Shown in pieces: positions 1 to 64,000 of a stretch of DNA of 64,000 nucleotides; the first letter of the stretch is position 1; every line of letters starts with the position of its first letter. The position numbers and the translations under genes were made by a program. This DNA is from an uncultured Acidobacteriota bacterium. Its GTDB lineage: Bacteria > Actinomycetota > Acidimicrobiia > Spongiisociales > ZC4RG35. The notes beneath the pieces were generated by a model. The model did not search any database, had not been told where the DNA came from, and was given only the letters and a program-made list of their open reading frames with translations. The stretch covers positions 118,956-182,955 of the forward strand of contig CAVZVJ010000002.1 of the NCBI GenBank assembly GCA_963778755.1, given 5' to 3'.

Positions 1-411
1 GCTGCCGACCGAGTTCATCTCGCTTCCGGGAGGGAGATCCAGGTCGACTCAACCGGTATCGCAAGCGTCGACGGAGACCCGGTGCGCCTGCTCGAGGTGG
101 TGACCAACCTCATCGACAACGCTGCCCGCTACTCCACTCCGGAAACTCCGATTCTTGTCACCATTCGTCCCGAGGAAGGCTCAGTGATCGTGGCCGTGAC
201 CGATCACGGTCCCGGAATGACTCGCGAGGAACAGGACAAACTCTTCAGGCCCTTCACTCGCGGCTCGAGGTCGGGCCCCGGAAGCGGGCTTGGCCTTGCC
301 ATCAGCCGGTCGATAGTCAACGCCCACGGCGGAAGTATCGAGGTGGTTTCCAGTCCTGGAACCGGAACGACGATGTCGGTGAGCATTCCAAGACGGGCAA
401 TCCATGAATGA
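1..411 (+). CDS. Sensor histidine kinase, C-terminal catalytic (HATPase_c) portion, 5'-truncated by window edge; KdpD-kinase-like
   Basis: ORF 82..411 stays open in frame back to nt 1. N-box NLIDNAARY, G1 DHGPGM and G2 GSGLGLAIS are present. The tail FRPFTRGSRSGPGSGLGLAISRSIVNAHGGSI closely parallels the E. coli KdpD C-terminus (FDKFARGNKESAVPGVGLGLAICRAIVDVHGGTI). Confidence 0.75.
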   Translation, partial: AADRVHLASGREIQVDSTGIASVDGDPVRLLEVVTNLIDNAARYSTPETPILVTIRPEEGSVIVAVTDHGPGMTREEQDKLFRPFTRGSRSGPGSGLGLAISRSIVNAHGGSIEVVSSPGTGTTMSVSIPRRAIHE

Positions 412-772
412 GCCACGAAGTGTTCTTGTGGTCGAGGACGATCCGCGGTTTGGCTCGCTCCTCGTCGACGTCCTGTCTGCCGCGGGTCATCATGTCGAGC
501 TTGCCTCAACCAGCGCTGCGGCCATCGCTGCCGTGCAAAATGCGACACCCGACGTGTTGTGTGTCGACATCGACCTCCCGGACGGGACCGGATGGGCTCT
601 CCTGGATGAGCTCGATCGCTTGGCCATCGAGCCTTCGACCGTCGTGGTGACCTCTGCGGGCATGAGTGCCTCAACAATCAGACACCGGCCCGGGGCCTTC
701 ATCCTGCCCAAGCCGTTCCCGATCGACTCTCTGCTCCGTCTGGTCAACGGTGAGCAGCCGCCCGAGATCTAG
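404..772 (+). CDS. Response-regulator receiver (REC) domain-only protein, no output domain
   Basis: 122 aa with VLVVEDD ... DIDLPDGTG ... KPF receiver signatures. It overlaps the upstream kinase stop by 8 nt and has no DNA-binding domain. Confidence 0.75.
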   Translation: MNEPRSVLVVEDDPRFGSLLVDVLSAAGHHVELASTSAAAIAAVQNATPDVLCVDIDLPDGTGWALLDELDRLAIEPSTVVVTSAGMSASTIRHRPGAFILPKPFPIDSLLRLVNGEQPPEI

Positions 773-791
773 TCAAGAAAGCGAACAAGAA

Positions 792-875
792 ATGGACGAT
801 CTGTTGGTTGCGCTCGTGTCCCTGGCCAGTGGACTGGTGTTGTGGGGCCTATATGAAGCCTGTCGGAGGGCCTGA
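792..875 (+). CDS. Hypothetical 27-aa hydrophobic single-helix peptide, KdpF-like (speculative)
   Basis: ATG at 792 follows a purine-rich stretch caagaaagcgaacaagaa. The peptide is MDDLLVALVSLASGLVLWGLYEACRRA. Its stop TGA overlaps the kdpF ATG (TGATG), which suggests translational coupling. Confidence 0.3.
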   Translation: MDDLLVALVSLASGLVLWGLYEACRRA

Positions 876-964
876 TGAGAGCCGGTGAATGGCTGCTGCT
901 CATCGTGAGCCTGCTTACTGCCATCTTTCTGGTGATTGCCCTTTGGAAGCCGGAGAAATTCTGA
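875..964 (+). CDS. kdpF: K+-transporting ATPase small subunit KdpF (29 aa)
   Basis: The peptide MRAGEWLLLIVSLLTAIFLVIALWKPEKF has a single TM helix and the PEKF C-terminus typical of actinobacterial KdpF. Its stop overlaps the kdpA ATG (ATGA at 962-966). Confidence 0.6.
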   Translation: MRAGEWLLLIVSLLTAIFLVIALWKPEKF

Positions 965-2670
965 TGGGAACCGGCTTTTTCCTGCTGGCCTTCTACGTGG
1001 TGGTGGTCACCGCGCTGGCGATCCCACTCGGTCGTTATCTCGCCGCGGTCTATACCGGGACCAACCGCCGCAGCCAGCGTTGGTTCGGGTGGCTCGAAAA
1101 CAGCATCTACCGGGTGCTTCGGGTTGACCCGACCAAAGAACACACCTGGAAGGCCTACGCCGGCGGCCTCCTCGCTTTCAATGCTGTCGGATTCGTCGTC
1201 CTCTACATTCTCTTGCGGACGCAGGGCTCGCTTCCGCTCAACCCTCAAGGTCTTCCTGGCGTTCCGCCGTGGATCGCCTTCAACACCGCGGTGAGTTTTG
1301 TAACCAACACCAACTGGCAGGCCTACGGCGGCGAATCGACGATGTCGTATCTGTCGCAGATGGCTGGGCTCTCGGTCCAAAACTTCGTGTCGGCAGCGGT
1401 CGGGATGGCAGCGGCGGCCGCCCTGATCAGAGGTATTGCCCGACGCAGCACCGATCGGATCGGCAACTTCTGGGTGGATCTGGTGCGGTCCAACCTCTAC
1501 GTCCTGGTGCCGATTGCATTTGTGGTCGGATTGTTCTTCGTCAGCCAGGGGATGGTCCAGACCTTCGATCCGTACGTCGAAGCCACCACGGTCGAGGGCG
1601 CCGATCAGGTGATACCCCTGGGACCTGCCGCCAGCCAGATCGCGATCAAGGACATTGGCACCAACGGCGGCGGCTTCTTCAACGCCAACTCGGCACATCC
1701 GTTCGAGAACCCGACCCCCCTGTCTAACGGGGTCATCATCGTTGCGATGCTCGCCATCTCAGCTGGCTTCGTCTTCGCCTATGGGCGAATGGTGGGCCGA
1801 CCCAAAGAGGGATATGCCATCTACGCCGCGATGACCCTGATCTTCGTCGTGATGACTGTGGGGGCGATCGTCAACGAGACCAATGCTGGGGCGGCCGAAG
1901 GCTCAGGGGCGGATATCACCGCCTCGGCTGATTCTCCGGGCGGGAACATGGAGGGCAAGGAGGTCCGTTTCGGGACGGCCGAGAGCGCGATCTACGCCTC
2001 AGTCACCACCAGCCTCTCCAACGGCTCGGTAAACGCCTCCCACGACTCGTTCACTCCGATGGGCGGTGCCGTCCCGATGGTCAACATCATGCTCGGCGAA
2101 GTGGTCTTCGGGGGAGTTGGTGTCGGGCTCAACGGGATGCTGGTCTTCGTGATCCTCACCGTGTTCATCGCCGGGTTGATGGTTGGCCGCACCCCGGAGT
2201 GGCTGGGCAAGAAGATCGAAGGCGGTGACGTCAAACTCGCTGTCGTGGCCACCATTGCTCCCCAGATGGCGGTCCTGATCCTTGCCGGCATCGCCGCCGG
2301 CACCTCGATCGGTCGAGCCGGTATCTACAACCCAGTTCCCCATGGCTGGTCGGAGATCCTCTATGGATTCACCTCCGGCGCCAACAACAACGGCTCTGCC
2401 TTTGGCGGGCTGGGGTCCGGTCAGACTTTCTACGCGATCACCGTTGGCATTGCGATGATCATTGGGCGGTTCTTCACGCTGATACCTGTCCTCGCATTGG
2501 CGGGCCGCTTGGCCAACCGCAAGGCGAGCGGAAACACCACCGAGGCCACCTTTCGAACCGATGGGCCCCTCTTCGTGGTGCTGCTCCTGGCGATCGTGGT
2601 CATCGTGGGAGCCCTCACCTATCTCCCCGCACTAGCGGTGGGGCCATTTGTGGAGGCCCTGAGCGGATGA
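964..2670 (+). CDS. kdpA: K+-transporting ATPase subunit A (KdpA)
   Basis: About 568 aa of polytopic membrane protein with clear similarity to KdpA, including GFLQ/selectivity-loop-like segments. It sits immediately 5' of kdpB. The start is taken at the ATG at 964 rather than the track's upstream 889, because 964 overlaps the kdpF stop. Confidence 0.9.
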
Positions 2671-2704
2671 GGTTCGAATACTTGAGATTTGGAGCGTTAA
2701 CGCC

Positions 2705-4780
2705 GTGAGCAGTCAGTCCCAATCAGTTCGAAAGGTCCCAGGGCGATCGAGACGCGACCTGAGCACGCCGGGCGTATTCAAAGGAGAGTTGGTTCGCAGC
2801 GCGATCAGGGCCTCTTTCTTGAAGCTGAATCCCGCAAGTCTCTACAAGAACCCTGTCATGTTCACCGTCGAGATCGGGGCGGTGGTCACCACGATCATGG
2901 CGATCGTGCGTGCGATCGATGGAGATTCCGCCACACGAGTGGAATTCTCTCTCTGGATCACAGCGTGGCTCTGGTTCACGGTGCTGTTTGCCAATTTCGC
3001 CGAGGCCTTGGCCGAGGCCAGGGGCAAGGCTCAGGCCGAGAGTCTGCGGGCGACCAGGGCATCGACGTCGGCCCGCCGGGTTGTCAAAGGCGGATTCGAG
3101 ACAGTCGACTCGACTGCGCTTAGGGCAGGAGATCTGGTCCGAATCGAAACCGGGGAGCTCATTCCCAGTGACGGAGAGGTGGTCGAGGGCGTGGCCTTCG
3201 TCAACGAGGCGGCGATCACCGGAGAATCGGCGCCGGTCCTCAAAGAGCCAGGCACCGACATCCACTCCTCGGTCACGGGTGGCACCACCTTGACCTCCGA
3301 CTGGCTGGTGATCCGAATCACGGCCAACCCGGGTGAGACGTTTCTCGATCGAATGATTGCCCTCGTCGAGGGCGCCAATCGTCAGAAGACCCCCAACGAG
3401 ATAGCGCTGTCGCTTCTCCTCACCGGTCTGACACTGGTTTTCCTGGTTGTGTGTGTGGCCCTGTTCCCGGTGACCACTCTGGTGACGCCTGAGAGCCCCG
3501 CCGATCCCGTGGTGTTGGTTGCACTGTTCGTCACCCTGATCCCGACCACCATCGGTGGCCTGTTGTCGGCGATCGGAATCGCCGGGATGGACCGGGTGAC
3601 AAGGTTCAACGTTATGGCCACCTCTGGGAAGGCCGTTGAGGCGGCGGGCGACTGTGACACGTTGCTCCTGGACAAGACGGGGACGATCACTTTTGGCAAC
3701 CGGCTGGCGTCGGCGTTTTGGCCCATAACCGGCGTATCAGAACGGGAGCTCGCTGAAGCGGCCGCCCGCACCTCATACGACGACGAAACACCGGAAGGCC
3801 GCTCAATAGTGGCGCTTGCCAGGGAAAAGGGCGTCATGGGGGAGTCTCTGCCTGGTGACGAGTTCGTCCCGTTCTCGGCTTCGACGCGTCTGTCAGGTGT
3901 CCGCTACTCAGGTGGTGAGACTTGGAAAGGCGCGGGCACCGCGATTCGCAAGCTGGCACCGGATGCGCCTGCAGAGTTGGAAGATCTCGCGGAGCGCGCC
4001 GCTGGGCGCGGAGCCACTCCCTTGTCCGTTGCCGCCAACGGAAGGGCCCTCGGTGTGATCGAGCTTTCCGACACAGTCAAGCCCGGTCTTTCTGAGCGTT
4101 TCAACCAGCTCCGTCGCCTGGGAATCAGGACGGTCATGATCACCGGTGACAATCGCCTCACCGCCTCAGTCATCGCCGAACAGGCAGGAGTCGACGACTT
4201 CCTGGCCGAGGCGACACCTGAGGACAAGTTGGAATTGATCCGAAAGGAGCAGACCGGAGGGCGATTGGTGGCGATGACGGGTGACGGCACCAACGACGCA
4301 CCGGCACTGGCTCAAGCCGATGTTGGGCTCGCCATGAACTCCGGAACCGCCGCGGCGAAGGAAGCAGCCAACATGGTCGATCTGGACTCCGATCCGACCA
4401 AGATCATCGAGGTGGTCCGCATCGGTAAGGAGCTGCTGATGACCCGAGGCGCGGTCACCACATTCTCGATCGCCAATGACGTTGCCAAGTACTTCGCCAT
4501 CATTCCCGCAATGTTCGCCGCAGTGCTGCCTGCGCTCGACTCGCTGAACATCATGAGACTCGGCACACCCGAGTCGGCGATCGTCTCGGCGGTCATCTTC
4601 AACGCCCTGATCATCGTGGCCCTGGTGCCGCTCTCGCTTCGTGGAGTCCGAACCAAGGCCAGAGGTGCAGCCTCGATTCTGTATAGGAATTTGCTCATCT
4701 ATGGAGTAGGCGGGCTGTTGGTTCCATTCGTGGGGATCAAGGCCATCGATGTAGTGCTCAATGGGACGGGGTGGTTCTGA
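2705..4780 (+). CDS. kdpB: K+-transporting P-type ATPase catalytic subunit B (KdpB)
   Basis: 691 aa with the P-type ATPase motifs DKTGTIT, TGDN and [10 protein letters not shown]. The N-terminus aligns to E. coli KdpB (LNP..NPVMF). Confidence 0.95.
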
Positions 4781-5337
4781 TGACCCAAGTACTTCGTTCC
4801 TTCGTCGCCATGGCGGTGTTCATATTGCTGCTCGGGTTTGGCTACACGCTGGCTGTGACCGGGGTCGCCAATGTCATATGGCCGAATCAGGCTGGTGGAT
4901 CTCTGATCGAGCGTGACGGCGTGATCATCGGCAGCAAGCTTCTGGCCCAGCCATTTGAGGGGGCCGGTTACTTCTGGCCACGACCTTCGGCTTCGGGCTA
5001 CAACTCCGATCCAGAACTCGATGTGAATACGCGATCACTCTCATATCCATCCAACCTCGGCCCGCGGAATCCGGACCTGGTTGCGTCGATCGCCGACGGG
5101 GTCGCCTTGAACGGCGAAGGAGTTCCGGTCGACCTCGTGACCGGTTCGGGCTCGGCTCTCGATCCCCATATCTCGGTTGCGTCGGCACGCTGGCAAGTTG
5201 CGAGGGTGGCGGCTGCCCGTGGTATCGATGAGGCCGCGGTGATGGCCCTGATCGACGAGCACGTGGAATCATGGATTGGGCGCCGCTATGTGAACGTGCT
5301 CAAGCTCAATCTGGCTCTGGACCAGATACCAGATTGA
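4780..5337 (+). CDS. kdpC: K+-transporting ATPase subunit C (KdpC)
   Basis: N-terminal TM helix followed by a periplasmic domain, in the typical position after kdpB. The start is taken at the ATG overlapping the kdpB stop (TGATGA at 4778-4782); the track's alternative GTG is at 4771. Confidence 0.85.
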   Translation: MTQVLRSFVAMAVFILLLGFGYTLAVTGVANVIWPNQAGGSLIERDGVIIGSKLLAQPFEGAGYFWPRPSASGYNSDPELDVNTRSLSYPSNLGPRNPDLVASIADGVALNGEGVPVDLVTGSGSALDPHISVASARWQVARVAAARGIDEAAVMALIDEHVESWIGRRYVNVLKLNLALDQIPD

Positions 5338-5363
5338 GCACCGACGGGGAGCGCGATCGCAAA

Positions 5364-6485
5364 GTGGCCCGGGCCTTGGCCCGTGCGGCAGGAGACTTAC
5401 CCGACGGCCGTGGCTGGATGACTGTCTACCTCGGCTTCGCTCCCGGTGTTGGCAAGACCTATGCCATGCTCCTGGCCGCCCACCTCCTCCAGAAGGAGGG
5501 CAGGGATGTGGTGGTCGGGTTTGTGGAGACCCATGGTCGAGTCGACACGGCCATCCTTCTCGACGGGCTCGAGGTGGTGCCGCGCAAGGTCGTCGAGTAC
5601 CAGGGGGTATGGGTCGAGGAACTCGACCTCGACGCGATCTTCGCTCGAGCTCCCGAGGTGTGCGTCATCGACGAGCTGGCCCATACCAATGCCCCGGGTA
5701 GCCCTCGTGAGAAGCGCTACGAGGATGTCAATCTGGTTCTCGATGCCGGCATCGACGTCCTGACAACTCTCAACATCCAACACCTGGAGAGTCTCAACGA
5801 CGTCGTCGAATCGATTGCGGGCGTCAAGGTCAGAGAGCGAATTCCAGACGAGGTGCTCGATGCTGCGGATGAGTTCATCCTCGTCGATGTGTCGCCCGAC
5901 GAGTTGATAGAGCGCATGGAGCAAGGAAAGGTCTACCCGTCCGAGTCGGCGCGGCGAGCCCTCGAGCATTTCTTCAGGCCGGGCAACCTCAACGCGCTTC
6001 GCGAACTGGCATTGATGCGGACCGCACGGAGCGTCGAGCGTGAGCTTGGCCAGTACATGTCCGCTCACGGGATCGAGTCACCATGGCGGTCGACAGAAAG
6101 GATCCTGGCCTGTGTCGATGAGACAGACGTAGGTGAGACAGTGGTGCGCCGCGGCTTCCGCCTGGCCAATGCCTCGCGGGGCGAGTTCTTCGTGCTCACG
6201 GTTGGTCTTGATCGGCTCAGCCCGCTCCAAGCCAAACCCATCAAACGGACCCTGGCAGTCGCTCGCGATTTGGGGGCTACGGTTGTATTCCGGGATGGCG
6301 GTGGCCGGGAAGTGGCAACCGAGATCATCGGTGCAGCCAGGGAGCTGAAAGCCACGTTGGTCATAATGGGCCCGTCGCATCGGACCATTTGGGAAAAGCT
6401 TCGTGGAGGCGACATCATCGATCAGGTGGTTTCCGGGCTCGTGGATGTCGACGTCCTCGTGATCGGGCTCGGAGACGATCAGTAA
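5364..6485 (+). CDS. kdpD: KdpD N-terminal sensor-domain protein (KdpD_N P-loop domain + Usp-like domain), lacking the TM and histidine-kinase regions
   Basis: RGWMTVYLGFAPGVGKTYAMLLAAHLLQKEGRDVVVGFVETHGR aligns with E. coli KdpD residues about 20-70 (GACAGVGKTWAML..VVGVVETHGR). NIQHLESLND is conserved. The ORF ends after the Usp-like domain. The start is uncertain: GTG 5364, ATG 5271 or ATG 5418. Confidence 0.8.
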   Translation: MARALARAAGDLPDGRGWMTVYLGFAPGVGKTYAMLLAAHLLQKEGRDVVVGFVETHGRVDTAILLDGLEVVPRKVVEYQGVWVEELDLDAIFARAPEVCVIDELAHTNAPGSPREKRYEDVNLVLDAGIDVLTTLNIQHLESLNDVVESIAGVKVRERIPDEVLDAADEFILVDVSPDELIERMEQGKVYPSESARRALEHFFRPGNLNALRELALMRTARSVERELGQYMSAHGIESPWRSTERILACVDETDVGETVVRRGFRLANASRGEFFVLTVGLDRLSPLQAKPIKRTLAVARDLGATVVFRDGGGREVATEIIGAARELKATLVIMGPSHRTIWEKLRGGDIIDQVVSGLVDVDVLVIGLGDDQ

Positions 6486-6517
6486 CCACGCCGAATTGCT
6501 TGGCAGAATGGCGATTC

Positions 6518-7183
6518 TTGCCGACCATTCTCATCTCTGACGACGACCCTGCGCTGCTCGCCACGGTGTCCATGCTGCTCGAGGCCTCAGGCTACGAAGT
6601 ACACACGGCGAGTTCGGCGACAGAGGCACTCGACCGTTGGCCCAGAGTGCATCCCGACCTGGTGATCGTCGATTTGCACATGCCTGGTGGCGGAATCGAC
6701 CTGGTGACGGCAATCAGCAGTCACACCTCGACCCCGGTGATAGTGCTTTCCGGTGACGTTCAGGAGCAGGTGAAGGTGGCCGCGCTCGATGCCGGAGCCG
6801 ATGACTATGTGACCAAGCCATTCTCGGCGGCGGAGCTGCTGGCACGGGTCAGGGTGGCGTTGCGTCGCACCGAGTCGGGCACCAAATCCATCACGCTTGG
6901 TGAACTGACCCTGTCAGGGGCGGAGTTGACCGCATCCGCGGGAACTGGATCGGTGAAGCTGACTCCGACCGAATTCGATCTGCTCAAGGCAATGGCCCTT
7001 GCCGACAGTTTTGTCGCGACCAATGACCTCCTCAATCAGGTCTGGGGCCCGGCTTACCGGACCGAGCAAGAGTATGTCCGTGTCTACATCCGACGTCTGC
7101 GCGGCAAGCTCGATTCGCTCGGTCTCACCAACGCCATCGAATCACGACCGGGACTGGGCTATCGGCTGGTTGGCAGCAGGTAG
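6518..7183 (+). CDS. kdpE: OmpR-family response regulator KdpE
   Basis: REC domain (ILISDDDP..DLHMPGG..KPF) plus a winged-helix trans_reg_C domain (VYIRRLRGKL..GYRL). It lies directly after the kdpD-N ORF. The TTG start at 6518 was chosen to give MPTILISDDD; TTG 6500 is also possible. Confidence 0.8.
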   Translation: MPTILISDDDPALLATVSMLLEASGYEVHTASSATEALDRWPRVHPDLVIVDLHMPGGGIDLVTAISSHTSTPVIVLSGDVQEQVKVAALDAGADDYVTKPFSAAELLARVRVALRRTESGTKSITLGELTLSGAELTASAGTGSVKLTPTEFDLLKAMALADSFVATNDLLNQVWGPAYRTEQEYVRVYIRRLRGKLDSLGLTNAIESRPGLGYRLVGSR

Positions 7184-7198
7184 CCCTGCTTCGAACAG

Positions 7199-9631
7199 TC
7201 AGTCGGGGCGTTCTGGATCGGGCGTAGGAGGGGTGACGTCGGGATCTGCCGAGGAAGCCTCAACCGGTGACTTCTGGCGCGCCAGACGCCAGTCGGGGTC
7301 GAGATGGAAGGGGACACTGGTCACCGCGATCCCGACCTCGGCGGCAAGGATGCCCTTGATCGTGAGCCCGGTCTGGTTGTGCAGTAGCTGAGTGATCCGT
7401 CCCGGCACGACGAATTCCGGGATCACCGCACAGATGAGAGTCCCGGGGAGCGCCGTGCGGCGTCGCTCTCGGAGGTAGTTGACGAGGGGGTCGACTATCT
7501 CTCGATAGGGGCTCGCCACGATCTCGAGTGGGAATTCGTATCCCGAGAGTTGCCAGTGGTGCTCAACTCGCTCACGCTGCGCGCTGTCGACGTCGATGTG
7601 GATGGCAGTGGTCGGCGTCCCCAATCCCTGGGCATAGGTAAGAGCCTCCCGGATGGGTCGGGTCATATCCGATATCAGCACGACCTGTTCGACGTGGCTG
7701 ATCGACATGCGGGGGAGTCGGCTGCGTCGAGAGCGCTTGAGCACGTTCAGGTCTGTCACGACGATGTGGGGCTCGAACAGGAGACGAGCCTTGATGGCCA
7801 GGCTGTGTGGGTGGGAGAAGGGGCTGAGGATGGATTTTCGGGTGCGGAGTTGTTCTCCGAGCACGACGGTGATCGTGGAATCGGGATGGCTGTTGCGCTC
7901 CCGTCTGACCCGCTCGACGACCCTCCGAGAGATCGATTCGTGCTCTCCCGGGAGGATCTCGAGCGGGAACGTGGGGTGCACCCTGTCCCAGGTGTAGACG
8001 AGATCGTCAGACCCCGCCTCTTCGGCATGAACACAACTGACCGCCTCGACGTTGATGACAGACACGTATTGGATGGCCCTATCAGTTCGCTCGTCTGGAT
8101 GCGCCACAAGCACCATGACACGAGTCGGCCTCGGTCTGGCGTCGACCCGGATGTGCTTCAACTGGGCGGCTACACCCAGGTAGTGGCGGCGGATTGCGGT
8201 CATCAGAGCCACGAGAAGCGGGATGAGCAGGATCACGATCCATGCTCCGTGGGAGAACTTCACTATCGCCACAACGATGAGGACGATCCCGGTGGTAACG
8301 GCCCCAATCCCGTTGATCACCACCGACCATCTCCAACCCTGCTCCTTGGTCTTGAGCCAGTGCTTCACCATTCCTGTCTGACTGAGGGTGAACGACGTGA
8401 ATACGCCAATCACATACAGCTGAATGAGCCGGCTGACCTCGGCCTGGAAGATGAGCAAGAGGATCGACGCAACGAAGGCCAGGGTCACCACCCCGTTTGA
8501 GAAAACGAGTCGATCACCGCGGTTCAGGTATTGGCGGGGCATCAGTCTCGATCGGGCAAGAATCGCCGATAGTCGTGGGAAGTCCTGATAAGCGGTGTTG
8601 GCGGCCAGGATCAAGATGGCGGCGGTGAAGACCTGAAGCAGGTAGAAACCGATCCCGCCTCCGAAAGTGGCCCTCCCAATCTGCGAGATGACAGTCCCGT
8701 ACTCGTCAATCGTGTCCTCGGAGATCCGCACATCGAAGAGTTGAGCAAGTGTCGAGATCCCGAGAAACATGGTGATCGAGATCACGCCCATGATGGCCAG
8801 TGTTCTCGCGGCGTTTTGCGCCTTGGGGGCGCGAAACGCTTGTACTCCGTTGGCGACCGCCTCGACACCAGTGAGGGCGGTGGACCCTGAAGCGAAAGCC
8901 CTGAGTATCAGGAACAGGCCGACCACGCCAAACTCGGCCTCGAGCTCGACCCCCGACGAGACCGCCTTGGGGCAAACTCCATCAAGGCACTTGGCAAAGC
9001 CCAACACGAGCATGATCCCCACCATCACAATGAACAGATAGGTGGGAGCGGCGAAGATCCGTGACGCCTCCCTGACCCCTCTCAGGTTGATAACAGTCAA
9101 AAACACGACAAAGCCGAGAGATAACTCAACACGCCACGAGATGAGACCGGGGGCGGCGGAGGTAATGGCCGCGACACCGGCCGCGACGGAAACCGAGACC
9201 GTGAGGACGTAGTCGGTGAGGAGGGCCGCAGCAGCCACCGCTCCGGTCCTGATTCCGAGGTTCTCGCTGGCGACGATGAAGGCCCCACCACCATCGGGGT
9301 ATGCCCTGATCGTCTGTCGGTATGACACGATGACAATCAACAACAGGGTGGCCACGGCCAACGAAACCGGGGTCAGATAGGCATAGCCGGCCGTTCCGGC
9401 CAGCGCCAAGACCAGCATCGCTTCTTCAGTCGCATAGGCCACGGACGAAAGTGGGTCGGAGGCGAACACGGGAAGGGCGAATCGCTTGGGGAGGAGCTGG
9501 TGGTCTTCCTCACTGGTGGCCAGTGGTCTTCCGAACAGCCTTCGCTTGGTCCAAGAACCGCGAATGGGACGACTACTCACCGTCGCCTCTCTCACGCGGT
9601 TTGTGTCGAATCCTGTGCCCGAAAGGGGCAC
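7199..9631 (-). CDS. APC-superfamily permease (amino acid/polyamine/organocation type) with an about 300-aa cytoplasmic C-terminal extension
   Basis: 810-aa ORF with about 12 predicted TM segments in the first 500 aa, as in APC/amino-acid permeases. The C-terminal domain is hydrophilic. It is convergent with kdpE, separated by 15 bp. Confidence 0.75.
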   Translation of the reverse strand: MPLSGTGFDTNRVREATVSSRPIRGSWTKRRLFGRPLATSEEDHQLLPKRFALPVFASDPLSSVAYATEEAMLVLALAGTAGYAYLTPVSLAVATLLLIVIVSYRQTIRAYPDGGGAFIVASENLGIRTGAVAAAALLTDYVLTVSVSVAAGVAAITSAAPGLISWRVELSLGFVVFLTVINLRGVREASRIFAAPTYLFIVMVGIMLVLGFAKCLDGVCPKAVSSGVELEAEFGVVGLFLILRAFASGSTALTGVEAVANGVQAFRAPKAQNAARTLAIMGVISITMFLGISTLAQLFDVRISEDTIDEYGTVISQIGRATFGGGIGFYLLQVFTAAILILAANTAYQDFPRLSAILARSRLMPRQYLNRGDRLVFSNGVVTLAFVASILLLIFQAEVSRLIQLYVIGVFTSFTLSQTGMVKHWLKTKEQGWRWSVVINGIGAVTTGIVLIVVAIVKFSHGAWIVILLIPLLVALMTAIRRHYLGVAAQLKHIRVDARPRPTRVMVLVAHPDERTDRAIQYVSVINVEAVSCVHAEEAGSDDLVYTWDRVHPTFPLEILPGEHESISRRVVERVRRERNSHPDSTITVVLGEQLRTRKSILSPFSHPHSLAIKARLLFEPHIVVTDLNVLKRSRRSRLPRMSISHVEQVVLISDMTRPIREALTYAQGLGTPTTAIHIDVDSAQRERVEHHWQLSGYEFPLEIVASPYREIVDPLVNYLRERRRTALPGTLICAVIPEFVVPGRITQLLHNQTGLTIKGILAAEVGIAVTSVPFHLDPDWRLARQKSPVEASSADPDVTPPTPDPERPD

Positions 9632-9771
9632 GACAGGCGACCGATACTGTTAGCGGATTGTCCTTGAAGCTGATCTCGGGGTTCCTGGTTGATTGATCTT
9701 GCGTGTCTTACGCGATCCAATTTGATTCTGACGGGCCCATCACCGGATTCACCGAGGGTTGCAGAGGGACA

Positions 9772-9800
9772 TTGACAACGCGCCAAATTATCAGATAGGT
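9772..9800 (+). promoter_or_regulatory. Candidate sigma70-type promoter for the downstream ABC exporter
   Basis: TTGACA at 9772-9777, a 17-nt spacer, then ATAGGT (TANNNT) at 9795-9800. It lies in a lower-GC divergent intergenic region about 110 nt upstream of the ATG at 9909. Confidence 0.35.
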
Positions 9801-9908
9801 GGCTGCTGGGCACGTCGCGTCGTCGAGCCGAGCAAGGTCACCGGTTCGAGAGTTGTGAGTAAATCCTGATTTGGCGCCCTCCAACGTCAGCTACTCTCTC
9901 CCGCCCTC

Positions 9909-10865
9909 ATGACCAACGCCATCCTCGCCGAGGGACTTCGCAAGGAATACGGAGAGGTCGTCGCACTCGACGGCCTCGATCTGGCGGTGCCGGAGGGATC
10001 GGTCATGTGCCTGCTCGGCCCCAACGGCGCCGGCAAGACGACGACGGTTCGGATCCTGACCACCCTGCTCGAAGCCACCAGTGGCAAAGCCACCGTGGCA
10101 GGGCTCGATGTCAAAGCCGACGCCGCCAAGCTCCGCGAGCGGATCGGACTGTCCGGCCAATACGCCGCGGTCGACGAGAATCTGACCGGTTTCGAAAACC
10201 TGGAAATGGTGGGAAGGCTCTATCACTTGGGCCGGGGGACCAGTCGGGAACGCGCCCTCGACCTGCTTGACCGTTTCGACCTCGACGAAGCGGCCGATCG
10301 TCAGGCCAAGACCTACTCGGGCGGTATGCGACGACGTCTCGACCTCGCGGCCGCTCTGGTGGCTCGTCCCGAAGTGATCTTCCTCGATGAGCCGACCACC
10401 GGTCTCGACCCCCGCAGCAGACTCAGCCTCTGGGAGGTCATCGAGGAGTTGGTCAAGGAAGGGGCGACCTTGCTCCTGACCACCCACTTCCTGGACGAGG
10501 CCGATCGCCTGGCCGACTCGATCGCGGTCATCGATCACGGGAGGGTGATCGCATTGGGCACGGCCGAGGAGTTGAAGCAGCAGGTGGGTGGGGAGCGAAT
10601 CGAGCTCACTGTGAAGAGCGTCACCGACGTGGCACCAGCTCGAGAGGTGTTGTCGTCGGTTGGGGTCGGCCAGGTCACGGTCGATGAGGATGCGCGGGAT
10701 CTGGCGGTGGCTGTGGGTGCTGGGGGAGACGCCTTGATCGAGACAGTTCGCGGCCTCGACGCCCGCGGGATCAGCCCCCTCGACCTCGCGCTGCGCCGTC
10801 CCACGCTGGATGACGTCTTCCTGACACTGACGGGCCACGTGGCTGAGGAGGTGGTGGACGCATGA
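9909..10865 (+). CDS. ABC transporter ATP-binding protein (DrrA-like, ABC-2 exporter family)
   Basis: Walker A GPNGAGKTT, signature LSGGMRRRL and Walker B IFLDEPTTGLD are present. It overlaps the downstream ABC-2 permease by 4 nt. Confidence 0.9.
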   Translation: MTNAILAEGLRKEYGEVVALDGLDLAVPEGSVMCLLGPNGAGKTTTVRILTTLLEATSGKATVAGLDVKADAAKLRERIGLSGQYAAVDENLTGFENLEMVGRLYHLGRGTSRERALDLLDRFDLDEAADRQAKTYSGGMRRRLDLAAALVARPEVIFLDEPTTGLDPRSRLSLWEVIEELVKEGATLLLTTHFLDEADRLADSIAVIDHGRVIALGTAEELKQQVGGERIELTVKSVTDVAPAREVLSSVGVGQVTVDEDARDLAVAVGAGGDALIETVRGLDARGISPLDLALRRPTLDDVFLTLTGHVAEEVVDA

Positions 10866-11662
10866 CCGTCATGACTGCTCTCTCGGATGGAGCGGTGGTT
10901 GCCAAGCGCAACCTGCTCAAAATCACCCGGCTCCCCGACCTCTTGGTCTTCTCAACCATCCAGCCGATCATGTTCGTGCTGCTGTTCGCGTATGTGTTTG
11001 GCAGTGCGATCGTGGTGCCAGGCGTCGACTACACCGATTACCTGATGGCTGGGATCTTCGTCCAGACCGTGGTATTCGGCGCCACGATCACCGGCGCCGG
11101 GCTCGCCGACGACATGAAGAAGGGGATCATTGATCGTTTTCGCTCCCTGCCCATGGCCCAATCTGCGGTCTTGATCGGCCGGACCACCAGTGACCTGCTC
11201 AACAATCTCCTGGTGGTCACCATCATGGCCTTGACCGGCTTGCTGGTTGGTTGGAGGATCCACAGCTCGTTCCCGGAGGCGGTAGGCGGCTTCGCCCTAC
11301 TGCTCATGTTTGCCTACGCCATCTCGTGGATGATGGCCAGCGTCGGATTGTCGGTGAGCAGTGTCGAGGTGGTCCAGAACGCCTCGTTCATCGTCATCTT
11401 CCCACTGACCTTCATCTCCAATGCCTTCGTTCCTATCACCAACTTCCCTCCGGTGCTGAAGACGTTCGCCGAGTGGAACCCGGTTTCGGCGGTGACTCAG
11501 GCGGTCCGCGAGTTGTTCGGCAACACCAATCCACTCGCACCGCCACCTGACGCCTGGCCGTTACAGAACGCGGTCTTGGCTTCGACGATCTGGATCGTCA
11601 TTTTCCTGTTGGTGTTCGTCCCGCTTGCGGTCTCGCGCTACAAGAAGGCCGCCGCTCGCTGA
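10862..11662 (+). CDS. ABC-2 type transporter permease (DrrB-like)
   Basis: 266 aa with six TM segments, translationally coupled to the ATPase (ATGA overlap). Confidence 0.85.
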   Translation: MTVMTALSDGAVVAKRNLLKITRLPDLLVFSTIQPIMFVLLFAYVFGSAIVVPGVDYTDYLMAGIFVQTVVFGATITGAGLADDMKKGIIDRFRSLPMAQSAVLIGRTTSDLLNNLLVVTIMALTGLLVGWRIHSSFPEAVGGFALLLMFAYAISWMMASVGLSVSSVEVVQNASFIVIFPLTFISNAFVPITNFPPVLKTFAEWNPVSAVTQAVRELFGNTNPLAPPPDAWPLQNAVLASTIWIVIFLLVFVPLAVSRYKKAAAR

Positions 11663-11765
11663 CCAAACCTGGGTGTAATGAATTAAATAGGTTTGACTAG
11701 TTACAACCTCTCCGGTAATGTAATGCCCGTAAAGAGAGATGCTCATTACGGAACAGGAGATGGTG

Positions 11766-11936
11766 ATGACTCCCTACGCTGCATATCTGATCTCCCAGGA
11801 CATCCTGGATCAGCGTCGGCGCGAAGGCGATAGGGCTCGTCTGGTCAGACAGGGCGCCCCAAAGCGAAACAAGAAGAGTGGTCGAAACCGCTCGTCCGCT
11901 CCAGTGGAGGTGACTGATGTTTCTCGCTCACTGTGA
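11766..11936 (+). CDS. Hypothetical small basic protein (56 aa)
   Basis: ATG at 11766 lies 6 nt after AGGAG (11755-11759), in a locally low-GC segment. The protein is MTPYAAYLISQDILDQRRREGDRARLVRQGAPKRNKKSGRNRSSAPVEVTDVSRSL. The ORF overlaps the next micro-ORF by 20 nt. Confidence 0.25.
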   Translation: MTPYAAYLISQDILDQRRREGDRARLVRQGAPKRNKKSGRNRSSAPVEVTDVSRSL

Positions 11937-12105
11937 CCATCTCAACCGCGAGGTCATCATCTGGACCTCGAGTCTTGACAGCATCGAGAACACCGAAAAC
12001 GGGATCGTGGTCCGCTACCAATGTGCGTGTGGCCGTCCTGCAGAAATGCTGACCGGCGCCGGCTCGCCCGTTCGGGTCAACGTCCATGTCGGTGCAGACA
12101 TCTGA
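11917..12105 (+). CDS. Hypothetical small Cys/His-containing protein (62 aa, possible zinc-ribbon-like)
   Basis: The protein is MFLAHCDHLNREVIIWTSSLDSIENTENGIVVRYQCACGRPAEMLTG..., with a CxH ... CxC spacing. Its GC content is below the window average. Confidence 0.3.
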   Translation: MFLAHCDHLNREVIIWTSSLDSIENTENGIVVRYQCACGRPAEMLTGAGSPVRVNVHVGADI

Positions 12106-12156
12106 GCTGCCTCGCATCGGGGGAATAGCGACGGTCGGCAAACCTTTATAACTGTC

Positions 12157-12675
12157 ATGCCTATCAATCGTCTCAACCACGCCGTGCTCTATGTGCGCGA
12201 CGCCGACAGATCGGCGTCCTTCTACACGGAGGCGCTCGGTTTCCGCCGTCTTCCGCTGGAATTCCCGGGCGCTGTGTTCCTGCAGGCTGAAGGGTCGACC
12301 AACGACCATGACCTGGGTCTGTTCTCGATCGGGACAGCCGCTGCGGACTCCCCGGCGGGCCGTGGTGCGGTTGGGCTCTATCACCTCGCATGGGAGGTCG
12401 ACACGCTCGGCGACCTGGCGCGTTTGGCACGGGTGCTCTCGGATGCGGGCGCCCTGGTTGGTGCGACGGACCATGGGAGCACGAAGGCCCTGTACGGGCG
12501 CGACCCAGATGGAATCGAATTCGAGATCAGCTGGCTGGTCCCGGCGGATCTTCTCGACGAGGACACCGCCCCAACCGCGAGACGTCTCGACATCCAGGCC
12601 GAGATCGATCACTACGGGGCGGACACCCTCGGGGGAGTCGGCGTCAGTCGTCCCCGTGTGGCTGTCGAGTCCTGA
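12157..12675 (+). CDS. VOC-family (glyoxalase/bleomycin-resistance/dioxygenase fold) protein
   Basis: NHAVLYVRDADRSASFYTEALGF is a typical glyoxalase-fold N-terminus. The protein is 172 aa. Confidence 0.8.
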   Translation: MPINRLNHAVLYVRDADRSASFYTEALGFRRLPLEFPGAVFLQAEGSTNDHDLGLFSIGTAAADSPAGRGAVGLYHLAWEVDTLGDLARLARVLSDAGALVGATDHGSTKALYGRDPDGIEFEISWLVPADLLDEDTAPTARRLDIQAEIDHYGADTLGGVGVSRPRVAVES

Positions 12676-12686
12676 AGAACGCCTCT

Positions 12687-13313
12687 TTAGGACGAAGTCC
12701 GGTGGTCGTTGGTGCGGCCTACGACAAACCAGATCGCATGAACCGGCTGATCGCCGATGTTGAACAAGCGATGAGGCTGGGTCGAGTCGAAACCGATTGA
12801 ATCACCCGGCTCCAACTCGTAGGTATCGAAGCCGAGTTGGATTCCGAGACGACCTGAGATGATGTACCCGTACTCCTTGCCGTTGTGGCGCATCAACGAC
12901 TCGTCCGGGGTCGAGGCGCCCCCCACCTCGTAGACCGCATGGAGAAAGTCGATTCCCTGGTCGGTATCACGGCTCAGCTGCTCCCAACGAACACCGGAAG
13001 CGAGATCGATGGCCTCACGTTCATCAGGATGGACCAGCGGACTAGGCCCTCCATTGGCAACGACAGCCTGCCTGCCGGGTGTCCCGGATGATGGAGAGTG
13101 GTCTGCGCCGCGCAAGAGCTTGTCCAACGACAGGTCGAGCTCGGTGACGATTGCGTACAGGGTGCCCACCGAAGGCTTGGAAAGACCGCTTTCGAGTTGC
13201 GAGATCAGACTGGGGGATAGGCCGAGGCGACGGGCCAGCTCGCGTTGGCTGATTCCGGCCTTGGTCCTCTCATCACGGAGCCGATCACCGATTCCCTCCA
13301 GCTCCTCAGTCAA
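12687..13313 (-). CDS. XRE-family transcriptional regulator with C-terminal cupin domain
   Basis: N-terminal HTH_3 (ISQRELARRLGLSPSLISQLESG) and C-terminal cupin_2 (GDSIGFDSTQPHRLFNIGDQPVHAIW). Confidence 0.85.
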   Translation of the reverse strand: MTEELEGIGDRLRDERTKAGISQRELARRLGLSPSLISQLESGLSKPSVGTLYAIVTELDLSLDKLLRGADHSPSSGTPGRQAVVANGGPSPLVHPDEREAIDLASGVRWEQLSRDTDQGIDFLHAVYEVGGASTPDESLMRHNGKEYGYIISGRLGIQLGFDTYELEPGDSIGFDSTQPHRLFNIGDQPVHAIWFVVGRTNDHRTSS

Positions 13314-13356
13314 TCGGGGACCTTTCCATTGCGGGCGAGAATAGGCGCCGGTCTCC

Positions 13357-14049
13357 CTAGGTCAGGAGCCAGCCACCATCCACGTAGAGGTTGATGCCGT
13401 TCACGGACCGATTCTCCAGAAGGAAGACGGTGGCATCGACCACATCCTCCATGGTGACCAGACGCTGAGTTGGGGTCCTTGCCAACACCGCGTCGAGTGG
13501 CTTGTCCTTCCAATACGGACTGTCACCGACGATTCCCGGGTGGAGCGCATTGAATCTGATCGGTGAAAGCTCGATCGCCAGAGCTCTGATCATCGAGCTC
13601 ACCCCGCCATTCACGGTGGTGACGGTTATCGAGCCGGGATAGGGCCGGTCCTTGGCCCTCCCTCCAAAGAGAACAACCGAGCTGGTGTCGCTGAATTGGG
13701 GGACGAGGGCGTGAATCACCTCGACATAGCTGACCAGTTTCATGGTTGTCAGCTCGGTGCCGGCATCGAGGTCATACTCTTTGGCCAGGTTGTTGTCCCG
13801 AGCGATCGCGGCGAGGATCAGTCGAGACACAGGCCCAATTCCATGCAGAGCCGGGGCGATAAGGGACGGGTCGGTCATGTCGAATCCGAGACCGGTGACG
13901 CTCCCGCCGATTCCAGAGGCGATCTCGGCGGTGCGGTCGGGATCACGGCCAGTGATCACCACTTCACTCCCGCCCTTGGCGTAGTGGCGAGCCACTTCGA
14001 GCCCGAGGCCGCTGGTCCCACCCACCACGATGACCTTGCCGTTTTCCAT
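13357..14049 (-). CDS. SDR-family short-chain dehydrogenase/reductase
   Basis: VIVVGGTSGLGLEVA is the Rossmann TGxxxGxG motif. 230 aa. Confidence 0.9.
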   Translation of the reverse strand: MENGKVIVVGGTSGLGLEVARHYAKGGSEVVITGRDPDRTAEIASGIGGSVTGLGFDMTDPSLIAPALHGIGPVSRLILAAIARDNNLAKEYDLDAGTELTTMKLVSYVEVIHALVPQFSDTSSVVLFGGRAKDRPYPGSITVTTVNGGVSSMIRALAIELSPIRFNALHPGIVGDSPYWKDKPLDAVLARTPTQRLVTMEDVVDATVFLLENRSVNGINLYVDGGWLLT

Positions 14050-14124
14050 CTTTTGAGTCCTATTTCTCCGGATCTCCGACCCTGACCGGCCGGGAAGGCA
14101 AGCCTACATCCCTTTGCGTGGGCG

Positions 14125-14138
14125 TGTGTAGTGTCACT
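14125..14138. promoter_or_regulatory. Recurring 14-nt motif TGTGTAGTGTCACT (instance 1), 25 nt upstream of the bicupin gene start
   Basis: Same motif as at 15130 and 24325. It contains the quasi-palindrome AGTG-T-CACT and a TAGTGT (TANNNT) -10-like hexamer. Confidence 0.4.
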
Positions 14139-14162
14139 GATCGGTCAGCTGATTGGAGCCAA

Positions 14163-15059
14163 ATGTCGACGCATATCGTCAAGAAAGCCGGAGATCACGA
14201 CTATCAGGTTCCGGGTGGGTTTCAGGGGCGGAGCCAGGGCTACTTCGGGGATGGAATCGTGAATGAGGCAGCCGGTGGCGTCCAGATGGGTTTCCAGGTA
14301 TCACGGCTCGACATAGGAGGGGTGGTGGGGGGCCATCTCCATTCGTTCGAGGAGACCCTTTATGTGATCGAGGGGGGTCTCGTTGTCGACCTCCCCGAGG
14401 GGAGTTTCGAGCTCGCGCCCGGCGACTACGGCCTGATTCCGGTCGGCGTGGCCCATTCTCTGCGCAATCCGAGTGAGACGGTTGCGAGCTTTGCCGAGAT
14501 GAGGGCCCCACTCCCTCGCGAGCGCCACGAGTTCGACACCTATTTCGTTGAGGCGCCCTCCCCAGGAACTGAGCGGCGCATCGATGTGCGTGACCCAAGG
14601 ACCCGCAGCTTCGGCCACATAGACCCCGAGAACATGGATCCGGCCATGCAGACCCAGGACCGTCTGTCGCTCAGCGCAAGCATGCGCACCGCCCTGCTCG
14701 TGTACAGCGGGATCTCGGTGAAGATGATGATCGACTCCGACCTGGGAGCGGACCTGTCAACGATGTTCATGGTGCAATACGTGCCGGGAGGCTTCGCCGG
14801 AGCCCATGACCATCCACTCGAGGAGGCGTATCTCATCCTCGAAGGGGAGGTCGAGGCTGGATTCGATGGAGCCAAGTACCACATGGTGCCGGGTGACGTC
14901 GCCTGGGCAGGTGTCGGTTGTGTTCACGAGTTCCGAAACGTCGGTCAGGGCCCGGTCCGATGGTTGGAGACCCAGGCGCCTCAGCCGCCGGCCCGCCATA
15001 GCTACCGGTTCCGAAGGGACTGGGCCTACCTGACCGAGGCCCTGGCCGCCACCGATTGA
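14163..15059 (+). CDS. Bicupin-domain protein (two cupin barrels; dioxygenase/hydrolase-like)
   Basis: Two cupin cores are present: HLHSFEETLYVIEGG ... LIPVGVAHSLRN, and AHDHPLEEAYLILEGE ... VHEFRNVG. The start is taken at ATG 14163 (MSTHIVKK), 6 nt after GGAGCC. Confidence 0.75.
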   Translation: MSTHIVKKAGDHDYQVPGGFQGRSQGYFGDGIVNEAAGGVQMGFQVSRLDIGGVVGGHLHSFEETLYVIEGGLVVDLPEGSFELAPGDYGLIPVGVAHSLRNPSETVASFAEMRAPLPRERHEFDTYFVEAPSPGTERRIDVRDPRTRSFGHIDPENMDPAMQTQDRLSLSASMRTALLVYSGISVKMMIDSDLGADLSTMFMVQYVPGGFAGAHDHPLEEAYLILEGEVEAGFDGAKYHMVPGDVAWAGVGCVHEFRNVGQGPVRWLETQAPQPPARHSYRFRRDWAYLTEALAATD

Positions 15060-15129
15060 TGTGCGTCCCAGAATCGGCCGGATCGGTGGCTTCGACGACG
15101 TGTTTTGTGGGGCTGAACCGGGTGTGATT

Positions 15130-15143
15130 TGTGTAGTGTGACT
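15130..15143. promoter_or_regulatory. Recurring 14-nt motif TGTGTAGTGTGACT (instance 2), about 120 nt upstream of amidohydrolase gene 15265
   Basis: Identical to instance 1 except for one base (C/G). Confidence 0.4.
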
Positions 15144-15264
15144 TATCAGTGAGTGGCCTTAACACCCCACTATCGGCCGCTGCCTTCACCGGAGTTTTCG
15201 CTTCGCCTCTCATCGGTCACTCCATTGAGTCGGACATAGGAAGCGCAGGGATCGGGAGCGCCGG

Positions 15265-16557
15265 ATGAAGTCTCGAACGCTTCTCCGTGGCGGGTGTGTG
15301 CTCACCCTCGGCAGAACCAACTTCTTGGAGGCCGACGTCTTGATCGACGGCGACATCGTGGCCGAAATCGGTCCCGGGCTCCGGGCTCGCGATGCCGAGG
15401 TGATCGACGCCAGCAACACCATCATCATGCCGGGATTCGTCGACACCCACCGCCATGTGTGGCAGTCGTTGTTCCGAAATCTCGGCGACGCCATATCGCC
15501 CGACGTGTACGGGCCCTACTACCAGCCCGATGATGTCTACGCCGCCACCCTGATTGGCCTCCTGGGGGCGATCGAGGCGGGCATCAGCACGGTGGTCGAC
15601 TGGTCCGACATAAGCCCGGGCCCGGAGTATCTCGAGGCGGCAACCCAGGCGCATACCGACGCGGGCATTCGATCTGTGCTTGTCCCGGCGGCCCCGGAAT
15701 GGACCGACGGCCGAGATGCCCTTTCGTTGGCCTCGCCCCAATCCAATATGGCCAACCCGCTCATGACCATGGGCGCGGGCATGCCGAGCCCCATGGCAGA
15801 AACCCTTGGTCAGATTGCCGAAGATTGGGCCAAGGCTCGAGAACATGGGCTCCGGATCCACACCCACATCGGGCATGACACCAGCACGCAGGGAGTCGTC
15901 GGCGATCTCTCCAGAAACGGAATGCTGGGAAAGGACGTCACCTTTATCCAGTGCACCCACCTCAGCGACTCCGACTTCGACGCCGTCTCCTCCTCCGGGG
16001 CTCGGGTCTCGTTGACGCCCACCAGCGGGATGTCGGGTAGTGCGGGGAGCCCTCCTATCCAGAGGCTCATCGACCGCGGCATCCGACCCGGCCTTGGGGT
16101 CGGATCCGACCAGATGGCACCGGGAGACATGTTTGCCCAGATGCGGGCAGTGATCTCGATCCAACACGCGACTTTGTTCGAACTGAAACTTGCCGGCAAG
16201 GCAGGAGTACCTAACCTCCTCAACACCCGAGAAGTGCTTCGCTACGCCACCGTCGATGGGGCTCGGGTCGCCGGCCTGGGTGAAACCGTGGGGGCACTCG
16301 CACCAGGGGCTCAGGCCGATCTCATCGTGCTCCGGGCCGATCGTCCCAATATCTTCCCGATCAACGACCCGATCGGCGCAGTCGTCTGGGGGATGGACAC
16401 ATCGAACGTCGACTGGGTTTTCGTCGCCGGAAACGCAGTCAAACGTGCGGGCGTCCTTCAGGGCGACATCGGAAGGGCCACTGAACTTGCAACGGCGGCG
16501 CAGCAGCGGGTGGGCGCAGCCGCCGGGCTACTCGCAACCGTTGGGCATTCACAATGA
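15265..16557 (+). CDS. Amidohydrolase-superfamily metal-dependent hydrolase (cytosine/guanine-deaminase / chlorohydrolase-like, TRZ/ATZ type)
   Basis: The protein has IIMPGFVDTHRHVWQS (metal-binding HxH), a (beta/alpha)8 fold and a C-terminal ...VFVAGN..KR motif. It is 430 aa and overlaps the downstream permease by 4 nt. Confidence 0.85.
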   Translation: MKSRTLLRGGCVLTLGRTNFLEADVLIDGDIVAEIGPGLRARDAEVIDASNTIIMPGFVDTHRHVWQSLFRNLGDAISPDVYGPYYQPDDVYAATLIGLLGAIEAGISTVVDWSDISPGPEYLEAATQAHTDAGIRSVLVPAAPEWTDGRDALSLASPQSNMANPLMTMGAGMPSPMAETLGQIAEDWAKAREHGLRIHTHIGHDTSTQGVVGDLSRNGMLGKDVTFIQCTHLSDSDFDAVSSSGARVSLTPTSGMSGSAGSPPIQRLIDRGIRPGLGVGSDQMAPGDMFAQMRAVISIQHATLFELKLAGKAGVPNLLNTREVLRYATVDGARVAGLGETVGALAPGAQADLIVLRADRPNIFPINDPIGAVVWGMDTSNVDWVFVAGNAVKRAGVLQGDIGRATELATAAQQRVGAAAGLLATVGHSQ

Positions 16558-17603
16558 CCACCACACGAGCACCTTCGTCGGCGCTGACTTCGTTTGTCGT
16601 CGCCTCCCGCTACTTGCCGGTCTATCTCGCTCTTCTCCTATTGGTGATCGTGGCCGCGATCTGGGCGCCCGCCACTCTGAGTGGGGTCGCGCTGGCGGCG
16701 ATCGCTCCCTTTGGAGCACTGCTCGGGATAACTGCCCTGGGCCAGATGCTGGTAATCATGACGGGAGGGATCGACCTCAGTGTCCCGGGGACGCTGACCC
16801 TGGCCGCCGTGATCATGGTTGGAGTCAGCGATCAGTCTGATGAGAGAATCGGGGTGGCAATCGCCACTGCGATCGGGGTCGCCGCTCTGATCGGTCTTGT
16901 CAACGGAATTCTGATCGGCGGACTGAAGCTCAACGCTCTGATCGTGACGCTCGCAGTGGGACAGGTCGTGCTCGGGGTAGTCAATCGCTACAGCACGACA
17001 TTTCCTGTGCAGAGCGCGGTGCCAACCAGCCTCTCCGATTGGACCTCGACCCGCATCCTTGGTGTCAGCCCCATCTTCTGGATGGGTGTCGTGCTGACGA
17101 TCATCGTCATCGTCGGCCTCAGGTACACAACGGGTGGGCGCCGGTTCCAGGTCGTAGGAGCGAACCCGATCGCCTCCAGAGTTGTAGGGGTCAGGGTGAA
17201 CCTGTACCAGATCTCGGCTTATGTGATGGCCGCCGTCCTCTATGCCATTGCCGGGGTGGCCTTGGCGGGACTGCTCCGGAATCCGGGGGTAAACATCGGG
17301 ACCCCGTATCTCCTGGGCCCGATCGCCGCAGTCGTGATCGGCGGAGCCTCCTTGACCGGCGGCCTCGCGAGCCCGCTTTCCACCTTTGCTGCCGCCATCT
17401 TCCTCACCGGTCTCACCCAGATGATGCGAACGCTGGGACTGCCCACGTCCCTGCAGTTCGTCGTCTTCGGTCTGGTCATCATCGGGGGGATGTTGATTTC
17501 GGGCGATCGGATCATCAAAGGCGTGGAGCAATTGCTCCGCGAGCGACGAAAACCGACACGCATCGAAAACGAAACGACCAACAGCTCACTCGGGATCAGT
17601 TGA
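16554..17603 (+). CDS. ABC transporter permease (BPD_transp_2, ribose/branched-chain type)
   Basis: 349 aa with 8-10 TM segments and typical RbsC-like topology. Confidence 0.85.
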   Translation: MTTTRAPSSALTSFVVASRYLPVYLALLLLVIVAAIWAPATLSGVALAAIAPFGALLGITALGQMLVIMTGGIDLSVPGTLTLAAVIMVGVSDQSDERIGVAIATAIGVAALIGLVNGILIGGLKLNALIVTLAVGQVVLGVVNRYSTTFPVQSAVPTSLSDWTSTRILGVSPIFWMGVVLTIIVIVGLRYTTGGRRFQVVGANPIASRVVGVRVNLYQISAYVMAAVLYAIAGVALAGLLRNPGVNIGTPYLLGPIAAVVIGGASLTGGLASPLSTFAAAIFLTGLTQMMRTLGLPTSLQFVVFGLVIIGGMLISGDRIIKGVEQLLRERRKPTRIENETTNSSLGIS

Positions 17604-17679
17604 GAAAGGAGATTCGCGACCCGACGAGTCGACATCAATCAAAGAACCTAAAGGGCAGTCCGCCCAATAGAGGAGGAAC

Positions 17680-19050
17680 ATGAAACGATCGAAGATCATC
17701 GGCCTGCTGGCCGTCCTGGTCTTGGTCGTGTCCGCCTGTGGCAGCAGCACCGAGGACACGACAACCACCGGGGCAGGGGCCACGTCGACCTCGGCGGCGG
17801 CCGGGACAACGACCACCGCCTCAGCGGGCCCGACCACGACGGCCGGCGGCGAAAACCCGCTGGCGGCGTACAACGAGGACCCAACCGCTGCCGACCCGGC
17901 ACTGGTGACCAAGGCCCTCGGTGATGTCGAGCCTTCGGACGCGGATAGCTGGAACATCATTCTGGCTTCAATCGCCCGTGCCAATCAGGACCTGGATCAG
18001 GCCACGATCGACAAGGCGATGGAGTGCTGGAGCAACCAGCAATGCGACACCGGCTCCGGTGGTGACGTGGTGATGGGCTATGCCGACGGCGGTGGCGACA
18101 CCGTGAACGTCTGGCGGGCGGTGAGCCACATGGAGGCCATCCTCCAGGCGCTGAGCTATCCCGAGATCGGGAGCATCATCTCGACCGCGGCGAACTTCGA
18201 GGGTGACCCAGCGGTCAACGACATCCGCTTCCTGATCACCAGTGGCGTGGACTTCATCGTCGGCTACCCGGACTGGGGCACCTACTTGAGCCCTGTGCTC
18301 TTGGAAGCCCACGACGCGGGGATTCCCTACGTGTCGTTCTCAGCCGGTTGGGTCGGTCTTCCCGACCAGGAAGGCGCGCTCGTTCCCGGTCAGGACTACT
18401 TGTCCGTGGTTGGGGAGGACCTGTGTGCACTCGGCACCAGCTTTGCCACCGTGCTCAACGACAACGTGGGCGGCGGCGAGGTCGGGATGCTCGGTGGAAC
18501 ACCGGGCAACGCCCTTTCCCTCGGCTGGCAGCGCTGTGCGGTGACGACACTCGCCGACGGCGGGTCCCAATTGGTGAACCCACCGCCGGATGAGAACACC
18601 ACCACTGGCGACACCTACTGGGTGAACGCCAACGCTCTCGAGGCGGTCCGCGGCTTGCTGACCACCAATCCCGAGATCAAGGGGTGGACGTACGAGTACT
18701 CGGACGGTCTCTACACCGCCCTCCAGGCTTACGACGAGCTTGGGATCCCGGTGAAGAACCTCAGCGTGGCGTTGCGCACCGACGAGCAGACCCTGTTCTG
18801 CGACTGGGCGGAGCGTGCTGAGCCGACCTACAACATCTGGTACTCGGCTGGTGGCAACTTCCAATCACGGACCGGCGTCACCGCGGCGATGATGTCCCTC
18901 GCTGGGGCAACCATCCCTGCTGAGGTCGTCGTCCCGCATGTGATGCGGCAGGTCACCACGGGCGACTGCAACCCGGACCGGGTCAACCCGGTTGTGTCGG
19001 GAACCTCATTGGTTCCGGACTCGGTTCTGCAGTTGATGTTTGCCGGTTAA
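17680..19050 (+). CDS. ABC transporter substrate-binding lipoprotein (periplasmic-binding-protein type I fold)
   Basis: Signal peptide with lipobox LVVSAC, followed by a Thr/Ala-rich linker. Preceded by the RBS AGGAGG. Its stop overlaps the ATPase start. Confidence 0.75.
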   Translation: MKRSKIIGLLAVLVLVVSACGSSTEDTTTTGAGATSTSAAAGTTTTASAGPTTTAGGENPLAAYNEDPTAADPALVTKALGDVEPSDADSWNIILASIARANQDLDQATIDKAMECWSNQQCDTGSGGDVVMGYADGGGDTVNVWRAVSHMEAILQALSYPEIGSIISTAANFEGDPAVNDIRFLITSGVDFIVGYPDWGTYLSPVLLEAHDAGIPYVSFSAGWVGLPDQEGALVPGQDYLSVVGEDLCALGTSFATVLNDNVGGGEVGMLGGTPGNALSLGWQRCAVTTLADGGSQLVNPPPDENTTTGDTYWVNANALEAVRGLLTTNPEIKGWTYEYSDGLYTALQAYDELGIPVKNLSVALRTDEQTLFCDWAERAEPTYNIWYSAGGNFQSRTGVTAAMMSLAGATIPAEVVVPHVMRQVTTGDCNPDRVNPVVSGTSLVPDSVLQLMFAG

Positions 19051-20639
19051 TGACGGATAGCAGTCCCAACGGAGGGTCAGCTTCCGGGAACCTGGTTCTC
19101 GAGTTGAGTGGTGTGTATCGCCAATTCGGGGCGGTGCGAGCCCTCAGCGACGTCAGTTTCGACTGCCGCGCCGGCGAGGTTCATGCCCTCGTCGGTGAGA
19201 ACGGCTCCGGAAAGTCGACCCTCCTCGGGATTGCTAGCGGGTTCGTAGAGCCCGACAGGGGAACGGTGCGCATAGGCAGTAAGCCCTTGCGCACCGATTC
19301 CCCGGCTCAGGCCCGAAACCTGGGGCTGGCCATGGCCTATCAGGACACCTCTCTGATCCAGGCCGAGCCGGTCAAGAACAATCTGTTTCTCGCGGCTCCG
19401 CCCGAGGAGCGCCCGCCGTTCTGGCGCCGTAAGAAGTGGGCCCGCAAGTTGCTAGCCGAGTTCGACCTCGACATCGAGCTCTTCCCCGATGCCCCTGCCG
19501 GATTCCTCACACTGGCGGAGCGCCAAATGTTCGAAGTCGCCAAGGCCTTGGTCTCCAATCCCAAAGTGCTTCTGCTCGATGAGCCCACCACCGCCCTGGG
19601 CCCTGACGAAGTCGAGGCCTTGCACCGAACTGTCATTGCATGCAGAAAGCGTGGCATCGGTGTCGTGTATGTGAGTCACCGCCTGCCAGAGGTACTCGAG
19701 GTTGCAGACCGTGTCACTGTTCTCCGTGACGGTCAGACTCAGGGCACCTTCGACGCAAAGACCACGACCGAGTCGAAGCTGGTCGAGCTAATCGTCGGCC
19801 GGCCCTTCGAGGCGGCATTCCCGCAGGCCCACCCAACGTTTGGTGAGCCACGAGAGGTGTTGGTCGTCGACGGGCTTCAGGGCCAGTCGTTCGGGCCGGT
19901 CAGTTTCACCCTGGAGAGCGGTGAGATCGTCGGTATCGCCGGTGCAGAGGGCAACGGCCAGCCACAACTCTTCGACTGTCTCGCCGGCCGAGTGCCTCCG
20001 CGAGCGGGACGCGTTGTCTGTGACGGCGAGGTGCTGAGCCTGATCTCTACCCACGAGGCGGTAGCTGCCGGTGTCATGCTTCTTCCCGGCGACCGCAAGC
20101 AAGAGGCCCTCATGCCCGTGCTTGGTGTCAGGGTGAACTCCACTGTTCAAACCCTCAGACGGTTCAGTTTCCTTGGCTTCATGAAAAGGGGAGCTGAGCG
20201 CCGGACGGTCAACGATTTGATCGAACAGCTGGAAATCCGAACCCCGTCCTTGGAACAACCAGTCGAATTCCTCTCCGGCGGGAACCAGCAAAAGGTCTCG
20301 GTGTCCCGTTCGTTCCTCAAGAAACCTGCGGTGATCATGGCCTATGAGCCAACTCAGGGTGTTGATGTCGGCTCTCGTTTCGATATCTACAAGGCCCTTC
20401 GCGCACGCACTGATGGCGGGGCTGCCCTTCTCGTCAAATCAAGCGACCCCATCGAGCTCTCCGGTCTCTGCGACCGGGTTCTCGTCATGTCCCGGGGCAC
20501 GATCGTCGAAGAGATACCGGGCGACGAGCTCGACGAGTTGCGAATCATCGAGGCGATCGTCCGAGGTCCTGGATTGTCCAAGGCCGGTAGGTCGCCCCTC
20601 GGCATCGCCATGCCCAAGTCCACGCCGGCTTCCCTGTAA
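19050..20639 (+). CDS. ABC transporter ATP-binding protein with two fused ABC domains (RbsA/MglA-like)
   Basis: Walker A GENGSGKST, signature and Walker B LLLDEPTTALG are present. The second domain has GAEGNGQ and LSGGNQQK. 529 aa. Confidence 0.9.
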   Translation: MTDSSPNGGSASGNLVLELSGVYRQFGAVRALSDVSFDCRAGEVHALVGENGSGKSTLLGIASGFVEPDRGTVRIGSKPLRTDSPAQARNLGLAMAYQDTSLIQAEPVKNNLFLAAPPEERPPFWRRKKWARKLLAEFDLDIELFPDAPAGFLTLAERQMFEVAKALVSNPKVLLLDEPTTALGPDEVEALHRTVIACRKRGIGVVYVSHRLPEVLEVADRVTVLRDGQTQGTFDAKTTTESKLVELIVGRPFEAAFPQAHPTFGEPREVLVVDGLQGQSFGPVSFTLESGEIVGIAGAEGNGQPQLFDCLAGRVPPRAGRVVCDGEVLSLISTHEAVAAGVMLLPGDRKQEALMPVLGVRVNSTVQTLRRFSFLGFMKRGAERRTVNDLIEQLEIRTPSLEQPVEFLSGGNQQKVSVSRSFLKKPAVIMAYEPTQGVDVGSRFDIYKALRARTDGGAALLVKSSDPIELSGLCDRVLVMSRGTIVEEIPGDELDELRIIEAIVRGPGLSKAGRSPLGIAMPKSTPASL

Positions 20640-23092
20640 TGACCGGGCGCATGGACTCGACGAGGCTGGCGGTGCGCAAGGTCATCCGTGACGCCCGGGA
20701 CAAGAACAAATGGCGCAAGGTGGTCAAGGTGCGTCTCTGGATGCCCGTCGCACTTCAGATCATCCTCCTCGGGGCACTGGTCTGGTACACCGAGTCGCGA
20801 TTCCCTGGCTTCGTCAATGTCACGAATGTCTCCCAGATTCTGATCCTTGCGATTCCGCTGATCATCGCCACCTTCGCCCAGACTCACGCCCTCCTGGTGG
20901 GGTACATCGACCTCTCGGTCGGCGCCATGATCAGCTTTGGAGTGGTGGTCGCCTCGTTTCTGATCGGCGCCGAGTCGACCGGTTCTGAGATCCTTATTGG
21001 TGTGCTGGCGATATTGGGGAGTGGTGTCGCCCTGGGCCTGATCAATGCCGGGCTCATTCGCGGGGTGAAGATCCCCTCAATCATCGCCACCCTGGCGACA
21101 TTGAGCATCCTGGACGGGATCTCGCTGACCTTGCGGCCAACTGCCCAGGGGATCATCAGCCCCGACCTGGTGTCGACGCTGACCACGAGCATCGGGCCGA
21201 TTCCAATCGCATTTATCGGCGTCGTCGTGGCTGCCGGCCTTCTCGACTTCTGGCTCCATGCTTCGGGGAAGGGTCTCGAGGTGAGAGCGGTCGGCTTCGA
21301 CGAGCGGTCCGCCAAGCGGAGTGGCATCAGGACCAATTGGGTTCGGGTCCGGGCCCTAATCCTCTCCGCGGGCCTTGCTGCCGTCGCGTCATTCTTCGTG
21401 ATGGCCCGAGCCCCGACCGGGAACGCACAGGTCGGGTCCACCTATGCCCTGGCAAGCATCACCGCTGCGGTCCTGGGTGGGGCTTCGCTCGCCGGGGGCC
21501 GGGCCACCTTCGTTGGGGGACTCGTCGCCTCGATCCTGCTGGCTGTCGTCCTCACCGTGCTGCCCTACCTCGGCCTCTCTAACACGGATGGCCTAATGAT
21601 CGTTGGGGTCCTGGTGCTGCTCGGGATCGTTTTGTTCCAGGTGGGAGACATCAAGGAATTGGTGAAGAGGAACTATCGACGCGCACGTCGGGTGTTCCTG
21701 GCGAGCCGCCCGGTCAAGGTTTCCGAGCTCCCAACGTTCTATCCGGCGGGAACCGACTTCCGGGTGGTTCCAACCGGCCGCAAGCTGATCAAGGGAGGGA
21801 CCGTTCTCAGTCTCGACCCCAATGTCGGCGATTTCAGCACCGGGGATGTCTTGATCGAAGGCAGCAAGATCGTTGGTGTCGGCCCAGCGCTGGCCAACGG
21901 TGACGTGGAGCTGATCGACGCCACAGGGATGATCGTGATGCCGGGATTCGTTGACAGCCACCGGCACATCTGGGAGGGCCTCCTCCGCAACATTGGGACC
22001 GATGTTCCGCTGGAGGGGCGAACGAGCTACATCTCCTTCGTCCTTCACAAACTGGCGCCGGCCTTCCGACCTGAGGACGCATACATCGGCAACCTTGTTT
22101 CGGCTCTCGGAGCGATCGATGCCGGGATCACAACACTCCTCGACTGGTCTCACATCCAGGCGTCACCCGCTCACACCGACGCGGTGGTCAAGGCGCTCCA
22201 AGATTCAGGGCTTCGGGGAGTCTTCGCCTACGGGTTCCCCTGGTGGGGGAAGTGGGAAGAGCGTCAGCCGAGCTGGTTTGTCCGCGCCGCCACAGAGCAC
22301 TTCTCCTCCAAGGACCAGATGCTCACCTTGGCGCTGGCCGCTCCCGGTCCCGAGTTCACCGACTTCGAAGTGTCCCGTGATCATTGGAAGCTGGCCCGGG
22401 AGACTGGGGCCAGGATCACCACCCACGTCGGTGTCGGAAGCTACGGCCAGGATTCCAAGGTACAGGAGATGGGAGAGGCCGGTCTGCTCGGACCCGACAC
22501 CACCTACATCCATTGCACGACCCTGAATGACACCGAGATTCAGATGATCGTCGACACCGGTGGGACGGTGTCCCTGGCTTCGCCGGTGGAGATGATGATG
22601 GGTCACGGGATGCCGCCGATCCAGAAGTTCCTGGACCGGGGACTGCGCCCCAGCCTCAGTGTGGACGTGGAGACCAATGTGCCCGGGGACCTGTTCAACC
22701 AGATGAGATCCGTCATCGGGCTGCAGCGGGCGATGGGCACCGCTAACGGCAAATCGCCGGTGTCGGTGCGCGATGTGCTCGAGTTCGCCACCGTTGAGGG
22801 GGCTCGGGCCAATGGCCTCGAATCCAAGGTCGGGACCCTCACGCCGGGCAAAGAGGCCGACGTGATCTTGCTCCGCACCGACCGGATCAATGTCACTCCT
22901 CTCAATGACCCGGCCACCGCAGTTGTCGCAGGGATGGATACCTCGAACGTAGACACGGTCTTCATCGCAGGGCGGGTGATGAAGAGAAACGGGGAGCTCC
23001 TCCACGTCGATTGGCCGGCCGTGCGCCGGATGGCCCTCGAATCACGTGACTACGTCATCGAAAAGTCCGGCTTCAAACTTCCCAAGATTTGA
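20639..23092 (+). CDS. Fusion protein: ABC transporter permease (BPD_transp_2, residues about 1-340) fused to an amidohydrolase-superfamily hydrolase (residues about 375-817)
   Basis: A single 817-aa ORF. The N-terminal half is a multi-TM permease paralogous to 16554..17603. The C-terminal half (KLIKGGTVLSLDP ... IVMPGFVDSHRHIWEGLLRNIG) is a clear paralog of the amidohydrolase at 15265..16557. There is no in-frame stop between the two domains. Confidence 0.8.
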   Translation: MTGRMDSTRLAVRKVIRDARDKNKWRKVVKVRLWMPVALQIILLGALVWYTESRFPGFVNVTNVSQILILAIPLIIATFAQTHALLVGYIDLSVGAMISFGVVVASFLIGAESTGSEILIGVLAILGSGVALGLINAGLIRGVKIPSIIATLATLSILDGISLTLRPTAQGIISPDLVSTLTTSIGPIPIAFIGVVVAAGLLDFWLHASGKGLEVRAVGFDERSAKRSGIRTNWVRVRALILSAGLAAVASFFVMARAPTGNAQVGSTYALASITAAVLGGASLAGGRATFVGGLVASILLAVVLTVLPYLGLSNTDGLMIVGVLVLLGIVLFQVGDIKELVKRNYRRARRVFLASRPVKVSELPTFYPAGTDFRVVPTGRKLIKGGTVLSLDPNVGDFSTGDVLIEGSKIVGVGPALANGDVELIDATGMIVMPGFVDSHRHIWEGLLRNIGTDVPLEGRTSYISFVLHKLAPAFRPEDAYIGNLVSALGAIDAGITTLLDWSHIQASPAHTDAVVKALQDSGLRGVFAYGFPWWGKWEERQPSWFVRAATEHFSSKDQMLTLALAAPGPEFTDFEVSRDHWKLARETGARITTHVGVGSYGQDSKVQEMGEAGLLGPDTTYIHCTTLNDTEIQMIVDTGGTVSLASPVEMMMGHGMPPIQKFLDRGLRPSLSVDVETNVPGDLFNQMRSVIGLQRAMGTANGKSPVSVRDVLEFATVEGARANGLESKVGTLTPGKEADVILLRTDRINVTPLNDPATAVVAGMDTSNVDTVFIAGRVMKRNGELLHVDWPAVRRMALESRDYVIEKSGFKLPKI

Positions 23093-23107
23093 GGGCTGGG
23101 GGGAGAG

Positions 23108-24331
23108 ATGAGGTACGACGTCTGCATCGTCGGAGCCGGGTTGGTGGGGTTGAGCGTGGGCCGGGCTGTCCTGGACCAGTATCCGGGTTCCTCCGTCGTG
23201 GTTATCGACAAGGAGGACCGGATAGCCGCCCATCAGAGCAGTCACAACAGCGGGGTCGCCCACTCAGGTCTCTATTACCGGCCCGGCTCCCTCAAGGCGA
23301 GGCTGTGTGTGGAGGGTCGAGCTCAACTGGAGAGGTTCTGTGAGAAGGCTTCGATCCCTTTTCGCAGACTGGGGAAAGTGGTGATCGCCACAGATCCGGC
23401 CGAGTTCGGGGCCCTCGACGAGTTGGAGCGGCGGGGACATGCCAACGGGCTGACCGGGCTGCGTCGGCTCAACGGCGCTGGAATTCGTGAGGTCGAACCG
23501 GCGGCAACCGGGCTCCAAGGGCTTCACGTGCCCGAAGCCGGTGTAGTGGACTTTCCGGCGGTCGCCGATCACCTTGCTGCAGAACTTCAACGAAACGGCG
23601 CCGAGGTGCGTACCGGACTCGCCGTCACTGCAATCGACCACGTAGTCGATGGAGCGCGGATAGTCGCTGGCGACCAGGAACTCCGAACCCGGATCATGGT
23701 CAACTGCGCCGGGTTGCAGTCGGACCGCGTGGCGTCCCTGGCCGGCGTGAAGAGCGATGTGCGGATAGTCCCGTTCCGGGGGGAGTACTACACCCTTGCC
23801 CCTGAGGCTGCTCATCTGGTGAACGGGCTGGTCTATCCGGTGCCGGACCCCCGGTTCCCATTCCTCGGAGTCCATTTCACGCGGCGGGTCGATGACTCGG
23901 TCGAGGTTGGCCCAAACGCGGTGCTTGCCCTGGGGCGAGAGCACTATCGGGGGGCTCCGATCGAGTGGGGAGACGTCAGGGAGATGGCGATACTGGGTGG
24001 GTTGTGGAAGCTGGCTGGCAAACACTGGCGCACAGGTGGGGCGGAGGTGTTCCGGTCGAAATCGCGGGCCCTCTACGCCCGTTCTGCCCAGAGACTGGTC
24101 CCCACCCTCAGAAGCGAGCACCTTCGTCCTGGTGGTGCCGGGGTGCGGGCGCAGGCAATGGGCCGTGATGGCCGCTTGGTGGACGATTTCGTCATCGAAG
24201 AAGTCGGGGCAACGTTGCATGTGCTCAACGCCCCGTCGCCCGGAGCCACCGCGAGTCTCGCCATCGGAGCCCATATTGCGGGGCTGCTCAGACCGCAGCT
24301 GGCCGGGTTGACGGGTGGAAGGGGTGTGTAG
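23108..24331 (+). CDS. lhgO: L-2-hydroxyglutarate oxidase/dehydrogenase (FAD-dependent, LhgO family)
   Basis: YDVCIVGAGLVGLS is the FAD GxGxxG motif. SHNSGVAHSGLYYRPGSLKA, FRGEYY and VYPVPDPRFPFLGVHFTRR ... VGPNAVLA match the E. coli LhgO/YgaF blocks almost position for position. Confidence 0.85.
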   Translation: MRYDVCIVGAGLVGLSVGRAVLDQYPGSSVVVIDKEDRIAAHQSSHNSGVAHSGLYYRPGSLKARLCVEGRAQLERFCEKASIPFRRLGKVVIATDPAEFGALDELERRGHANGLTGLRRLNGAGIREVEPAATGLQGLHVPEAGVVDFPAVADHLAAELQRNGAEVRTGLAVTAIDHVVDGARIVAGDQELRTRIMVNCAGLQSDRVASLAGVKSDVRIVPFRGEYYTLAPEAAHLVNGLVYPVPDPRFPFLGVHFTRRVDDSVEVGPNAVLALGREHYRGAPIEWGDVREMAILGGLWKLAGKHWRTGGAEVFRSKSRALYARSAQRLVPTLRSEHLRPGGAGVRAQAMGRDGRLVDDFVIEEVGATLHVLNAPSPGATASLAIGAHIAGLLRPQLAGLTGGRGV

Positions 24332-24338
24332 TGTGACT
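24325..24338. promoter_or_regulatory. Recurring 14-nt motif TGTGTAGTGTGACT (instance 3), overlapping the lhgO stop codon, about 80 nt upstream of the M24 gene
   Basis: Identical to instance 2. A TTGACG hexamer lies 15 nt upstream, at 24308-24313. Confidence 0.4.
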
Positions 24339-24418
24339 GTTCATTGTTCACGAGCCTTCCGAAGGGTCGCGGTTCGGAATTTGGATGAAGAACTGATACG
24401 AATGAGGAGGAGAGAACC

Positions 24419-25674
24419 ATGACCGACTTTCCGGTAGCCACCACCCCGGCCCCAGGGGTCATGGGTGTGGATTGGGAGGATCGTGTCGACTTTCCCCGAC
24501 TTCGCTCCTACCGCCTGGACCGGGTCCGTCAGCAACTCGAGGCCAACGATCTGGGCGCGGTCCTCCTTTTCGAGACTTCCAACATCCGTTATGCAACTGC
24601 GACGCAGATCGGCTATTGGGCTTTCAACAAGGGGGAGCGCTTCGCCCTGATCACCCGCAAGGGCCGTCCCCGAATCTGGGACTTCGGATCGGCTGCCAAG
24701 GCCCACCGACGCCAGTTGCCCGACCTGTATGACCTGGAGAACTCGATTGGAGGGAACACCGGGCTCCAGGGCGCAATTGGGCCCAGCTCCGGCCTGCATA
24801 CCCGTGCGGCCGCCGAGATCGGGGCAGTGCTCCGTGATGAAGGGCTTATCGACGATCTCCTCGGAGTCGACATGGCCGAGACCGCGGTCTTCCTTGCCCT
24901 GCAGAAGGAAGGGCTGAAAGTGACCGACGGCCAGCAGGCGATGATGCTGGCCAGGGAGATCAAGAGCTCGGACGAGATCGTCCTTCTTTCCCAGGCCAGC
25001 GCCATGGTGGACGGCGTGTATCACGAGATATACGAGACGCTGAAGCCCGGAATCAGGGAATCGGACATCGTGGCCCTGGCCCATGGCCGGTTGTTCGAGA
25101 TGGGCTCTGAGTTTGTCGAAGCCATCAACTCCATCGCGGGCGAGAGATGCAGCCCGCACCCCCACGTGTTCAGCGACCGGTTGATCCGACCAGGTGACCA
25201 GGCCTATTTCGACATCATTCACGCCTACAACGGGTATCGGACCTGTTACTACCGCACCTTCGTCGTGGGGCGGGCGACAACCGCCGAGCGCGATGCGTTC
25301 AAGCAGTCACGGGAGTGGATGGACGCGGCCATCGAGTTGGTCCGGCCGGGCAACACCACCGACATGATCGCCAAGGTCTGGCCACGGGCCGAAGACTTTG
25401 GCTTTGTCGACGAGATGGACGCCTTCGGGCTTCAGTTCGGTCACGGGGTCGGAGTCGGTCTCCACGAGCGCCCGATCATCAGCAGGCTCAACTCGCTAGA
25501 CGATCCGATCGAGATCAAAGAGGGTATGTACTTCGCCCTCGAGACCTACGCCCCGGCCACGGACGGCCGCTCGGCAGCACGCGAATCGAGGAGATGATGG
25601 TGGTCACCGCCGAAGGGCCAAAGATCACCACCTTGTTCCCGTGCGAGGAGTTGATGGTGGCGAATGAGTACTGA
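24419..25674 (+). pseudogene. M24-family metallohydrolase (creatinase/prolidase/Xaa-Pro aminopeptidase-like, with Creatinase_N domain), reading frame disrupted near 25565-25580
   Basis: ORF 24419..25597 encodes Creatinase_N plus the pita-bread domain, then terminates after ETYAPATDG. The conserved C-terminal block RIEEMMVVTAEGPKITTLFPCEEL continues in a different frame (ORF ending 25674). This implies a single-base indel. Confidence 0.6.
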
Positions 25675-26734
25675 GGTCGACGCCGGGCTCTACGACTACG
25701 CCCAGCGACCTCCCCGGCTCCCGACGCCAACCAACCCAGAGAACGACAGGCTCGACATCGATCTCGACACCCGGATCGAGATGTTCGAGATGCAACAGGT
25801 GCTCCGTCAGTTCGAGGATCGGGTCTACGACCTGTTCATGCAGAATCTGGTGAAGGGGACCAGCCATCTCTCGTTGGGGATGGAGGCCATCGCCACCGGA
25901 GTCGCGAAGGCGATGCGCCCGGATGACTACACCTTTGCCACGTATCGGGGCCACGCTCACACCGTCGCCAGAGGGGCTCCGCTGGGCCCGGTCTTAGCGG
26001 AGTTGCTGGGGAGGGACACGGGGATCCTCGGAGGCAAGGGTGGTTCGATGCACCTCACGTCGGTCGAGCACGGGATGATGGGCAGCTACGCCATCATCGG
26101 CGCCCACCTCTGCGTCGCCAACGGTGCGGCGTGGTCAGCCCAACTTCGCGGGACCGATCAGGTTGCAGTTGCCTTCTTCGGAGACGGGACCACAAACATC
26201 GGGGCATTCCACGAGGCGCTCAACCTGGCGTCGATCTGGAACCTCCCGGTCGTGTTCGTCTGTGAGAACAACCTCTACATGGAGTACACACCAATCGATC
26301 TGGTGACAGCCGCCAGTAACCCGGCTGCAGGTCGGGCTCCGGCTTACGACCTGGAGCAGGTTGTCATCGACGGCAACGATGCCGACGAGGTCTACGTCAC
26401 GGCGAAGCTGGCATTGGAGAAGGCTCGCCAGGGCGACGGGCCGTCGCTGATCGAAGCGGTGACGTATCGCCACGGCGGTCACAGCCGTGCCGATCCCGGC
26501 AAATACCGTCCAGCGCAGGAGGTCGAGGCGTGGATGGCCCACGACCCGCTGCCCACCTACCACCAGCGTCTGCTTCGCCTGGGGGTTGCCGAGTCCAGGC
26601 TTTCCGAGATCGTCCATCAGGTAACGGATCGAGTTGAAGAGGCGACCGCCTTCGCCAAGGCGGGGGAGCGGCCAGGGGAGCAGGTCCTGATGACCGATGT
26701 CTGGGCGGACGGGGGGGCATCGTGGCGGAACTGA
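25664..26734 (+). CDS. TPP-dependent 2-oxoacid dehydrogenase E1 component, alpha subunit (PdhA/AcoA-like)
   Basis: The TPP-binding region is present (GDGTTNIGAFHEALNLASIWNLPVVFVCENN). 356 aa. Confidence 0.85.
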   Translation: MSTEVDAGLYDYAQRPPRLPTPTNPENDRLDIDLDTRIEMFEMQQVLRQFEDRVYDLFMQNLVKGTSHLSLGMEAIATGVAKAMRPDDYTFATYRGHAHTVARGAPLGPVLAELLGRDTGILGGKGGSMHLTSVEHGMMGSYAIIGAHLCVANGAAWSAQLRGTDQVAVAFFGDGTTNIGAFHEALNLASIWNLPVVFVCENNLYMEYTPIDLVTAASNPAAGRAPAYDLEQVVIDGNDADEVYVTAKLALEKARQGDGPSLIEAVTYRHGGHSRADPGKYRPAQEVEAWMAHDPLPTYHQRLLRLGVAESRLSEIVHQVTDRVEEATAFAKAGERPGEQVLMTDVWADGGASWRN

Positions 26735-27699
26735 GTTATCGCGAGGCCGTTGCCCGCGGAATCGCCCAGGAGATGCGGCGCGATCCCACCCTGGTCATGC
26801 TGGGTGAGGACATCGCCGGCGCCGGTGGAGTCTTCAAGACAACCGTCGGCCTCCTCGATGAATTCGGGCCGAAACGGATCCGGGATACTCCCATATCCGA
26901 GCAGGCGATTCTGGGCGCGGCGATGGGGGCCGCCATGACCGGCGTGCCAGTGATCGCCGAGATCATGTTCTCCGACTTCCTGGCCGTCTGCTTCGACATG
27001 GTCGCCAATGAGATGGCGAAGACGAGGTACATGACGGGTGGTCAGTTCACCATCCCGGTGGTGATCCGAACTGCCAACGGCGGCGGGGTGCGTTTCGGTG
27101 CACAGCACAGTCAGAGTGTTGAGAACTGGTGCATGATGATTCCCGGGCTCAAGGTGGTTGCCCCGTCGACACCTGAAGATGTTGTGGGCCTGATGGCGGC
27201 AGCGGTCCGCGACCCCGATCCGGTCGTCTTCTTCGAGCACAAGTCATTGATGGCCACCAAAGCCGACATGCCCGACACCGACATCGTGGGCAAGCTGGGT
27301 GAGGCCAGGGTCGTCAGGCCGGGCACCGATTGCACCATCGTCGCTCTCGCTTTCATGGTGCCCCGCGCTGTGGAGGCTGCCGAGCGTCTCGCTGCCGACG
27401 GGGTCTCAGCCGAGGTGATCGACCTTCGAACCCTGGTCCCGCTCGACACCCGGTCCATCCTCAGCTCGGTGGCGAAGACGGGTTGGCTGTTCACTGTCGA
27501 AGAGAACCCGCGCTTGTGCGGGTGGGGAGCGGAGGTGGCTTCGATCGTCGCCGAGGAAGCGTTTTGGGACCTGGATGGCCCGGTCATTCGGATCACGACT
27601 CCTCACATTCCCCTTCCTGCCGCGGAGAATCTGGAGGATCTGGCGATCCCCTCGGTGGACCGGATCTACGAGACGATCAAGAAATCGGTTGGCCGTTGA
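26722..27699 (+). CDS. 2-oxoacid dehydrogenase E1 component, beta subunit (transketolase-like)
   Basis: The transketolase pyrimidine-binding and C-terminal domains are present (DTPISEQAILGAAMGAAMTG). 325 aa, overlapping the alpha subunit by 13 nt. Confidence 0.9.
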   Translation: MAELSYREAVARGIAQEMRRDPTLVMLGEDIAGAGGVFKTTVGLLDEFGPKRIRDTPISEQAILGAAMGAAMTGVPVIAEIMFSDFLAVCFDMVANEMAKTRYMTGGQFTIPVVIRTANGGGVRFGAQHSQSVENWCMMIPGLKVVAPSTPEDVVGLMAAAVRDPDPVVFFEHKSLMATKADMPDTDIVGKLGEARVVRPGTDCTIVALAFMVPRAVEAAERLAADGVSAEVIDLRTLVPLDTRSILSSVAKTGWLFTVEENPRLCGWGAEVASIVAEEAFWDLDGPVIRITTPHIPLPAAENLEDLAIPSVDRIYETIKKSVGR

Positions 27700-27794
27700 C
27701 CGTGAACCGTGACCGTGAACCGATTCTGACGGTAAACGGTTAACGGAATACGGTAAACGGATGCGCTCGACTCGCAACGCCGAACGGTCAACGC
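27692..27794. repeat. Inverted-repeat-bounded short-period repeat element between convergent genes
   Basis: The arms are CGTTGACCGT (27694-27703) and ACGGTCAACG (27784-27793). Inside them are CGTGAAC/CGTGAC repeats and five ACGGTAA/ACGGTTA/ACGGAAT-type heptamers. Both flanking stop codons lie inside the arms. Confidence 0.5.
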
Positions 27795-28210
27795 ACCAGC
27801 AGTAGGTCGCACGTGCCGCTGTGGACCACATCCTGGGCAGTGGAGCCGAGGAGGAGCTTCTTGACCCAGCCCAGGCCACGGGTGCCGACTACCACGAGCT
27901 CCGCTTCGATCTCAGCGCAGTAGTCGACCAGTGCCCTGCCCGGCGAGCCGTCGCGGTCGACGCGCACCACCGCCAAGCCGGCGTCCTCCAGAAGTGGTTG
28001 CGCCGACTCCCAAACAACGGTTCGCTGTTCGCTCGCCATATCCCGGGTGTCGACTGTCACGTCGTCCGGAAGATGGAGCAGGGCAGGGCTGAGGTCGATC
28101 GCGTGGAGGATGTGCAGATCCGCGCCGCGCAGCCGCGCCTCGTCGATGGCCTTGGACAGGGCGCGGAGGCTCGGATCAGAGCCATCGATTCCAACGACGA
28201 TGTGTCCCAC
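27788..28210 (-). CDS. Universal stress protein (UspA family)
   Basis: Begins IVVGIDGSDPSLRAL and ends with a G..G(9)G(S/T) ATP-binding tail (VVGTRGLG). 140 aa. Confidence 0.85.
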   Translation of the reverse strand: MGHIVVGIDGSDPSLRALSKAIDEARLRGADLHILHAIDLSPALLHLPDDVTVDTRDMASEQRTVVWESAQPLLEDAGLAVVRVDRDGSPGRALVDYCAEIEAELVVVGTRGLGWVKKLLLGSTAQDVVHSGTCDLLLVR

Positions 28211-28286
28211 AAGGCAAGTCTGGCATAGCTGCGGTTGACGTCGTACCGGTCCTTTCTGCGATAGTCCAAGGCCATCGAATTCGGAG

Positions 28287-29315
28287 ATGAGGTTGCATAC
28301 CGCGGATGAAGCTCGATACCAACAGATGACCTACGCCCGTTGTGGGCGAAGTGGTCTCGATCTCCCCAAGATCTCGCTCGGGCTTTGGCACAACTTCGGT
28401 GGTGATTCGATCTCCGACGATGCCCGTGAAATGCTTCTCCAAGCGTTCGACCACGGCATCACCCACTTCGATCTCGCCAACAACTACGGACCGCCGGCCG
28501 GCTCCGCCGAGGCCAATTTCGGCTCAGTCATGGCGGCCGACCTCGCCCCCTACCGCGACGAACTGGTGATCTCCACCAAGGCGGGCTACTTGATGTGGGA
28601 CGGTCCGTATGGGGAGTGGGGCTCTCGCAAATACCTGACTGCCAGCCTGGATCAGAGTCTGCGGCGCATGGGTCTCGACTACGTGGACATTTTCTACTCG
28701 CACCGCTTCGACCCTTCGACGCCTCTCGAGGAGACGCTCGGAGCCCTCGCCAGTGCGGTCCATGCGGGCAAGGCCCTGTACGCCGGGATCTCGTCCTATA
28801 GCCCGGCCAAGACCTGGGAGGCGGCGACCATCCTCCGTGACATGGACACCCCCTGTCTTATTCACCAGCCGTCCTACTCGATGCTCAACCGTTGGATCGA
28901 AGACGGTCTTCTCGACGTCCTTGGTGAGGAAGGAATCGGGTGCATCGTCTTCTCACCGCTGGCGCAGGGTCTGCTCAGCGACAAGTACCTCAATGGCGTG
29001 CCGGAGAACTCGCGGGCGACGATCGGGGATTCGTTCGACCAGAGGATGCTCAGTGAGGACAACCTGGCTCGGGTGCAGGGCTTGCACCAGATCGCTCGAG
29101 ACCGGGGTCAGACCCTGGCCCAGATGGCGGTGGCCTGGGTGCTGCGCGACCCGCGGGTGACGTCGGCACTGGTCGGGGCCAGGAACTGGTCGCAGATCGA
29201 GGATCTGCTTGGCGCACTCGACAATCTGCATTTCACCGATGAGGAGTTGGCCGATATCGATCGCTATGCGGTCGACGGATCTCTCAACATCTGGGCCTCC
29301 TCCAGCGAGACGTGA
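28287..29315 (+). CDS. Aldo/keto reductase, Tas/YghZ-like (L-glyceraldehyde-3-phosphate reductase family)
   Basis: The N-terminus ADEARYQQMTYARCGRSGLDLPKISLGLWHNFGG aligns with E. coli YghZ (PDENRYHTMEYRRCGRSGVKLPAISLGLWHNFGD). Confidence 0.9.
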   Translation: MRLHTADEARYQQMTYARCGRSGLDLPKISLGLWHNFGGDSISDDAREMLLQAFDHGITHFDLANNYGPPAGSAEANFGSVMAADLAPYRDELVISTKAGYLMWDGPYGEWGSRKYLTASLDQSLRRMGLDYVDIFYSHRFDPSTPLEETLGALASAVHAGKALYAGISSYSPAKTWEAATILRDMDTPCLIHQPSYSMLNRWIEDGLLDVLGEEGIGCIVFSPLAQGLLSDKYLNGVPENSRATIGDSFDQRMLSEDNLARVQGLHQIARDRGQTLAQMAVAWVLRDPRVTSALVGARNWSQIEDLLGALDNLHFTDEELADIDRYAVDGSLNIWASSSET

Positions 29316-29343
29316 ACAGGGACACCGCGTATAGGGTCGTCCA

Positions 29344-29853
29344 ATGGCCCCTTCAACCGAGCACATAGTCATCATCGGTCCTATGGCTGCGGGAAAGACC
29401 ACTGTCGGGAAGGGAATTGCGGAAAGCCTTGGTTTGGGCTTCTTCGACTCCGATGACCAGATCCGAGCTTTGACCGGCCGCGATGGCGCCCGAATCGCGG
29501 ACACAGATGGGGTCGATGCACTGCATCGATTGGAGCTTCAAGTCTTCTGGGATGCCTTCAATTCGGAGTACCCCGTCGTGATCGCCGCGGCCGCCAGCGT
29601 GATCGAGGACCCGATGGTCAGAGACGCTCTCCAAAACGCCCGCTGCGTGTGGGTCGATGCGGAGGACAAGACTCTGCGACTTCGCCGATCGTCGGCCACG
29701 CACCGCCGTGAGGTCACCGATGAGGAGGCGCGAAGGCTGGCGAAGCGGGATCCGCTGTTTGCGAGGTGCGCTGACCTGAGAGTCGACACTGGTTCGATGA
29801 CCGAGCCTGATGCCGTCGCAACGGTGCTCGAGGGGATCGCGGCGACGGGCTGA
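29344..29853 (+). CDS. Shikimate-kinase-family P-loop kinase
   Basis: IVIIGPMAAGKTTVGKGIAESLGLGFFDSDDQIRALTG parallels AroK ([38 protein letters not shown]). Confidence 0.7.
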   Translation: MAPSTEHIVIIGPMAAGKTTVGKGIAESLGLGFFDSDDQIRALTGRDGARIADTDGVDALHRLELQVFWDAFNSEYPVVIAAAASVIEDPMVRDALQNARCVWVDAEDKTLRLRRSSATHRREVTDEEARRLAKRDPLFARCADLRVDTGSMTEPDAVATVLEGIAATG

Positions 29854-29854
29854 C

Positions 29855-31099
29855 ATGACAGAGACCCTCGGCTCCGATCCGTTCCTGCTCGGAGTCAACT
29901 ACTGGCCCCGACGCAAGGCGATGTATTGGTGGTCCGACTTCGACGCCGCCGAGGTTGCCGACGAGTTTGATGTCATCGCCTCGGTCGGGATGAGCGTGGT
30001 CCGTCTCTTCTTGCTCTGGGACGATTGGCAGCCGGAGCCCGATGTGGTGTCACGCGAGTGCCTGGAAGACTTCGGCACCGTTTGTGACATCGCGGCCGAA
30101 CGAGGGCTTGGCCTGGATGTGACGTTCTTCACCGGCCATATGAGCGGGCCGAATTGGTCACCTAGTTGGCTGCTCGACCCCGGCTCCGTCGCCCACGCTT
30201 CGCCACACGTTCGGCAGGTGGTCAGCGGGGGAAAGATCGTCAACAGCGCCTACCGGAACATGTTTCACGACCCGGTTGCCCTCGATGCGGAGCGCCTCCT
30301 TTTGAGAACAGTCGTCGAGGCCCACCGGGGCCATGAGGCCATTTGGATGTGGAACCTGGGCAACGAGCCCGACCTATTTGCGCATCCCCACAATGCCGCG
30401 GCCGGCCGGAATTGGGTTCGAGAGATGACGGACCTGGTTCACGACCTCGATCCTGATCATCCCGTGACCACCGGGCTGCACACAGCCAACCTCTTTGTCG
30501 ACAACGGACTGCGAGTCGATCAGGTCTTCGCCGAGAGCGATGTCGCGGTGATGCATGGCTACCCCATGTATGTCGATTGGGCACGCGATCCCTTGGACCC
30601 TGACTTCGTGCCTTATCTGTGCGCTCTGGTCACTGCCCTCAGCGGAAAGCCGTGCCTCGCCGAGGAGTGGGGAGGCTGCACATCCCCGGACTCGGAGGAA
30701 TCGGTGATTTGGGAATGGACTGCCTATGGGTCGCCCCGGAGTCAGTTCATGGCCGGGGAGAAGGTCTTCGCCGACTACGTGGGCGAGGTCCTCCCTCGCC
30801 TCGTAGACGTGGGCTCGACCGGTTCGTTCATGTGGTGCTTCGCCGATTATGTCGAGGACCTCTGGGATCGCCCGCCATGTGATCCGGCGGGCGCCAAGCA
30901 CGAGCGTCATTTTGGGCTGGTGAGACCAGACGGGAGTCTGAAACCCCATGCCGAGGTGATTCGACGCTTTGCGGAGACCAGGCCCCTGGTGTCCAAGCCG
31001 GCGAGAACCCTCGATCTGGACATCACACCAGATGAGTACTACCGGGACCCGGCCATGCACGCCCAAAGGCTCTATGGGATTTATCTAGGCGAGGCTTAG
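29855..31099 (+). CDS. Glycoside hydrolase, GH5-like (TIM-barrel cellulase/mannanase superfamily)
   Basis: Has GVNYWPR and WNLGNEPD (acid/base NEP motif), plus a later LAEEWGG candidate nucleophile. The start is taken at ATG 29855, immediately after the kinase stop. Confidence 0.65.
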   Translation: MTETLGSDPFLLGVNYWPRRKAMYWWSDFDAAEVADEFDVIASVGMSVVRLFLLWDDWQPEPDVVSRECLEDFGTVCDIAAERGLGLDVTFFTGHMSGPNWSPSWLLDPGSVAHASPHVRQVVSGGKIVNSAYRNMFHDPVALDAERLLLRTVVEAHRGHEAIWMWNLGNEPDLFAHPHNAAAGRNWVREMTDLVHDLDPDHPVTTGLHTANLFVDNGLRVDQVFAESDVAVMHGYPMYVDWARDPLDPDFVPYLCALVTALSGKPCLAEEWGGCTSPDSEESVIWEWTAYGSPRSQFMAGEKVFADYVGEVLPRLVDVGSTGSFMWCFADYVEDLWDRPPCDPAGAKHERHFGLVRPDGSLKPHAEVIRRFAETRPLVSKPARTLDLDITPDEYYRDPAMHAQRLYGIYLGEA

Positions 31100-31137
31100 G
31101 CAATAGCCTCCGGGGGCAGCCACGAGAACGAGGGCAG

Positions 31138-32517
31138 ATGACCAACGCATCGGACTTTCCACGCGACTTCCTTTGGGGTGTTGCCACCGCTGCATATCAG
31201 ATCGAAGGAGCCGTGGTCGAAGACGGGCGCGCTCCGTCGATTTGGGACACTTTCAGCCACACTCCCGGTCGTACCCACAACGGTGACACTGGCGACCTGG
31301 CGGTCGACCATTACCACCGGTTCGCGGACGACGTGGCGCTCATGGCAGAACTCGGGATCGGTGCATACCGCTTCTCGATCGCCTGGTCCCGGATCCTCCC
31401 TCAGGGCACCGGCAGCCTCAACGAGGCCGGTGTCGACTTCTACCGGCGCTTGTGTGAGGAGCTGACCGGGGCTGGGATCACACCGATGGTGACCCTCTAC
31501 CACTGGGATCTGCCCCAGGCGCTTCAAGACCGTGGCGGATGGCTGAACCGGGAGTCCGTCGACTGGTTTGCGGAGTACGCGACCGTCGCGAAGGAGGGCC
31601 TCGGGGATCTCATCGCCATGTGGGCGACGCTGAACGAGCCCTGGTGCTCGGCCTTCCTCGGCCACAGCTCCGGCGAGCATGCGCCTGGAATCCGCGAGCC
31701 CGGACAGTCGTTCGTAGCGGCCCATCATTTGATGCTTGCCCACCATGCAGGGATACGCGCCATGCGGGCAACCAACCGCCACGACCACGACCAACTGGGG
31801 ATCGTGCTCAATTTGATACCGGCCTGGCCGGTTTCAGACTCCCCGGAGGACGAGCTTGCTGCAGCCTCGGTGGATGCGACAAGCAATCGGCTGTTCACCG
31901 GGGCGGTGTTCGACGGTCGATATCCCGAGGAGATACTCGGGTATATCGACCGTTATCGGGTGAATGACCAGATCGACACCGAGGAGCTGGCCCGAGCCGT
32001 GGAGCCGATCGATTTCCTGGGGGTCAACTACTACAACGTCAACCATGTCGAGCACGTTGCCGGGGAGCCAGCCCCTGGCGCCTGGCCGGGATCCTGGGAG
32101 GCGAGAGTCGCCCGGCCGCCTGGCGTTCTCACCGAGATGGGCTGGGGTGTCGAGCCCGAAGGCTTGCTCTGGATGTTGGAGCGTGTTGGTCGGGAGCATC
32201 CGGAAATCCCGCTCTACATCTGTGAGAACGGGGCCGCCTATCCCGACGTGGTGCTGGCCGACGGGTCGGTCGTTGACCCGGAGCGGATCGCCTACCTCGA
32301 GGGACACATCGAAACTGTCCACTCCGCTTTGCAGCGGGGGGTGGATGTCAGGGGGTACTTCGTCTGGTCGCTGCTCGACAATTTCGAATGGTCGCTTGGC
32401 TATGACAAGCGGTTTGGCATCGTTCGGGTCGATTTGGAGACCATGGAACGGACCATCAAGGCCAGCGGCCATTGGTATCGCGACTTCATTTCCGGCCAAA
32501 TATCTATCCGCAAATGA
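31138..32517 (+). CDS. GH1 beta-glucosidase
   Basis: FLWGVATAAYQIEGA, TLYHWDLPQ, LNEP (acid/base) and ITENGAAY (nucleophile ENG) are the GH1 signature blocks. Confidence 0.9.
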   Translation: MTNASDFPRDFLWGVATAAYQIEGAVVEDGRAPSIWDTFSHTPGRTHNGDTGDLAVDHYHRFADDVALMAELGIGAYRFSIAWSRILPQGTGSLNEAGVDFYRRLCEELTGAGITPMVTLYHWDLPQALQDRGGWLNRESVDWFAEYATVAKEGLGDLIAMWATLNEPWCSAFLGHSSGEHAPGIREPGQSFVAAHHLMLAHHAGIRAMRATNRHDHDQLGIVLNLIPAWPVSDSPEDELAAASVDATSNRLFTGAVFDGRYPEEILGYIDRYRVNDQIDTEELARAVEPIDFLGVNYYNVNHVEHVAGEPAPGAWPGSWEARVARPPGVLTEMGWGVEPEGLLWMLERVGREHPEIPLYICENGAAYPDVVLADGSVVDPERIAYLEGHIETVHSALQRGVDVRGYFVWSLLDNFEWSLGYDKRFGIVRVDLETMERTIKASGHWYRDFISGQISIRK

Positions 32518-32562
32518 CCCACTTCGTGGTGACGTTTTCCGATCGGATAGTGTCTAACTGAC

Positions 32563-33270
32563 ATGACCACCGAGACCATCGTTTGGAAGGGCCGTTGCGG
32601 CCCATTTGACCTGCAAGTGGCACCGGATACCTTCCGCCCCTCGACGATTTCGACGCTTCTCGCTGACTCGATGGTGATCGAACCGGGCTCGGTGGTGATC
32701 GACGCCGGATGCGGTTCGGGTGTTCTCTCGATCGTCGCCGCCAAGCTCGGGGCGAAGATGGTCTACGGAGTCGACGCGGCCGCCGAAACGGTGGAGATTG
32801 CGACCGCAAACGCCGAGGCACAGGGCGTGAGTGACCGCACAGCTTTCTACGAAGGCGACATGTTTGGCCCCATCCCTGAGGGCGTGGAAGCCGATGTGGT
32901 GATCGGGGACGTTTCCGGCATCCCTGACGAATTCGCAAAGGTGTCCGGCTGGTTTCCCTCGGGGCTCTCAGGGGGACCAAGCGGCGCCGAGCTCCCGATG
33001 AGGATGCTCGACGAGGCGAAGCGCATTCTCCGCCGCGGCGGAAAACTGCTGCTCCCCACGGGGACCCTGCAGGACGAAAACTCGATCCTCGACAAGGCGA
33101 GATCGTTGTTCGGGTCGATCCGCCAACTCTCCGAGCGCAGCATCCCCCTTCCCTCGTCACTGGCCGAGCAGCCGGCGGTATTGGGTCTCTTGCGGGCGAA
33201 AGTCATCCAGTTGACCGAGCGGGGGAGTCGTCTGCTCTGGACGGTGAGGGTGTGGGAGGTCTCCGGCTGA
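32563..33270 (+). CDS. Class I SAM-dependent methyltransferase (MTS/HemK-like small methyltransferase domain)
   Basis: VIDAGCGSGVLSIVAAK is methyltransferase motif I. 235 aa. The hexamer TAGTGT lies about 10 nt upstream of the ATG (gatagtgtctaactgacATG). Confidence 0.7.
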   Translation: MTTETIVWKGRCGPFDLQVAPDTFRPSTISTLLADSMVIEPGSVVIDAGCGSGVLSIVAAKLGAKMVYGVDAAAETVEIATANAEAQGVSDRTAFYEGDMFGPIPEGVEADVVIGDVSGIPDEFAKVSGWFPSGLSGGPSGAELPMRMLDEAKRILRRGGKLLLPTGTLQDENSILDKARSLFGSIRQLSERSIPLPSSLAEQPAVLGLLRAKVIQLTERGSRLLWTVRVWEVSG

Positions 33271-33274
33271 GGAA

Positions 33275-33330
33275 GGTCTCAGGTCCCAAGTCTCAGGTCT
33301 CAAGCCAGAATCTCCGCGCCTCGTAACCTG
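33275..33330. repeat. Heptanucleotide tandem-repeat array (GTCTCAG GTCCCAA GTCTCAG GTCTCAA GCCAGAA) with a flanking inverted repeat GGTCTCAGGT/ACCTGAGAC
   Basis: Read directly from the sequence, between the methyltransferase stop (33270) and the aminotransferase ATG (33337). A related array occurs at about 45115. Confidence 0.5.
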
Positions 33331-33336
33331 AGACAT

Positions 33337-34494
33337 ATGGTTTCCGACCGCCTTGCGCCGTTCGGGGTCACCGTTTTCAGCGAGATGACCGCTCTCGCCG
33401 AGGAGTACGGGGCGATCAATCTCGGCCAGGGCTTTCCCAATTGGGATGGTGCAAGATTCGTCAAGGAAGCCGCGGCAAGGTCGATGGCCGAAGGAGGACA
33501 CGACCAATACCCGCCGAGCCCGGGAATCCCCGAGTTGCGCTCCGCAATCGCCGATCGATATGGGCCACTTCTGGGGCGAGGGCTCGATCCCGGCACCGAG
33601 ATAACTGTCACCTGCGGGTGCACCGAGGCCCTCACCGCCGCCTTTCTGGGTCTGATCAATCCGGGGGACGAGGTGATCCTGATCGAGCCCTTCTATGACT
33701 CTTATCCGGTGCATGTGGCAATAACCGGTGCGGTGCCCAAATACGTCACTTTGCGCCCGCCGCACTTTGCCCTCGACCTAGGAGAGCTCGAGTCGGCCTT
33801 CTCATCCAGGACCAAAGCCATCGTGCTCAACAATCCACACAATCCAACGGGTCACGTGTTCAGCATCGATGAGCTAAGTGCCATCGCATCCCTGTGCCGG
33901 GAGCATGATGCGTTTGCGATCTCCGACGAGGTCTACGAGGAGATGGTCTATGGGGTTCCCCATATCCGGTTGGCAGGTCTCCCCGGGATGTGGGAGCGGA
34001 CTCTCACCCTGTCTTCTCTGGGAAAGACGTTCTCACTCACCGGATGGAAAGTTGGTTGGGGCATTGGCCCGCAGAACCTGACGGCCGGGCTGCGGGCGGC
34101 CCATCAATTCATGACCTTCACCACCCCGACACCGGTCCAGCACGGAGCCGTTGCAGCACTGGGTGCACCCGATTCACTCTTCGAAGAGCTCCGCTCCAGC
34201 TATTTGGCCAAGCGGGACCTTCTCCGAGCGGGCCTGGACCAGGCCGGTTTCGAGGTCTATATGCCCCAAGGCACGTATTTCATGATGGCCGGCCATTCCC
34301 GATTCGGGTTCGCCGACGATCGGGCCTTTTGCCGTCATCTCGCGGAGACTGCCCGGGTGGTGGCGATTCCACCGGGAGTGTTCTATCACCGGCCCGAGGA
34401 TGGGGCCTCGCTGGTCAGATTCGCATTTTGCAAGGACGAGGCGACGTTGAGTGAAGCTTTGTCACGCCTGGCTGTACTAAGTACCAAGTACTGA
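33337..34494 (+). CDS. PLP-dependent aminotransferase, class I (KAT/YbdL/DapC-like)
   Basis: Has NLGQGFPNWDG (the fold-type I KAT-type N-terminus) and SLGKTFSLTGWKVGW (the PLP-lysine region). 385 aa. Confidence 0.85.
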   Translation: MVSDRLAPFGVTVFSEMTALAEEYGAINLGQGFPNWDGARFVKEAAARSMAEGGHDQYPPSPGIPELRSAIADRYGPLLGRGLDPGTEITVTCGCTEALTAAFLGLINPGDEVILIEPFYDSYPVHVAITGAVPKYVTLRPPHFALDLGELESAFSSRTKAIVLNNPHNPTGHVFSIDELSAIASLCREHDAFAISDEVYEEMVYGVPHIRLAGLPGMWERTLTLSSLGKTFSLTGWKVGWGIGPQNLTAGLRAAHQFMTFTTPTPVQHGAVAALGAPDSLFEELRSSYLAKRDLLRAGLDQAGFEVYMPQGTYFMMAGHSRFGFADDRAFCRHLAETARVVAIPPGVFYHRPEDGASLVRFAFCKDEATLSEALSRLAVLSTKY

Positions 34495-34502
34495 GTACAA
34501 CA

Positions 34503-34546
34503 GGAATTGTTCTGGCTTCGCCAGAGAGATTCCTGTTTAAACTTCA
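34503..34546 (+). terminator. Probable intrinsic terminator (nested hairpin followed by a T-rich tract)
   Basis: ACAGGAAT-TG-TTCTGGC-TTC-GCCAGAG-AG-ATTCCTGT, followed by TTAAACTT. It lies 9 nt after the aminotransferase stop. Confidence 0.5.
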
Positions 34547-34570
34547 TCGCTCCCCCAATTCGAGGGAGCA

Positions 34571-37500
34571 ATGACGGCACCTTTCTTTGATCAAGGCCCT
34601 CCGCGTGACGCTTGTGGCGTTGGGTTCATCGCCGCCCTCGATCGCCTTCCCTCCTACCGAATGACACGTCTGGCCGTGGAATGCCTGGAACGGCTGGACC
34701 ACCGTGGGGCGCGAGCGGCGGACGGAACCGGCGACGGCGCCGGTCTCCTCACCCAGATTCCGCTTCGTCTCATCAGCCGGGAGCTCAGTGCCCACGGACT
34801 CGAGGTTTCCCCGGAGCGTCTCGGCGTGGTGATGTGCTTTCTCTCTCCTACCGATGCCCCAGCGTCCCGCTCCGTGGTCACCCAGGCAATCGAGTCTGAA
34901 GGGATGCGAGTCCTGTTTTGGAGATCTGTGCCCTTCGATCCTTCGATGCTCGGCGCCCACGCCCGAAATGTGCTTCCCCTCATCGAGCAGGCGATCGTCA
35001 CCGGCCCGGAGGCCGGACCCGCGTTCGAACGCAGCCTGTACCTGGCCCGAAAGAGAATCGAACGCACAGCGACTTCGGGGCTGTCGATCCCCTCGGCCTC
35101 GAGCCGAACCGTGATTTACAAGGGGCTGTTCACGGCCTCGCACATCTCGGACTTCTATTGGGACCTGAGAGATCCCGACTACGAGACGGCATTCGCCATC
35201 TTCCATCAGCGGTACTCGACCAACACCTTCCCCTCCTGGGACAACGCACAACCGTTCCGTGCTTTGGCCCACAACGGGGAGATCAACACCATCCAATCGA
35301 ACCGTTCCTGGATGGTGGCCAGGGAGAAGGCTGCTACTCCAGGGGTGTGGGGGGAGCGACTGCCTGACGTTTTCCCGTTCCTTCAGCCCAACATCTCGGA
35401 CTCTGGCAGCCTGGACAACGTCTTCGAGCTGTTGATGCAAAGTGGGCGGTCGCTGACTCACGTCAAGGAGATGCTGATGCCGGCGGCGTGGGAGAACGTG
35501 CCCGATCTCGACCCCGATCTGGCCGCTTTCTATGCGTATCACGCCTTCCTCACCGAGCCCTGGGATGGCCCGGCCGCGATTGCAGCCACCGACGGCTCCT
35601 CACTGCTCGTGGGAATGGACCGCAACGGTTTGCGCCCGGCTCGTTGGACGGTCACCCCCGAGGTGGTGCTGGTGGCTTCCGAGGCCGGGGTATGCCCCGA
35701 AGAAGAAGCTCTTGCGATTGCCACCGGACAGCTCGGGCCTGGCGAGCTGATTGTGTTCGACGGTGAGACCGGTGAGGTTCTGCACTCTGACCAGGTCAAG
35801 GCTGCCCTGGCTTCGTCCCGGCCATATGGCGACTGGGTGAGCACCGAGACGCTGCGTATCCAGGCCTCATTCGACAATCTGGCCGACGACCGATTCGACG
35901 CCGCAGCGCTCAGCCGGGTGTTCGGTTACACCGCCGAGGAGCGGCGGCTGATCATCGCCGACATGGCGCGAGGGGACAACCCTCTCGGCTCCATGGGGGA
36001 CGACACGGGTCTCGCGGTCCTATCGAGCAGGCCGCGACGTCTCACCCAGTTCTTCCACGAGATGTTCGCCCAGGTCACCAATCCTCCGATGGACCCGATC
36101 CGGGAGAAGCTGGTGATGTCGCTTCGGATCCAGCTCGGGCGCCGAGGACCACTGCTCGAGGACACTCCTCAACAGGCGCATCTCATCGAGTTGGCGAGCC
36201 CGATCCTGTCCGACGCCGAGCTGGAGTCGATAGTGCGCTCCGGCGACCCTCGGTTTTTCTCGCACTGGATCGCGACCACCTGGTCGGTGTCGGCGGGGCC
36301 GGAAGGAATGGAGGCTCGTCTCGACGAGATCTGCGAGGAGGCTGCGCAGGCGGTGAAGCTGGGGGCCACGATCCTGGTCCTCTCCGACCGGGAGACGGAC
36401 GCCAACCGGGCACCGATCCCCATGCTTCTCGCGTTAGGCGCAGTGCATCACCACCTGATTGACGAGGGCGTGCGCGGCTCAGTTTCCCTAGTTGTGGTCT
36501 CCGGTGAGCCACGCGACCCGCACGACCTGGCCTGCCTCGTCGGCTTCGGAGCCTCCGCCGTCAACCCTTATCTGGCAATCGAGCACGCTCGAGACCTCGC
36601 AGCCTCTGGAGCCATCGATGTCGATCCGGTGCCGGCCCAGGAGAACTACCGCCTGGCGATGGAGGGCGGTCTGCTCAAGATCATGTCAAAGATGGGGATC
36701 TGCACGCTTTCCGCTTACCGCGGCTCGGAACTGTTCGAAGTGATCGGTCTTTCCGAGGGTGTGTGTCGCAAGGCGTTCCGCAATGCACCCCGCCGGCTCC
36801 GTGGAATTGGGCTGCAGGAACTGGCTCGACAGGCCCTGCAGCGCCACGAGGCGTATTCAAGCGGGGTCACCGAATCCGGTGGTTTCTACAAGCACCGTCG
36901 CGGCGCCGACACTCATGTCACCAGCCCGATGGTTGTCCTTGCGGTTCAGAAGGCGGTTCGCTCAGGTGATCAGGAGGACTGGGACCGCTACATCGAGATG
37001 ATCTCGGACCGGGAACCGGCCTTGGTTCGTGACCTCCTGACATTTGTCCAAAGGGACCCGGTCCCGCTCGATGAGGTGGAGCCGGTGGAGCAGATCATGC
37101 GCCGTTTCACCACGGCCGCTATGTCCCTTGGTGCCTTGTCCTCCGAAGCCCATGTCGCCCTGGCAGAGGCGATGAACCTGATCGGTGGGCACTCCAACTC
37201 GGGCGAGGGTGGTGAGGATCCGGTTCGATTCGGCACACCCAAGAACTCGGCGATCAAGCAGGTGGCGTCGGGGCGGTTCGGAGTGACCCCTGCCTACCTC
37301 GACTCCGCTGATGAGCTTCAGATCAAGATGGCGCAAGGCTCCAAGCCCGGGGAGGGCGGACAGCTTCCCGGCCACAAAGTCTCGCCCGAGATCGCCCGTC
37401 TCCGTTACACCGAGCCCGGGGTGACCCTGATCTCACCTCCACCTCATCACGACATCTACTCGATAGAGGACCTCGCTCAGTTGATTTACGACCTCAAGGC

Positions 37501-38941
37501 CTTCAAGCCGACGGCCCGGGTTTCCGTCAAGCTGGTCAGCGAACCGGGCGTGGGAACGATTGCCGTTGGGGTGGCCAAGGCCGACGCCGATGTGATCACG
37601 ATCTCAGGGTCCGAGGGCGGTACTGGGGCCTCCCCCTTGGTGTCGATCAAGCACGCCGGATCGCCGTGGGAGCTCGGCCTCTCCGAGGCCCATCAGGTGC
37701 TCACCGCCAATGGGCAAAGGTCACGCGTGCTCCTGGAGACCGACGGTGGCCTCAGAACGGGCCGCGACATCATCGTGGCTGCCCTACTCGGCGCGGAGCG
37801 GTTCGGTTTTGGCACCCTGCCCCTTCTCGCACTCGGCTGCAAGATGGTTCGGACGTGTCATATGAACACGTGCCCGGTGGGGATCGCCACCCAGAATGAG
37901 GATCTGCGGGCCAAGTTCACCGGTTCGGCCGATCAGGTGGTCCTGCTCTTCCGTCGCCTTGCCGAGGAGGCTCGCCGCCACATAGCCGCCCTCGGGGCGA
38001 GGTCGATCGCCGAGCTGGTCGGTCGCGCCGACCTCTTGCGCCCGATCGACCCCGAGCACCCATTGTCCGCCGACCTCTCGGCCATGTTGGTGGCCGCTAA
38101 GGGTGGCAAGAAACATGAGGGGTATCGCAAGATCGGGTTGTCCAGCCTCTCGGTAAGGCTGGTCGCCGATTGTCGCGATGCGATCGCCGAGATGAAGCCG
38201 GTGGAGCTTGCGTATCCGATCCGCAATGTCGACAGGGCAATAGGGTCGCGTCTCTCCGGGGAGATCACTTCCCGACACGGGGCCGCGGGCCTGCCAGATG
38301 GGACCATCGTCGTCAAGATGTCCGGCACCGCGGGTCAGAGCTTTGGAGCCTGGTTATGTCGGGGCGTCGAAATGCACATCGAAGGGACCGCCAACGATTA
38401 CCTGGGCAAGGGGATGGGCGGCGGTCTGATCTCGGTCTCACCACGCCGGCCCGGGGAATCTGTTCCTCATGCAGCCGGCAATGCCGTTCTCTATGGGGCC
38501 ACCGGCGGCCAGATCTACCTCGCGGGCCGGGTCGGTCAACGGTTCGCAGTTCGCAACTCCGGCGCTACTGCCGTGATCGAGGGATGCTCGGATCATGGGT
38601 GCGAGTACATGACCGGTGGAAAGGTTCTGGTGCTGGGGGAGGTCGGCCGCAACTTCGCAGCCGGCATGACCGGGGGCGTCGCCTATGTCTGGGACCCGGC
38701 CCTCAGCCTCAAGGCAATGCTCGCCGATACCGCCCCTTCCGCCCGTCGTCCCTCCGACACCCACCTGGACGACATACGAGTACTGATCGAATCCCATCTG
38801 GAGCGCACCGCCAGCCCGGTCTCCGCTGCGATCCTCGATGACTGGTCGCGGGAACAGGGCTCATTCTGGGTCATCTCCGCGAGTGGCGACGGCCGCCAGA
38901 TACCGGTGGTGGAGCAGGCAGAAGTCCCGGTCGCTCCGTGA
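34571..38941 (+). CDS. gltB: Glutamate synthase large subunit (GltB-type; Ntn amidotransferase + FMN + GXGXG domains)
   Basis: 1456 aa. MTAPFFDQGPPRDACGVGFIA is the propeptide plus catalytic Cys1. The central FMN/Fe-S domain and the C-terminal GXGXG domain are present. No gltD-like ORF lies downstream. Confidence 0.95.
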   Translation: MTAPFFDQGPPRDACGVGFIAALDRLPSYRMTRLAVECLERLDHRGARAADGTGDGAGLLTQIPLRLISRELSAHGLEVSPERLGVVMCFLSPTDAPASRSVVTQAIESEGMRVLFWRSVPFDPSMLGAHARNVLPLIEQAIVTGPEAGPAFERSLYLARKRIERTATSGLSIPSASSRTVIYKGLFTASHISDFYWDLRDPDYETAFAIFHQRYSTNTFPSWDNAQPFRALAHNGEINTIQSNRSWMVAREKAATPGVWGERLPDVFPFLQPNISDSGSLDNVFELLMQSGRSLTHVKEMLMPAAWENVPDLDPDLAAFYAYHAFLTEPWDGPAAIAATDGSSLLVGMDRNGLRPARWTVTPEVVLVASEAGVCPEEEALAIATGQLGPGELIVFDGETGEVLHSDQVKAALASSRPYGDWVSTETLRIQASFDNLADDRFDAAALSRVFGYTAEERRLIIADMARGDNPLGSMGDDTGLAVLSSRPRRLTQFFHEMFAQVTNPPMDPIREKLVMSLRIQLGRRGPLLEDTPQQAHLIELASPILSDAELESIVRSGDPRFFSHWIATTWSVSAGPEGMEARLDEICEEAAQAVKLGATILVLSDRETDANRAPIPMLLALGAVHHHLIDEGVRGSVSLVVVSGEPRDPHDLACLVGFGASAVNPYLAIEHARDLAASGAIDVDPVPAQENYRLAMEGGLLKIMSKMGICTLSAYRGSELFEVIGLSEGVCRKAFRNAPRRLRGIGLQELARQALQRHEAYSSGVTESGGFYKHRRGADTHVTSPMVVLAVQKAVRSGDQEDWDRYIEMISDREPALVRDLLTFVQRDPVPLDEVEPVEQIMRRFTTAAMSLGALSSEAHVALAEAMNLIGGHSNSGEGGEDPVRFGTPKNSAIKQVASGRFGVTPAYLDSADELQIKMAQGSKPGEGGQLPGHKVSPEIARLRYTEPGVTLISPPPHHDIYSIEDLAQLIYDLKAFKPTARVSVKLVSEPGVGTIAVGVAKADADVITISGSEGGTGASPLVSIKHAGSPWELGLSEAHQVLTANGQRSRVLLETDGGLRTGRDIIVAALLGAERFGFGTLPLLALGCKMVRTCHMNTCPVGIATQNEDLRAKFTGSADQVVLLFRRLAEEARRHIAALGARSIAELVGRADLLRPIDPEHPLSADLSAMLVAAKGGKKHEGYRKIGLSSLSVRLVADCRDAIAEMKPVELAYPIRNVDRAIGSRLSGEITSRHGAAGLPDGTIVVKMSGTAGQSFGAWLCRGVEMHIEGTANDYLGKGMGGGLISVSPRRPGESVPHAAGNAVLYGATGGQIYLAGRVGQRFAVRNSGATAVIEGCSDHGCEYMTGGKVLVLGEVGRNFAAGMTGGVAYVWDPALSLKAMLADTAPSARRPSDTHLDDIRVLIESHLERTASPVSAAILDDWSREQGSFWVISASGDGRQIPVVEQAEVPVAP

Positions 38942-38986
38942 CTTGAGCTCGTTCTGGTCAAAGAGCCTTCATCTGAGGTGATTCCC

Positions 38987-39463
38987 ATGGAAGTGACGAT
39001 GGTGGTTGAGATCCCCAAGGGGAGTCGCAACAAGTACGAGATGGATCACGAGACCGGGGAGATCTTCCTCGACCGGATGTTGTTCACCGCCACCCGGTAT
39101 CCGGCTGACTACGGGTTCATCCCCGACACCCTTGCCGAGGACGGCGACCCTCTTGACATCCTGGCACTGGTCAGCGAGCCGACCTTTCCCGGCTGTCGCA
39201 TTCGGGTCCGCCCAATCGGGGTATTCCTCATGGAGGACCAAGGCCATGCCGACCACAAGGTCCTGAGTGTCCCGTTGGGGGATCCGATGTGGCCCGATGC
39301 GGAGAATCTCGACGACGTGCCAGCGCATGTGTTGAGCGAGGTCGAGCATTTTTTCCAGGTCTACAAGGAACTGGAGAAAAAGAAGACCGCGGTGATCGGA
39401 TGGCGAACCCGCGAGGAGGCGCTAACGGTCATAGAAAGGGCCCTAGCTGCCTATCCCCATTGA
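38987..39463 (+). CDS. ppa: Inorganic pyrophosphatase (family I)
   Basis: MEVTMVVEIPKGSRNKYEMDHETGEIFLDRMLFT ... DGDPLDIL matches mycobacterial Ppa nearly residue for residue. AGGTGA lies 6 nt upstream of ATG 38987. The track's alternative start is 38978. Confidence 0.9.
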   Translation: MEVTMVVEIPKGSRNKYEMDHETGEIFLDRMLFTATRYPADYGFIPDTLAEDGDPLDILALVSEPTFPGCRIRVRPIGVFLMEDQGHADHKVLSVPLGDPMWPDAENLDDVPAHVLSEVEHFFQVYKELEKKKTAVIGWRTREEALTVIERALAAYPH

Positions 39464-39545
39464 CGAGTTACACCGTTCGAGGCGACACCGGTCCGAAACC
39501 GGATATAGATTCCCCCGGGTCACACTGAACGGAGAGTCAGCCGTC

Positions 39546-41306
39546 ATGAAACGTGTCTTTGTATTGGTCGTCGCCATGTTGTTGGCAGTCGCGGTCGTTC
39601 CCATTGCCTCGGCTCAAGACGAGGGGGATGGGATCACTTTGCGTGTCGGCATCACCCAAGATTGGGATGGGCTCAACCCCGGTCTCAACTACTCGGTGCC
39701 GAGCTATGACGTGTGGAACCTTCAGTACATGGCGCTCACCGACAAGGCAGCTGCCGACTTCGCAACGATTCCTTCGCTTGCCGAGTCATGGGATGTCTCG
39801 GATGACAAGCTGACCTACACCTACCATCTCCGCGAGGGGCTGGTCTGGTCTGACGGTGAGCCGCTCACCGCCGAGGACGTAGTGTGGAATATCAACACGT
39901 CCCACGATCAGGGCTGGGACAACATGACCGCGACGGTCGCCAACTTGGATGCGACCGCCGTCGACGACCTGACAGTTCAAGTCACAACCGCGGTCCCCGA
40001 TCCCAAGTTGCCCACCTTGGACATGTACCTGGTTCCGCCTCAGATTTGGGAACCGGTCGCCACCGACTACGACGCCGCCATGCAATATGCAGCCGTCGAC
40101 GGTGTGGGAAGCGGCCCGTTCGTGCTCGAGAACTTCACCAAGGGCCAGTCGGTGACCATGAAAGCCAACCCGAGCTTTTTCGGGTGGAACGGCGAGAAGC
40201 CGCCCTACGACCGGATCGTCTACCGCCTTTTTGAGAACCCCGATGCAATGGTTGCCGCCCTCCAACAGGGTGAATTGGACGTCATCCACGGCTTCCCCGC
40301 CGGTTCCTGGGACACGCTCGATGCCGACCCCAACATCGAGGTTGTGGCCGGTCAGCAGGGAGGGTTCGATGAGCTCGCGATCAATGGTGGAGCACTTCCC
40401 GACGGCCAGCCCCATCCGGCATTGCTCGACATCAAGGTTCGCGAAGCGATCGCGCACGCCATCGACCGGCAGGCCGTGATCGAGGATCTCTGGTTCGGCC
40501 ATGCCGCTCCGTTGGAGACCCTGAGCCCTTCCCCCGACCCCAAATGGATACCCGAGATCCCCGCGGACGACGTGTTCGACTACGACCCTGAACAGTCGAA
40601 CCAGATCCTGGACGACGCCGGGTACATGGACACCGATGGCGACGGGGTCCGGGAAATGCCCGACGGGACTCCGATCGTCCTTCGCCATGCGGTCAACACC
40701 GACGGTGACCTGGCACCCACGATTGGCGACCTCTTCGTCGGTTGGATGGAGGCTATTGGCATTGGCGTCGATATTGCGTCCTACGACCAGGACGCGCTTT
40801 ATGACGTGATCGCCACAGGTCAATATGACACTTTCTTCTGGGGCTGGACACCGTTCGTCGACCCCGACCCGATGCTCTCCTACTTCACCGCAGCCGAGGT
40901 TGGCAATTACAACGACGCCAACTGGAGCGATCCCAGGTACGACGAGCTGTATGTGGAGCAGAACCAGGAGTTGGACCCAGAGCGACGGGTTGAGCTCGTC
41001 CACGAGATGTTGACCCTCTTCCACGATGCCGCGGTCTACATCCCGATGTACGTCAGCCCGGATCTGCAGGCCTATAGGACCGACACCTTCGAGGGTTGGG
41101 TCAAGCAGCCTGCCGACATTGGGGCAGTCATCTTCTCCAACACCTCGCCCAGCTACGTCCTGTTGAGACCGATCGGTGGGAGCGCCGGAGGCGAGTCGAG
41201 CAACAATCTCCTGATCATCGGCGGGGTGGTAGTGGCAGTTGGTGTGATCGGCGGCATCTTCCTGGCGATGAGGAGACGCTCCACCACGGCCGACGACCGG
41301 GAGTAG
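39546..41306 (+). CDS. ABC transporter substrate-binding protein, family 5 (DppA/OppA-like), with a C-terminal TM anchor
   Basis: N-terminal signal peptide, then an SBP_bac_5 fold, then a C-terminal hydrophobic helix plus basic tail (LLIIGGVVVAVGVIGGIFLAMRRRSTTADDRE). Confidence 0.85.
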   Translation: MKRVFVLVVAMLLAVAVVPIASAQDEGDGITLRVGITQDWDGLNPGLNYSVPSYDVWNLQYMALTDKAAADFATIPSLAESWDVSDDKLTYTYHLREGLVWSDGEPLTAEDVVWNINTSHDQGWDNMTATVANLDATAVDDLTVQVTTAVPDPKLPTLDMYLVPPQIWEPVATDYDAAMQYAAVDGVGSGPFVLENFTKGQSVTMKANPSFFGWNGEKPPYDRIVYRLFENPDAMVAALQQGELDVIHGFPAGSWDTLDADPNIEVVAGQQGGFDELAINGGALPDGQPHPALLDIKVREAIAHAIDRQAVIEDLWFGHAAPLETLSPSPDPKWIPEIPADDVFDYDPEQSNQILDDAGYMDTDGDGVREMPDGTPIVLRHAVNTDGDLAPTIGDLFVGWMEAIGIGVDIASYDQDALYDVIATGQYDTFFWGWTPFVDPDPMLSYFTAAEVGNYNDANWSDPRYDELYVEQNQELDPERRVELVHEMLTLFHDAAVYIPMYVSPDLQAYRTDTFEGWVKQPADIGAVIFSNTSPSYVLLRPIGGSAGGESSNNLLIIGGVVVAVGVIGGIFLAMRRRSTTADDRE

Positions 41307-41367
41307 CCGCCTGGCCAGCGAACAGAATCGCGGCGAGGGGCGAGGCGGCCTCGTCCTGCGCAAGGTC

Positions 41368-42300
41368 TTGGGCTCGCTGCTCACCCTGGTCTTCGTCCTG
41401 GTGTTCAACTTCTTCCTGTTTCGCGTGGTCCAGACCGATCCCATCGGTTCGTTGTTCCGTGGGCGGAACGTTCCCGCCGAGACACTGGACAACCTTCGAA
41501 TCGCCTTCGGGTTGGACAAGCCGATCGGGACCCAATTTCTTCTCTACTTGAAGGAGACGGCTCAGCTCAATCTGGGGATTTCGTATCAGACCCGCCAGCC
41601 GGTGTGGGATCAGATCGTGGCCGCGATCCCGGCCACGGTGGCGCTCGTCGGTGTCTCGGCAGTGCTGTCGGCGGTGATCGGAACTCTTGGCGGTGTCATC
41701 GCCGCGTGGCGGAGGAACACCTGGAAGGACCACAGCATCACTTCGGGGACGATGGTGTTCTATTCGATGCCCGACTTCTGGTTGGGCATGATCCTCTTGG
41801 TCTTGTTCGCTGTAGTCCTTGGGTGGTTCCCCGTGGGCGGAATCACAGACGCCGGTGCGAACGAAACCGGGCTGCCGCTGCTCCTCGATCAGCTTCACCA
41901 CATGTTCCTGCCCACGCTCACGTTGACCCTGGCTTACTTGGGGGAGTACACCCTGGTCACCAGAAGCTCACTTTTGGACGTGATGGGCGAGGACTACCTG
42001 ACGGTGGCCCGGGCCAAGGGTTTGCGGGATGTTGTAGTCAGAAATCGCCACGCGGTGCCCAACGCGCTGCTGCCGGTGGTCACCCTGACCGCGATCAACT
42101 TCGGATTCGTGCTCTCGGGGGCGATCGCAGTCGAGGCCGTCTTTTCCTGGCCCGGTTTGGGCAAGGCGACCGCGGACGCTATCCGCGGCCCCGACCTCCC
42201 GATGCTCCAGGGTCTGTTCCTCCTGTTCAGCGCGGCCGTCATCTTCTTCAACCTGATCGCTGACATCACCTACAGCTGGCTCGATCCAAGGGTGGACTGA
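41368..42300 (+). CDS. Peptide/nickel ABC transporter permease (DppB/OppB-like)
   Basis: BPD_transp_1 fold. The similarity appears to extend upstream of the TTG at 41368 (LVLRKVLGSLL), with no canonical start in frame back to 41272. The true start is unresolved. Confidence 0.8.
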   Translation: MGSLLTLVFVLVFNFFLFRVVQTDPIGSLFRGRNVPAETLDNLRIAFGLDKPIGTQFLLYLKETAQLNLGISYQTRQPVWDQIVAAIPATVALVGVSAVLSAVIGTLGGVIAAWRRNTWKDHSITSGTMVFYSMPDFWLGMILLVLFAVVLGWFPVGGITDAGANETGLPLLLDQLHHMFLPTLTLTLAYLGEYTLVTRSSLLDVMGEDYLTVARAKGLRDVVVRNRHAVPNALLPVVTLTAINFGFVLSGAIAVEAVFSWPGLGKATADAIRGPDLPMLQGLFLLFSAAVIFFNLIADITYSWLDPRVD

Positions 42301-42302
42301 CC

Positions 42303-43193
42303 ATGGCCAGCATCGCAATGCAGCGTCGTCGGGCCACGGCGGGACGGGTCTGGAAACAGTTCCGGAGCTCGCGTCAAGGAATGATCGGGCTCGCCGTCCT
42401 GCTCCTGTTCATCCTGATGGCTCTGGCGGCGCCACTGCTAGCCGACGCCAAGGAGCTCAACCCGGTCTATGCCCGGGCGGCGGGCAACCCGCAGTGGGGA
42501 CCGCCTTCGGTGTTCCCCCCTCTTGGCACCGATCACATCCGTCGCTCGGTCTGGGCCCAATTCGTGTGGGGCTCCCGGGTGAGCCTGTTCGTGGGGCTCG
42601 CCGCCACCGTGCTCACGATCTTGATTGGCTCGGTGGTCGGAATCGTTTCCGGTTTCGTCGGCGGCCGCCTCGACGCGGTCATGATGCGGATCACCGAGTG
42701 GTTCCTGGTCATCCCATTCCTCCCTCTCGCCATCGTCCTCGCCTCGGTCCTAGGCCGAAACGTATGGAACATCATCTTTGTCATCGGGATCACCTCCTGG
42801 CCCTCGACTGCGAGGTTGGTGCGGGCCCAGGTGCTCACTGTCAAACAGAGGCTCTTTGTCGATCGGGCGCGCTCGCTCGGAGCGAGCGGCTCACATATCG
42901 TCGGTCATCACATACTTCCGAACGTGAGCGGGCTGATTCTGGCCAACGCCACCCTGGCAGTTCCGATCTCGATCCTGACCGAGACAACCTTGTCTTTCCT
43001 TGGATTGGGTGACCCAACTGCGGCGTCCTGGGGGAAGACCTTGGAGGAGGCGTTTACCAATGGGGCGGTTGCTCGCAACGCCTGGTGGTACTTCATGCCC
43101 GCAGGTCTTGGGATCCTCTTTGTCGTCCTGGCTTTCACGCTGATCGGGCGCACCCTGGAGGAGATCGCCAATCCGAGGCTCAGTGGCCGCTGA
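42303..43193 (+). CDS. Peptide/nickel ABC transporter permease (DppC/OppC-like)
   Basis: 296 aa of BPD_transp_1 with an N-terminal OppC_N-like region. Confidence 0.85.
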   Translation: MASIAMQRRRATAGRVWKQFRSSRQGMIGLAVLLLFILMALAAPLLADAKELNPVYARAAGNPQWGPPSVFPPLGTDHIRRSVWAQFVWGSRVSLFVGLAATVLTILIGSVVGIVSGFVGGRLDAVMMRITEWFLVIPFLPLAIVLASVLGRNVWNIIFVIGITSWPSTARLVRAQVLTVKQRLFVDRARSLGASGSHIVGHHILPNVSGLILANATLAVPISILTETTLSFLGLGDPTAASWGKTLEEAFTNGAVARNAWWYFMPAGLGILFVVLAFTLIGRTLEEIANPRLSGR

Positions 43194-44155
43194 TGAGCGA
43201 GCCGATGCTCTCAATACGGGATCTCAACATCACCTATCACACGTCGGGCGGCACGGTGCCTGCGGTGCGTGGGGTGAGTTTCGATCTCGAGAAAGGCGGG
43301 TCGATCGGGCTTGCCGGTGAGTCGGGTTGTGGCAAATCGACTCTGGCCAACTCACTGCTCCGGCTTCTGCCGCCGGAGACCGAGGTCACCGGTGAGATAA
43401 CTCTCAACGGCCAGGACGTGCTCACATTGTCACCGGGCGGGCTGAGGGCCGCGCGCTGGACTTCGGGAGCCATCGTGTTTCAGGGCGCACTGCATGCACT
43501 CAATCCGGTGCAAACCGTGGGGGATCAGATCTCCGAGCCGATGCTGATTCATGAGACGGCGAGCTCAGCTACCGAGGCACGGGCACGGACCGTCGAGCTG
43601 TTGCGACGGGTAGGACTTCCGGCGGCCAGGGCTGACTCCTATCCCCACGAGTTGTCCGGAGGTCAGCGGCAGCGGGTTCTCATCGCGATGGCGTTGGCTT
43701 GTGATCCACTGCTTCTGATAGCGGACGAACCAACCACGGCGCTCGACCTCATGGTGCAGGCCCAGGTCTTGGCGCTTCTGGACGATCTCAAGAAGGAGCG
43801 TGACCTCACCCTGCTTTTCATCACGCATGACCTCTCGGTGCTCACCTACGCCTGCGACGAGTTGGCCGTCATGTACGCCGGACGGATCGTGGAGATGGGG
43901 CCGAGCTTCGATGTATTTGCCGACGCTTCCCATCCATACACCAGGGCGCTAGCCGCAGCATTTCCCACGATCGGGGATCAGAGCTCGAGGATGGCTCCGT
44001 CGGGTCTCGGCGGAGACCCACCCACGCCGGGGAACCTTCCGGAGGGGTGCCCATTCCACCCGCGATGTCCCCTCGCTCAAGACGCCTGTCGTATCGAGGA
44101 GCCTGCCTTGCGCGTATCCGGAGAGGGCAGGAGCGCGGCATGCATCCTGGTGTGA
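43193..44155 (+). CDS. Peptide ABC transporter ATP-binding protein (DppD/OppD-like)
   Basis: Walker A GESGCGKST, signature LSGGQRQRV and Walker B LLIADEPTTALD are present, along with a C-terminal oligopeptide-ABC Cys motif (CPFHPRCP). ATGA overlap with the upstream permease. Confidence 0.9.
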   Translation: MSEPMLSIRDLNITYHTSGGTVPAVRGVSFDLEKGGSIGLAGESGCGKSTLANSLLRLLPPETEVTGEITLNGQDVLTLSPGGLRAARWTSGAIVFQGALHALNPVQTVGDQISEPMLIHETASSATEARARTVELLRRVGLPAARADSYPHELSGGQRQRVLIAMALACDPLLLIADEPTTALDLMVQAQVLALLDDLKKERDLTLLFITHDLSVLTYACDELAVMYAGRIVEMGPSFDVFADASHPYTRALAAAFPTIGDQSSRMAPSGLGGDPPTPGNLPEGCPFHPRCPLAQDACRIEEPALRVSGEGRSAACILV

Positions 44156-45114
44156 CCCCACTCGTCGAGGTCGAGAATCTCCATGTCGACTTTGGCCCGG
44201 CGCGAGCGGTCGACGGAGCATCGCTCCACGTTGAGCCCGGCGAGGTCCTCGCCCTGGTTGGGGAGTCAGGCTCGGGAAAGACCACCCTGATTCGCGCCAT
44301 CCAAGGCCTTCAGCAGCCGACATCCGGCACTATCCGGGTCGAAGGAAAGCCGATCGATTCGAGGACGAGGCGGGAGATCCAAACCATCTTCCAGAACCCA
44401 GCGGTGCAAATGGTGTTCCAAGATCCGACGGGTGCGCTCAACCCCCGGCAGACCCTCTACGAGATCGTTGCTGAGGGTTTGCGCATCCACGGCCAACCAA
44501 ACGACGAGCAGGCAAGAGTGGCCCGGGCACTTTCCCGGGCGGGGATGCGACCACCGGAGCGGTTCTTCCAGATGTACCCGCATGAGATATCAGGCGGTCA
44601 GCGCCAAAGGGTGGTGATCGCGGGGGCGATGGTCATGGAGCCGCGTCTCCTCCTCGCCGACGAGCCGGTAGCCAGTCTCGACGCATCGATTCGTGGGGAG
44701 ATTCTGGCTCTGATGCGTCAGCTCGTTGACGAGACCCAGCTCTCGATCCTTGTGGTCACCCACGACCTCGGTCTGGCCTGGAATATCGCCGATCGGGTTG
44801 CAGTGATGTATCTGGGGCGCATCGTGGAGACCGGCCCTACCGAAGCCATCCTCAGTGATCCCAAACATCCCTATACCCGCTCCTTGCTCTCAGTGGTTCC
44901 CGAGACCAAGGAGATGGAGCAGCAGATCCTCGTCGGTGAAATCCCCGACCCCGCCAATATCCCGTCAGGGTGTCGGTTTCACCCTCGATGCCCTCTGCTC
45001 CAGTCGGGCACCCTTTCTCCCGAGGTGGCCGCCAGATGTTCGACCGATGATCCGGGACCGGTGGCTGTAGGGGCGGAGTCAGCGGCAGCCTGCTGGGCGG
45101 TTCTCCAGTCGTAA
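44140..45114 (+). CDS. Peptide ABC transporter ATP-binding protein (DppF/OppF-like)
   Basis: Has GESGSGKTT, ISGGQRQRV and LLLADEPVASLD, with a C-terminal CRFHPRCP. The start is taken at ATG 44140, 6 nt after GGAGCG. 16-nt overlap with dppD. Confidence 0.9.
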   Translation: MHPGVTPLVEVENLHVDFGPARAVDGASLHVEPGEVLALVGESGSGKTTLIRAIQGLQQPTSGTIRVEGKPIDSRTRREIQTIFQNPAVQMVFQDPTGALNPRQTLYEIVAEGLRIHGQPNDEQARVARALSRAGMRPPERFFQMYPHEISGGQRQRVVIAGAMVMEPRLLLADEPVASLDASIRGEILALMRQLVDETQLSILVVTHDLGLAWNIADRVAVMYLGRIVETGPTEAILSDPKHPYTRSLLSVVPETKEMEQQILVGEIPDPANIPSGCRFHPRCPLLQSGTLSPEVAARCSTDDPGPVAVGAESAAACWAVLQS

Positions 45115-45165
45115 GTCTCAAGTCTCAGGTCTCAAGCTCAGGCTTGTGACTTGGGACTTATGACT
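45115..45165. repeat. Heptanucleotide tandem-repeat array (GTCTCAA GTCTCAG GTCTCAA GCTCAGG then CTTGTGA CTTGGGA CTTATGA CTTGCGA)
   Basis: Read from the sequence, immediately after the dppF stop. Its first block is near-identical to the array at 33275. Coordinates are accurate to +/-1 nt. Confidence 0.5.
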
Positions 45166-45194
45166 TGCGACACTTCCCCTGGCTACGCCAGGGG
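45166..45194. terminator. Perfect 13-bp palindromic hairpin (CACTTCCCCTGGC-tac-GCCAGGGGAAGTG), a likely bidirectional terminator between convergent dppF and the TPR histidine kinase
   Basis: Read from the sequence. The stem is perfect and overlaps the last codons of the kinase gene. Confidence 0.55.
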
Positions 45195-47060
45195 AAGTGT
45201 GAGCCTAAACACCGACTCGCCGTCGTACTCGTAGGTGAGGTCGCCATCCATGACTCGGGCCAGACTTCTCGCCACCGCCAGCCCGAGGCCGACAGAGTTC
45301 GGGGTGTGCCCCCCATTGTCGGAGTGATCGAAGGGCTCGAACATGGTCTCCGCCCTGGAGGCCGGTATCGGCCCGCCCGAGTCGCGGACTTCGATGACGC
45401 CGGACCTGGCCGATGTGCCAACCACGACCCTGATCTGCTCACCGCCGTAGCGGATCGCGTTGCTGATGAGATTGCGAACGATCTGGGTGAGACGGGTCGG
45501 GTCGGCCCACACTGTCACATCGCCCTCCCACGCGATCCCCCGTGAAGCGCCCCGGCCTGCCGTTTCTGCCATATCCGCCAAGTGGGCGGTCACATCGACG
45601 TGGCCGAGGAAGATGTTCATGGTCCCGGCTTCGAGTCTGGTGACCGTCAAGAGGTCATCGACGATGCTCGAGATATCGGCCGACTGGCTGGCGATGAGCC
45701 TCACCAGGGAGCGAGCCTCGGCCGGCTCAAATCCATCCCAGGACTCTGCGAGCTCGGTGGCGAAGCCCAGAACCGCTGAAAGGGGAGTCCTCAACTCGTG
45801 GCTGATGCTGGCGAGGAAGTCCCTCTTCTCGTGGTCGAGGGCCTCCAATTCCGAAACCCGGACCTGGGCCAGCTCGGCCTCGCGTCGGGCTCGCTCCACC
45901 TGGAAGCGTGTGGCGCTGAGACGGGCTCGTTTCTCGGCCTCGTCGTTGTGCAAGGCCCCGTCGAGGCGGTGGAACTCTCGATAGGAGACGAGGGCCCCGG
46001 CGTGATCCCCAAGGGCTTCGAGAAGATCTGCCCGCACCGCCGCCGCTTTGGCAATGGCACGTTTCATGTCGATCTTCTCGCTCTTGGCGACTATTTGATC
46101 GAGCACCGAGGCAGCCTCGTCCAGCCGGCACGCCTCGATCAGCCATCCCGCCCGGTCGAGCGCAATTTCAATCGAAAGTTGGTCGAGGCCGCCCGCGTTG
46201 GCGGTGGCTTCGGCCTCGGCGGAGAAGATCAAGGCCTCGCTGCGGTGCCCGGCTGCGGCGTGGACTTGGGCCATCAGCGACTTGCCATAGGCCAGAGTGT
46301 GGCGACCGTCTTCACCCAACTCCTCCCCCCTCTGGACAATCTTGAAGACAAGGTCCCTGGCCCGTTCGATGAGAGCTTCGCGTTCGGAGCCCTCTGCGTC
46401 CTTGGCGAGAAGCAGAAGCTCGAAGCCTTGATTGATCTGGGCGGTGCCGATTCGAAGGGTGTCTCCGAGCGACGTATAGGCCACCTCGGCCTGTTCGAAG
46501 ATGTCGAGAGCTTCCCGGTGTCTTCCCTCGTGACTCAGGGCAATACCAGTGAGGTTGGTGAGGAGACCCATCCCCAGCTCATCGTTGACCAGCTTCAAGG
46601 GGGCGGCCGCGCGTTCCAGATACTCCAGGGCGGTGGCGCTGTCGCCAACGTCGCCATACAGGTCGCCGATCGCCATCAGAGAGTTGGCGACCCCTTGCAT
46701 GTCGCCTTCCAACTCGAAGTGAGCTCGCGCCGACAACTGGTCGTCAAGCGCCTCATCGAGCCGTCCGAGCGAGCTATAGGCCCAACCTCGGTTGTGCATG
46801 GCCCACGCCTGCCCGAGGGCATCGCCTGTCTCTTTGGCCAGTCTCAGGGCTTCGTTGGCTACCTCGACCGCCTCATTGGAGTCGTACTCGTAGAGAGCGG
46901 CGCACAACTCATTTAGGGCGGCCAGCCGTTCGGCGTCGCTGAGGGCGAAGTCAACTCGCCGGCGTTTGGTGGCCAGGGTGTCCATCGCAAAGAGAATCGT
47001 CAAGGAACCACGCCCACTTAAAGGTTCGTGGGGGGCGGCAGCACCGGCCGACCGGCCCAT
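45183..47060 (-). CDS. Cytoplasmic sensor histidine kinase with an N-terminal TPR-repeat sensor region (no TM segments)
   Basis: About 380 aa of TPR-like helical repeats, then HisKA (ASISHELRTPLSAV) and HATPase_c (NLISNAIRYGG ... GLGLAVARSL). The true start may be the internal ATG at about 46985 (MDTLATKRRR). No response regulator is adjacent. Confidence 0.8.
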   Translation of the reverse strand: MGRSAGAAAPHEPLSGRGSLTILFAMDTLATKRRRVDFALSDAERLAALNELCAALYEYDSNEAVEVANEALRLAKETGDALGQAWAMHNRGWAYSSLGRLDEALDDQLSARAHFELEGDMQGVANSLMAIGDLYGDVGDSATALEYLERAAAPLKLVNDELGMGLLTNLTGIALSHEGRHREALDIFEQAEVAYTSLGDTLRIGTAQINQGFELLLLAKDAEGSEREALIERARDLVFKIVQRGEELGEDGRHTLAYGKSLMAQVHAAAGHRSEALIFSAEAEATANAGGLDQLSIEIALDRAGWLIEACRLDEAASVLDQIVAKSEKIDMKRAIAKAAAVRADLLEALGDHAGALVSYREFHRLDGALHNDEAEKRARLSATRFQVERARREAELAQVRVSELEALDHEKRDFLASISHELRTPLSAVLGFATELAESWDGFEPAEARSLVRLIASQSADISSIVDDLLTVTRLEAGTMNIFLGHVDVTAHLADMAETAGRGASRGIAWEGDVTVWADPTRLTQIVRNLISNAIRYGGEQIRVVVGTSARSGVIEVRDSGGPIPASRAETMFEPFDHSDNGGHTPNSVGLGLAVARSLARVMDGDLTYEYDGESVFRLTLPLA

Positions 47061-47062
47061 TT

Positions 47063-47097
47063 CTCCCCCCAGCGAACGAAGTGAGCGTTGGGGGGAG
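47063..47097 (-). terminator. G/C-run hairpin (CTCCCCCCAGCG-11 nt loop-CGTTGGGGGGAG), a likely terminator of the upstream minus-strand operon
   Basis: 12-bp stem with one G-T wobble, about 65 nt downstream of the sarcosine-oxidase-like gene stop. Confidence 0.45.
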
Positions 47098-47162
47098 TAC
47101 CGCCGGAGGCGGGGAGGGGGGCACCACTAGCGCGAGACTTCGGCCGGCGACAAGCGCTGCCC

Positions 47163-48326
47163 TCAGACCATGTAGCTGCGGACAGGCTCTTTCTCGGTGA
47201 GAATCGCCCGGTCGGCCGCAAATGGGCCGATGTCGAGGTCGGTTTCACCGGTGAGCGCTAGATCCACCAGGATCCGCCCGATCAGAGAGGCGAATTTGAA
47301 GGCGTGGCCGGCGCCTATTGCGGTGAAGACGTTCTGACATCCGGGCACCCGGTCGACGACGAAATCCCGGTCCGGGGTGAGGGTGTAGAGACAGGTCTTG
47401 GCGAGGTGGATCCTGCCCGCGGCGCCAGGTAGATGGCTTGTCACAAAACCGGTGATCGCCTCGTTGACATCGATACGGGGCTCGAAGCTGCGCTGATCGG
47501 GGTCGGTCACGATCTCGCATCGATCCCAGGCGACTTTGACTGCCGGCTCGCCGAAGATGGGGAATCCATAAAAACTCGGCTCGTGCATCCAGATCCAGAT
47601 CGGGAACCGGCTCGGGTGAAAAGAGATGGGATCGATCGGCTCGAGGTACACCACTTGCTCCTGGGTCACCTCGAGTGGGAACTCGACGTCGAGATGGGAC
47701 AGGAGTCGATTGGTCCAGGCCCCAGCCGCGATCACCAGTTTCTCGGCCCGATAGGCGACACCACCGGCCACCACCTCAACTTCGCCTCCGGTCTCCTTGA
47801 TCGCTGTCACCTCGGCACTCTCGATGATCGTGGCTCCGTGTTCTCGGGCAAGCTTGCGATGTGCCGCGTTCGCTCGGGAGGCCATCGCAATTCCTGAACG
47901 GTCCTGATAGAGGGCCGTCACGTGGTCATCGAGTTTCCATTGCGGCCAACGACGCATTACCTCTTCGGCCGTCATCTCGTCGAAGGGCACGTTGGCTGCG
48001 GTCATAGAGGACCGATAGTCGTCGAGGCCGATTGAGGCGCCAGCCGGCGCCAGGTCGAGTCCCCCGGTGCGCAGGATCAATTGCTCGCCGGACTCGACCT
48101 CCACCTGTTCCCAGGCGGAGAATGCCGATTTTGCCAACTCCACGTATTGAGGGGTGTGATAGGAAAGGCGGATGATCCTGCTGTGATCCTCGGACCCGCC
48201 GTTGCCGTGACCCAGTTCAAACTGCTCCAGGGCGAGCACGGAGTCCCCGAGCACCCGCGATCCCCAATAGGCGACGGCGCTCCCAATTCCACCCACGCCA
48301 AGGACGATGAGACGGCGATCGGTCAC
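47163..48326 (-). CDS. FAD-dependent oxidase, monomeric sarcosine oxidase / N-methyl-amino-acid oxidase family (MSOX/SolA-like)
   Basis: LIVLGVGGIGSAVAYW is the GxGxxG motif. DHSRIIRLSY, the block HAFKFASLIGRILVDLALTGETDLDIGPF and overall MSOX collinearity are present. 387 aa. Confidence 0.8.
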   Translation of the reverse strand: MTDRRLIVLGVGGIGSAVAYWGSRVLGDSVLALEQFELGHGNGGSEDHSRIIRLSYHTPQYVELAKSAFSAWEQVEVESGEQLILRTGGLDLAPAGASIGLDDYRSSMTAANVPFDEMTAEEVMRRWPQWKLDDHVTALYQDRSGIAMASRANAAHRKLAREHGATIIESAEVTAIKETGGEVEVVAGGVAYRAEKLVIAAGAWTNRLLSHLDVEFPLEVTQEQVVYLEPIDPISFHPSRFPIWIWMHEPSFYGFPIFGEPAVKVAWDRCEIVTDPDQRSFEPRIDVNEAITGFVTSHLPGAAGRIHLAKTCLYTLTPDRDFVVDRVPGCQNVFTAIGAGHAFKFASLIGRILVDLALTGETDLDIGPFAADRAILTEKEPVRSYMV

Positions 48327-49429
48327 TGCAGCCCGAGATCACCCAAGTAGCGCCTGATGTCCATTGAGTAGTCCTCCATGGGGGCGTAGAAGCCGGTGGT
48401 AAACCTTCGTGATCCCATGCCCCTTTGCACCAACTGGCAGACTCGCCAGTCCTGCAGATTGACCATGTCCCAGAATTCGACTGCGTCCTCTGGGTCGAAC
48501 TCCGAGCGGCCGATCTCGTCGCGGTGGAAGAGGAAGTCGCACACGACGGTCGTCGAATCGGCGGCGTGGGGCCACAGGGTGAATGCCGCCACGTGATCGG
48601 CGGAGAGACTCAGCATCAAATTGGGATAGATCAGCTGTCCCTTGTGACGCTCCGCCTCCTCCGGGGAGAGCCCCGGGAAAGGCTGTCGGTTCGTGGTTCC
48701 GCTGAAAGTGAAGGTCCAGGCCCCTTCGCGATGCGGGATTCCCTCTTGCCAGTCGAGGTCCGAGCCACCTCGCTTCTTGAAGGCGGGGACCAGCTCAACC
48801 AGTTCGGGGTGCACAGGCCCACAGTGGTAGCACTCGTTGTAGTTCTCGACGATGGCCTTCCAATTGGCGGCCACCGGGTAAACGATTCTCACCACGGTGC
48901 GGAGATCGTCCAACGGGTAGTTGGCGAGATACGCCTCCGTTCCCTGGAACTGCTGGGCCAGGGGCGCCGCGGCCTCCGGGTTCAGATGAACCCAAAGAAA
49001 CCCTCCCCATGTCTCGACTCCGACGGCATGAAGCGGAAGATCCTCTTTGCGCAGCCCGTCGTCTTCCTCGAGAAACGGCGCGGCACGCAGCCGACCGTCG
49101 AATGAATAAGTCCAGGCGTGATACGGGCATTGGATCGATCCGCGAAACGTGCCGGTCGGCCCCAAGTCGACCTGTGCAGGTTTGCCTTCGGCCTCGCTGA
49201 GGACTGAGCCGCGATGACGGCATAGGTTCACGTATCCATGAAGACTGCCGTCGCGTGCCCTGGTGACGATGACGGACTCACGGGCCACCTGGCACACCAG
49301 ATGATCACCAGGTTCGGGAATCTCCTCGCTGCGGCCAACACAGAACCACTGGCTCTCGAACACCTTGTCCTGCTCCAGGGCGAACCACTCGGGCGCCACA
49401 TACCGATCGCGGGCCAGGGTGGGTATCAC
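48323..49429 (-). CDS. Rieske [2Fe-2S] non-heme-iron oxygenase, alpha-subunit family (GbcA/CntA-like demethylase-type)
   Basis: Rieske CRHRG ... CPYHAW, followed by the mononuclear-iron catalytic domain. 4-nt overlap with the downstream oxidase. Confidence 0.8.
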   Translation of the reverse strand: MIPTLARDRYVAPEWFALEQDKVFESQWFCVGRSEEIPEPGDHLVCQVARESVIVTRARDGSLHGYVNLCRHRGSVLSEAEGKPAQVDLGPTGTFRGSIQCPYHAWTYSFDGRLRAAPFLEEDDGLRKEDLPLHAVGVETWGGFLWVHLNPEAAAPLAQQFQGTEAYLANYPLDDLRTVVRIVYPVAANWKAIVENYNECYHCGPVHPELVELVPAFKKRGGSDLDWQEGIPHREGAWTFTFSGTTNRQPFPGLSPEEAERHKGQLIYPNLMLSLSADHVAAFTLWPHAADSTTVVCDFLFHRDEIGRSEFDPEDAVEFWDMVNLQDWRVCQLVQRGMGSRRFTTGFYAPMEDYSMDIRRYLGDLGLQ

Positions 49430-49474
49430 CTGGGTGAGATTACCTGAGCCGCCGTTTCGACCAGGTGGGCGGTC

Positions 49475-51397
49475 TCAGGCCCATTCCCTTGGGATTTCCT
49501 CCTCCCAGCGGCGCTCCCAGATCACCGTCCCGTCGTGAAGAGCTTTCAGTTCCACCTCGAGGTGAAAGGTGTTGGCGTCGGCGGTCATCTCCAGAGAGCC
49601 GATCGTCCCTACGTTCCAGCCGGGTCGTTCCAGGTGAATTTCGTTTTGGGACCAGACCCGCGTGCTGGCGGGATCGTCATCGGCCACCGTCACTTCCCAG
49701 TTCTGTCGTGAGTCATAGATCAGGTCTGCCCGCTCTGGCTGCTCTTCCCTGCTCGCGATGTCGCGGCGAAATTCGATCGTGTTCCCTTCGTGATTGATGG
49801 TCCAGGTCCGATCTGGGTGGGAGGCCAAGGTGGGCGGGGGCGGTGGGGGAGCCGATTCCGGCCAGTCCAGGTTGCGGGCGGGCGGGCGGTGAGGCACCAC
49901 CGGTAACAAGAGCCTGGATGCTTCCGGATTGACGGAAAGGGTGAACCGCTCACCCGGGGGCCAGACCACCGGGAAGTCGGCGCCGGCGAGGGCGAGACGC
50001 AGTCGCCAGCCACGGGGAATCACCGCCGAAGCTGCCAGAAGAGGGAAGCGGACCGTCATTGGAATCCCCGGCTTGACGACGACCGGAGTTGATAGATCGG
50101 TCGGAAATGCCAGATTGCGATTGCCGCGGCAGATGAGATGCGTGGCGTCCTCGGGGGAGATGGCGAGCAAGCGTGCGGTGACCACCCCCACGGCGCGATC
50201 CGAACTCACAGCGACTTCCACCTCCGGTGAGCCCAGGATCTCGATCGGCTCGGTCAGAGGGGCAGTCTCAAAGCAGAGCGACGCAGCGTCGTCCGCCGTC
50301 GAGCTCTGGCTGCCGATCCCGGCGCGGTCCCAGGCCGGGGCGTGACTGCCGACCCATTGCGGCCCGCTCCATTGCAGCTCGTTGTGCTCGAGCTCGTCGA
50401 GTCTGAGTTCGAGGTCGGTGCGGTCGTCGGGTGGCCATGACGGCTCCGCCCGCCAATACCCGGTGGCCCGAGCACCGTCATATGGCGGCTCGGTTCGCAC
50501 AAAAACCGCCGCCTGGGGAAGGTCCATGATCCCGTTTTGATCGCCTCGCAAGTGGTGTTCGAACCAGCGCGTCATGAGATCAAAGTGGTCGAGGGTGGGC
50601 GCCGGCACCCCCGTGGCGGGCCGGTAATGGCCCCAGGGGCCGATCACGGTCCTCGTCGGACAGGTGAGATGCCCGGCGAGCGCAAGCATCCCGTCCACGT
50701 AGCCGTCGATCCAGCCTCCTATCAAGAGAGTTGGGCACTGGATCGCGGTGTAGTCGGCACACGGCGAGCCATGAAGCCAATACGCGTCGCGCCTTTGATG
50801 GTGAAGCCACTCGAATGGCCATTGCGGTGTGCGCTCCAGCCGCTCCATCCACTCCTCGAACCAGCCCTCACCCACGATGTCCGGGTCCGGGGGGAGCCCG
50901 TTGAGCGCCACCATCGAAGTTGGCCAATCGGCCTGTTCGGCGGCATGCAACGACCCGCCCGTGTAGTGCACGTCGGACGCGAATCGGTCATGGGTGGCGT
51001 GCATCGGGACTATCGCTTTGAGCTCGGGGGGACGCAACATCGCGGTCTGCAGGGAGCTGAATCCTCCCCATGAGATGCCCCACATCCCGAGATTCCCGGT
51101 GCACCAGTCCTGGGCGGCAAGCCATCGCATGACTTCCAGCGTGTCGGCCTGCTCCTGACCCGTGTACTCGTTGTCGATTACCCCGTTCGAAGCGCCGGTT
51201 CCCCGGATGTCCACCCGAACCCCTGCGATGCCGTGGCTTGCCAGATACGCGTATGTCGACCAGTCCCGGGCTGTGCAGTCGTCGTCTTTGCGGTACGGCA
51301 GCGACTCGACCACAGCCGGGAAAGGGCCATCGCCGTCTGCATCGGGCTGGTATACGGTCAGTGCGACCCGGGTTGCATCCCCCATTTCAACGAACAC
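49475..51397 (-). CDS. CocE/NonD-family hydrolase (S15 Xaa-Pro dipeptidyl-peptidase-like alpha/beta hydrolase)
   Basis: RVALTVYQPDADGDGPFPAVV is the family N-terminus. GMWGISWGG is the nucleophile elbow GxSxG. A C-terminal beta-sandwich domain is present. The 838-aa track ORF has an about 200-aa spurious N-terminal extension overlapping the divergent amine-oxidase gene. The true start is GTG 51397 or ATG 51385. Confidence 0.75.
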   Translation of the reverse strand: MFVEMGDATRVALTVYQPDADGDGPFPAVVESLPYRKDDDCTARDWSTYAYLASHGIAGVRVDIRGTGASNGVIDNEYTGQEQADTLEVMRWLAAQDWCTGNLGMWGISWGGFSSLQTAMLRPPELKAIVPMHATHDRFASDVHYTGGSLHAAEQADWPTSMVALNGLPPDPDIVGEGWFEEWMERLERTPQWPFEWLHHQRRDAYWLHGSPCADYTAIQCPTLLIGGWIDGYVDGMLALAGHLTCPTRTVIGPWGHYRPATGVPAPTLDHFDLMTRWFEHHLRGDQNGIMDLPQAAVFVRTEPPYDGARATGYWRAEPSWPPDDRTDLELRLDELEHNELQWSGPQWVGSHAPAWDRAGIGSQSSTADDAASLCFETAPLTEPIEILGSPEVEVAVSSDRAVGVVTARLLAISPEDATHLICRGNRNLAFPTDLSTPVVVKPGIPMTVRFPLLAASAVIPRGWRLRLALAGADFPVVWPPGERFTLSVNPEASRLLLPVVPHRPPARNLDWPESAPPPPPPTLASHPDRTWTINHEGNTIEFRRDIASREEQPERADLIYDSRQNWEVTVADDDPASTRVWSQNEIHLERPGWNVGTIGSLEMTADANTFHLEVELKALHDGTVIWERRWEEEIPREWA

Positions 51398-51509
51398 CCG
51401 GCGATCGATCCGGACCGGGTATTCGGGTGTCGGCTCTGGCACGGCGGGAGGGTAACCGCTGGGCCTTGGTGCCGGGCCGGGATCGAAAGGGCCGTCTACT
51501 GTCGGACGA

Positions 51510-52706
51510 ATGTCGCCCTCCAGCCGGGTCGCGGTAATAGGTGCCGGCTTCGCCGGGCTCGCGGCTGCTCGCGCCCTGGCCGATGCGGGCTGCGATGTGA
51601 CCGTGCTCGAGGCGAGGGACCGTGTCGGCGGCAGGGTCTGGTCGATTGCCCTGGACAACGGTGAGATCGTCGAGATGGGCGGCGAGTGGATTGCATCCGG
51701 CCAGGAGGCCGTCCTTTCCCTCGCGTCGAGGCTCGGGGTGGGCCTTGTCGATCCCGGTATCGACTTCGTGACTCGTGATCCAGTTGGGGGAGAACCGATC
51801 CCGCTTGTCGAGCACCAGAGAGTGAATCGTGTGCTTGCCGACCTGCTCGCGACCACCCCAACAGCCACTTTGGAGAACATGACGGCGGCCGACCTCTTGA
51901 CCCCACTGGCCGACGGCAGCCCGGCATCACTCGTGCTGCGATCTCGACTGGAAGGCACGATGGGTGCTCCCCTCGAAGAGGTGGCGGCCACCGAGGTCGG
52001 CCCCGACTATGGATTTGGCGAGCACTCCTACTACCGGATCGCTGGCGGCAACGCCACCCTTGCCGAGGTGTTGGCAGAGGGCCTCGACATCCGTTTCGGA
52101 TCTGAGGTGCTTTCTGTGTCCCAGAGGAGGGGCGGCCTGATCGTCACCACCCACGGCGATGAGCTCGCGGCTGAGATCGTGGTATTGGCTGTCCCGCTGC
52201 CGGTCCTGCAGCGATTCGAACTCGACCCGGCTCCGTCAGTCGTGGGCCCTGCCCTCAAGGCGCTCCGAATGGGGTCGGCGGCCAAGGTTGCCATGGCGAC
52301 CAAGACGCCGCCGCCTCTGTTCCGACGTCAGGACGCCGACATTCCCGCCTGGTATTGGTCCGGCCTCGCCGCCGACGGATCGATCCGTAACGCAGTCACC
52401 GGTTTCGCCGGCTCAAAGCCGGGAGCTGAGGCTCTGATGGCCGATCCGGCGACGCGTTTGCGCCAGGCCGTTCCTGAAGTGGAGCTATTGGGCGATCCGA
52501 CCGCTTTTGATTGGAGCGCCGATCCCCTCACTGGCGGCTGCTACTCCGTGCTCGGTCCGGGGCAGCGGAGCCTTCTCGGTGTCTTTCAGCATCCTTGGGG
52601 TCGGATAGTGGTCGCCGGCGAGCACACCAATGGCTCCGGTTCGATCGATGGAGCGATTCGCAGCGGGCAGGCCGCTGCCGAGATGGCCCTGGATCTGTTG
52701 CTATGA
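51510..52706 (+). CDS. Flavin-containing amine oxidase (FAD, MAO/putrescine-oxidase-like)
   Basis: VAVIGAGFAGLAAARALADAGCDVTVLEARDRVGGRV is the dinucleotide-binding plus GG motif of the amine-oxidase family. 398 aa. Confidence 0.85.
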   Translation: MSPSSRVAVIGAGFAGLAAARALADAGCDVTVLEARDRVGGRVWSIALDNGEIVEMGGEWIASGQEAVLSLASRLGVGLVDPGIDFVTRDPVGGEPIPLVEHQRVNRVLADLLATTPTATLENMTAADLLTPLADGSPASLVLRSRLEGTMGAPLEEVAATEVGPDYGFGEHSYYRIAGGNATLAEVLAEGLDIRFGSEVLSVSQRRGGLIVTTHGDELAAEIVVLAVPLPVLQRFELDPAPSVVGPALKALRMGSAAKVAMATKTPPPLFRRQDADIPAWYWSGLAADGSIRNAVTGFAGSKPGAEALMADPATRLRQAVPEVELLGDPTAFDWSADPLTGGCYSVLGPGQRSLLGVFQHPWGRIVVAGEHTNGSGSIDGAIRSGQAAAEMALDLLL

Positions 52707-52751
52707 CCCGTCCGTCTAGATTCCGAGGCGTACCAGCAAGGAGTCAGATAA

Positions 52752-54032
52752 TTGAGTGAGGCGGACGCCTACAGCCAGACCATCAAAGAGCTCTCCGATC
52801 GCATCGTTGAGGCACAACGCCCGATACGAGTCCTAAGCGCCATCAACTGGGACGATGAGATAAGGAAGGGCTTCTTCGACTCAGGGTTCAAGGAGCAACC
52901 GAAGGTCGATCGCGCTTACTACGAGGCGAAGGACATCCGCCTCGACCCGATTGCGACCCGGTCCGAGCTCAGGGTCATCCAGGGGGAGATCCTGTCCCGT
53001 CTGGGCCCCGTGGCGCCGGCTTCGGTGATGATGCGGTTCATGTGTGAGCAGTATCTCCAGGTCGTCGACTTGCTTGAGAGCCGGGGAACCGAGCAGTTCG
53101 CCCAGCTCAGCGGTCTGCTCTATGGCACACCCAATGACGTGTTTCATGCGGGAGGGCCCACCATCGCTGATCTGGCCGGGCAAATGAGGCACATTCTCGA
53201 AGGGCTGGCCGGGAAGATCATGGAGATGGAAGACGAGCGCTCCATCGACGGCACCACTGCGGTGGGGATCCTTCAGGCCCAGCTGGACAAGTCTATGGGC
53301 CCGGGCAAGATCGACGTCAAGGCCGACGACGGGATTGCGGCCGATGCGGCGGCCGGCGCCGACTACATCAAGCTCCACGAGGACAGGTTCTTCTCGCAGC
53401 GCGACCTCGACCTGTTGGAGGCCCACGAGGGGTGGGTGCACGTTGGGACCACTCTCAACGGCCTTGCCCAGCCGGTCTGCACCTTTCTCGGGAAGGCGGC
53501 GCCCCGCTCCACGGTCACCCAGGAGGGTCTGGCGGTCCTCACCGAGATGATCAACATGAGAAGCCATCCCCGGAGGTTGGCCAAGCTGATGCATCGCATT
53601 GAGGGCATCAAGATGGCCACCGAGGGGGCAAGCTTCGTCGAGGTCTTCGAGGCCTTGCGCACTGACGGTTTGAGCGAAGACGAGACGTGGTCTGCGGCCC
53701 ATCGGATCTTCAGAGGCAGCCTGCCCGACGCCGGGCCGTTCACCAAAGACCTCGGTTACGGCAAGGGATTGGTCCTGACGCTGCTCTATGTCAGGCTCGC
53801 AATTCAGACCGGAAAGGCGCACCGCATTCCACTCCTGTTCTGCGGGAAGGTCGACCTCCTCGACATGGCGGTTCTCCACCAGCTTGAAGAAGAGGGCCTG
53901 GTCGAACAGCCGGAATTCGTCCCACCGCCGTTCAATGACCTGCCTGCGCTCAGCGTCGCGTTGAGCCTCGGGGGGTTCATGGCCAAGCTCGATTGGACCA
54001 GGCTCGAAGCGGACTATTCGAGTCTGATCTGA
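52752..54032 (+). CDS. QEGLA-motif protein (DUF1704 / MATCAP-like putative metallocarboxypeptidase; 'flavohemoglobin expression-modulating' family)
   Basis: TQEGLAVLTE contains the family-defining QEGLA motif. Has HEGWVHVGTT (HExxH-like). 426 aa. Confidence 0.65.
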   Translation: MSEADAYSQTIKELSDRIVEAQRPIRVLSAINWDDEIRKGFFDSGFKEQPKVDRAYYEAKDIRLDPIATRSELRVIQGEILSRLGPVAPASVMMRFMCEQYLQVVDLLESRGTEQFAQLSGLLYGTPNDVFHAGGPTIADLAGQMRHILEGLAGKIMEMEDERSIDGTTAVGILQAQLDKSMGPGKIDVKADDGIAADAAAGADYIKLHEDRFFSQRDLDLLEAHEGWVHVGTTLNGLAQPVCTFLGKAAPRSTVTQEGLAVLTEMINMRSHPRRLAKLMHRIEGIKMATEGASFVEVFEALRTDGLSEDETWSAAHRIFRGSLPDAGPFTKDLGYGKGLVLTLLYVRLAIQTGKAHRIPLLFCGKVDLLDMAVLHQLEEEGLVEQPEFVPPPFNDLPALSVALSLGGFMAKLDWTRLEADYSSLI

Positions 54033-54058
54033 CGGTCCCGGCGGTACCGTGACCGCCC

Positions 54059-55309
54059 ATGTGGGCCAATCGAGATGTCAGACGGGTTGTCACCGGTCGG
54101 TTCATTTCCCGTGTCGGGGGAGAGGCGGCCTTTTTCGTCGGGATTTGGGGCAAAACCGCCTTCGAATTGGACGCCTCGGCTTCGGGCGTGGCCGCGGTTA
54201 TGGCGGCTCTTGGCCTGGCATCACTGATTGGGTCGGCCATAGCTGGAGTTCTGGTCGATCGATACGACCCGCGCCGGGTCTTGATCTGGGGCGAGTTGCT
54301 CTTCATCCCGGTGGCGCTCTCGCTGGTTTTCGCCAACACGATTCCCACGATGGTGATGGCCACCTTCGCCCTCGGCCTGGTCGGAACCCCGGTTTACACC
54401 GCAATCGCATCTTTTGCCCCATATCTGACCGACGATCCGGAGCAGCTGGCCAAAATCAATGGCTATATCGAGGGGGCTTCTTGGGCGGCCTTCGTCGTCG
54501 GCCCTGCCCTCGGTGCACTGATGACCATCACCGTCGGCCTCAATGGGATCTTCGTCCTGGATGCCGCTACCTCTGCCATCGCTGCGGTGTTGATGATCCC
54601 GGTGAAGGTCCGCAAACTGGCCAAGAAGGATCGGGAAGGGTCTCATGGGATTCAAGAGCTGCGTGAGGGGTTCCGTTTCTCCTACGGGAGCCGGCGCCTG
54701 CGCTTCTACCTGATCCTCGGCTCCCTGGTCTGGATCCTTTTCGGGACTTTCAGCGCGCTGGAGCCACTCTTCTATCGGGACGTCCTTGGGGTGCAACCGG
54801 AAACGATGGGATGGGTCAACTCGTTGTTCGGCATCGGGCTCGTCACCGGCACTTTGATTTCGTCGCGGCTGCCGGCCCGTCTCAGAACGGCTCGCACGAT
54901 GGTGGTCCTGGTCGCGCTCAACTCCGTTGGTGACCTCCTCTACATCGGCACCGACCGGCTTCCGGTGGTTGTAGCGGCCGGAATGACGTGGGGGGTCGTG
55001 ATTGGAACTATGGCCCCGCTCCTCAGGACCATGATCCAGATCAATTCGCCCGACGATCTCGTTGGACGCATCACCGGCGTTTCCCAGGTCCACTCCGAGG
55101 TGGCCCACCTCCTACCCCTTGCCTTCGCGCCCCTACTGGCAGCATCGTTCGGGGTGCAGCCCTCACTGATGATGGCCGGGGGCTTCGTCGGGTTGCTCGC
55201 TCTGTGCTTCTATCCCGAAGCCCGCAAGCTCGATCGCGCCAAGGAGGTCGCAGTGCCCCGACCCGGGCTCCCTGACCCGAGCACCGAGCCGAAGTCAGTC
55301 CAGCACTGA
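54059..55309 (+). CDS. MFS transporter
   Basis: 12 TM segments. 416 aa. Confidence 0.85.
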   Translation: MWANRDVRRVVTGRFISRVGGEAAFFVGIWGKTAFELDASASGVAAVMAALGLASLIGSAIAGVLVDRYDPRRVLIWGELLFIPVALSLVFANTIPTMVMATFALGLVGTPVYTAIASFAPYLTDDPEQLAKINGYIEGASWAAFVVGPALGALMTITVGLNGIFVLDAATSAIAAVLMIPVKVRKLAKKDREGSHGIQELREGFRFSYGSRRLRFYLILGSLVWILFGTFSALEPLFYRDVLGVQPETMGWVNSLFGIGLVTGTLISSRLPARLRTARTMVVLVALNSVGDLLYIGTDRLPVVVAAGMTWGVVIGTMAPLLRTMIQINSPDDLVGRITGVSQVHSEVAHLLPLAFAPLLAASFGVQPSLMMAGGFVGLLALCFYPEARKLDRAKEVAVPRPGLPDPSTEPKSVQH

Positions 55310-56284
55310 GCCGAGGGCGGGGATCACTTCTTTGGCGAACAACTGAAAGCCGCTCTGGTCGTAGGCCGGGTCCGGGAAGTAGACGATGGCGTAGGTCATC
55401 CCGGCTGCTTCCCAGTCCGCCAGCCTCTCGATGATCTGCTCCGGCGTGCCTGACATACGGCGGAACTCGTCGACCTGGCCCTGCGCCCGGTTCTCCGGGA
55501 CGTAACGGAGATACTTGTCCTTGAGCCAGGCAAGCTTGTCTTCGACCTCGCCCTCGGTGTTGGCACAAATGATGTTGAAGTTCTTCGACCTTACGATCGC
55601 TTCAAACGAGGTGTTTTCGGCTTTGCAGTGGTCTTGGAGGACACCTGACTTGTGGATGAACGAGTCGAGATCGATTCCGAAGTTGGTGTATTGGGCATGG
55701 CGGGCGGCCGTCCTGAGGGTCAGCTGCTCGCCTCCGCCGGCTACCCAGATCGGGATGTGCGGCTGTTGCAATGGCTTGGGGTTGCAGATCGCGCCATGGA
55801 GGTTGTAGTGGCGACCCTCGAAGTGAACGACGTCCTCGGTCCACATCCGCCGCATGATCTGGACACCCTCTTCGAGCTGGGCGAGGCGGATCGATGGCTT
55901 GGCGAACTCGTATCCGTACCCCAGGTACTCCTGTTCGTACCAACCGGCGCCGATCCCCATCTCGACCCGCCCACCGGAGATGACATCAATTGAGGCGGCG
56001 ACCTTGGCGAGATATGAAGGGGGGCGGTAGGAGTTGCAGGTGCACATTTGGCCGAGCCGGATGCGGCCGGTCACCGCGGCGAGGGCCGCCATCAGAGACC
56101 AGGCCTCGTAGGTCTCCTCCTGGGCCGTCGGGACGGTGTGGAAGTGGTCGTAGACCCAGGCAGACTCGAAACCGGCCGTTTCCAGCGCTAGAGCAACGTT
56201 GCTCATCGCCGCCCACTGCTCCGAGCGGTCGATGCCGACCAAGTCGAGCCGCCAACCCTGGGGAACAAAGGCTCCGAATCTCAT
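55295..56284 (-). CDS. LLM-class F420-dependent oxidoreductase (luciferase-like monooxygenase fold)
   Basis: Has FGAFVPQGW ... FESAWVYDHF and GRVEMGIGAGW. 329 aa. Confidence 0.85.
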   Translation of the reverse strand: MRFGAFVPQGWRLDLVGIDRSEQWAAMSNVALALETAGFESAWVYDHFHTVPTAQEETYEAWSLMAALAAVTGRIRLGQMCTCNSYRPPSYLAKVAASIDVISGGRVEMGIGAGWYEQEYLGYGYEFAKPSIRLAQLEEGVQIMRRMWTEDVVHFEGRHYNLHGAICNPKPLQQPHIPIWVAGGGEQLTLRTAARHAQYTNFGIDLDSFIHKSGVLQDHCKAENTSFEAIVRSKNFNIICANTEGEVEDKLAWLKDKYLRYVPENRAQGQVDEFRRMSGTPEQIIERLADWEAAGMTYAIVYFPDPAYDQSGFQLFAKEVIPALGSVLD

Positions 56285-56316
56285 AAGCGGACGTTAGACC
56301 GCCGGCCCCCCCTCGC

Positions 56317-56391
56317 CCGACCTGACGGTCGGACGGTCCCCCCGCTCCGCAGGGGGACAACCTTCTTCCTGTCCCCTCTTCTAAAGGGGAC
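56317..56391 (-). terminator. Three consecutive G/C-run hairpins in a 115-bp intergenic region (CCGACC-tgac-GGTCGG; GTCCCCC-N8-GGGGGAC; GTCCCCT-cttctaa-AGGGGAC)
   Basis: Read from the sequence at 56317-56332, 56336-56358 and 56371-56391. They lie downstream of the sugar-ABC permease operon and upstream of the LLM gene, both on the minus strand. Confidence 0.4.
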
Positions 56392-56400
56392 CGGCTTCGA

Positions 56401-57264
56401 TTAGCCCTTGACGGAGCCGGCGAGGAGGCCCCTGACAAAGAAGCGCTGCAACGCAAGGAATACGACCACCGGGAGGAACATCGACACGAAGGCCGCCGCG
56501 GTCAGGAGGTGAACTGACTCGCCCCGAGTTCCAACCAGCGAGGAGAGTTGGATGGTGAGGACCGACACATCGGATGTGGACCCCAAGAACACCAAAGCCA
56601 CCAGGAGGTCGTTCCACACCCAGAGAAACTGGAAGATTGCAAACGCCGCCAGGGCCGGATATGAGAGGGGGAGTACGAGACGCGTGAAAGCGGTGAATGG
56701 GGTGGCGCCATCGATATAGGCCGACTCGAAAATGTCCTTGGGTAACTGCGATATGTAGTTGTAGAGCAGGTAGATCGCCAGGGGGAGCCCGAACCCGGTA
56801 TGGGCCAGCCAAATTCCCAGGAACGAGCCGGTCAGGCCGGTGGATTGGTAGATCTGGAGCAGAGGCACGAGTGACATCTGGAGAGGCACCACCAAAAGCC
56901 CCACCACGATCGCAAACAGAAACGCCCGGCCCGGGAACTTGACCCAGGCGAAGGCGTAGGCGGCAAAGGCGGCGAGAGTGATCGGAATGACGGTGGCCGG
57001 AATGGTGACGATGAGGCTGTTGACGAATGCATCGAACATCCCTCCTCGCCCAAGAACATCGATGTAATTGTCCAGTGTCCACCCCGAGTTGAAAAACGCC
57101 GTCCACCACCCGGTCGAGTTGGCTAGTGACGCAGGGCGAAACGAACTGACCAGCAGCCCGAGGCTGGGGATCGTCCACATCACGACGATGAGGAAAACCG
57201 AGATCCTGACCGCCCACCCAGCCTGGCTGGTCCCTCCGCTCGCCCTCTCTGCTCGAGCCGTCAT
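56401..57264 (-). CDS. Carbohydrate ABC transporter permease (MalG-like)
   Basis: BPD_transp_1 fold. The start is taken at the internal ATG (MTARAER...), overlapping the MalF-like stop (ATGA). The 424-aa track ORF has a spurious His/Arg-rich N-terminal extension. Confidence 0.8.
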   Translation of the reverse strand: MTARAERASGGTSQAGWAVRISVFLIVVMWTIPSLGLLVSSFRPASLANSTGWWTAFFNSGWTLDNYIDVLGRGGMFDAFVNSLIVTIPATVIPITLAAFAAYAFAWVKFPGRAFLFAIVVGLLVVPLQMSLVPLLQIYQSTGLTGSFLGIWLAHTGFGLPLAIYLLYNYISQLPKDIFESAYIDGATPFTAFTRLVLPLSYPALAAFAIFQFLWVWNDLLVALVFLGSTSDVSVLTIQLSSLVGTRGESVHLLTAAAFVSMFLPVVVFLALQRFFVRGLLAGSVKG

Positions 57265-58382
57265 GAACCGATCCCTTGTTTCCGGAGGTTGCGGACGTTG
57301 ATGACCATGATCGGGACCACGGCCACGAACAGGATGACTGCCATAGTCGTGGCCTGGCCAAAGTTGCGGAACCGGAACATCTCCTGATACATCCGCACTG
57401 CCACCACGCTGGTGTCGAAGTTCCCGTTGGTGGTTACGAAGACGATGTCGAAGACCTTGAGCACGGCGATGGCAATCGTGGTGAAGACTGTGATGATGGA
57501 GCCCCGGATCGAGGGCACCAGGATTCTGAAGAAGTTCTGCAGTTCGGATGCCCCATCGATGCGGGCCGCCTCGGTCAACTCGACCGGCACGCCTTTGATG
57601 GCTGCCGAGAGGATCACCATGGCAAAGCCGACCTGGAGCCAGATCATGATCACGATCATGGCGAAGGTGTTCCAAGGGATGGTTTGCATGAACGGGATCG
57701 ACTCACCACCAAACCACTGGATCACCGCGTTGATCAGGCCCACCTGCGACGTCCCCGGAACCCTCCACGCATAGACGAACCCCCAGATCACCGAAGCTCC
57801 AACCATCGAGATCGCGAGGGGAAGGAAAATAAAGGTCTTGGCCAGCGATTCGTGTTTTACCCGGTCCGCCAAGGCAGCAAAAGCAAGGCCAATAACCACC
57901 GAGGCAGCAGGGGCGATCAACAGCCAGATGACGTTATTGCGCAACGCCACCTGTACCTCGGGGTCGGTGAAGGCGTTCGCATAATTGGTGAGAAGCCCAC
58001 CGCCTTCGGGGACCTCCGTAAAGCTCTGGACGATGGTCCGTATCGCCGGGTAGATCAAATACACCGAAACCACCGCCAAGGCGGGCAACACGAATACCCA
58101 TGGTCGGACGATTTCGGCGGCGCGAACCGGCAGGTGCTCGACAAGGGAGTTGACGACGATGAAGAGTGCCCAGATGCCGGCGACTCCCAGGACGAGGGCC
58201 ACCAGAGCCTGGATCAGCTTGCCGGTGAGCGGCCCCATCCCGGCAAAGGCTTCAGGGTCTCGGAGCACTCGGAGGCCGAGCCATATCAGGAGAATCACCA
58301 CGGCACCGATAGCGACGTCGCGGATAGCCGTCCAGCGACGAGTGTCTTCGGTCACTGTTGGGGCTTCTACTGCCTCGGCCAA
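57261..58382 (-). CDS. Carbohydrate ABC transporter permease (MalF-like)
   Basis: 373 aa, about 8 TM segments, with the EAA-like loop AARIDGASELQNFFRILVP. Confidence 0.85.
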   Translation of the reverse strand: MAEAVEAPTVTEDTRRWTAIRDVAIGAVVILLIWLGLRVLRDPEAFAGMGPLTGKLIQALVALVLGVAGIWALFIVVNSLVEHLPVRAAEIVRPWVFVLPALAVVSVYLIYPAIRTIVQSFTEVPEGGGLLTNYANAFTDPEVQVALRNNVIWLLIAPAASVVIGLAFAALADRVKHESLAKTFIFLPLAISMVGASVIWGFVYAWRVPGTSQVGLINAVIQWFGGESIPFMQTIPWNTFAMIVIMIWLQVGFAMVILSAAIKGVPVELTEAARIDGASELQNFFRILVPSIRGSIITVFTTIAIAVLKVFDIVFVTTNGNFDTSVVAVRMYQEMFRFRNFGQATTMAVILFVAVVPIMVINVRNLRKQGIGS

Positions 58383-58446
58383 ATCGACTCCCAGATGTGG
58401 AAAAGGTCCCCGGCGTTTCCGCCGGGGACCTTACCAACTCGGGGGG

Positions 58447-59892
58447 TCAGCCGGTCGGCCAGCTGTCCTCGATTGATTGGAATATTGCCTCGGTGCCTTC
58501 ACCGTTGGCAGACACCCAATCGACCATCCCTGACCAGAAGGTGCCGGCGCCGACTTCGGCGGGCATCAGGTCGGAGGCATCGAAGCCAAAGGTGGTTGCA
58601 TTTGCCACCATCTTTGACAGTTCGGTCTCCGGGTAGGTGGTGTACTCGCTGAGTGGAACGTTCTTGTTGGCGGCCACGAAGCCACCCCGCTCGATCCAGG
58701 CCGTTGAGGATTCGGGTGTCGCCAGGAACTCGAGCAGAGCCCGAACCTCTGGGCGGTCGTTGAACATGACGAACATGTCAGCGGCGCCCAACACCGGCGA
58801 TCCGTATGCCTCGTCGATTGGCGGGAGATAGAAGAACCCCACGTCCTCACCGGGCTTGTTGGGCCACTGGGTGGGATCCGTGGTGTCCTTGTTCGCACCC
58901 CAGAAACCGGGGATCCACGCTGCCTGCTTCTGCATCCAGCATTGGGGCCCGGCCGCGTCGAACATCGGATCCTGGGTAGCAGTTATGTGCGTCGCGTTGA
59001 TGTAGGCGCTGCCGCCATACGCGTAACCCGGTGTGAACCAGATGTCATGCATTATCCCCGCGGCGTTCAACACTGCCGGGTCATTGAACGGGATCTCGTG
59101 GTTCCACCACTTGGCATAGGTCTCCGGCGGCGCGGTGCGCAACAGGATGTCCTCCATCCAGTCGGTGGCGACCCAGCCGTCGGCCGCGTCACTCTCGATG
59201 CTGATGCACCATGGGCTGCTGCCATCGGCGACGATCTGATCACTCAGGGCAACCAACTCGTCCCATGTGGTCGGCGTCGCGTAGCCGGCGTCAGCGAAGG
59301 CCTGGATCGGGTACCACACGATCGACTTGACGTCGGTCTTGTAATACACGCCGTAGAGGTCTCCGTTGTGTGAGCCGAGTTCGACAAATCCGCCAACCAG
59401 ATCCTGGCTGAGCTGGTCCACGTTGAACCAGTCACTCAGATTTACCAGCGAGCCGGCGTCGGCGTATTGCGCCATCTTTCCGGGCTGGGCGATCTGCGCC
59501 AGGTCGGGTGGGTTGCCACCATCGACACGGACCTGGAGTGCGGTTTCGTACTCCACGGTCGGATTGAAGGTGACATCGATCCCGGTGGCATCCCGGAACG
59601 GCTGGAGAGCAAGGTCAAATGACGTTGCCTCGGCCCCGTCCGGCGCCCACTGGGCGACGATCTCGACCTTGGTCCCCGTGTAATCGCCCGCCATTGCGGC
59701 GTTCAGGTTCTCGTACGGAGTTGCACCGGCCGAGCCTGCCGCTGTCGTGGTCGACCCTTCCGCGGGTGCGGCGGTCGTTGTGGATCCTGCGGATCCACCG
59801 GCCGTCGTTGTGGACCCGCCACTCGATCCGGCACATGCTGCGAGCAGCATTGCCAGAGCCACGAGGGCGATGGACCACTTCCGTTTCTTCAT
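58447..59892 (-). CDS. Carbohydrate ABC transporter substrate-binding lipoprotein (SBP family 1)
   Basis: Signal peptide with lipobox LLAACAG, then a Gly/Ser/Thr linker. 481 aa. 4-nt overlap with the upstream ROK kinase. Confidence 0.85.
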   Translation of the reverse strand: MKKRKWSIALVALAMLLAACAGSSGGSTTTAGGSAGSTTTAAPAEGSTTTAAGSAGATPYENLNAAMAGDYTGTKVEIVAQWAPDGAEATSFDLALQPFRDATGIDVTFNPTVEYETALQVRVDGGNPPDLAQIAQPGKMAQYADAGSLVNLSDWFNVDQLSQDLVGGFVELGSHNGDLYGVYYKTDVKSIVWYPIQAFADAGYATPTTWDELVALSDQIVADGSSPWCISIESDAADGWVATDWMEDILLRTAPPETYAKWWNHEIPFNDPAVLNAAGIMHDIWFTPGYAYGGSAYINATHITATQDPMFDAAGPQCWMQKQAAWIPGFWGANKDTTDPTQWPNKPGEDVGFFYLPPIDEAYGSPVLGAADMFVMFNDRPEVRALLEFLATPESSTAWIERGGFVAANKNVPLSEYTTYPETELSKMVANATTFGFDASDLMPAEVGAGTFWSGMVDWVSANGEGTEAIFQSIEDSWPTG

Positions 59893-60851
59893 ATTTCTCC
59901 TCCTGTTGGTTTGCTTTCGGTCGCGAGGGCAAGATCAAATGTTCGGGCGGCCAGGAGGGCCGCTCCCCGGGCGCCATGCGGTCCACCGGGCGGGCTGAGC
60001 CTGATCCGGTTCGGATCAAGGGTTCGCGTAGCAAGGTCTGAGGACCCTGCAGTCCTGACCAGAGCGTAACGCACCGCGTCGAGCAGCGGTTGGCCGGCCT
60101 CGGCAAGCCCCCCGCCAAGCACGATGGTGTCGACGTCGTATGCGGCCGATAGCCAATGGATGGCAGTGGCGAGATGGGAAGTGACCTCTTGGGCGAGACT
60201 TGAGGCGGTTGAGTCTCCGGCTGCTGCCTCGGCGAAAAGGGAGGACGCCGGAGCGCTCTTGCCGCTGTCCCTCCATGCTGCGGAGATGGCGGGCCCGCTG
60301 ACCACGGTTTCCAGGCAGCCGGTTTGCCCGCAGCGGCACAAAGAGCCCGCTCGATCCACCACCACGTGCCCGATCTCACCAGCCATGCCCGTTGCGCCAC
60401 GATGAATTGCTCCGTCGATGACCACGCCCGCAGCCACTCCGGTGCCAAGACTGAGCAGGGCGAGGTCTCCGGGCTCGTCTCCCAACTGGCGGAGCTTCTC
60501 GAATATCCCGAATGCGGCCGCCCTGACATCGTTTTCCACCAGTACCGGCAGGCCATGCTCCGCGGAGAGGCGGCTGGCCAAGGGGAAGGGGGCGTCATCG
60601 ATGCCAAGATTGACAGCCAGGCGAACGGTGCCGGCGGCGTTGTCTACCTGCCCCGGCATCCCGACTCCGATGGCGTCGATCGGATGGGTCCAGTCGAGTT
60701 GTTCGATTGCAGAGTCGATGGAGGCGAGAACCGCCTCCGGGCCGGGAGTTCTGGTGGCCACCCGTGAGCTGGTGAGGACCGCACCTTGCCCGTCCGCCAC
60801 GACCGCTTCGGTTGAGGTCCCACCGACGTCGATACCGATCGTGCTGGTCAT
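59889..60851 (-). CDS. ROK-family sugar kinase (glucokinase-like)
   Basis: IGIDVGGTSTEAVV marks the ATPase-fold N-terminus. The ROK zinc motif CRCGQTGCLET is present. Confidence 0.85.
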   Translation of the reverse strand: MTSTIGIDVGGTSTEAVVADGQGAVLTSSRVATRTPGPEAVLASIDSAIEQLDWTHPIDAIGVGMPGQVDNAAGTVRLAVNLGIDDAPFPLASRLSAEHGLPVLVENDVRAAAFGIFEKLRQLGDEPGDLALLSLGTGVAAGVVIDGAIHRGATGMAGEIGHVVVDRAGSLCRCGQTGCLETVVSGPAISAAWRDSGKSAPASSLFAEAAAGDSTASSLAQEVTSHLATAIHWLSAAYDVDTIVLGGGLAEAGQPLLDAVRYALVRTAGSSDLATRTLDPNRIRLSPPGGPHGARGAALLAARTFDLALATESKPTGGEI

Positions 60852-62053
60852 CGCAAGACCACACCAAGGCGATCGGTGAGTACCGCGGCAGCAGCTCCGG
60901 CTAGAACGAGATCGCCTCCAAGAGTCGAGAGCTCGACCTCGATCAGCCCTGCAGTCGCAGGCAACACCCGGCCGCTGAGACTCTGCCGGACGCTGTCGAT
61001 CAGTTCCTCACCGGCGTTGCGAATCTCGGGCGCGATGATGATCCGGGTGATGCCGAGCAGAGCGACGGCGTGGGCGAGGACACCCGCGAGATGGTGCCCA
61101 GCGTCGCGGAGGGCATTGCGCAGTCTTTCCTCACCCACAATCGGAGCCAAGGCGAGGGCATCCCAGGGATCACGGTCGGGGTCGGCCCCCACGCTGCGCA
61201 GGATGGCGGGAACGCTTGCCACGGTTTCGAGACAGCCGAAGTTCCCGCAGGTGCATCGGGCCCCGTCGAGGACGACCTGGATGTGCCCGATCTCCCCGGC
61301 TGCCGAAGTCTCGCCGCGGTGGAGCCTGGATCCCAGTACGACACCGGCTCCGACTCCCCTTCCCAGCTTGACCAACAACACGTCTTCGCCTGCACCCGGG
61401 TGTCTCCGTAACTCAGCCAGGGCTGCGACCTGGGCGTCGTTGGCGATGGAAACTGGGACTCCAAAGCGGGCTGCGATCGCCTGGCCCAGATCGAGGCGAT
61501 GCCAATCGAGGTTCGCCGCCTCGAGGACCATGCCCCCGGCGTCGACCACACCCGGCGTGCCGACTCCGATGCCGAGGATCGGAGCTTGTGCCTCATCGAG
61601 CAGGGACCCAATCAAATCGATGGCGATGTCGACGGCGTCCTGACCGGTCACGTCGGTGGCCGGGGAGTCGAGTCGCCACCGTATGTGCCCGCTGAGGTCG
61701 ACCAGCGCCCCTTGAAAAGGCCGATGACCGAGGTCGACGGCAACGATGTCGCGTCCTCCCGCATTCAAGGCGAGGAGAGTGGGTGGCTTTCCTCCTGCCG
61801 AGGTTCCCTGACCCATCTCCCGCAGCAGGCCGTCGTCGATCAACTCGCTGACCAGACTGGAAACGGCTGCTCTGGTGAGACCGGTCAGTCGTGAGAGCTC
61901 GGCTCGTGAGGTGGCACGCCGCTCGGATACGAGATCGAGGGTCGTCTGCAGATTCGAGCGCCGCGAGTCGTGCTTGGTGGCCTTGGGGCGGTGGGGGCGG
62001 TCGGGCTGGCCCCGGCGGGGCTCGAGATCAGACATGGAAAGTTCACTAAACAT
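60848..62053 (-). CDS. ROK-family transcriptional repressor (N-terminal wHTH + ROK sugar-binding domain)
   Basis: N-terminal HTH (SRAELSRLTGLTRAAVSSLVSELIDDGLL) plus a ROK domain with CTCGNFGCLET. Confidence 0.8.
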   Translation of the reverse strand: MFSELSMSDLEPRRGQPDRPHRPKATKHDSRRSNLQTTLDLVSERRATSRAELSRLTGLTRAAVSSLVSELIDDGLLREMGQGTSAGGKPPTLLALNAGGRDIVAVDLGHRPFQGALVDLSGHIRWRLDSPATDVTGQDAVDIAIDLIGSLLDEAQAPILGIGVGTPGVVDAGGMVLEAANLDWHRLDLGQAIAARFGVPVSIANDAQVAALAELRRHPGAGEDVLLVKLGRGVGAGVVLGSRLHRGETSAAGEIGHIQVVLDGARCTCGNFGCLETVASVPAILRSVGADPDRDPWDALALAPIVGEERLRNALRDAGHHLAGVLAHAVALLGITRIIIAPEIRNAGEELIDSVRQSLSGRVLPATAGLIEVELSTLGGDLVLAGAAAAVLTDRLGVVLR

Positions 62054-62137
62054 ACAAACGGTGAGGGCGCAGTGTCAAACGACTTCTGGTGCCGACATAT
62101 CGTGTGGGGGAACCCGGATCGATCGGGGTGGTCGAGA

Positions 62138-62566
62138 ATGAGGGACGAACTGGTTCGCCGCAGGTCACGGATGCATCGCGTCCTCTACCGAATGACCGGT
62201 GGGATGATCGGGCGCCGATTGGTGAACAACGACATGCTGCTGCTCACCACGACCGGCCGCCACTCTGGCCTCCCCCACACCGTGCCGCTGCTCTATTTGC
62301 GAAACGGAGAGGGGTGGGTCGTCATCGCCTCCTACGGGGGGAGGGACCGACACCCTGCCTGGTACCTGAACCTGGTCGATGAGCCCTCGGTCGAGGTTCA
62401 GATCTCGAGACGGCACTCACGTGCTCGAGCCCGGACGGCAAACGACGAGGAACGTGCCCATTGGTGGCCTCTGGTCGTCGAGGCATACGGCGACTACGCC
62501 GTGTACCAGACACGGACGGACCGCGAAATCCCAGTGGTCTTCCTGGAACCACTGAGCGCTGGATAG
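62138..62566 (+). CDS. Deazaflavin (F420)-dependent nitroreductase-family protein (Ddn/DUF385-like)
   Basis: Has LLLTTTGRHSGLPHTVPLLY ... GGRDRHPAWYLNL ... W. The start is taken at the internal ATG 62138 because the upstream part of ORF 61970 overlaps the divergent ROK regulator. Confidence 0.7.
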   Translation: MRDELVRRRSRMHRVLYRMTGGMIGRRLVNNDMLLLTTTGRHSGLPHTVPLLYLRNGEGWVVIASYGGRDRHPAWYLNLVDEPSVEVQISRRHSRARARTANDEERAHWWPLVVEAYGDYAVYQTRTDREIPVVFLEPLSAG

Positions 62567-62575
62567 ATTCGGGCC

Positions 62576-62890
62576 ATGCCCTACTCCGAGGACCTGGTGG
62601 AACAGGTCCGTGCTCAGCTGTCACCCCTCGATGACGTCACTGAGAGGAATGTGATGTCCGGGGTTGGATTCTTCGTCGACGACAGGATGGCGGTAGCGGT
62701 TCTCGAGGATGGCCTTTGTCTTCATATTGGTCAGACCGAGACCGACCCGACGATCAGTTCGATGATCTCCCTCGAGTTCGCTGGCCGTCAGATTCAGGGG
62801 TGGGTTTGCATACCGGAGTCGAGCCTCGACCGGGCCAGCCTTTCACGATGGGTCAGCCACGGCGTCGCCGGGCTGGGACTACCGGTGTAG
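62576..62890 (+). CDS. TfoX N-terminal domain-containing protein
   Basis: 104 aa. The pattern EDLVEQVRAQL ... VTERNVMSGVGFFVDDRMAVAV matches the TfoX_N family. Confidence 0.55.
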   Translation: MPYSEDLVEQVRAQLSPLDDVTERNVMSGVGFFVDDRMAVAVLEDGLCLHIGQTETDPTISSMISLEFAGRQIQGWVCIPESSLDRASLSRWVSHGVAGLGLPV

Positions 62891-63895
62891 AACCTGGCGC
62901 GGGCGCCGATAGCTAGGAGCCTTGCTCTGCCAGTTGCGGCGGGATGCCACCTGGATCAAGTCCCCGAGAAGGGCTGACGCTGTTGGCTGGCCACCGGCCC
63001 CGGGGCCGGTGAAGAGGAGACGCCCGATGGCGGGCCCCTCGACATATATGGCGTTGGTGACGCCATCGATGCCGGCCAACGGGTGTTCGGCGTCCAGCGC
63101 GATCGGAGCAACCCGTGTCGACACGCTGTCCCCGACCCGCTCGGCGACGCCGATCAGCTTGATGACCTGGCCTGACGCCGCGGCAGCCTCGATATCCGCC
63201 CGGCTCAGATCCTCGATTCCCTGGCACTCCACCTGCCATGGGGCAACCCATTCCCCGAATGCGAGGCGCGCCAGGATCGCTGTCTTGAACGCAGCATCCC
63301 GGCCTGACACATCATCGGAAGGGTCGGGCTCCGCATAGCCAAGGACAGTGGCTTCATCGAGTGCCTCTTGGAAACTCCGGCCGTCTTGGGTCATAGCGGT
63401 GAGGATGAAGTTGGTTGTCCCGTTGACGATCCCGCTCACTCGATCGATCCGCTCTCCCGCCAAGCTCTCGGCAAGAGGCCGGATGACCGGGATCCCGCCA
63501 CCGACGGCGGCCTCATACATGAGAGGGACCCCGCTCCGATTGGCGGCCTCGAACAACTCCTCTCCTCGGGTGGCGATCAGCTCTTTGTTTGCTGTGACCA
63601 CGGGTTTCGCCGATCGGAGGGCAGTGAGGAGCAGCTCACCGGTCGGCTCCAAACCGCCCATGGCTTCCACCACAACGTCGACGCCCGGGCTGCTGACAAC
63701 ACTCATTGCTTGATCGGTTATCCGCTCCGGGGGCAGCTCGAAGGGCCGCGGCTTGTCGAGATGCTTGACGGCGACGATCTTCAACTCGAGGTCGACACCT
63801 GCCTTCTCCCGGATTTGGTCCCGGTCGAGAAGAAGCCTCTGCACCAGCGCACCCCCGACCGTGCCGGCGCCGAGCACGCCAACTTTCACCTTCAT
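62879..63895 (-). CDS. hom: Homoserine dehydrogenase (NAD-binding + catalytic domains, no ACT domain)
   Basis: VGVLGAGTVGGALVQRL is the Rossmann motif. Has VVTANKELIATRGEEL and the catalytic region GIVNGTTNFILT. Confidence 0.85.
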   Translation of the reverse strand: MKVKVGVLGAGTVGGALVQRLLLDRDQIREKAGVDLELKIVAVKHLDKPRPFELPPERITDQAMSVVSSPGVDVVVEAMGGLEPTGELLLTALRSAKPVVTANKELIATRGEELFEAANRSGVPLMYEAAVGGGIPVIRPLAESLAGERIDRVSGIVNGTTNFILTAMTQDGRSFQEALDEATVLGYAEPDPSDDVSGRDAAFKTAILARLAFGEWVAPWQVECQGIEDLSRADIEAAAASGQVIKLIGVAERVGDSVSTRVAPIALDAEHPLAGIDGVTNAIYVEGPAIGRLLFTGPGAGGQPTASALLGDLIQVASRRNWQSKAPSYRRPRQVLHR

Positions 63896-64000
63896 GGTCG
63901 GCGCCCGCGGTTGGCCCTGGGTCCGGGTTCGTATCTCATTGAATTCCTCTGTTGGTGAGAGTCCCGGCGCCGGTCTGAATCAAAAAGATCCGCACCGGTG

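Follow-up and report, generated by a model that had tools for sequence, protein, structure and literature searches.

The window analysed here, a 64,000-nucleotide stretch of DNA from an uncultured member of the Acidimicrobiia, contains one version of a conserved gene cluster, an uncharacterised set of nutrient-breakdown genes of uncultured soil Acidimicrobiia. SDR oxidoreductase and XRE-cupin genes make up one side of this cluster, and the other side holds genes for a HIBADH-like reductase (and an LhgO-like oxidase), a bicupin, an M24 hydrolase, E1 alpha/beta, an amidohydrolase and an ABC importer. In other Acidimicrobiia these genes form a single cluster or operon headed by the motif described below, which supports the proposal of a sequence-only reading of the window that the bicupin, amidohydrolase/importer and M24/E1 genes belong to one regulon. 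The gene identities given in that reading agree with Pfam and NCBIfam; its value of 68% for the G+C content of the window is replaced by a measured 62.5%. Judged by comparison with the relatives, the ancestral operon is fragmented in the window and its reductase gene deleted, so that three units each retain a copy of the motif. The features of the locus are as follows.

12687..13313, minus strand: XRE-cupin transcription factor of 208 aa, proposed repressor (Pfam)
13357..14049, minus strand: SDR oxidoreductase, first gene of the divergent SDR/XRE-cupin operon (beside the regulator in 65/80 loci)
14101..14106, minus strand: putative -10 hexamer TAGGCT of the divergent SDR/XRE-cupin promoter (read from the sequence)
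14125..14143, plus strand: site 1, 19-bp predicted promoter-operator TGTGTAGTGTCACTGATCG (exact match and PWM score of 35.5 bits)
14163..15059, plus strand: bicupin gene, site 1 unit (298-aa homologues align over 100% of its length)
15130..15148, plus strand: site 2, 19-bp predicted promoter-operator TGTGTAGTGTGACTTATCA (exact match and PWM score of 35.6 bits)
15149..15268, plus strand: leaderless-type upstream open reading frame (uORF) with GTG start, 39 codons, MSGLNTPL... (stop TGA and the amidohydrolase ATG at 15265 share the tetranucleotide ATGA)
15265..24331, plus strand: site 2 unit (Pfam/NCBIfam; genes abut or overlap)
24325..24343, plus strand: site 3, 19-bp predicted promoter-operator TGTGTAGTGTGACTGTTCA (exact match and PWM score of 32.3 bits)
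24419..27699, plus strand: site 3 unit, M24 creatinase-like hydrolase and TPP-dependent E1 alpha and beta (order kept in 50 to 60 loci)

The full-length alignment of the homologues supports the bicupin ATG at 14163. The site 2 unit encodes a TRZ/ATZ-type amidohydrolase, a CUT2-type ABC importer (permease, binding protein and ATPase), a permease-amidohydrolase fusion and an L-2-hydroxyglutarate-oxidase-like flavoprotein. No named pathway for the cluster was found in NCBIfam, where all matches were below threshold except that to L-2-hydroxyglutarate oxidase.

An exact pattern search for the 14-mer TGTGTAGTGTSACT returned three matches in the window, all on the plus strand, at 14125-14138 (TGTGTAGTGTCACT), 15130-15143 and 24325-24338 (both TGTGTAGTGTGACT). 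Dinucleotide-preserving shuffles of the window gave none (0/100), and our own estimate from base composition is about 4e-4 expected matches, in keeping with the earlier view that three exact or near-exact copies are unlikely by chance. No additional site with up to 3 mismatches was present in the window, and a 23-nt position weight matrix (PWM) built from the sites of relatives scored only the same three copies at 8 bits or more. The copies lie 24 nt from the bicupin ATG, 122 nt from the amidohydrolase ATG (15265) and 81 nt from the M24 ATG (24419), as had been reported. All three had been described as intergenic, which holds for copies 1 and 2 but not fully for copy 3, of which 7 nt belong to the oxidase open reading frame. 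Similarly, the proposed AGTG-N-CACT palindrome is perfect in copy 1 but not in copies 2 and 3, and the functional unit appears to be a dyad of 19 bp rather than 9 bp. A degenerate fourth copy had been placed near 32545, ahead of a methyltransferase gene. The sequence in question, GGATAGTGTCTAACT, is present at 32545-32559, but with a score under 8 bits, nothing in common beyond the TAGTGT hexamer and a downstream gene outside the conserved cluster, it was not retained as a member.

For comparison we assembled 80 genomic loci around bicupin homologues (the best of >5,000) and 120 metagenomic loci. The flanks of the three copies in the window are unrelated to one another (mean column identity 50%), and each copy is kept at the orthologous position in L001 (CAVRWT010000006, a near relative of the window at 91% identity), L002, L003 and L052, where the flanks diverge; the copies are therefore held by selection and do not reflect recent duplication. 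Across the genomic and metagenomic loci, the 14-mer turned out to form the left portion of an imperfect dyad of 19 bp, TGTGYAGTG-N-SRCTGAWCA, containing the -10-like hexamer TAGTGT. A site scoring at least 20 bits occurs in 56 of the 80 best genomic loci, in which the proteins are only 60-75% identical. Conservation extends to positions 14-22, even though these were not used in site selection, and variation is almost absent from the ten bases of TGTGTAGTGT, among them positions that are not read by a sigma factor. The dyad is centred on position 9, with complementarity of 0.88-0.97 for the pair (1,17), about 1.0 for (5,13) and 0.97 for (6,12), followed by 0.57-0.72 for (7,11), 0.45-0.68 for (0,18) and 0.5 for (4,14) in second sites. 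Of the 9 pairs, 5-6 are complementary in 57-100% of sites. The symmetry is imperfect: there is no complementarity at (2,16) or (3,15), and conservation of the left arm TGTG greatly exceeds that of its mirror image. On the reverse strand, 18 of the primary sites again reach 12-19 bits with the PWM, at an offset of exactly 18 nt.

Second sites also occur. At a threshold of 12 bits, 41 of them were found, against 0-3 in shuffles, with the consensus TGTGCAGTGagaCTGAtCA (for example TGTGCAGTGAGACTGATCA). Second sites keep TGTGCAGTG...CTGATCA and lack the T of the -10 hexamer, yet retain the dyad. Two other candidate operators were set aside. The first, TCACTGATCAGTGA, is a 14-bp perfect palindrome at positions 9-22, and it was dropped in favour of the 19-bp dyad because its right half consists of the GTG start and the next codon, and many loci with positions 0-18 intact have an ATG-containing sequence there instead. 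The second, a GTG-N6-CAC dyad at positions 1-12, holds only 2 pairs in second sites.

The dyad encloses the -10-like hexamer of a putative promoter and ends at the start codon. Among 89 distinct sites, the reductase start codon lies at offset 19 in 65 and at offset 22 in 12, that is, 9 or 12 nt after the hexamer, and an in-frame stop falls inside the motif in 78; this combination of fixed start offset and internal stop is the geometry of leaderless transcripts. Leaderless genes with a TANNNT promoter a few bases before the start codon are known from Mycobacterium and Streptomyces, and the distance from hexamer to start is typically 6-8 nt in actinobacteria, so that 9 nt is slightly longer. The leaderless arrangement applies to the canonical sites (77/89) and, by way of the uORF, to site 2 of the window. 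Sites 1 and 3 are not leaderless, having leaders of 28 nt and 84 nt, respectively, counted from the hexamer, with Shine-Dalgarno sequences. A simple scan for canonical sigma-70 promoters (TTGACA-17-TATAAT; at least 9 of 12 consensus matches, spacer of 16-18 nt) found none at 13950-15350 or 24150-24500, and hence none at the three sites.

Site 1 (hexamer at 14129-14134; GGAG as Shine-Dalgarno sequence) lies within a 113-bp divergent region shared with the SDR/XRE-cupin operon, and its block gTGTGTAGTGTCACTGATCGGTC persists between diverging flanks in L001, L002 and L003. Read on the minus strand, the left arm of site 1 is a -35-like TACACA (14130..14125) separated by an 18-nt spacer from TAGGCT, and the two together form the putative promoter of the SDR/XRE-cupin operon. 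The sequence AAGCCTAYA in this region is conserved in L001-L003, and other loci show the same divergent geometry, a TATCCT-type hexamer followed after 19 nt by TGTGCA. Site 2 (hexamer at 15134-15139) heads the amidohydrolase and ABC-importer unit and is kept at the same place in L001, L002, L003, L052 and metagenomic relatives. From its GTG, a uORF of 15-39 codons ending in ATGA is read in the window, L003, L052, L113 and L171, and in L115, L148 and L157 the amidohydrolase itself begins at this GTG. Site 3 (hexamer at 24329-24334) precedes the M24 and E1 alpha/beta unit, with GAGGAGGAG as Shine-Dalgarno sequence, and the TAG of its hexamer terminates the LhgO-like gene. Its orthologue in L052 and L116 is the promoter of the reductase gene; this gene, about 880 bp long, is the one deleted in the window.

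The adjacent XRE-cupin protein had been put forward as the candidate regulator, and it is indeed the only conserved regulator family in the neighbourhood of the motif. It matches Pfam HTH_3 (2e-15, residues 12-66) and Cupin_2 (2.2e-15, residues 127-196), and its helix-turn-helix (HTH) domain resembles those of the phage 434 and P22 repressors (1per, 1adr, 2r1j). Among the 80 genomic loci, the motif and the XRE-cupin gene occur together in 50, at distances of 0.06-2.1 kb, and the 6 loci with the motif and no regulator gene are all cut short by a contig end within 1.7 kb upstream. In metagenomes, the gene lies within 3.2 kb in 14 of the 17 reductase-type sites having at least 3 kb of upstream sequence. 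The HTH is almost invariant wherever the operator is canonical, and covariation of regulator and operator within Acidimicrobiia was uninformative, as the HTH variation is too small. Orthologues that are 45-49% identical carry a variant of the site 33-88 nt ahead of the gene encoding them. Among three Chloroflexota loci compared, L062 encodes an orthologue at 36% identity and carries TGTTCA-N7-TGAACA right after a TTGACA-18-TAGTAT promoter, with a 1-base overlap. Binding is predicted from sequence, and control of the sites by the XRE-cupin protein is the most likely arrangement.

A high frequency of the motif throughout the genome, irrespective of gene context, had been named as grounds for abandoning the regulatory reading. 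We found the motif to be context-specific both in metagenomes and in 1.25 Mb of flanking sequence. Among 90 metagenomic contigs with the 19-mer pattern (G+C of at least 0.58), cluster genes adjoin it in 85, and the only other gene kind seen with the motif in the flanks and metagenome matches was a TetR-like gene on two contigs. Amidohydrolase/ABC operons with the same 19-mer were also found on contigs whose 4-13 kb of upstream sequence contain no cluster gene, and these unlinked operons argue for action in trans.

The sequence-only reading had offered a shared promoter element or the operator of a single regulator, and the comparative observations (conservation, dyad symmetry, genomic association with the regulator, specificity of context and a constant spacing of hexamer and start) support both together. 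We think it probable that the three sites are composite promoter-operators of the neighbouring XRE-cupin repressor. The binding, repression, transcription start sites and inducer in the model that follows are predictions. The TAGTGT hexamer would be embedded in the 19-bp dyad to which an XRE-cupin dimer binds, and occupancy of the dyad would mask both the hexamer and the start of transcription, excluding RNA polymerase. Site 1 would in addition allow autoregulation, since the repressor would there mask the -35 region of the divergent promoter of its own SDR/XRE-cupin operon as well. Binding of a small molecule of the pathway to the cupin domain would release the protein, and release would switch on the bicupin, amidohydrolase/ABC-importer and M24/E1 units together.

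Four other explanations were weighed against this model. The motif could be a promoter only, a constrained extended -10 element and discriminator that fix a leaderless start for a housekeeping or alternative sigma factor, with no repressor site. TAGTGT does fit TANNNT, the left half with the hexamer is the best conserved part, 77 of 89 sites have the start codon at a fixed 9 or 12 nt further on, and the methyltransferase gene is preceded by a TAGTGT-N9-ATG of no relation to the sites (32548-32565). We nevertheless consider this unlikely. A repressor operator is argued for over a bare promoter by the second sites, which keep the dyad without the -10 T, by the dyad symmetry and reverse-strand matches at the fixed 18-nt offset, and by the unlinked transporter operons; in addition, the motif is essentially limited to one gene cluster rather than found at promoters generally, no sigma-factor gene is conserved near it in the cluster neighbourhoods, and in L062 a related dyad follows a canonical -35/-10 pair as an element overlapping it by 1 base.

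The sites could instead be operators of a different, unlinked regulator, such as a global nitrogen or carbon regulator, with the XRE-cupin protein controlling something else. This would accommodate the motif operons that are unlinked to any XRE-cupin gene, operons that require a trans-acting factor in any case, and TGTG...CAC is superficially CRP-like. The resemblance does not extend to the spacing, however, as TGTG-N6-CACT is 2 bp shorter than the CRP/FNR and GlxR site TGTGA-N6-TCACA (half-sites 8 bp apart). Moreover, the motif and the XRE-cupin gene co-occur perfectly in loci where the flanks permit testing, variant sites lie directly upstream of distant XRE-cupin orthologues, and other gene kinds lack the motif in the 1.25 Mb of flanks and the metagenomes, save for the two TetR-like contigs. 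On this evidence an unlinked regulator is quite improbable.

An RNA-level element (a leader, riboswitch or processing signal acting post-transcriptionally) is very improbable. CACT...AGTG can pair and the CGCT/GGTG variants would keep G-U pairs, but by reading of the aligned sites no compensatory double changes were seen, folding of the leaders does not surpass that of shuffled sequences (z-scores of 0.09, -0.69 and 0.08), and Rfam gave no match, either at the gathering score for the window or, near the three sites, with E as high as 1. The distance from site to gene also varies from 0 to 122 nt, and a start codon within 9-12 nt at most sites means that almost none of the motif would be transcribed. 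A chance repeat, recent segmental duplication or small mobile element of no regulatory role, which three near-identical short copies within 10 kb might bring to mind, has a negligible probability given the empty shuffles, the unrelated flanks and the conservation of orthologous positions across species in dozens of genomes.

As a composite promoter-operator system, the locus would fall among the known XRE-cupin local repressors, and it is a solid and fairly ordinary regulon prediction. The XRE-cupin factors of Pseudomonas are local repressors that bind palindromes beside their own gene and occlude promoters (PMC7901475), and XRE regulators are typically autoregulated dimers (PMC12565409). The Pseudomonas aeruginosa repressors PauR, PsdR, ErfA and PA4987 (Trouillon et al. 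2021, PMC7901475) and Escherichia coli PuuR have the same N-terminal XRE HTH and C-terminal cupin as the window regulator, whose best NCBIfam match is the PuuR model NF007408 at 58.5 bits, under the cut-off of 211; it has the architecture of PuuR without being its orthologue. Further likenesses are a regulator gene beside the target promoters, a palindromic predicted site that would overlap the putative promoter, targets in small-molecule uptake and catabolism, and likely autoregulation through the divergent region, where site 1 adjoins the regulator's own operon. The present system differs in its uncultured Acidimicrobiia host, in an operator that would enclose the -10 hexamer of a largely leaderless promoter, and in being predicted from sequence. 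The phage 434 and P22 c2 repressors have a detectably similar HTH, and a dimer of this type would recognise a short dyad whose half-sites are spaced by roughly one helical turn; in CAGT-N5-ACTG, the half-site centres are 9 bp apart. Unlike these repressors, the window regulator has an additional ligand-sensing cupin domain and chromosomal catabolic targets, with no tripartite operator array. With actinobacterial leaderless promoters the sites share TANNNT (TAGTGT) and, at a constant spacing too short for a Shine-Dalgarno sequence, a GTG or ATG behind it. They differ in that 9 or 12 nt separate hexamer and start instead of about 6-8, in that conservation spans the whole 19 bp, and in that sites 1 and 3 have Shine-Dalgarno leaders. 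To our knowledge, the 19-bp operator resembles no published XRE-cupin operator, and a search for the motif string in the searchable literature returned primers and aptamers only.

Acidimicrobiia are abundant in soil and largely uncultured, and we know of almost no work on their gene regulation. The results provide a precise, predicted regulator-operator pair and a regulon of about 12 genes for this class, its size estimated from the locus flanks and metagenome matches, in a cluster found in numerous MAGs and metagenomes (the bicupin has >5,000 homologues at E <=1e-20). They also provide a clean example of a predicted operator built round the -10 hexamer of a leaderless gene, and overturn nothing known. 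Three copies in the window lineage and the unlinked transporter operons in others would be instances of reuse, and we tentatively suggest that a portable cassette of ~22 bp, comprising the -10 hexamer, dyad and leaderless start, may have been reused when the operon broke up, and that it may mark a widespread, undescribed Acidimicrobiia regulon for the breakdown of a small molecule that probably contains nitrogen. The pathway brings together TRZ/ATZ amidohydrolases, a bicupin, an M24 creatinase-like hydrolase, an orphan E1 alpha/beta, an LhgO-like oxidase and a CUT2 importer. As it matches no named NCBIfam pathway, the operator and sensor could be a handle to the substrate; they could serve in a biosensor or in ligand screening, and the inducer and pathway could be traced from them.

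An exact pattern search with TGTGTAGTGTSACT returned exactly three matches in the window, all on the + strand (14125-14138, 15130-15143 and 24325-24338; sites 1 to 3), in agreement with the sequence-only reading. No match occurred in dinucleotide-preserving shuffles of the window (0/100), no further copy was found in the window with three mismatches allowed, and the sequences flanking the three copies are unrelated to one another. The distances previously given from each copy to its 3' gene are correct, and domain and family annotation returned the same gene identities for the catabolic island:

12687-13313, minus strand, XRE-cupin regulator
13357-14049, minus strand, SDR
14163-15059, plus strand, bicupin
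15265-16557, plus strand, TRZ/ATZ-type amidohydrolase
3' of the amidohydrolase in the gene list, CUT2-type ABC importer
20639-23092, 817-aa permease-amidohydrolase fusion (BPD_transp_2 plus TRZ/ATZ-type amidohydrolase)
23108-24331, plus strand, LhgO-like oxidase
24419-25597, plus strand, M24 creatinase-like hydrolase
listed after the M24 hydrolase, E1 alpha and beta

All copies had been described as intergenic, which is true except for copy 3 (24325-24338), which overlaps the stop codon of the oxidase gene. The G+C content was measured at 62.5% rather than 68%. A degenerate fourth copy proposed at 32545-32559 was rejected, as it has TAGTGT alone in common and scores below 8 bits with the 23-nt position weight matrix (PWM) of the family. 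At 32548-32565, the hexamer of this rejected copy stands 9 nt before the methyltransferase ATG, with the spacing of the motif family and no dyad; this is probably an ordinary leaderless promoter. The mechanical ORF list began the bicupin gene at GTG 14118, which would place site 1 inside the gene. This start was ruled out in favor of 14163, because 298-aa homologues align from that ATG with 100% coverage and GGAG lies 5' of it.

Bicupin homologues number in the thousands and are labelled Acidimicrobiia or Actinomycetota, the closest being 91% identical. The comparative set, obtained via alignment of these homologues, consisted of the 80 best genomic loci with 10-kb flanks. L001, L002 and L003, the closest relatives, have all three sites at orthologous positions between divergent flanks, as in part does L052. 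In most other loci, bicupin is the second gene of its operon and the motif lies ~900 nt upstream, before the gene for a HIBADH-like (tartronate-semialdehyde-reductase-like) enzyme. In the canonical cluster, XRE-cupin and SDR share one strand; the opposite strand carries a second site (a related dyad), in some cases the LhgO-like oxidase, the primary site (with TAGTGT), reductase, bicupin, M24, E1 alpha and E1 beta, continuing with amidohydrolase, ABC importer and permease-amidohydrolase. The amidohydrolase part of the 817-aa fusion matches NCBIfam PRK08204 (522 bits), and tblastn found a counterpart in 59 of the 80 loci, with 50% or more of the fusion's length aligned; a hydrolase joined to a transporter subunit is unusual. 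The XRE-cupin gene is directly followed on its strand by a 255-aa ORF (11845-12612, minus strand) with no Pfam match; its tblastn matches, at 44-58% identity, are confined among the loci examined to close relatives of the window (L001, L002, L115, L148, L151 and L171).

The order in L116 and similar relatives is permease-amidohydrolase, oxidase, site, reductase, M24 and E1. When aligned to L116, the window matches at the site and then again over the last ~57 nt 5' of the M24 gene. The ~880-bp reductase gene is absent between site 3 and M24 in the window and L001, and present there in L052, L116, L101 and L122; what its loss has left is the M24 leader 3' of site 3 (window 24344-24418). With the reductase missing between the aligned parts, the ancestral operon has therefore split in this lineage into three units (bicupin; amidohydrolase, importer and oxidase; M24 and E1), every one of which is headed by one copy of the element. 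Regulon content varies from genome to genome. Extra strong sites occur at L065 1084-1106 (33.2 bits), 5' of another gene adjoining the cluster whose product has a signal-peptide-like N-terminal sequence and which is followed by a second ABC system, and at L021 5958-5980 (minus strand, 19.9 bits), where the 3' ORF is by eye another amidohydrolase.

Sites were chosen on the 14-mer alone, positions 14-22 being no part of the selection, and these positions are also conserved across sites (G A T C A G T G A). One possible extension of the element, the perfect 14-bp palindrome TCACTGATCAGTGA at positions 9-22, was rejected; it is partly coding, its right half being the reductase start codon. Of 89 distinct sites, 65 have the start as GTG at offset 19 and 12 have a start at offset 22; 78/89 have an in-frame stop within the motif. 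Loci with an ATG start have lost AGTGA and kept positions 0-18. The alternative extension, an imperfect 19-bp dyad about position 9, holds up.

Complementary fractions at dyad pairs
(1,17): 0.88-0.97
(5,13): about 1.0
(6,12): 0.97
(7,11): 0.57-0.72
(0,18): 0.45-0.68
(4,14): 0.5, second sites only

In 18 primary sites, the PWM also matches the opposite strand, at an offset of exactly 18 nt. Second sites (consensus TGTGCAGTGagaCTGAtCA) number 41 at 12 bits or more, versus 0-3 when the same 1.25 Mb is shuffled, and lie mostly in the divergent region or 5' of the oxidase gene. Because they retain the dyad and lack the T making TAGTGT a TANNNT hexamer, the unit is TGTGYAGTG-N-SRCTGAWCA, with a -10-like hexamer incorporated in the left arm of primary sites.

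We take TAGTGT to fit the actinobacterial TANNNT -10. The hexamer-to-start gap is fixed at 9 nt or 12 nt, leaving no space for a Shine-Dalgarno sequence (77/89 sites), as in leaderless or near-leaderless transcripts. A simple sigma-70 scanner found no canonical -35/-10 pair at sites 1-3, so the promoter assignment is based on hexamer and geometry, not on a full consensus. Sites 1 and 3 stand before ordinary leaders with Shine-Dalgarno sequences, and site 2 retains the leaderless-type arrangement, with GTG 15149 directly after it. This GTG opens a 39-codon ORF (15149-15268, MSGLNTPL...), the TGA stop of which shares bases with the amidohydrolase ATG in the sequence ATGA. L003, L052, L113 and L171 have uORFs of 15-39 codons that overlap the gene in this way, and the equivalent GTG is the start codon of the amidohydrolase itself in L115, L148 and L157 (MSGPKTLLRGG). 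The arrangement suggests a leaderless uORF with translational coupling to the amidohydrolase gene. On the minus strand at site 1, TAGGCT (14106..14101) is spaced by 18 nt from TACACA, and other loci have an equivalent arrangement with a TATCCT-type hexamer, 19 nt and TGTGCA. Because TACACA of this putative minus-strand promoter coincides with the dyad's left arm, a single protein bound at site 1 could also shut off the SDR/XRE-cupin promoter.

The motif might have been frequent irrespective of context; it proved context-specific. A scan of metagenome contigs with TGTGTAGTGTSACTNNTCA returned 120 loci; among the 90 contigs at or above 0.58 G+C, 85 have cluster genes adjoining the match. They are absent from the 30 low-G+C contigs, where the matches look like chance. 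Three of the other five high-G+C contigs were judged cut by contig ends, and two have the 19-mer before a TetR-like gene. In these two (L081 1678-1696; L178 about 4068-4086, minus strand; both of high G+C), exact TGTGTAGTGTCACTAGTCA lies directly 5' of the ATG for a 202-aa protein, TetR-like as read from its N-terminal sequence, and the surroundings lack cluster genes; this may reflect a fortuitous match or an additional member of the regulon. The exact 19-mer also heads amidohydrolase/ABC-importer operons in eight metagenomic loci (L103, L121, L126, L132, L136, L160, L162 and L176) whose 4-13 kb of upstream sequence contains no XRE-cupin or other cluster gene. These operons are putative unlinked regulon members in some genomes, an arrangement implying a factor that would act in trans on the element, and not just the common descent of a single promoter. 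A pure promoter without a repressor site is unlikely, as it leaves the second sites, the dyad and the context specificity unaccounted for.

The operator reading draws further support from the regulator. XRE-cupin was the only conserved regulator family in a clustering of all ORFs from the 80 loci, and motif and gene occur together in 50. Six loci have the motif without the gene, every one ending within 1.7 kb upstream; eight have the regulator without a strong motif, all with distant orthologues (36-49% identity). The earlier proposal that the adjacent XRE-cupin protein is the candidate regulator is supported by co-occurrence, and that of a shared promoter element or one regulator's operator is sharpened to a putative 19-bp dyad plus hexamer. 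Binding by a different, unlinked regulator is unlikely, given the perfect association of motif and XRE-cupin gene; a CRP-type site would require spacing 2 bp longer.

Among distant orthologues of the XRE-cupin candidate, four Actinomycetes loci carry a variant site, GTGTGYAGTGrsGCTGAACAGTGG, 33-88 nt 5' of the XRE-cupin gene itself in the three with the gene start on the contig. In L062 (Chloroflexota), a canonical TTGACA-18-TAGTAT promoter is immediately followed by TGTTCA-N7-TGAACA, a 19-bp dyad with 14/19 positions as in the Acidimicrobiia site, which hints, in a small sample, that dyad and -10 are separable. Homologous Chloroflexota clusters have AT-rich control regions (L062 4276-4333, L075 4226-4239, L074 3411-3450). 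The scanner found the L062 promoter, and L074 and L075 likewise contain recognizable TTGACA and TATAAT hexamers; of the TGTTCA/TGAACA-type dyads, which may be a diverged counterpart of the operator, one overlaps the -35 and one lies just after the -10. The HTH domain is almost invariant among Acidimicrobiia orthologues (...GISQRELARRLGLSASLISQLESG.SKPSVGTLYAIVTEL...), in parallel with the operator, and its variation is too small for a regulator-operator covariation test.

An RNA element is very improbable: there were no Rfam matches in the window or around the three sites, leaders fold like shuffles, no compensatory changes were seen by eye in aligned sites, and most of the motif would stay untranscribed. 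Chance or recent duplication is excluded by the shuffles, the unrelated flanks and the orthologous positions in relatives.

In Pseudomonas, XRE-cupin local repressors include PauR, PsdR, ErfA and others (PMC7901475). Such repressors, including E. coli PuuR, bind as dimers to palindromes adjoining their own gene and block the promoters of genes for taking up and catabolizing small molecules until released by a metabolite (PMC7901475; PMC12565409). The window system has the architecture and positions of these repressors, and we propose by analogy that it would work like them. Its regulator has an HTH resembling 434 and P22 repressors. The whole protein is only weakly similar to PuuR, scoring 58.5 bits where the cut-off is 211, and is no PuuR orthologue. 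The operator sequence was not found in the searchable literature. The observation is confirmed, and the promoter-operator interpretation, with XRE-cupin as the predicted regulator, is supported. As a prediction it is unsurprising, though clean and, within a lineage that has had little study, unusually well conserved.
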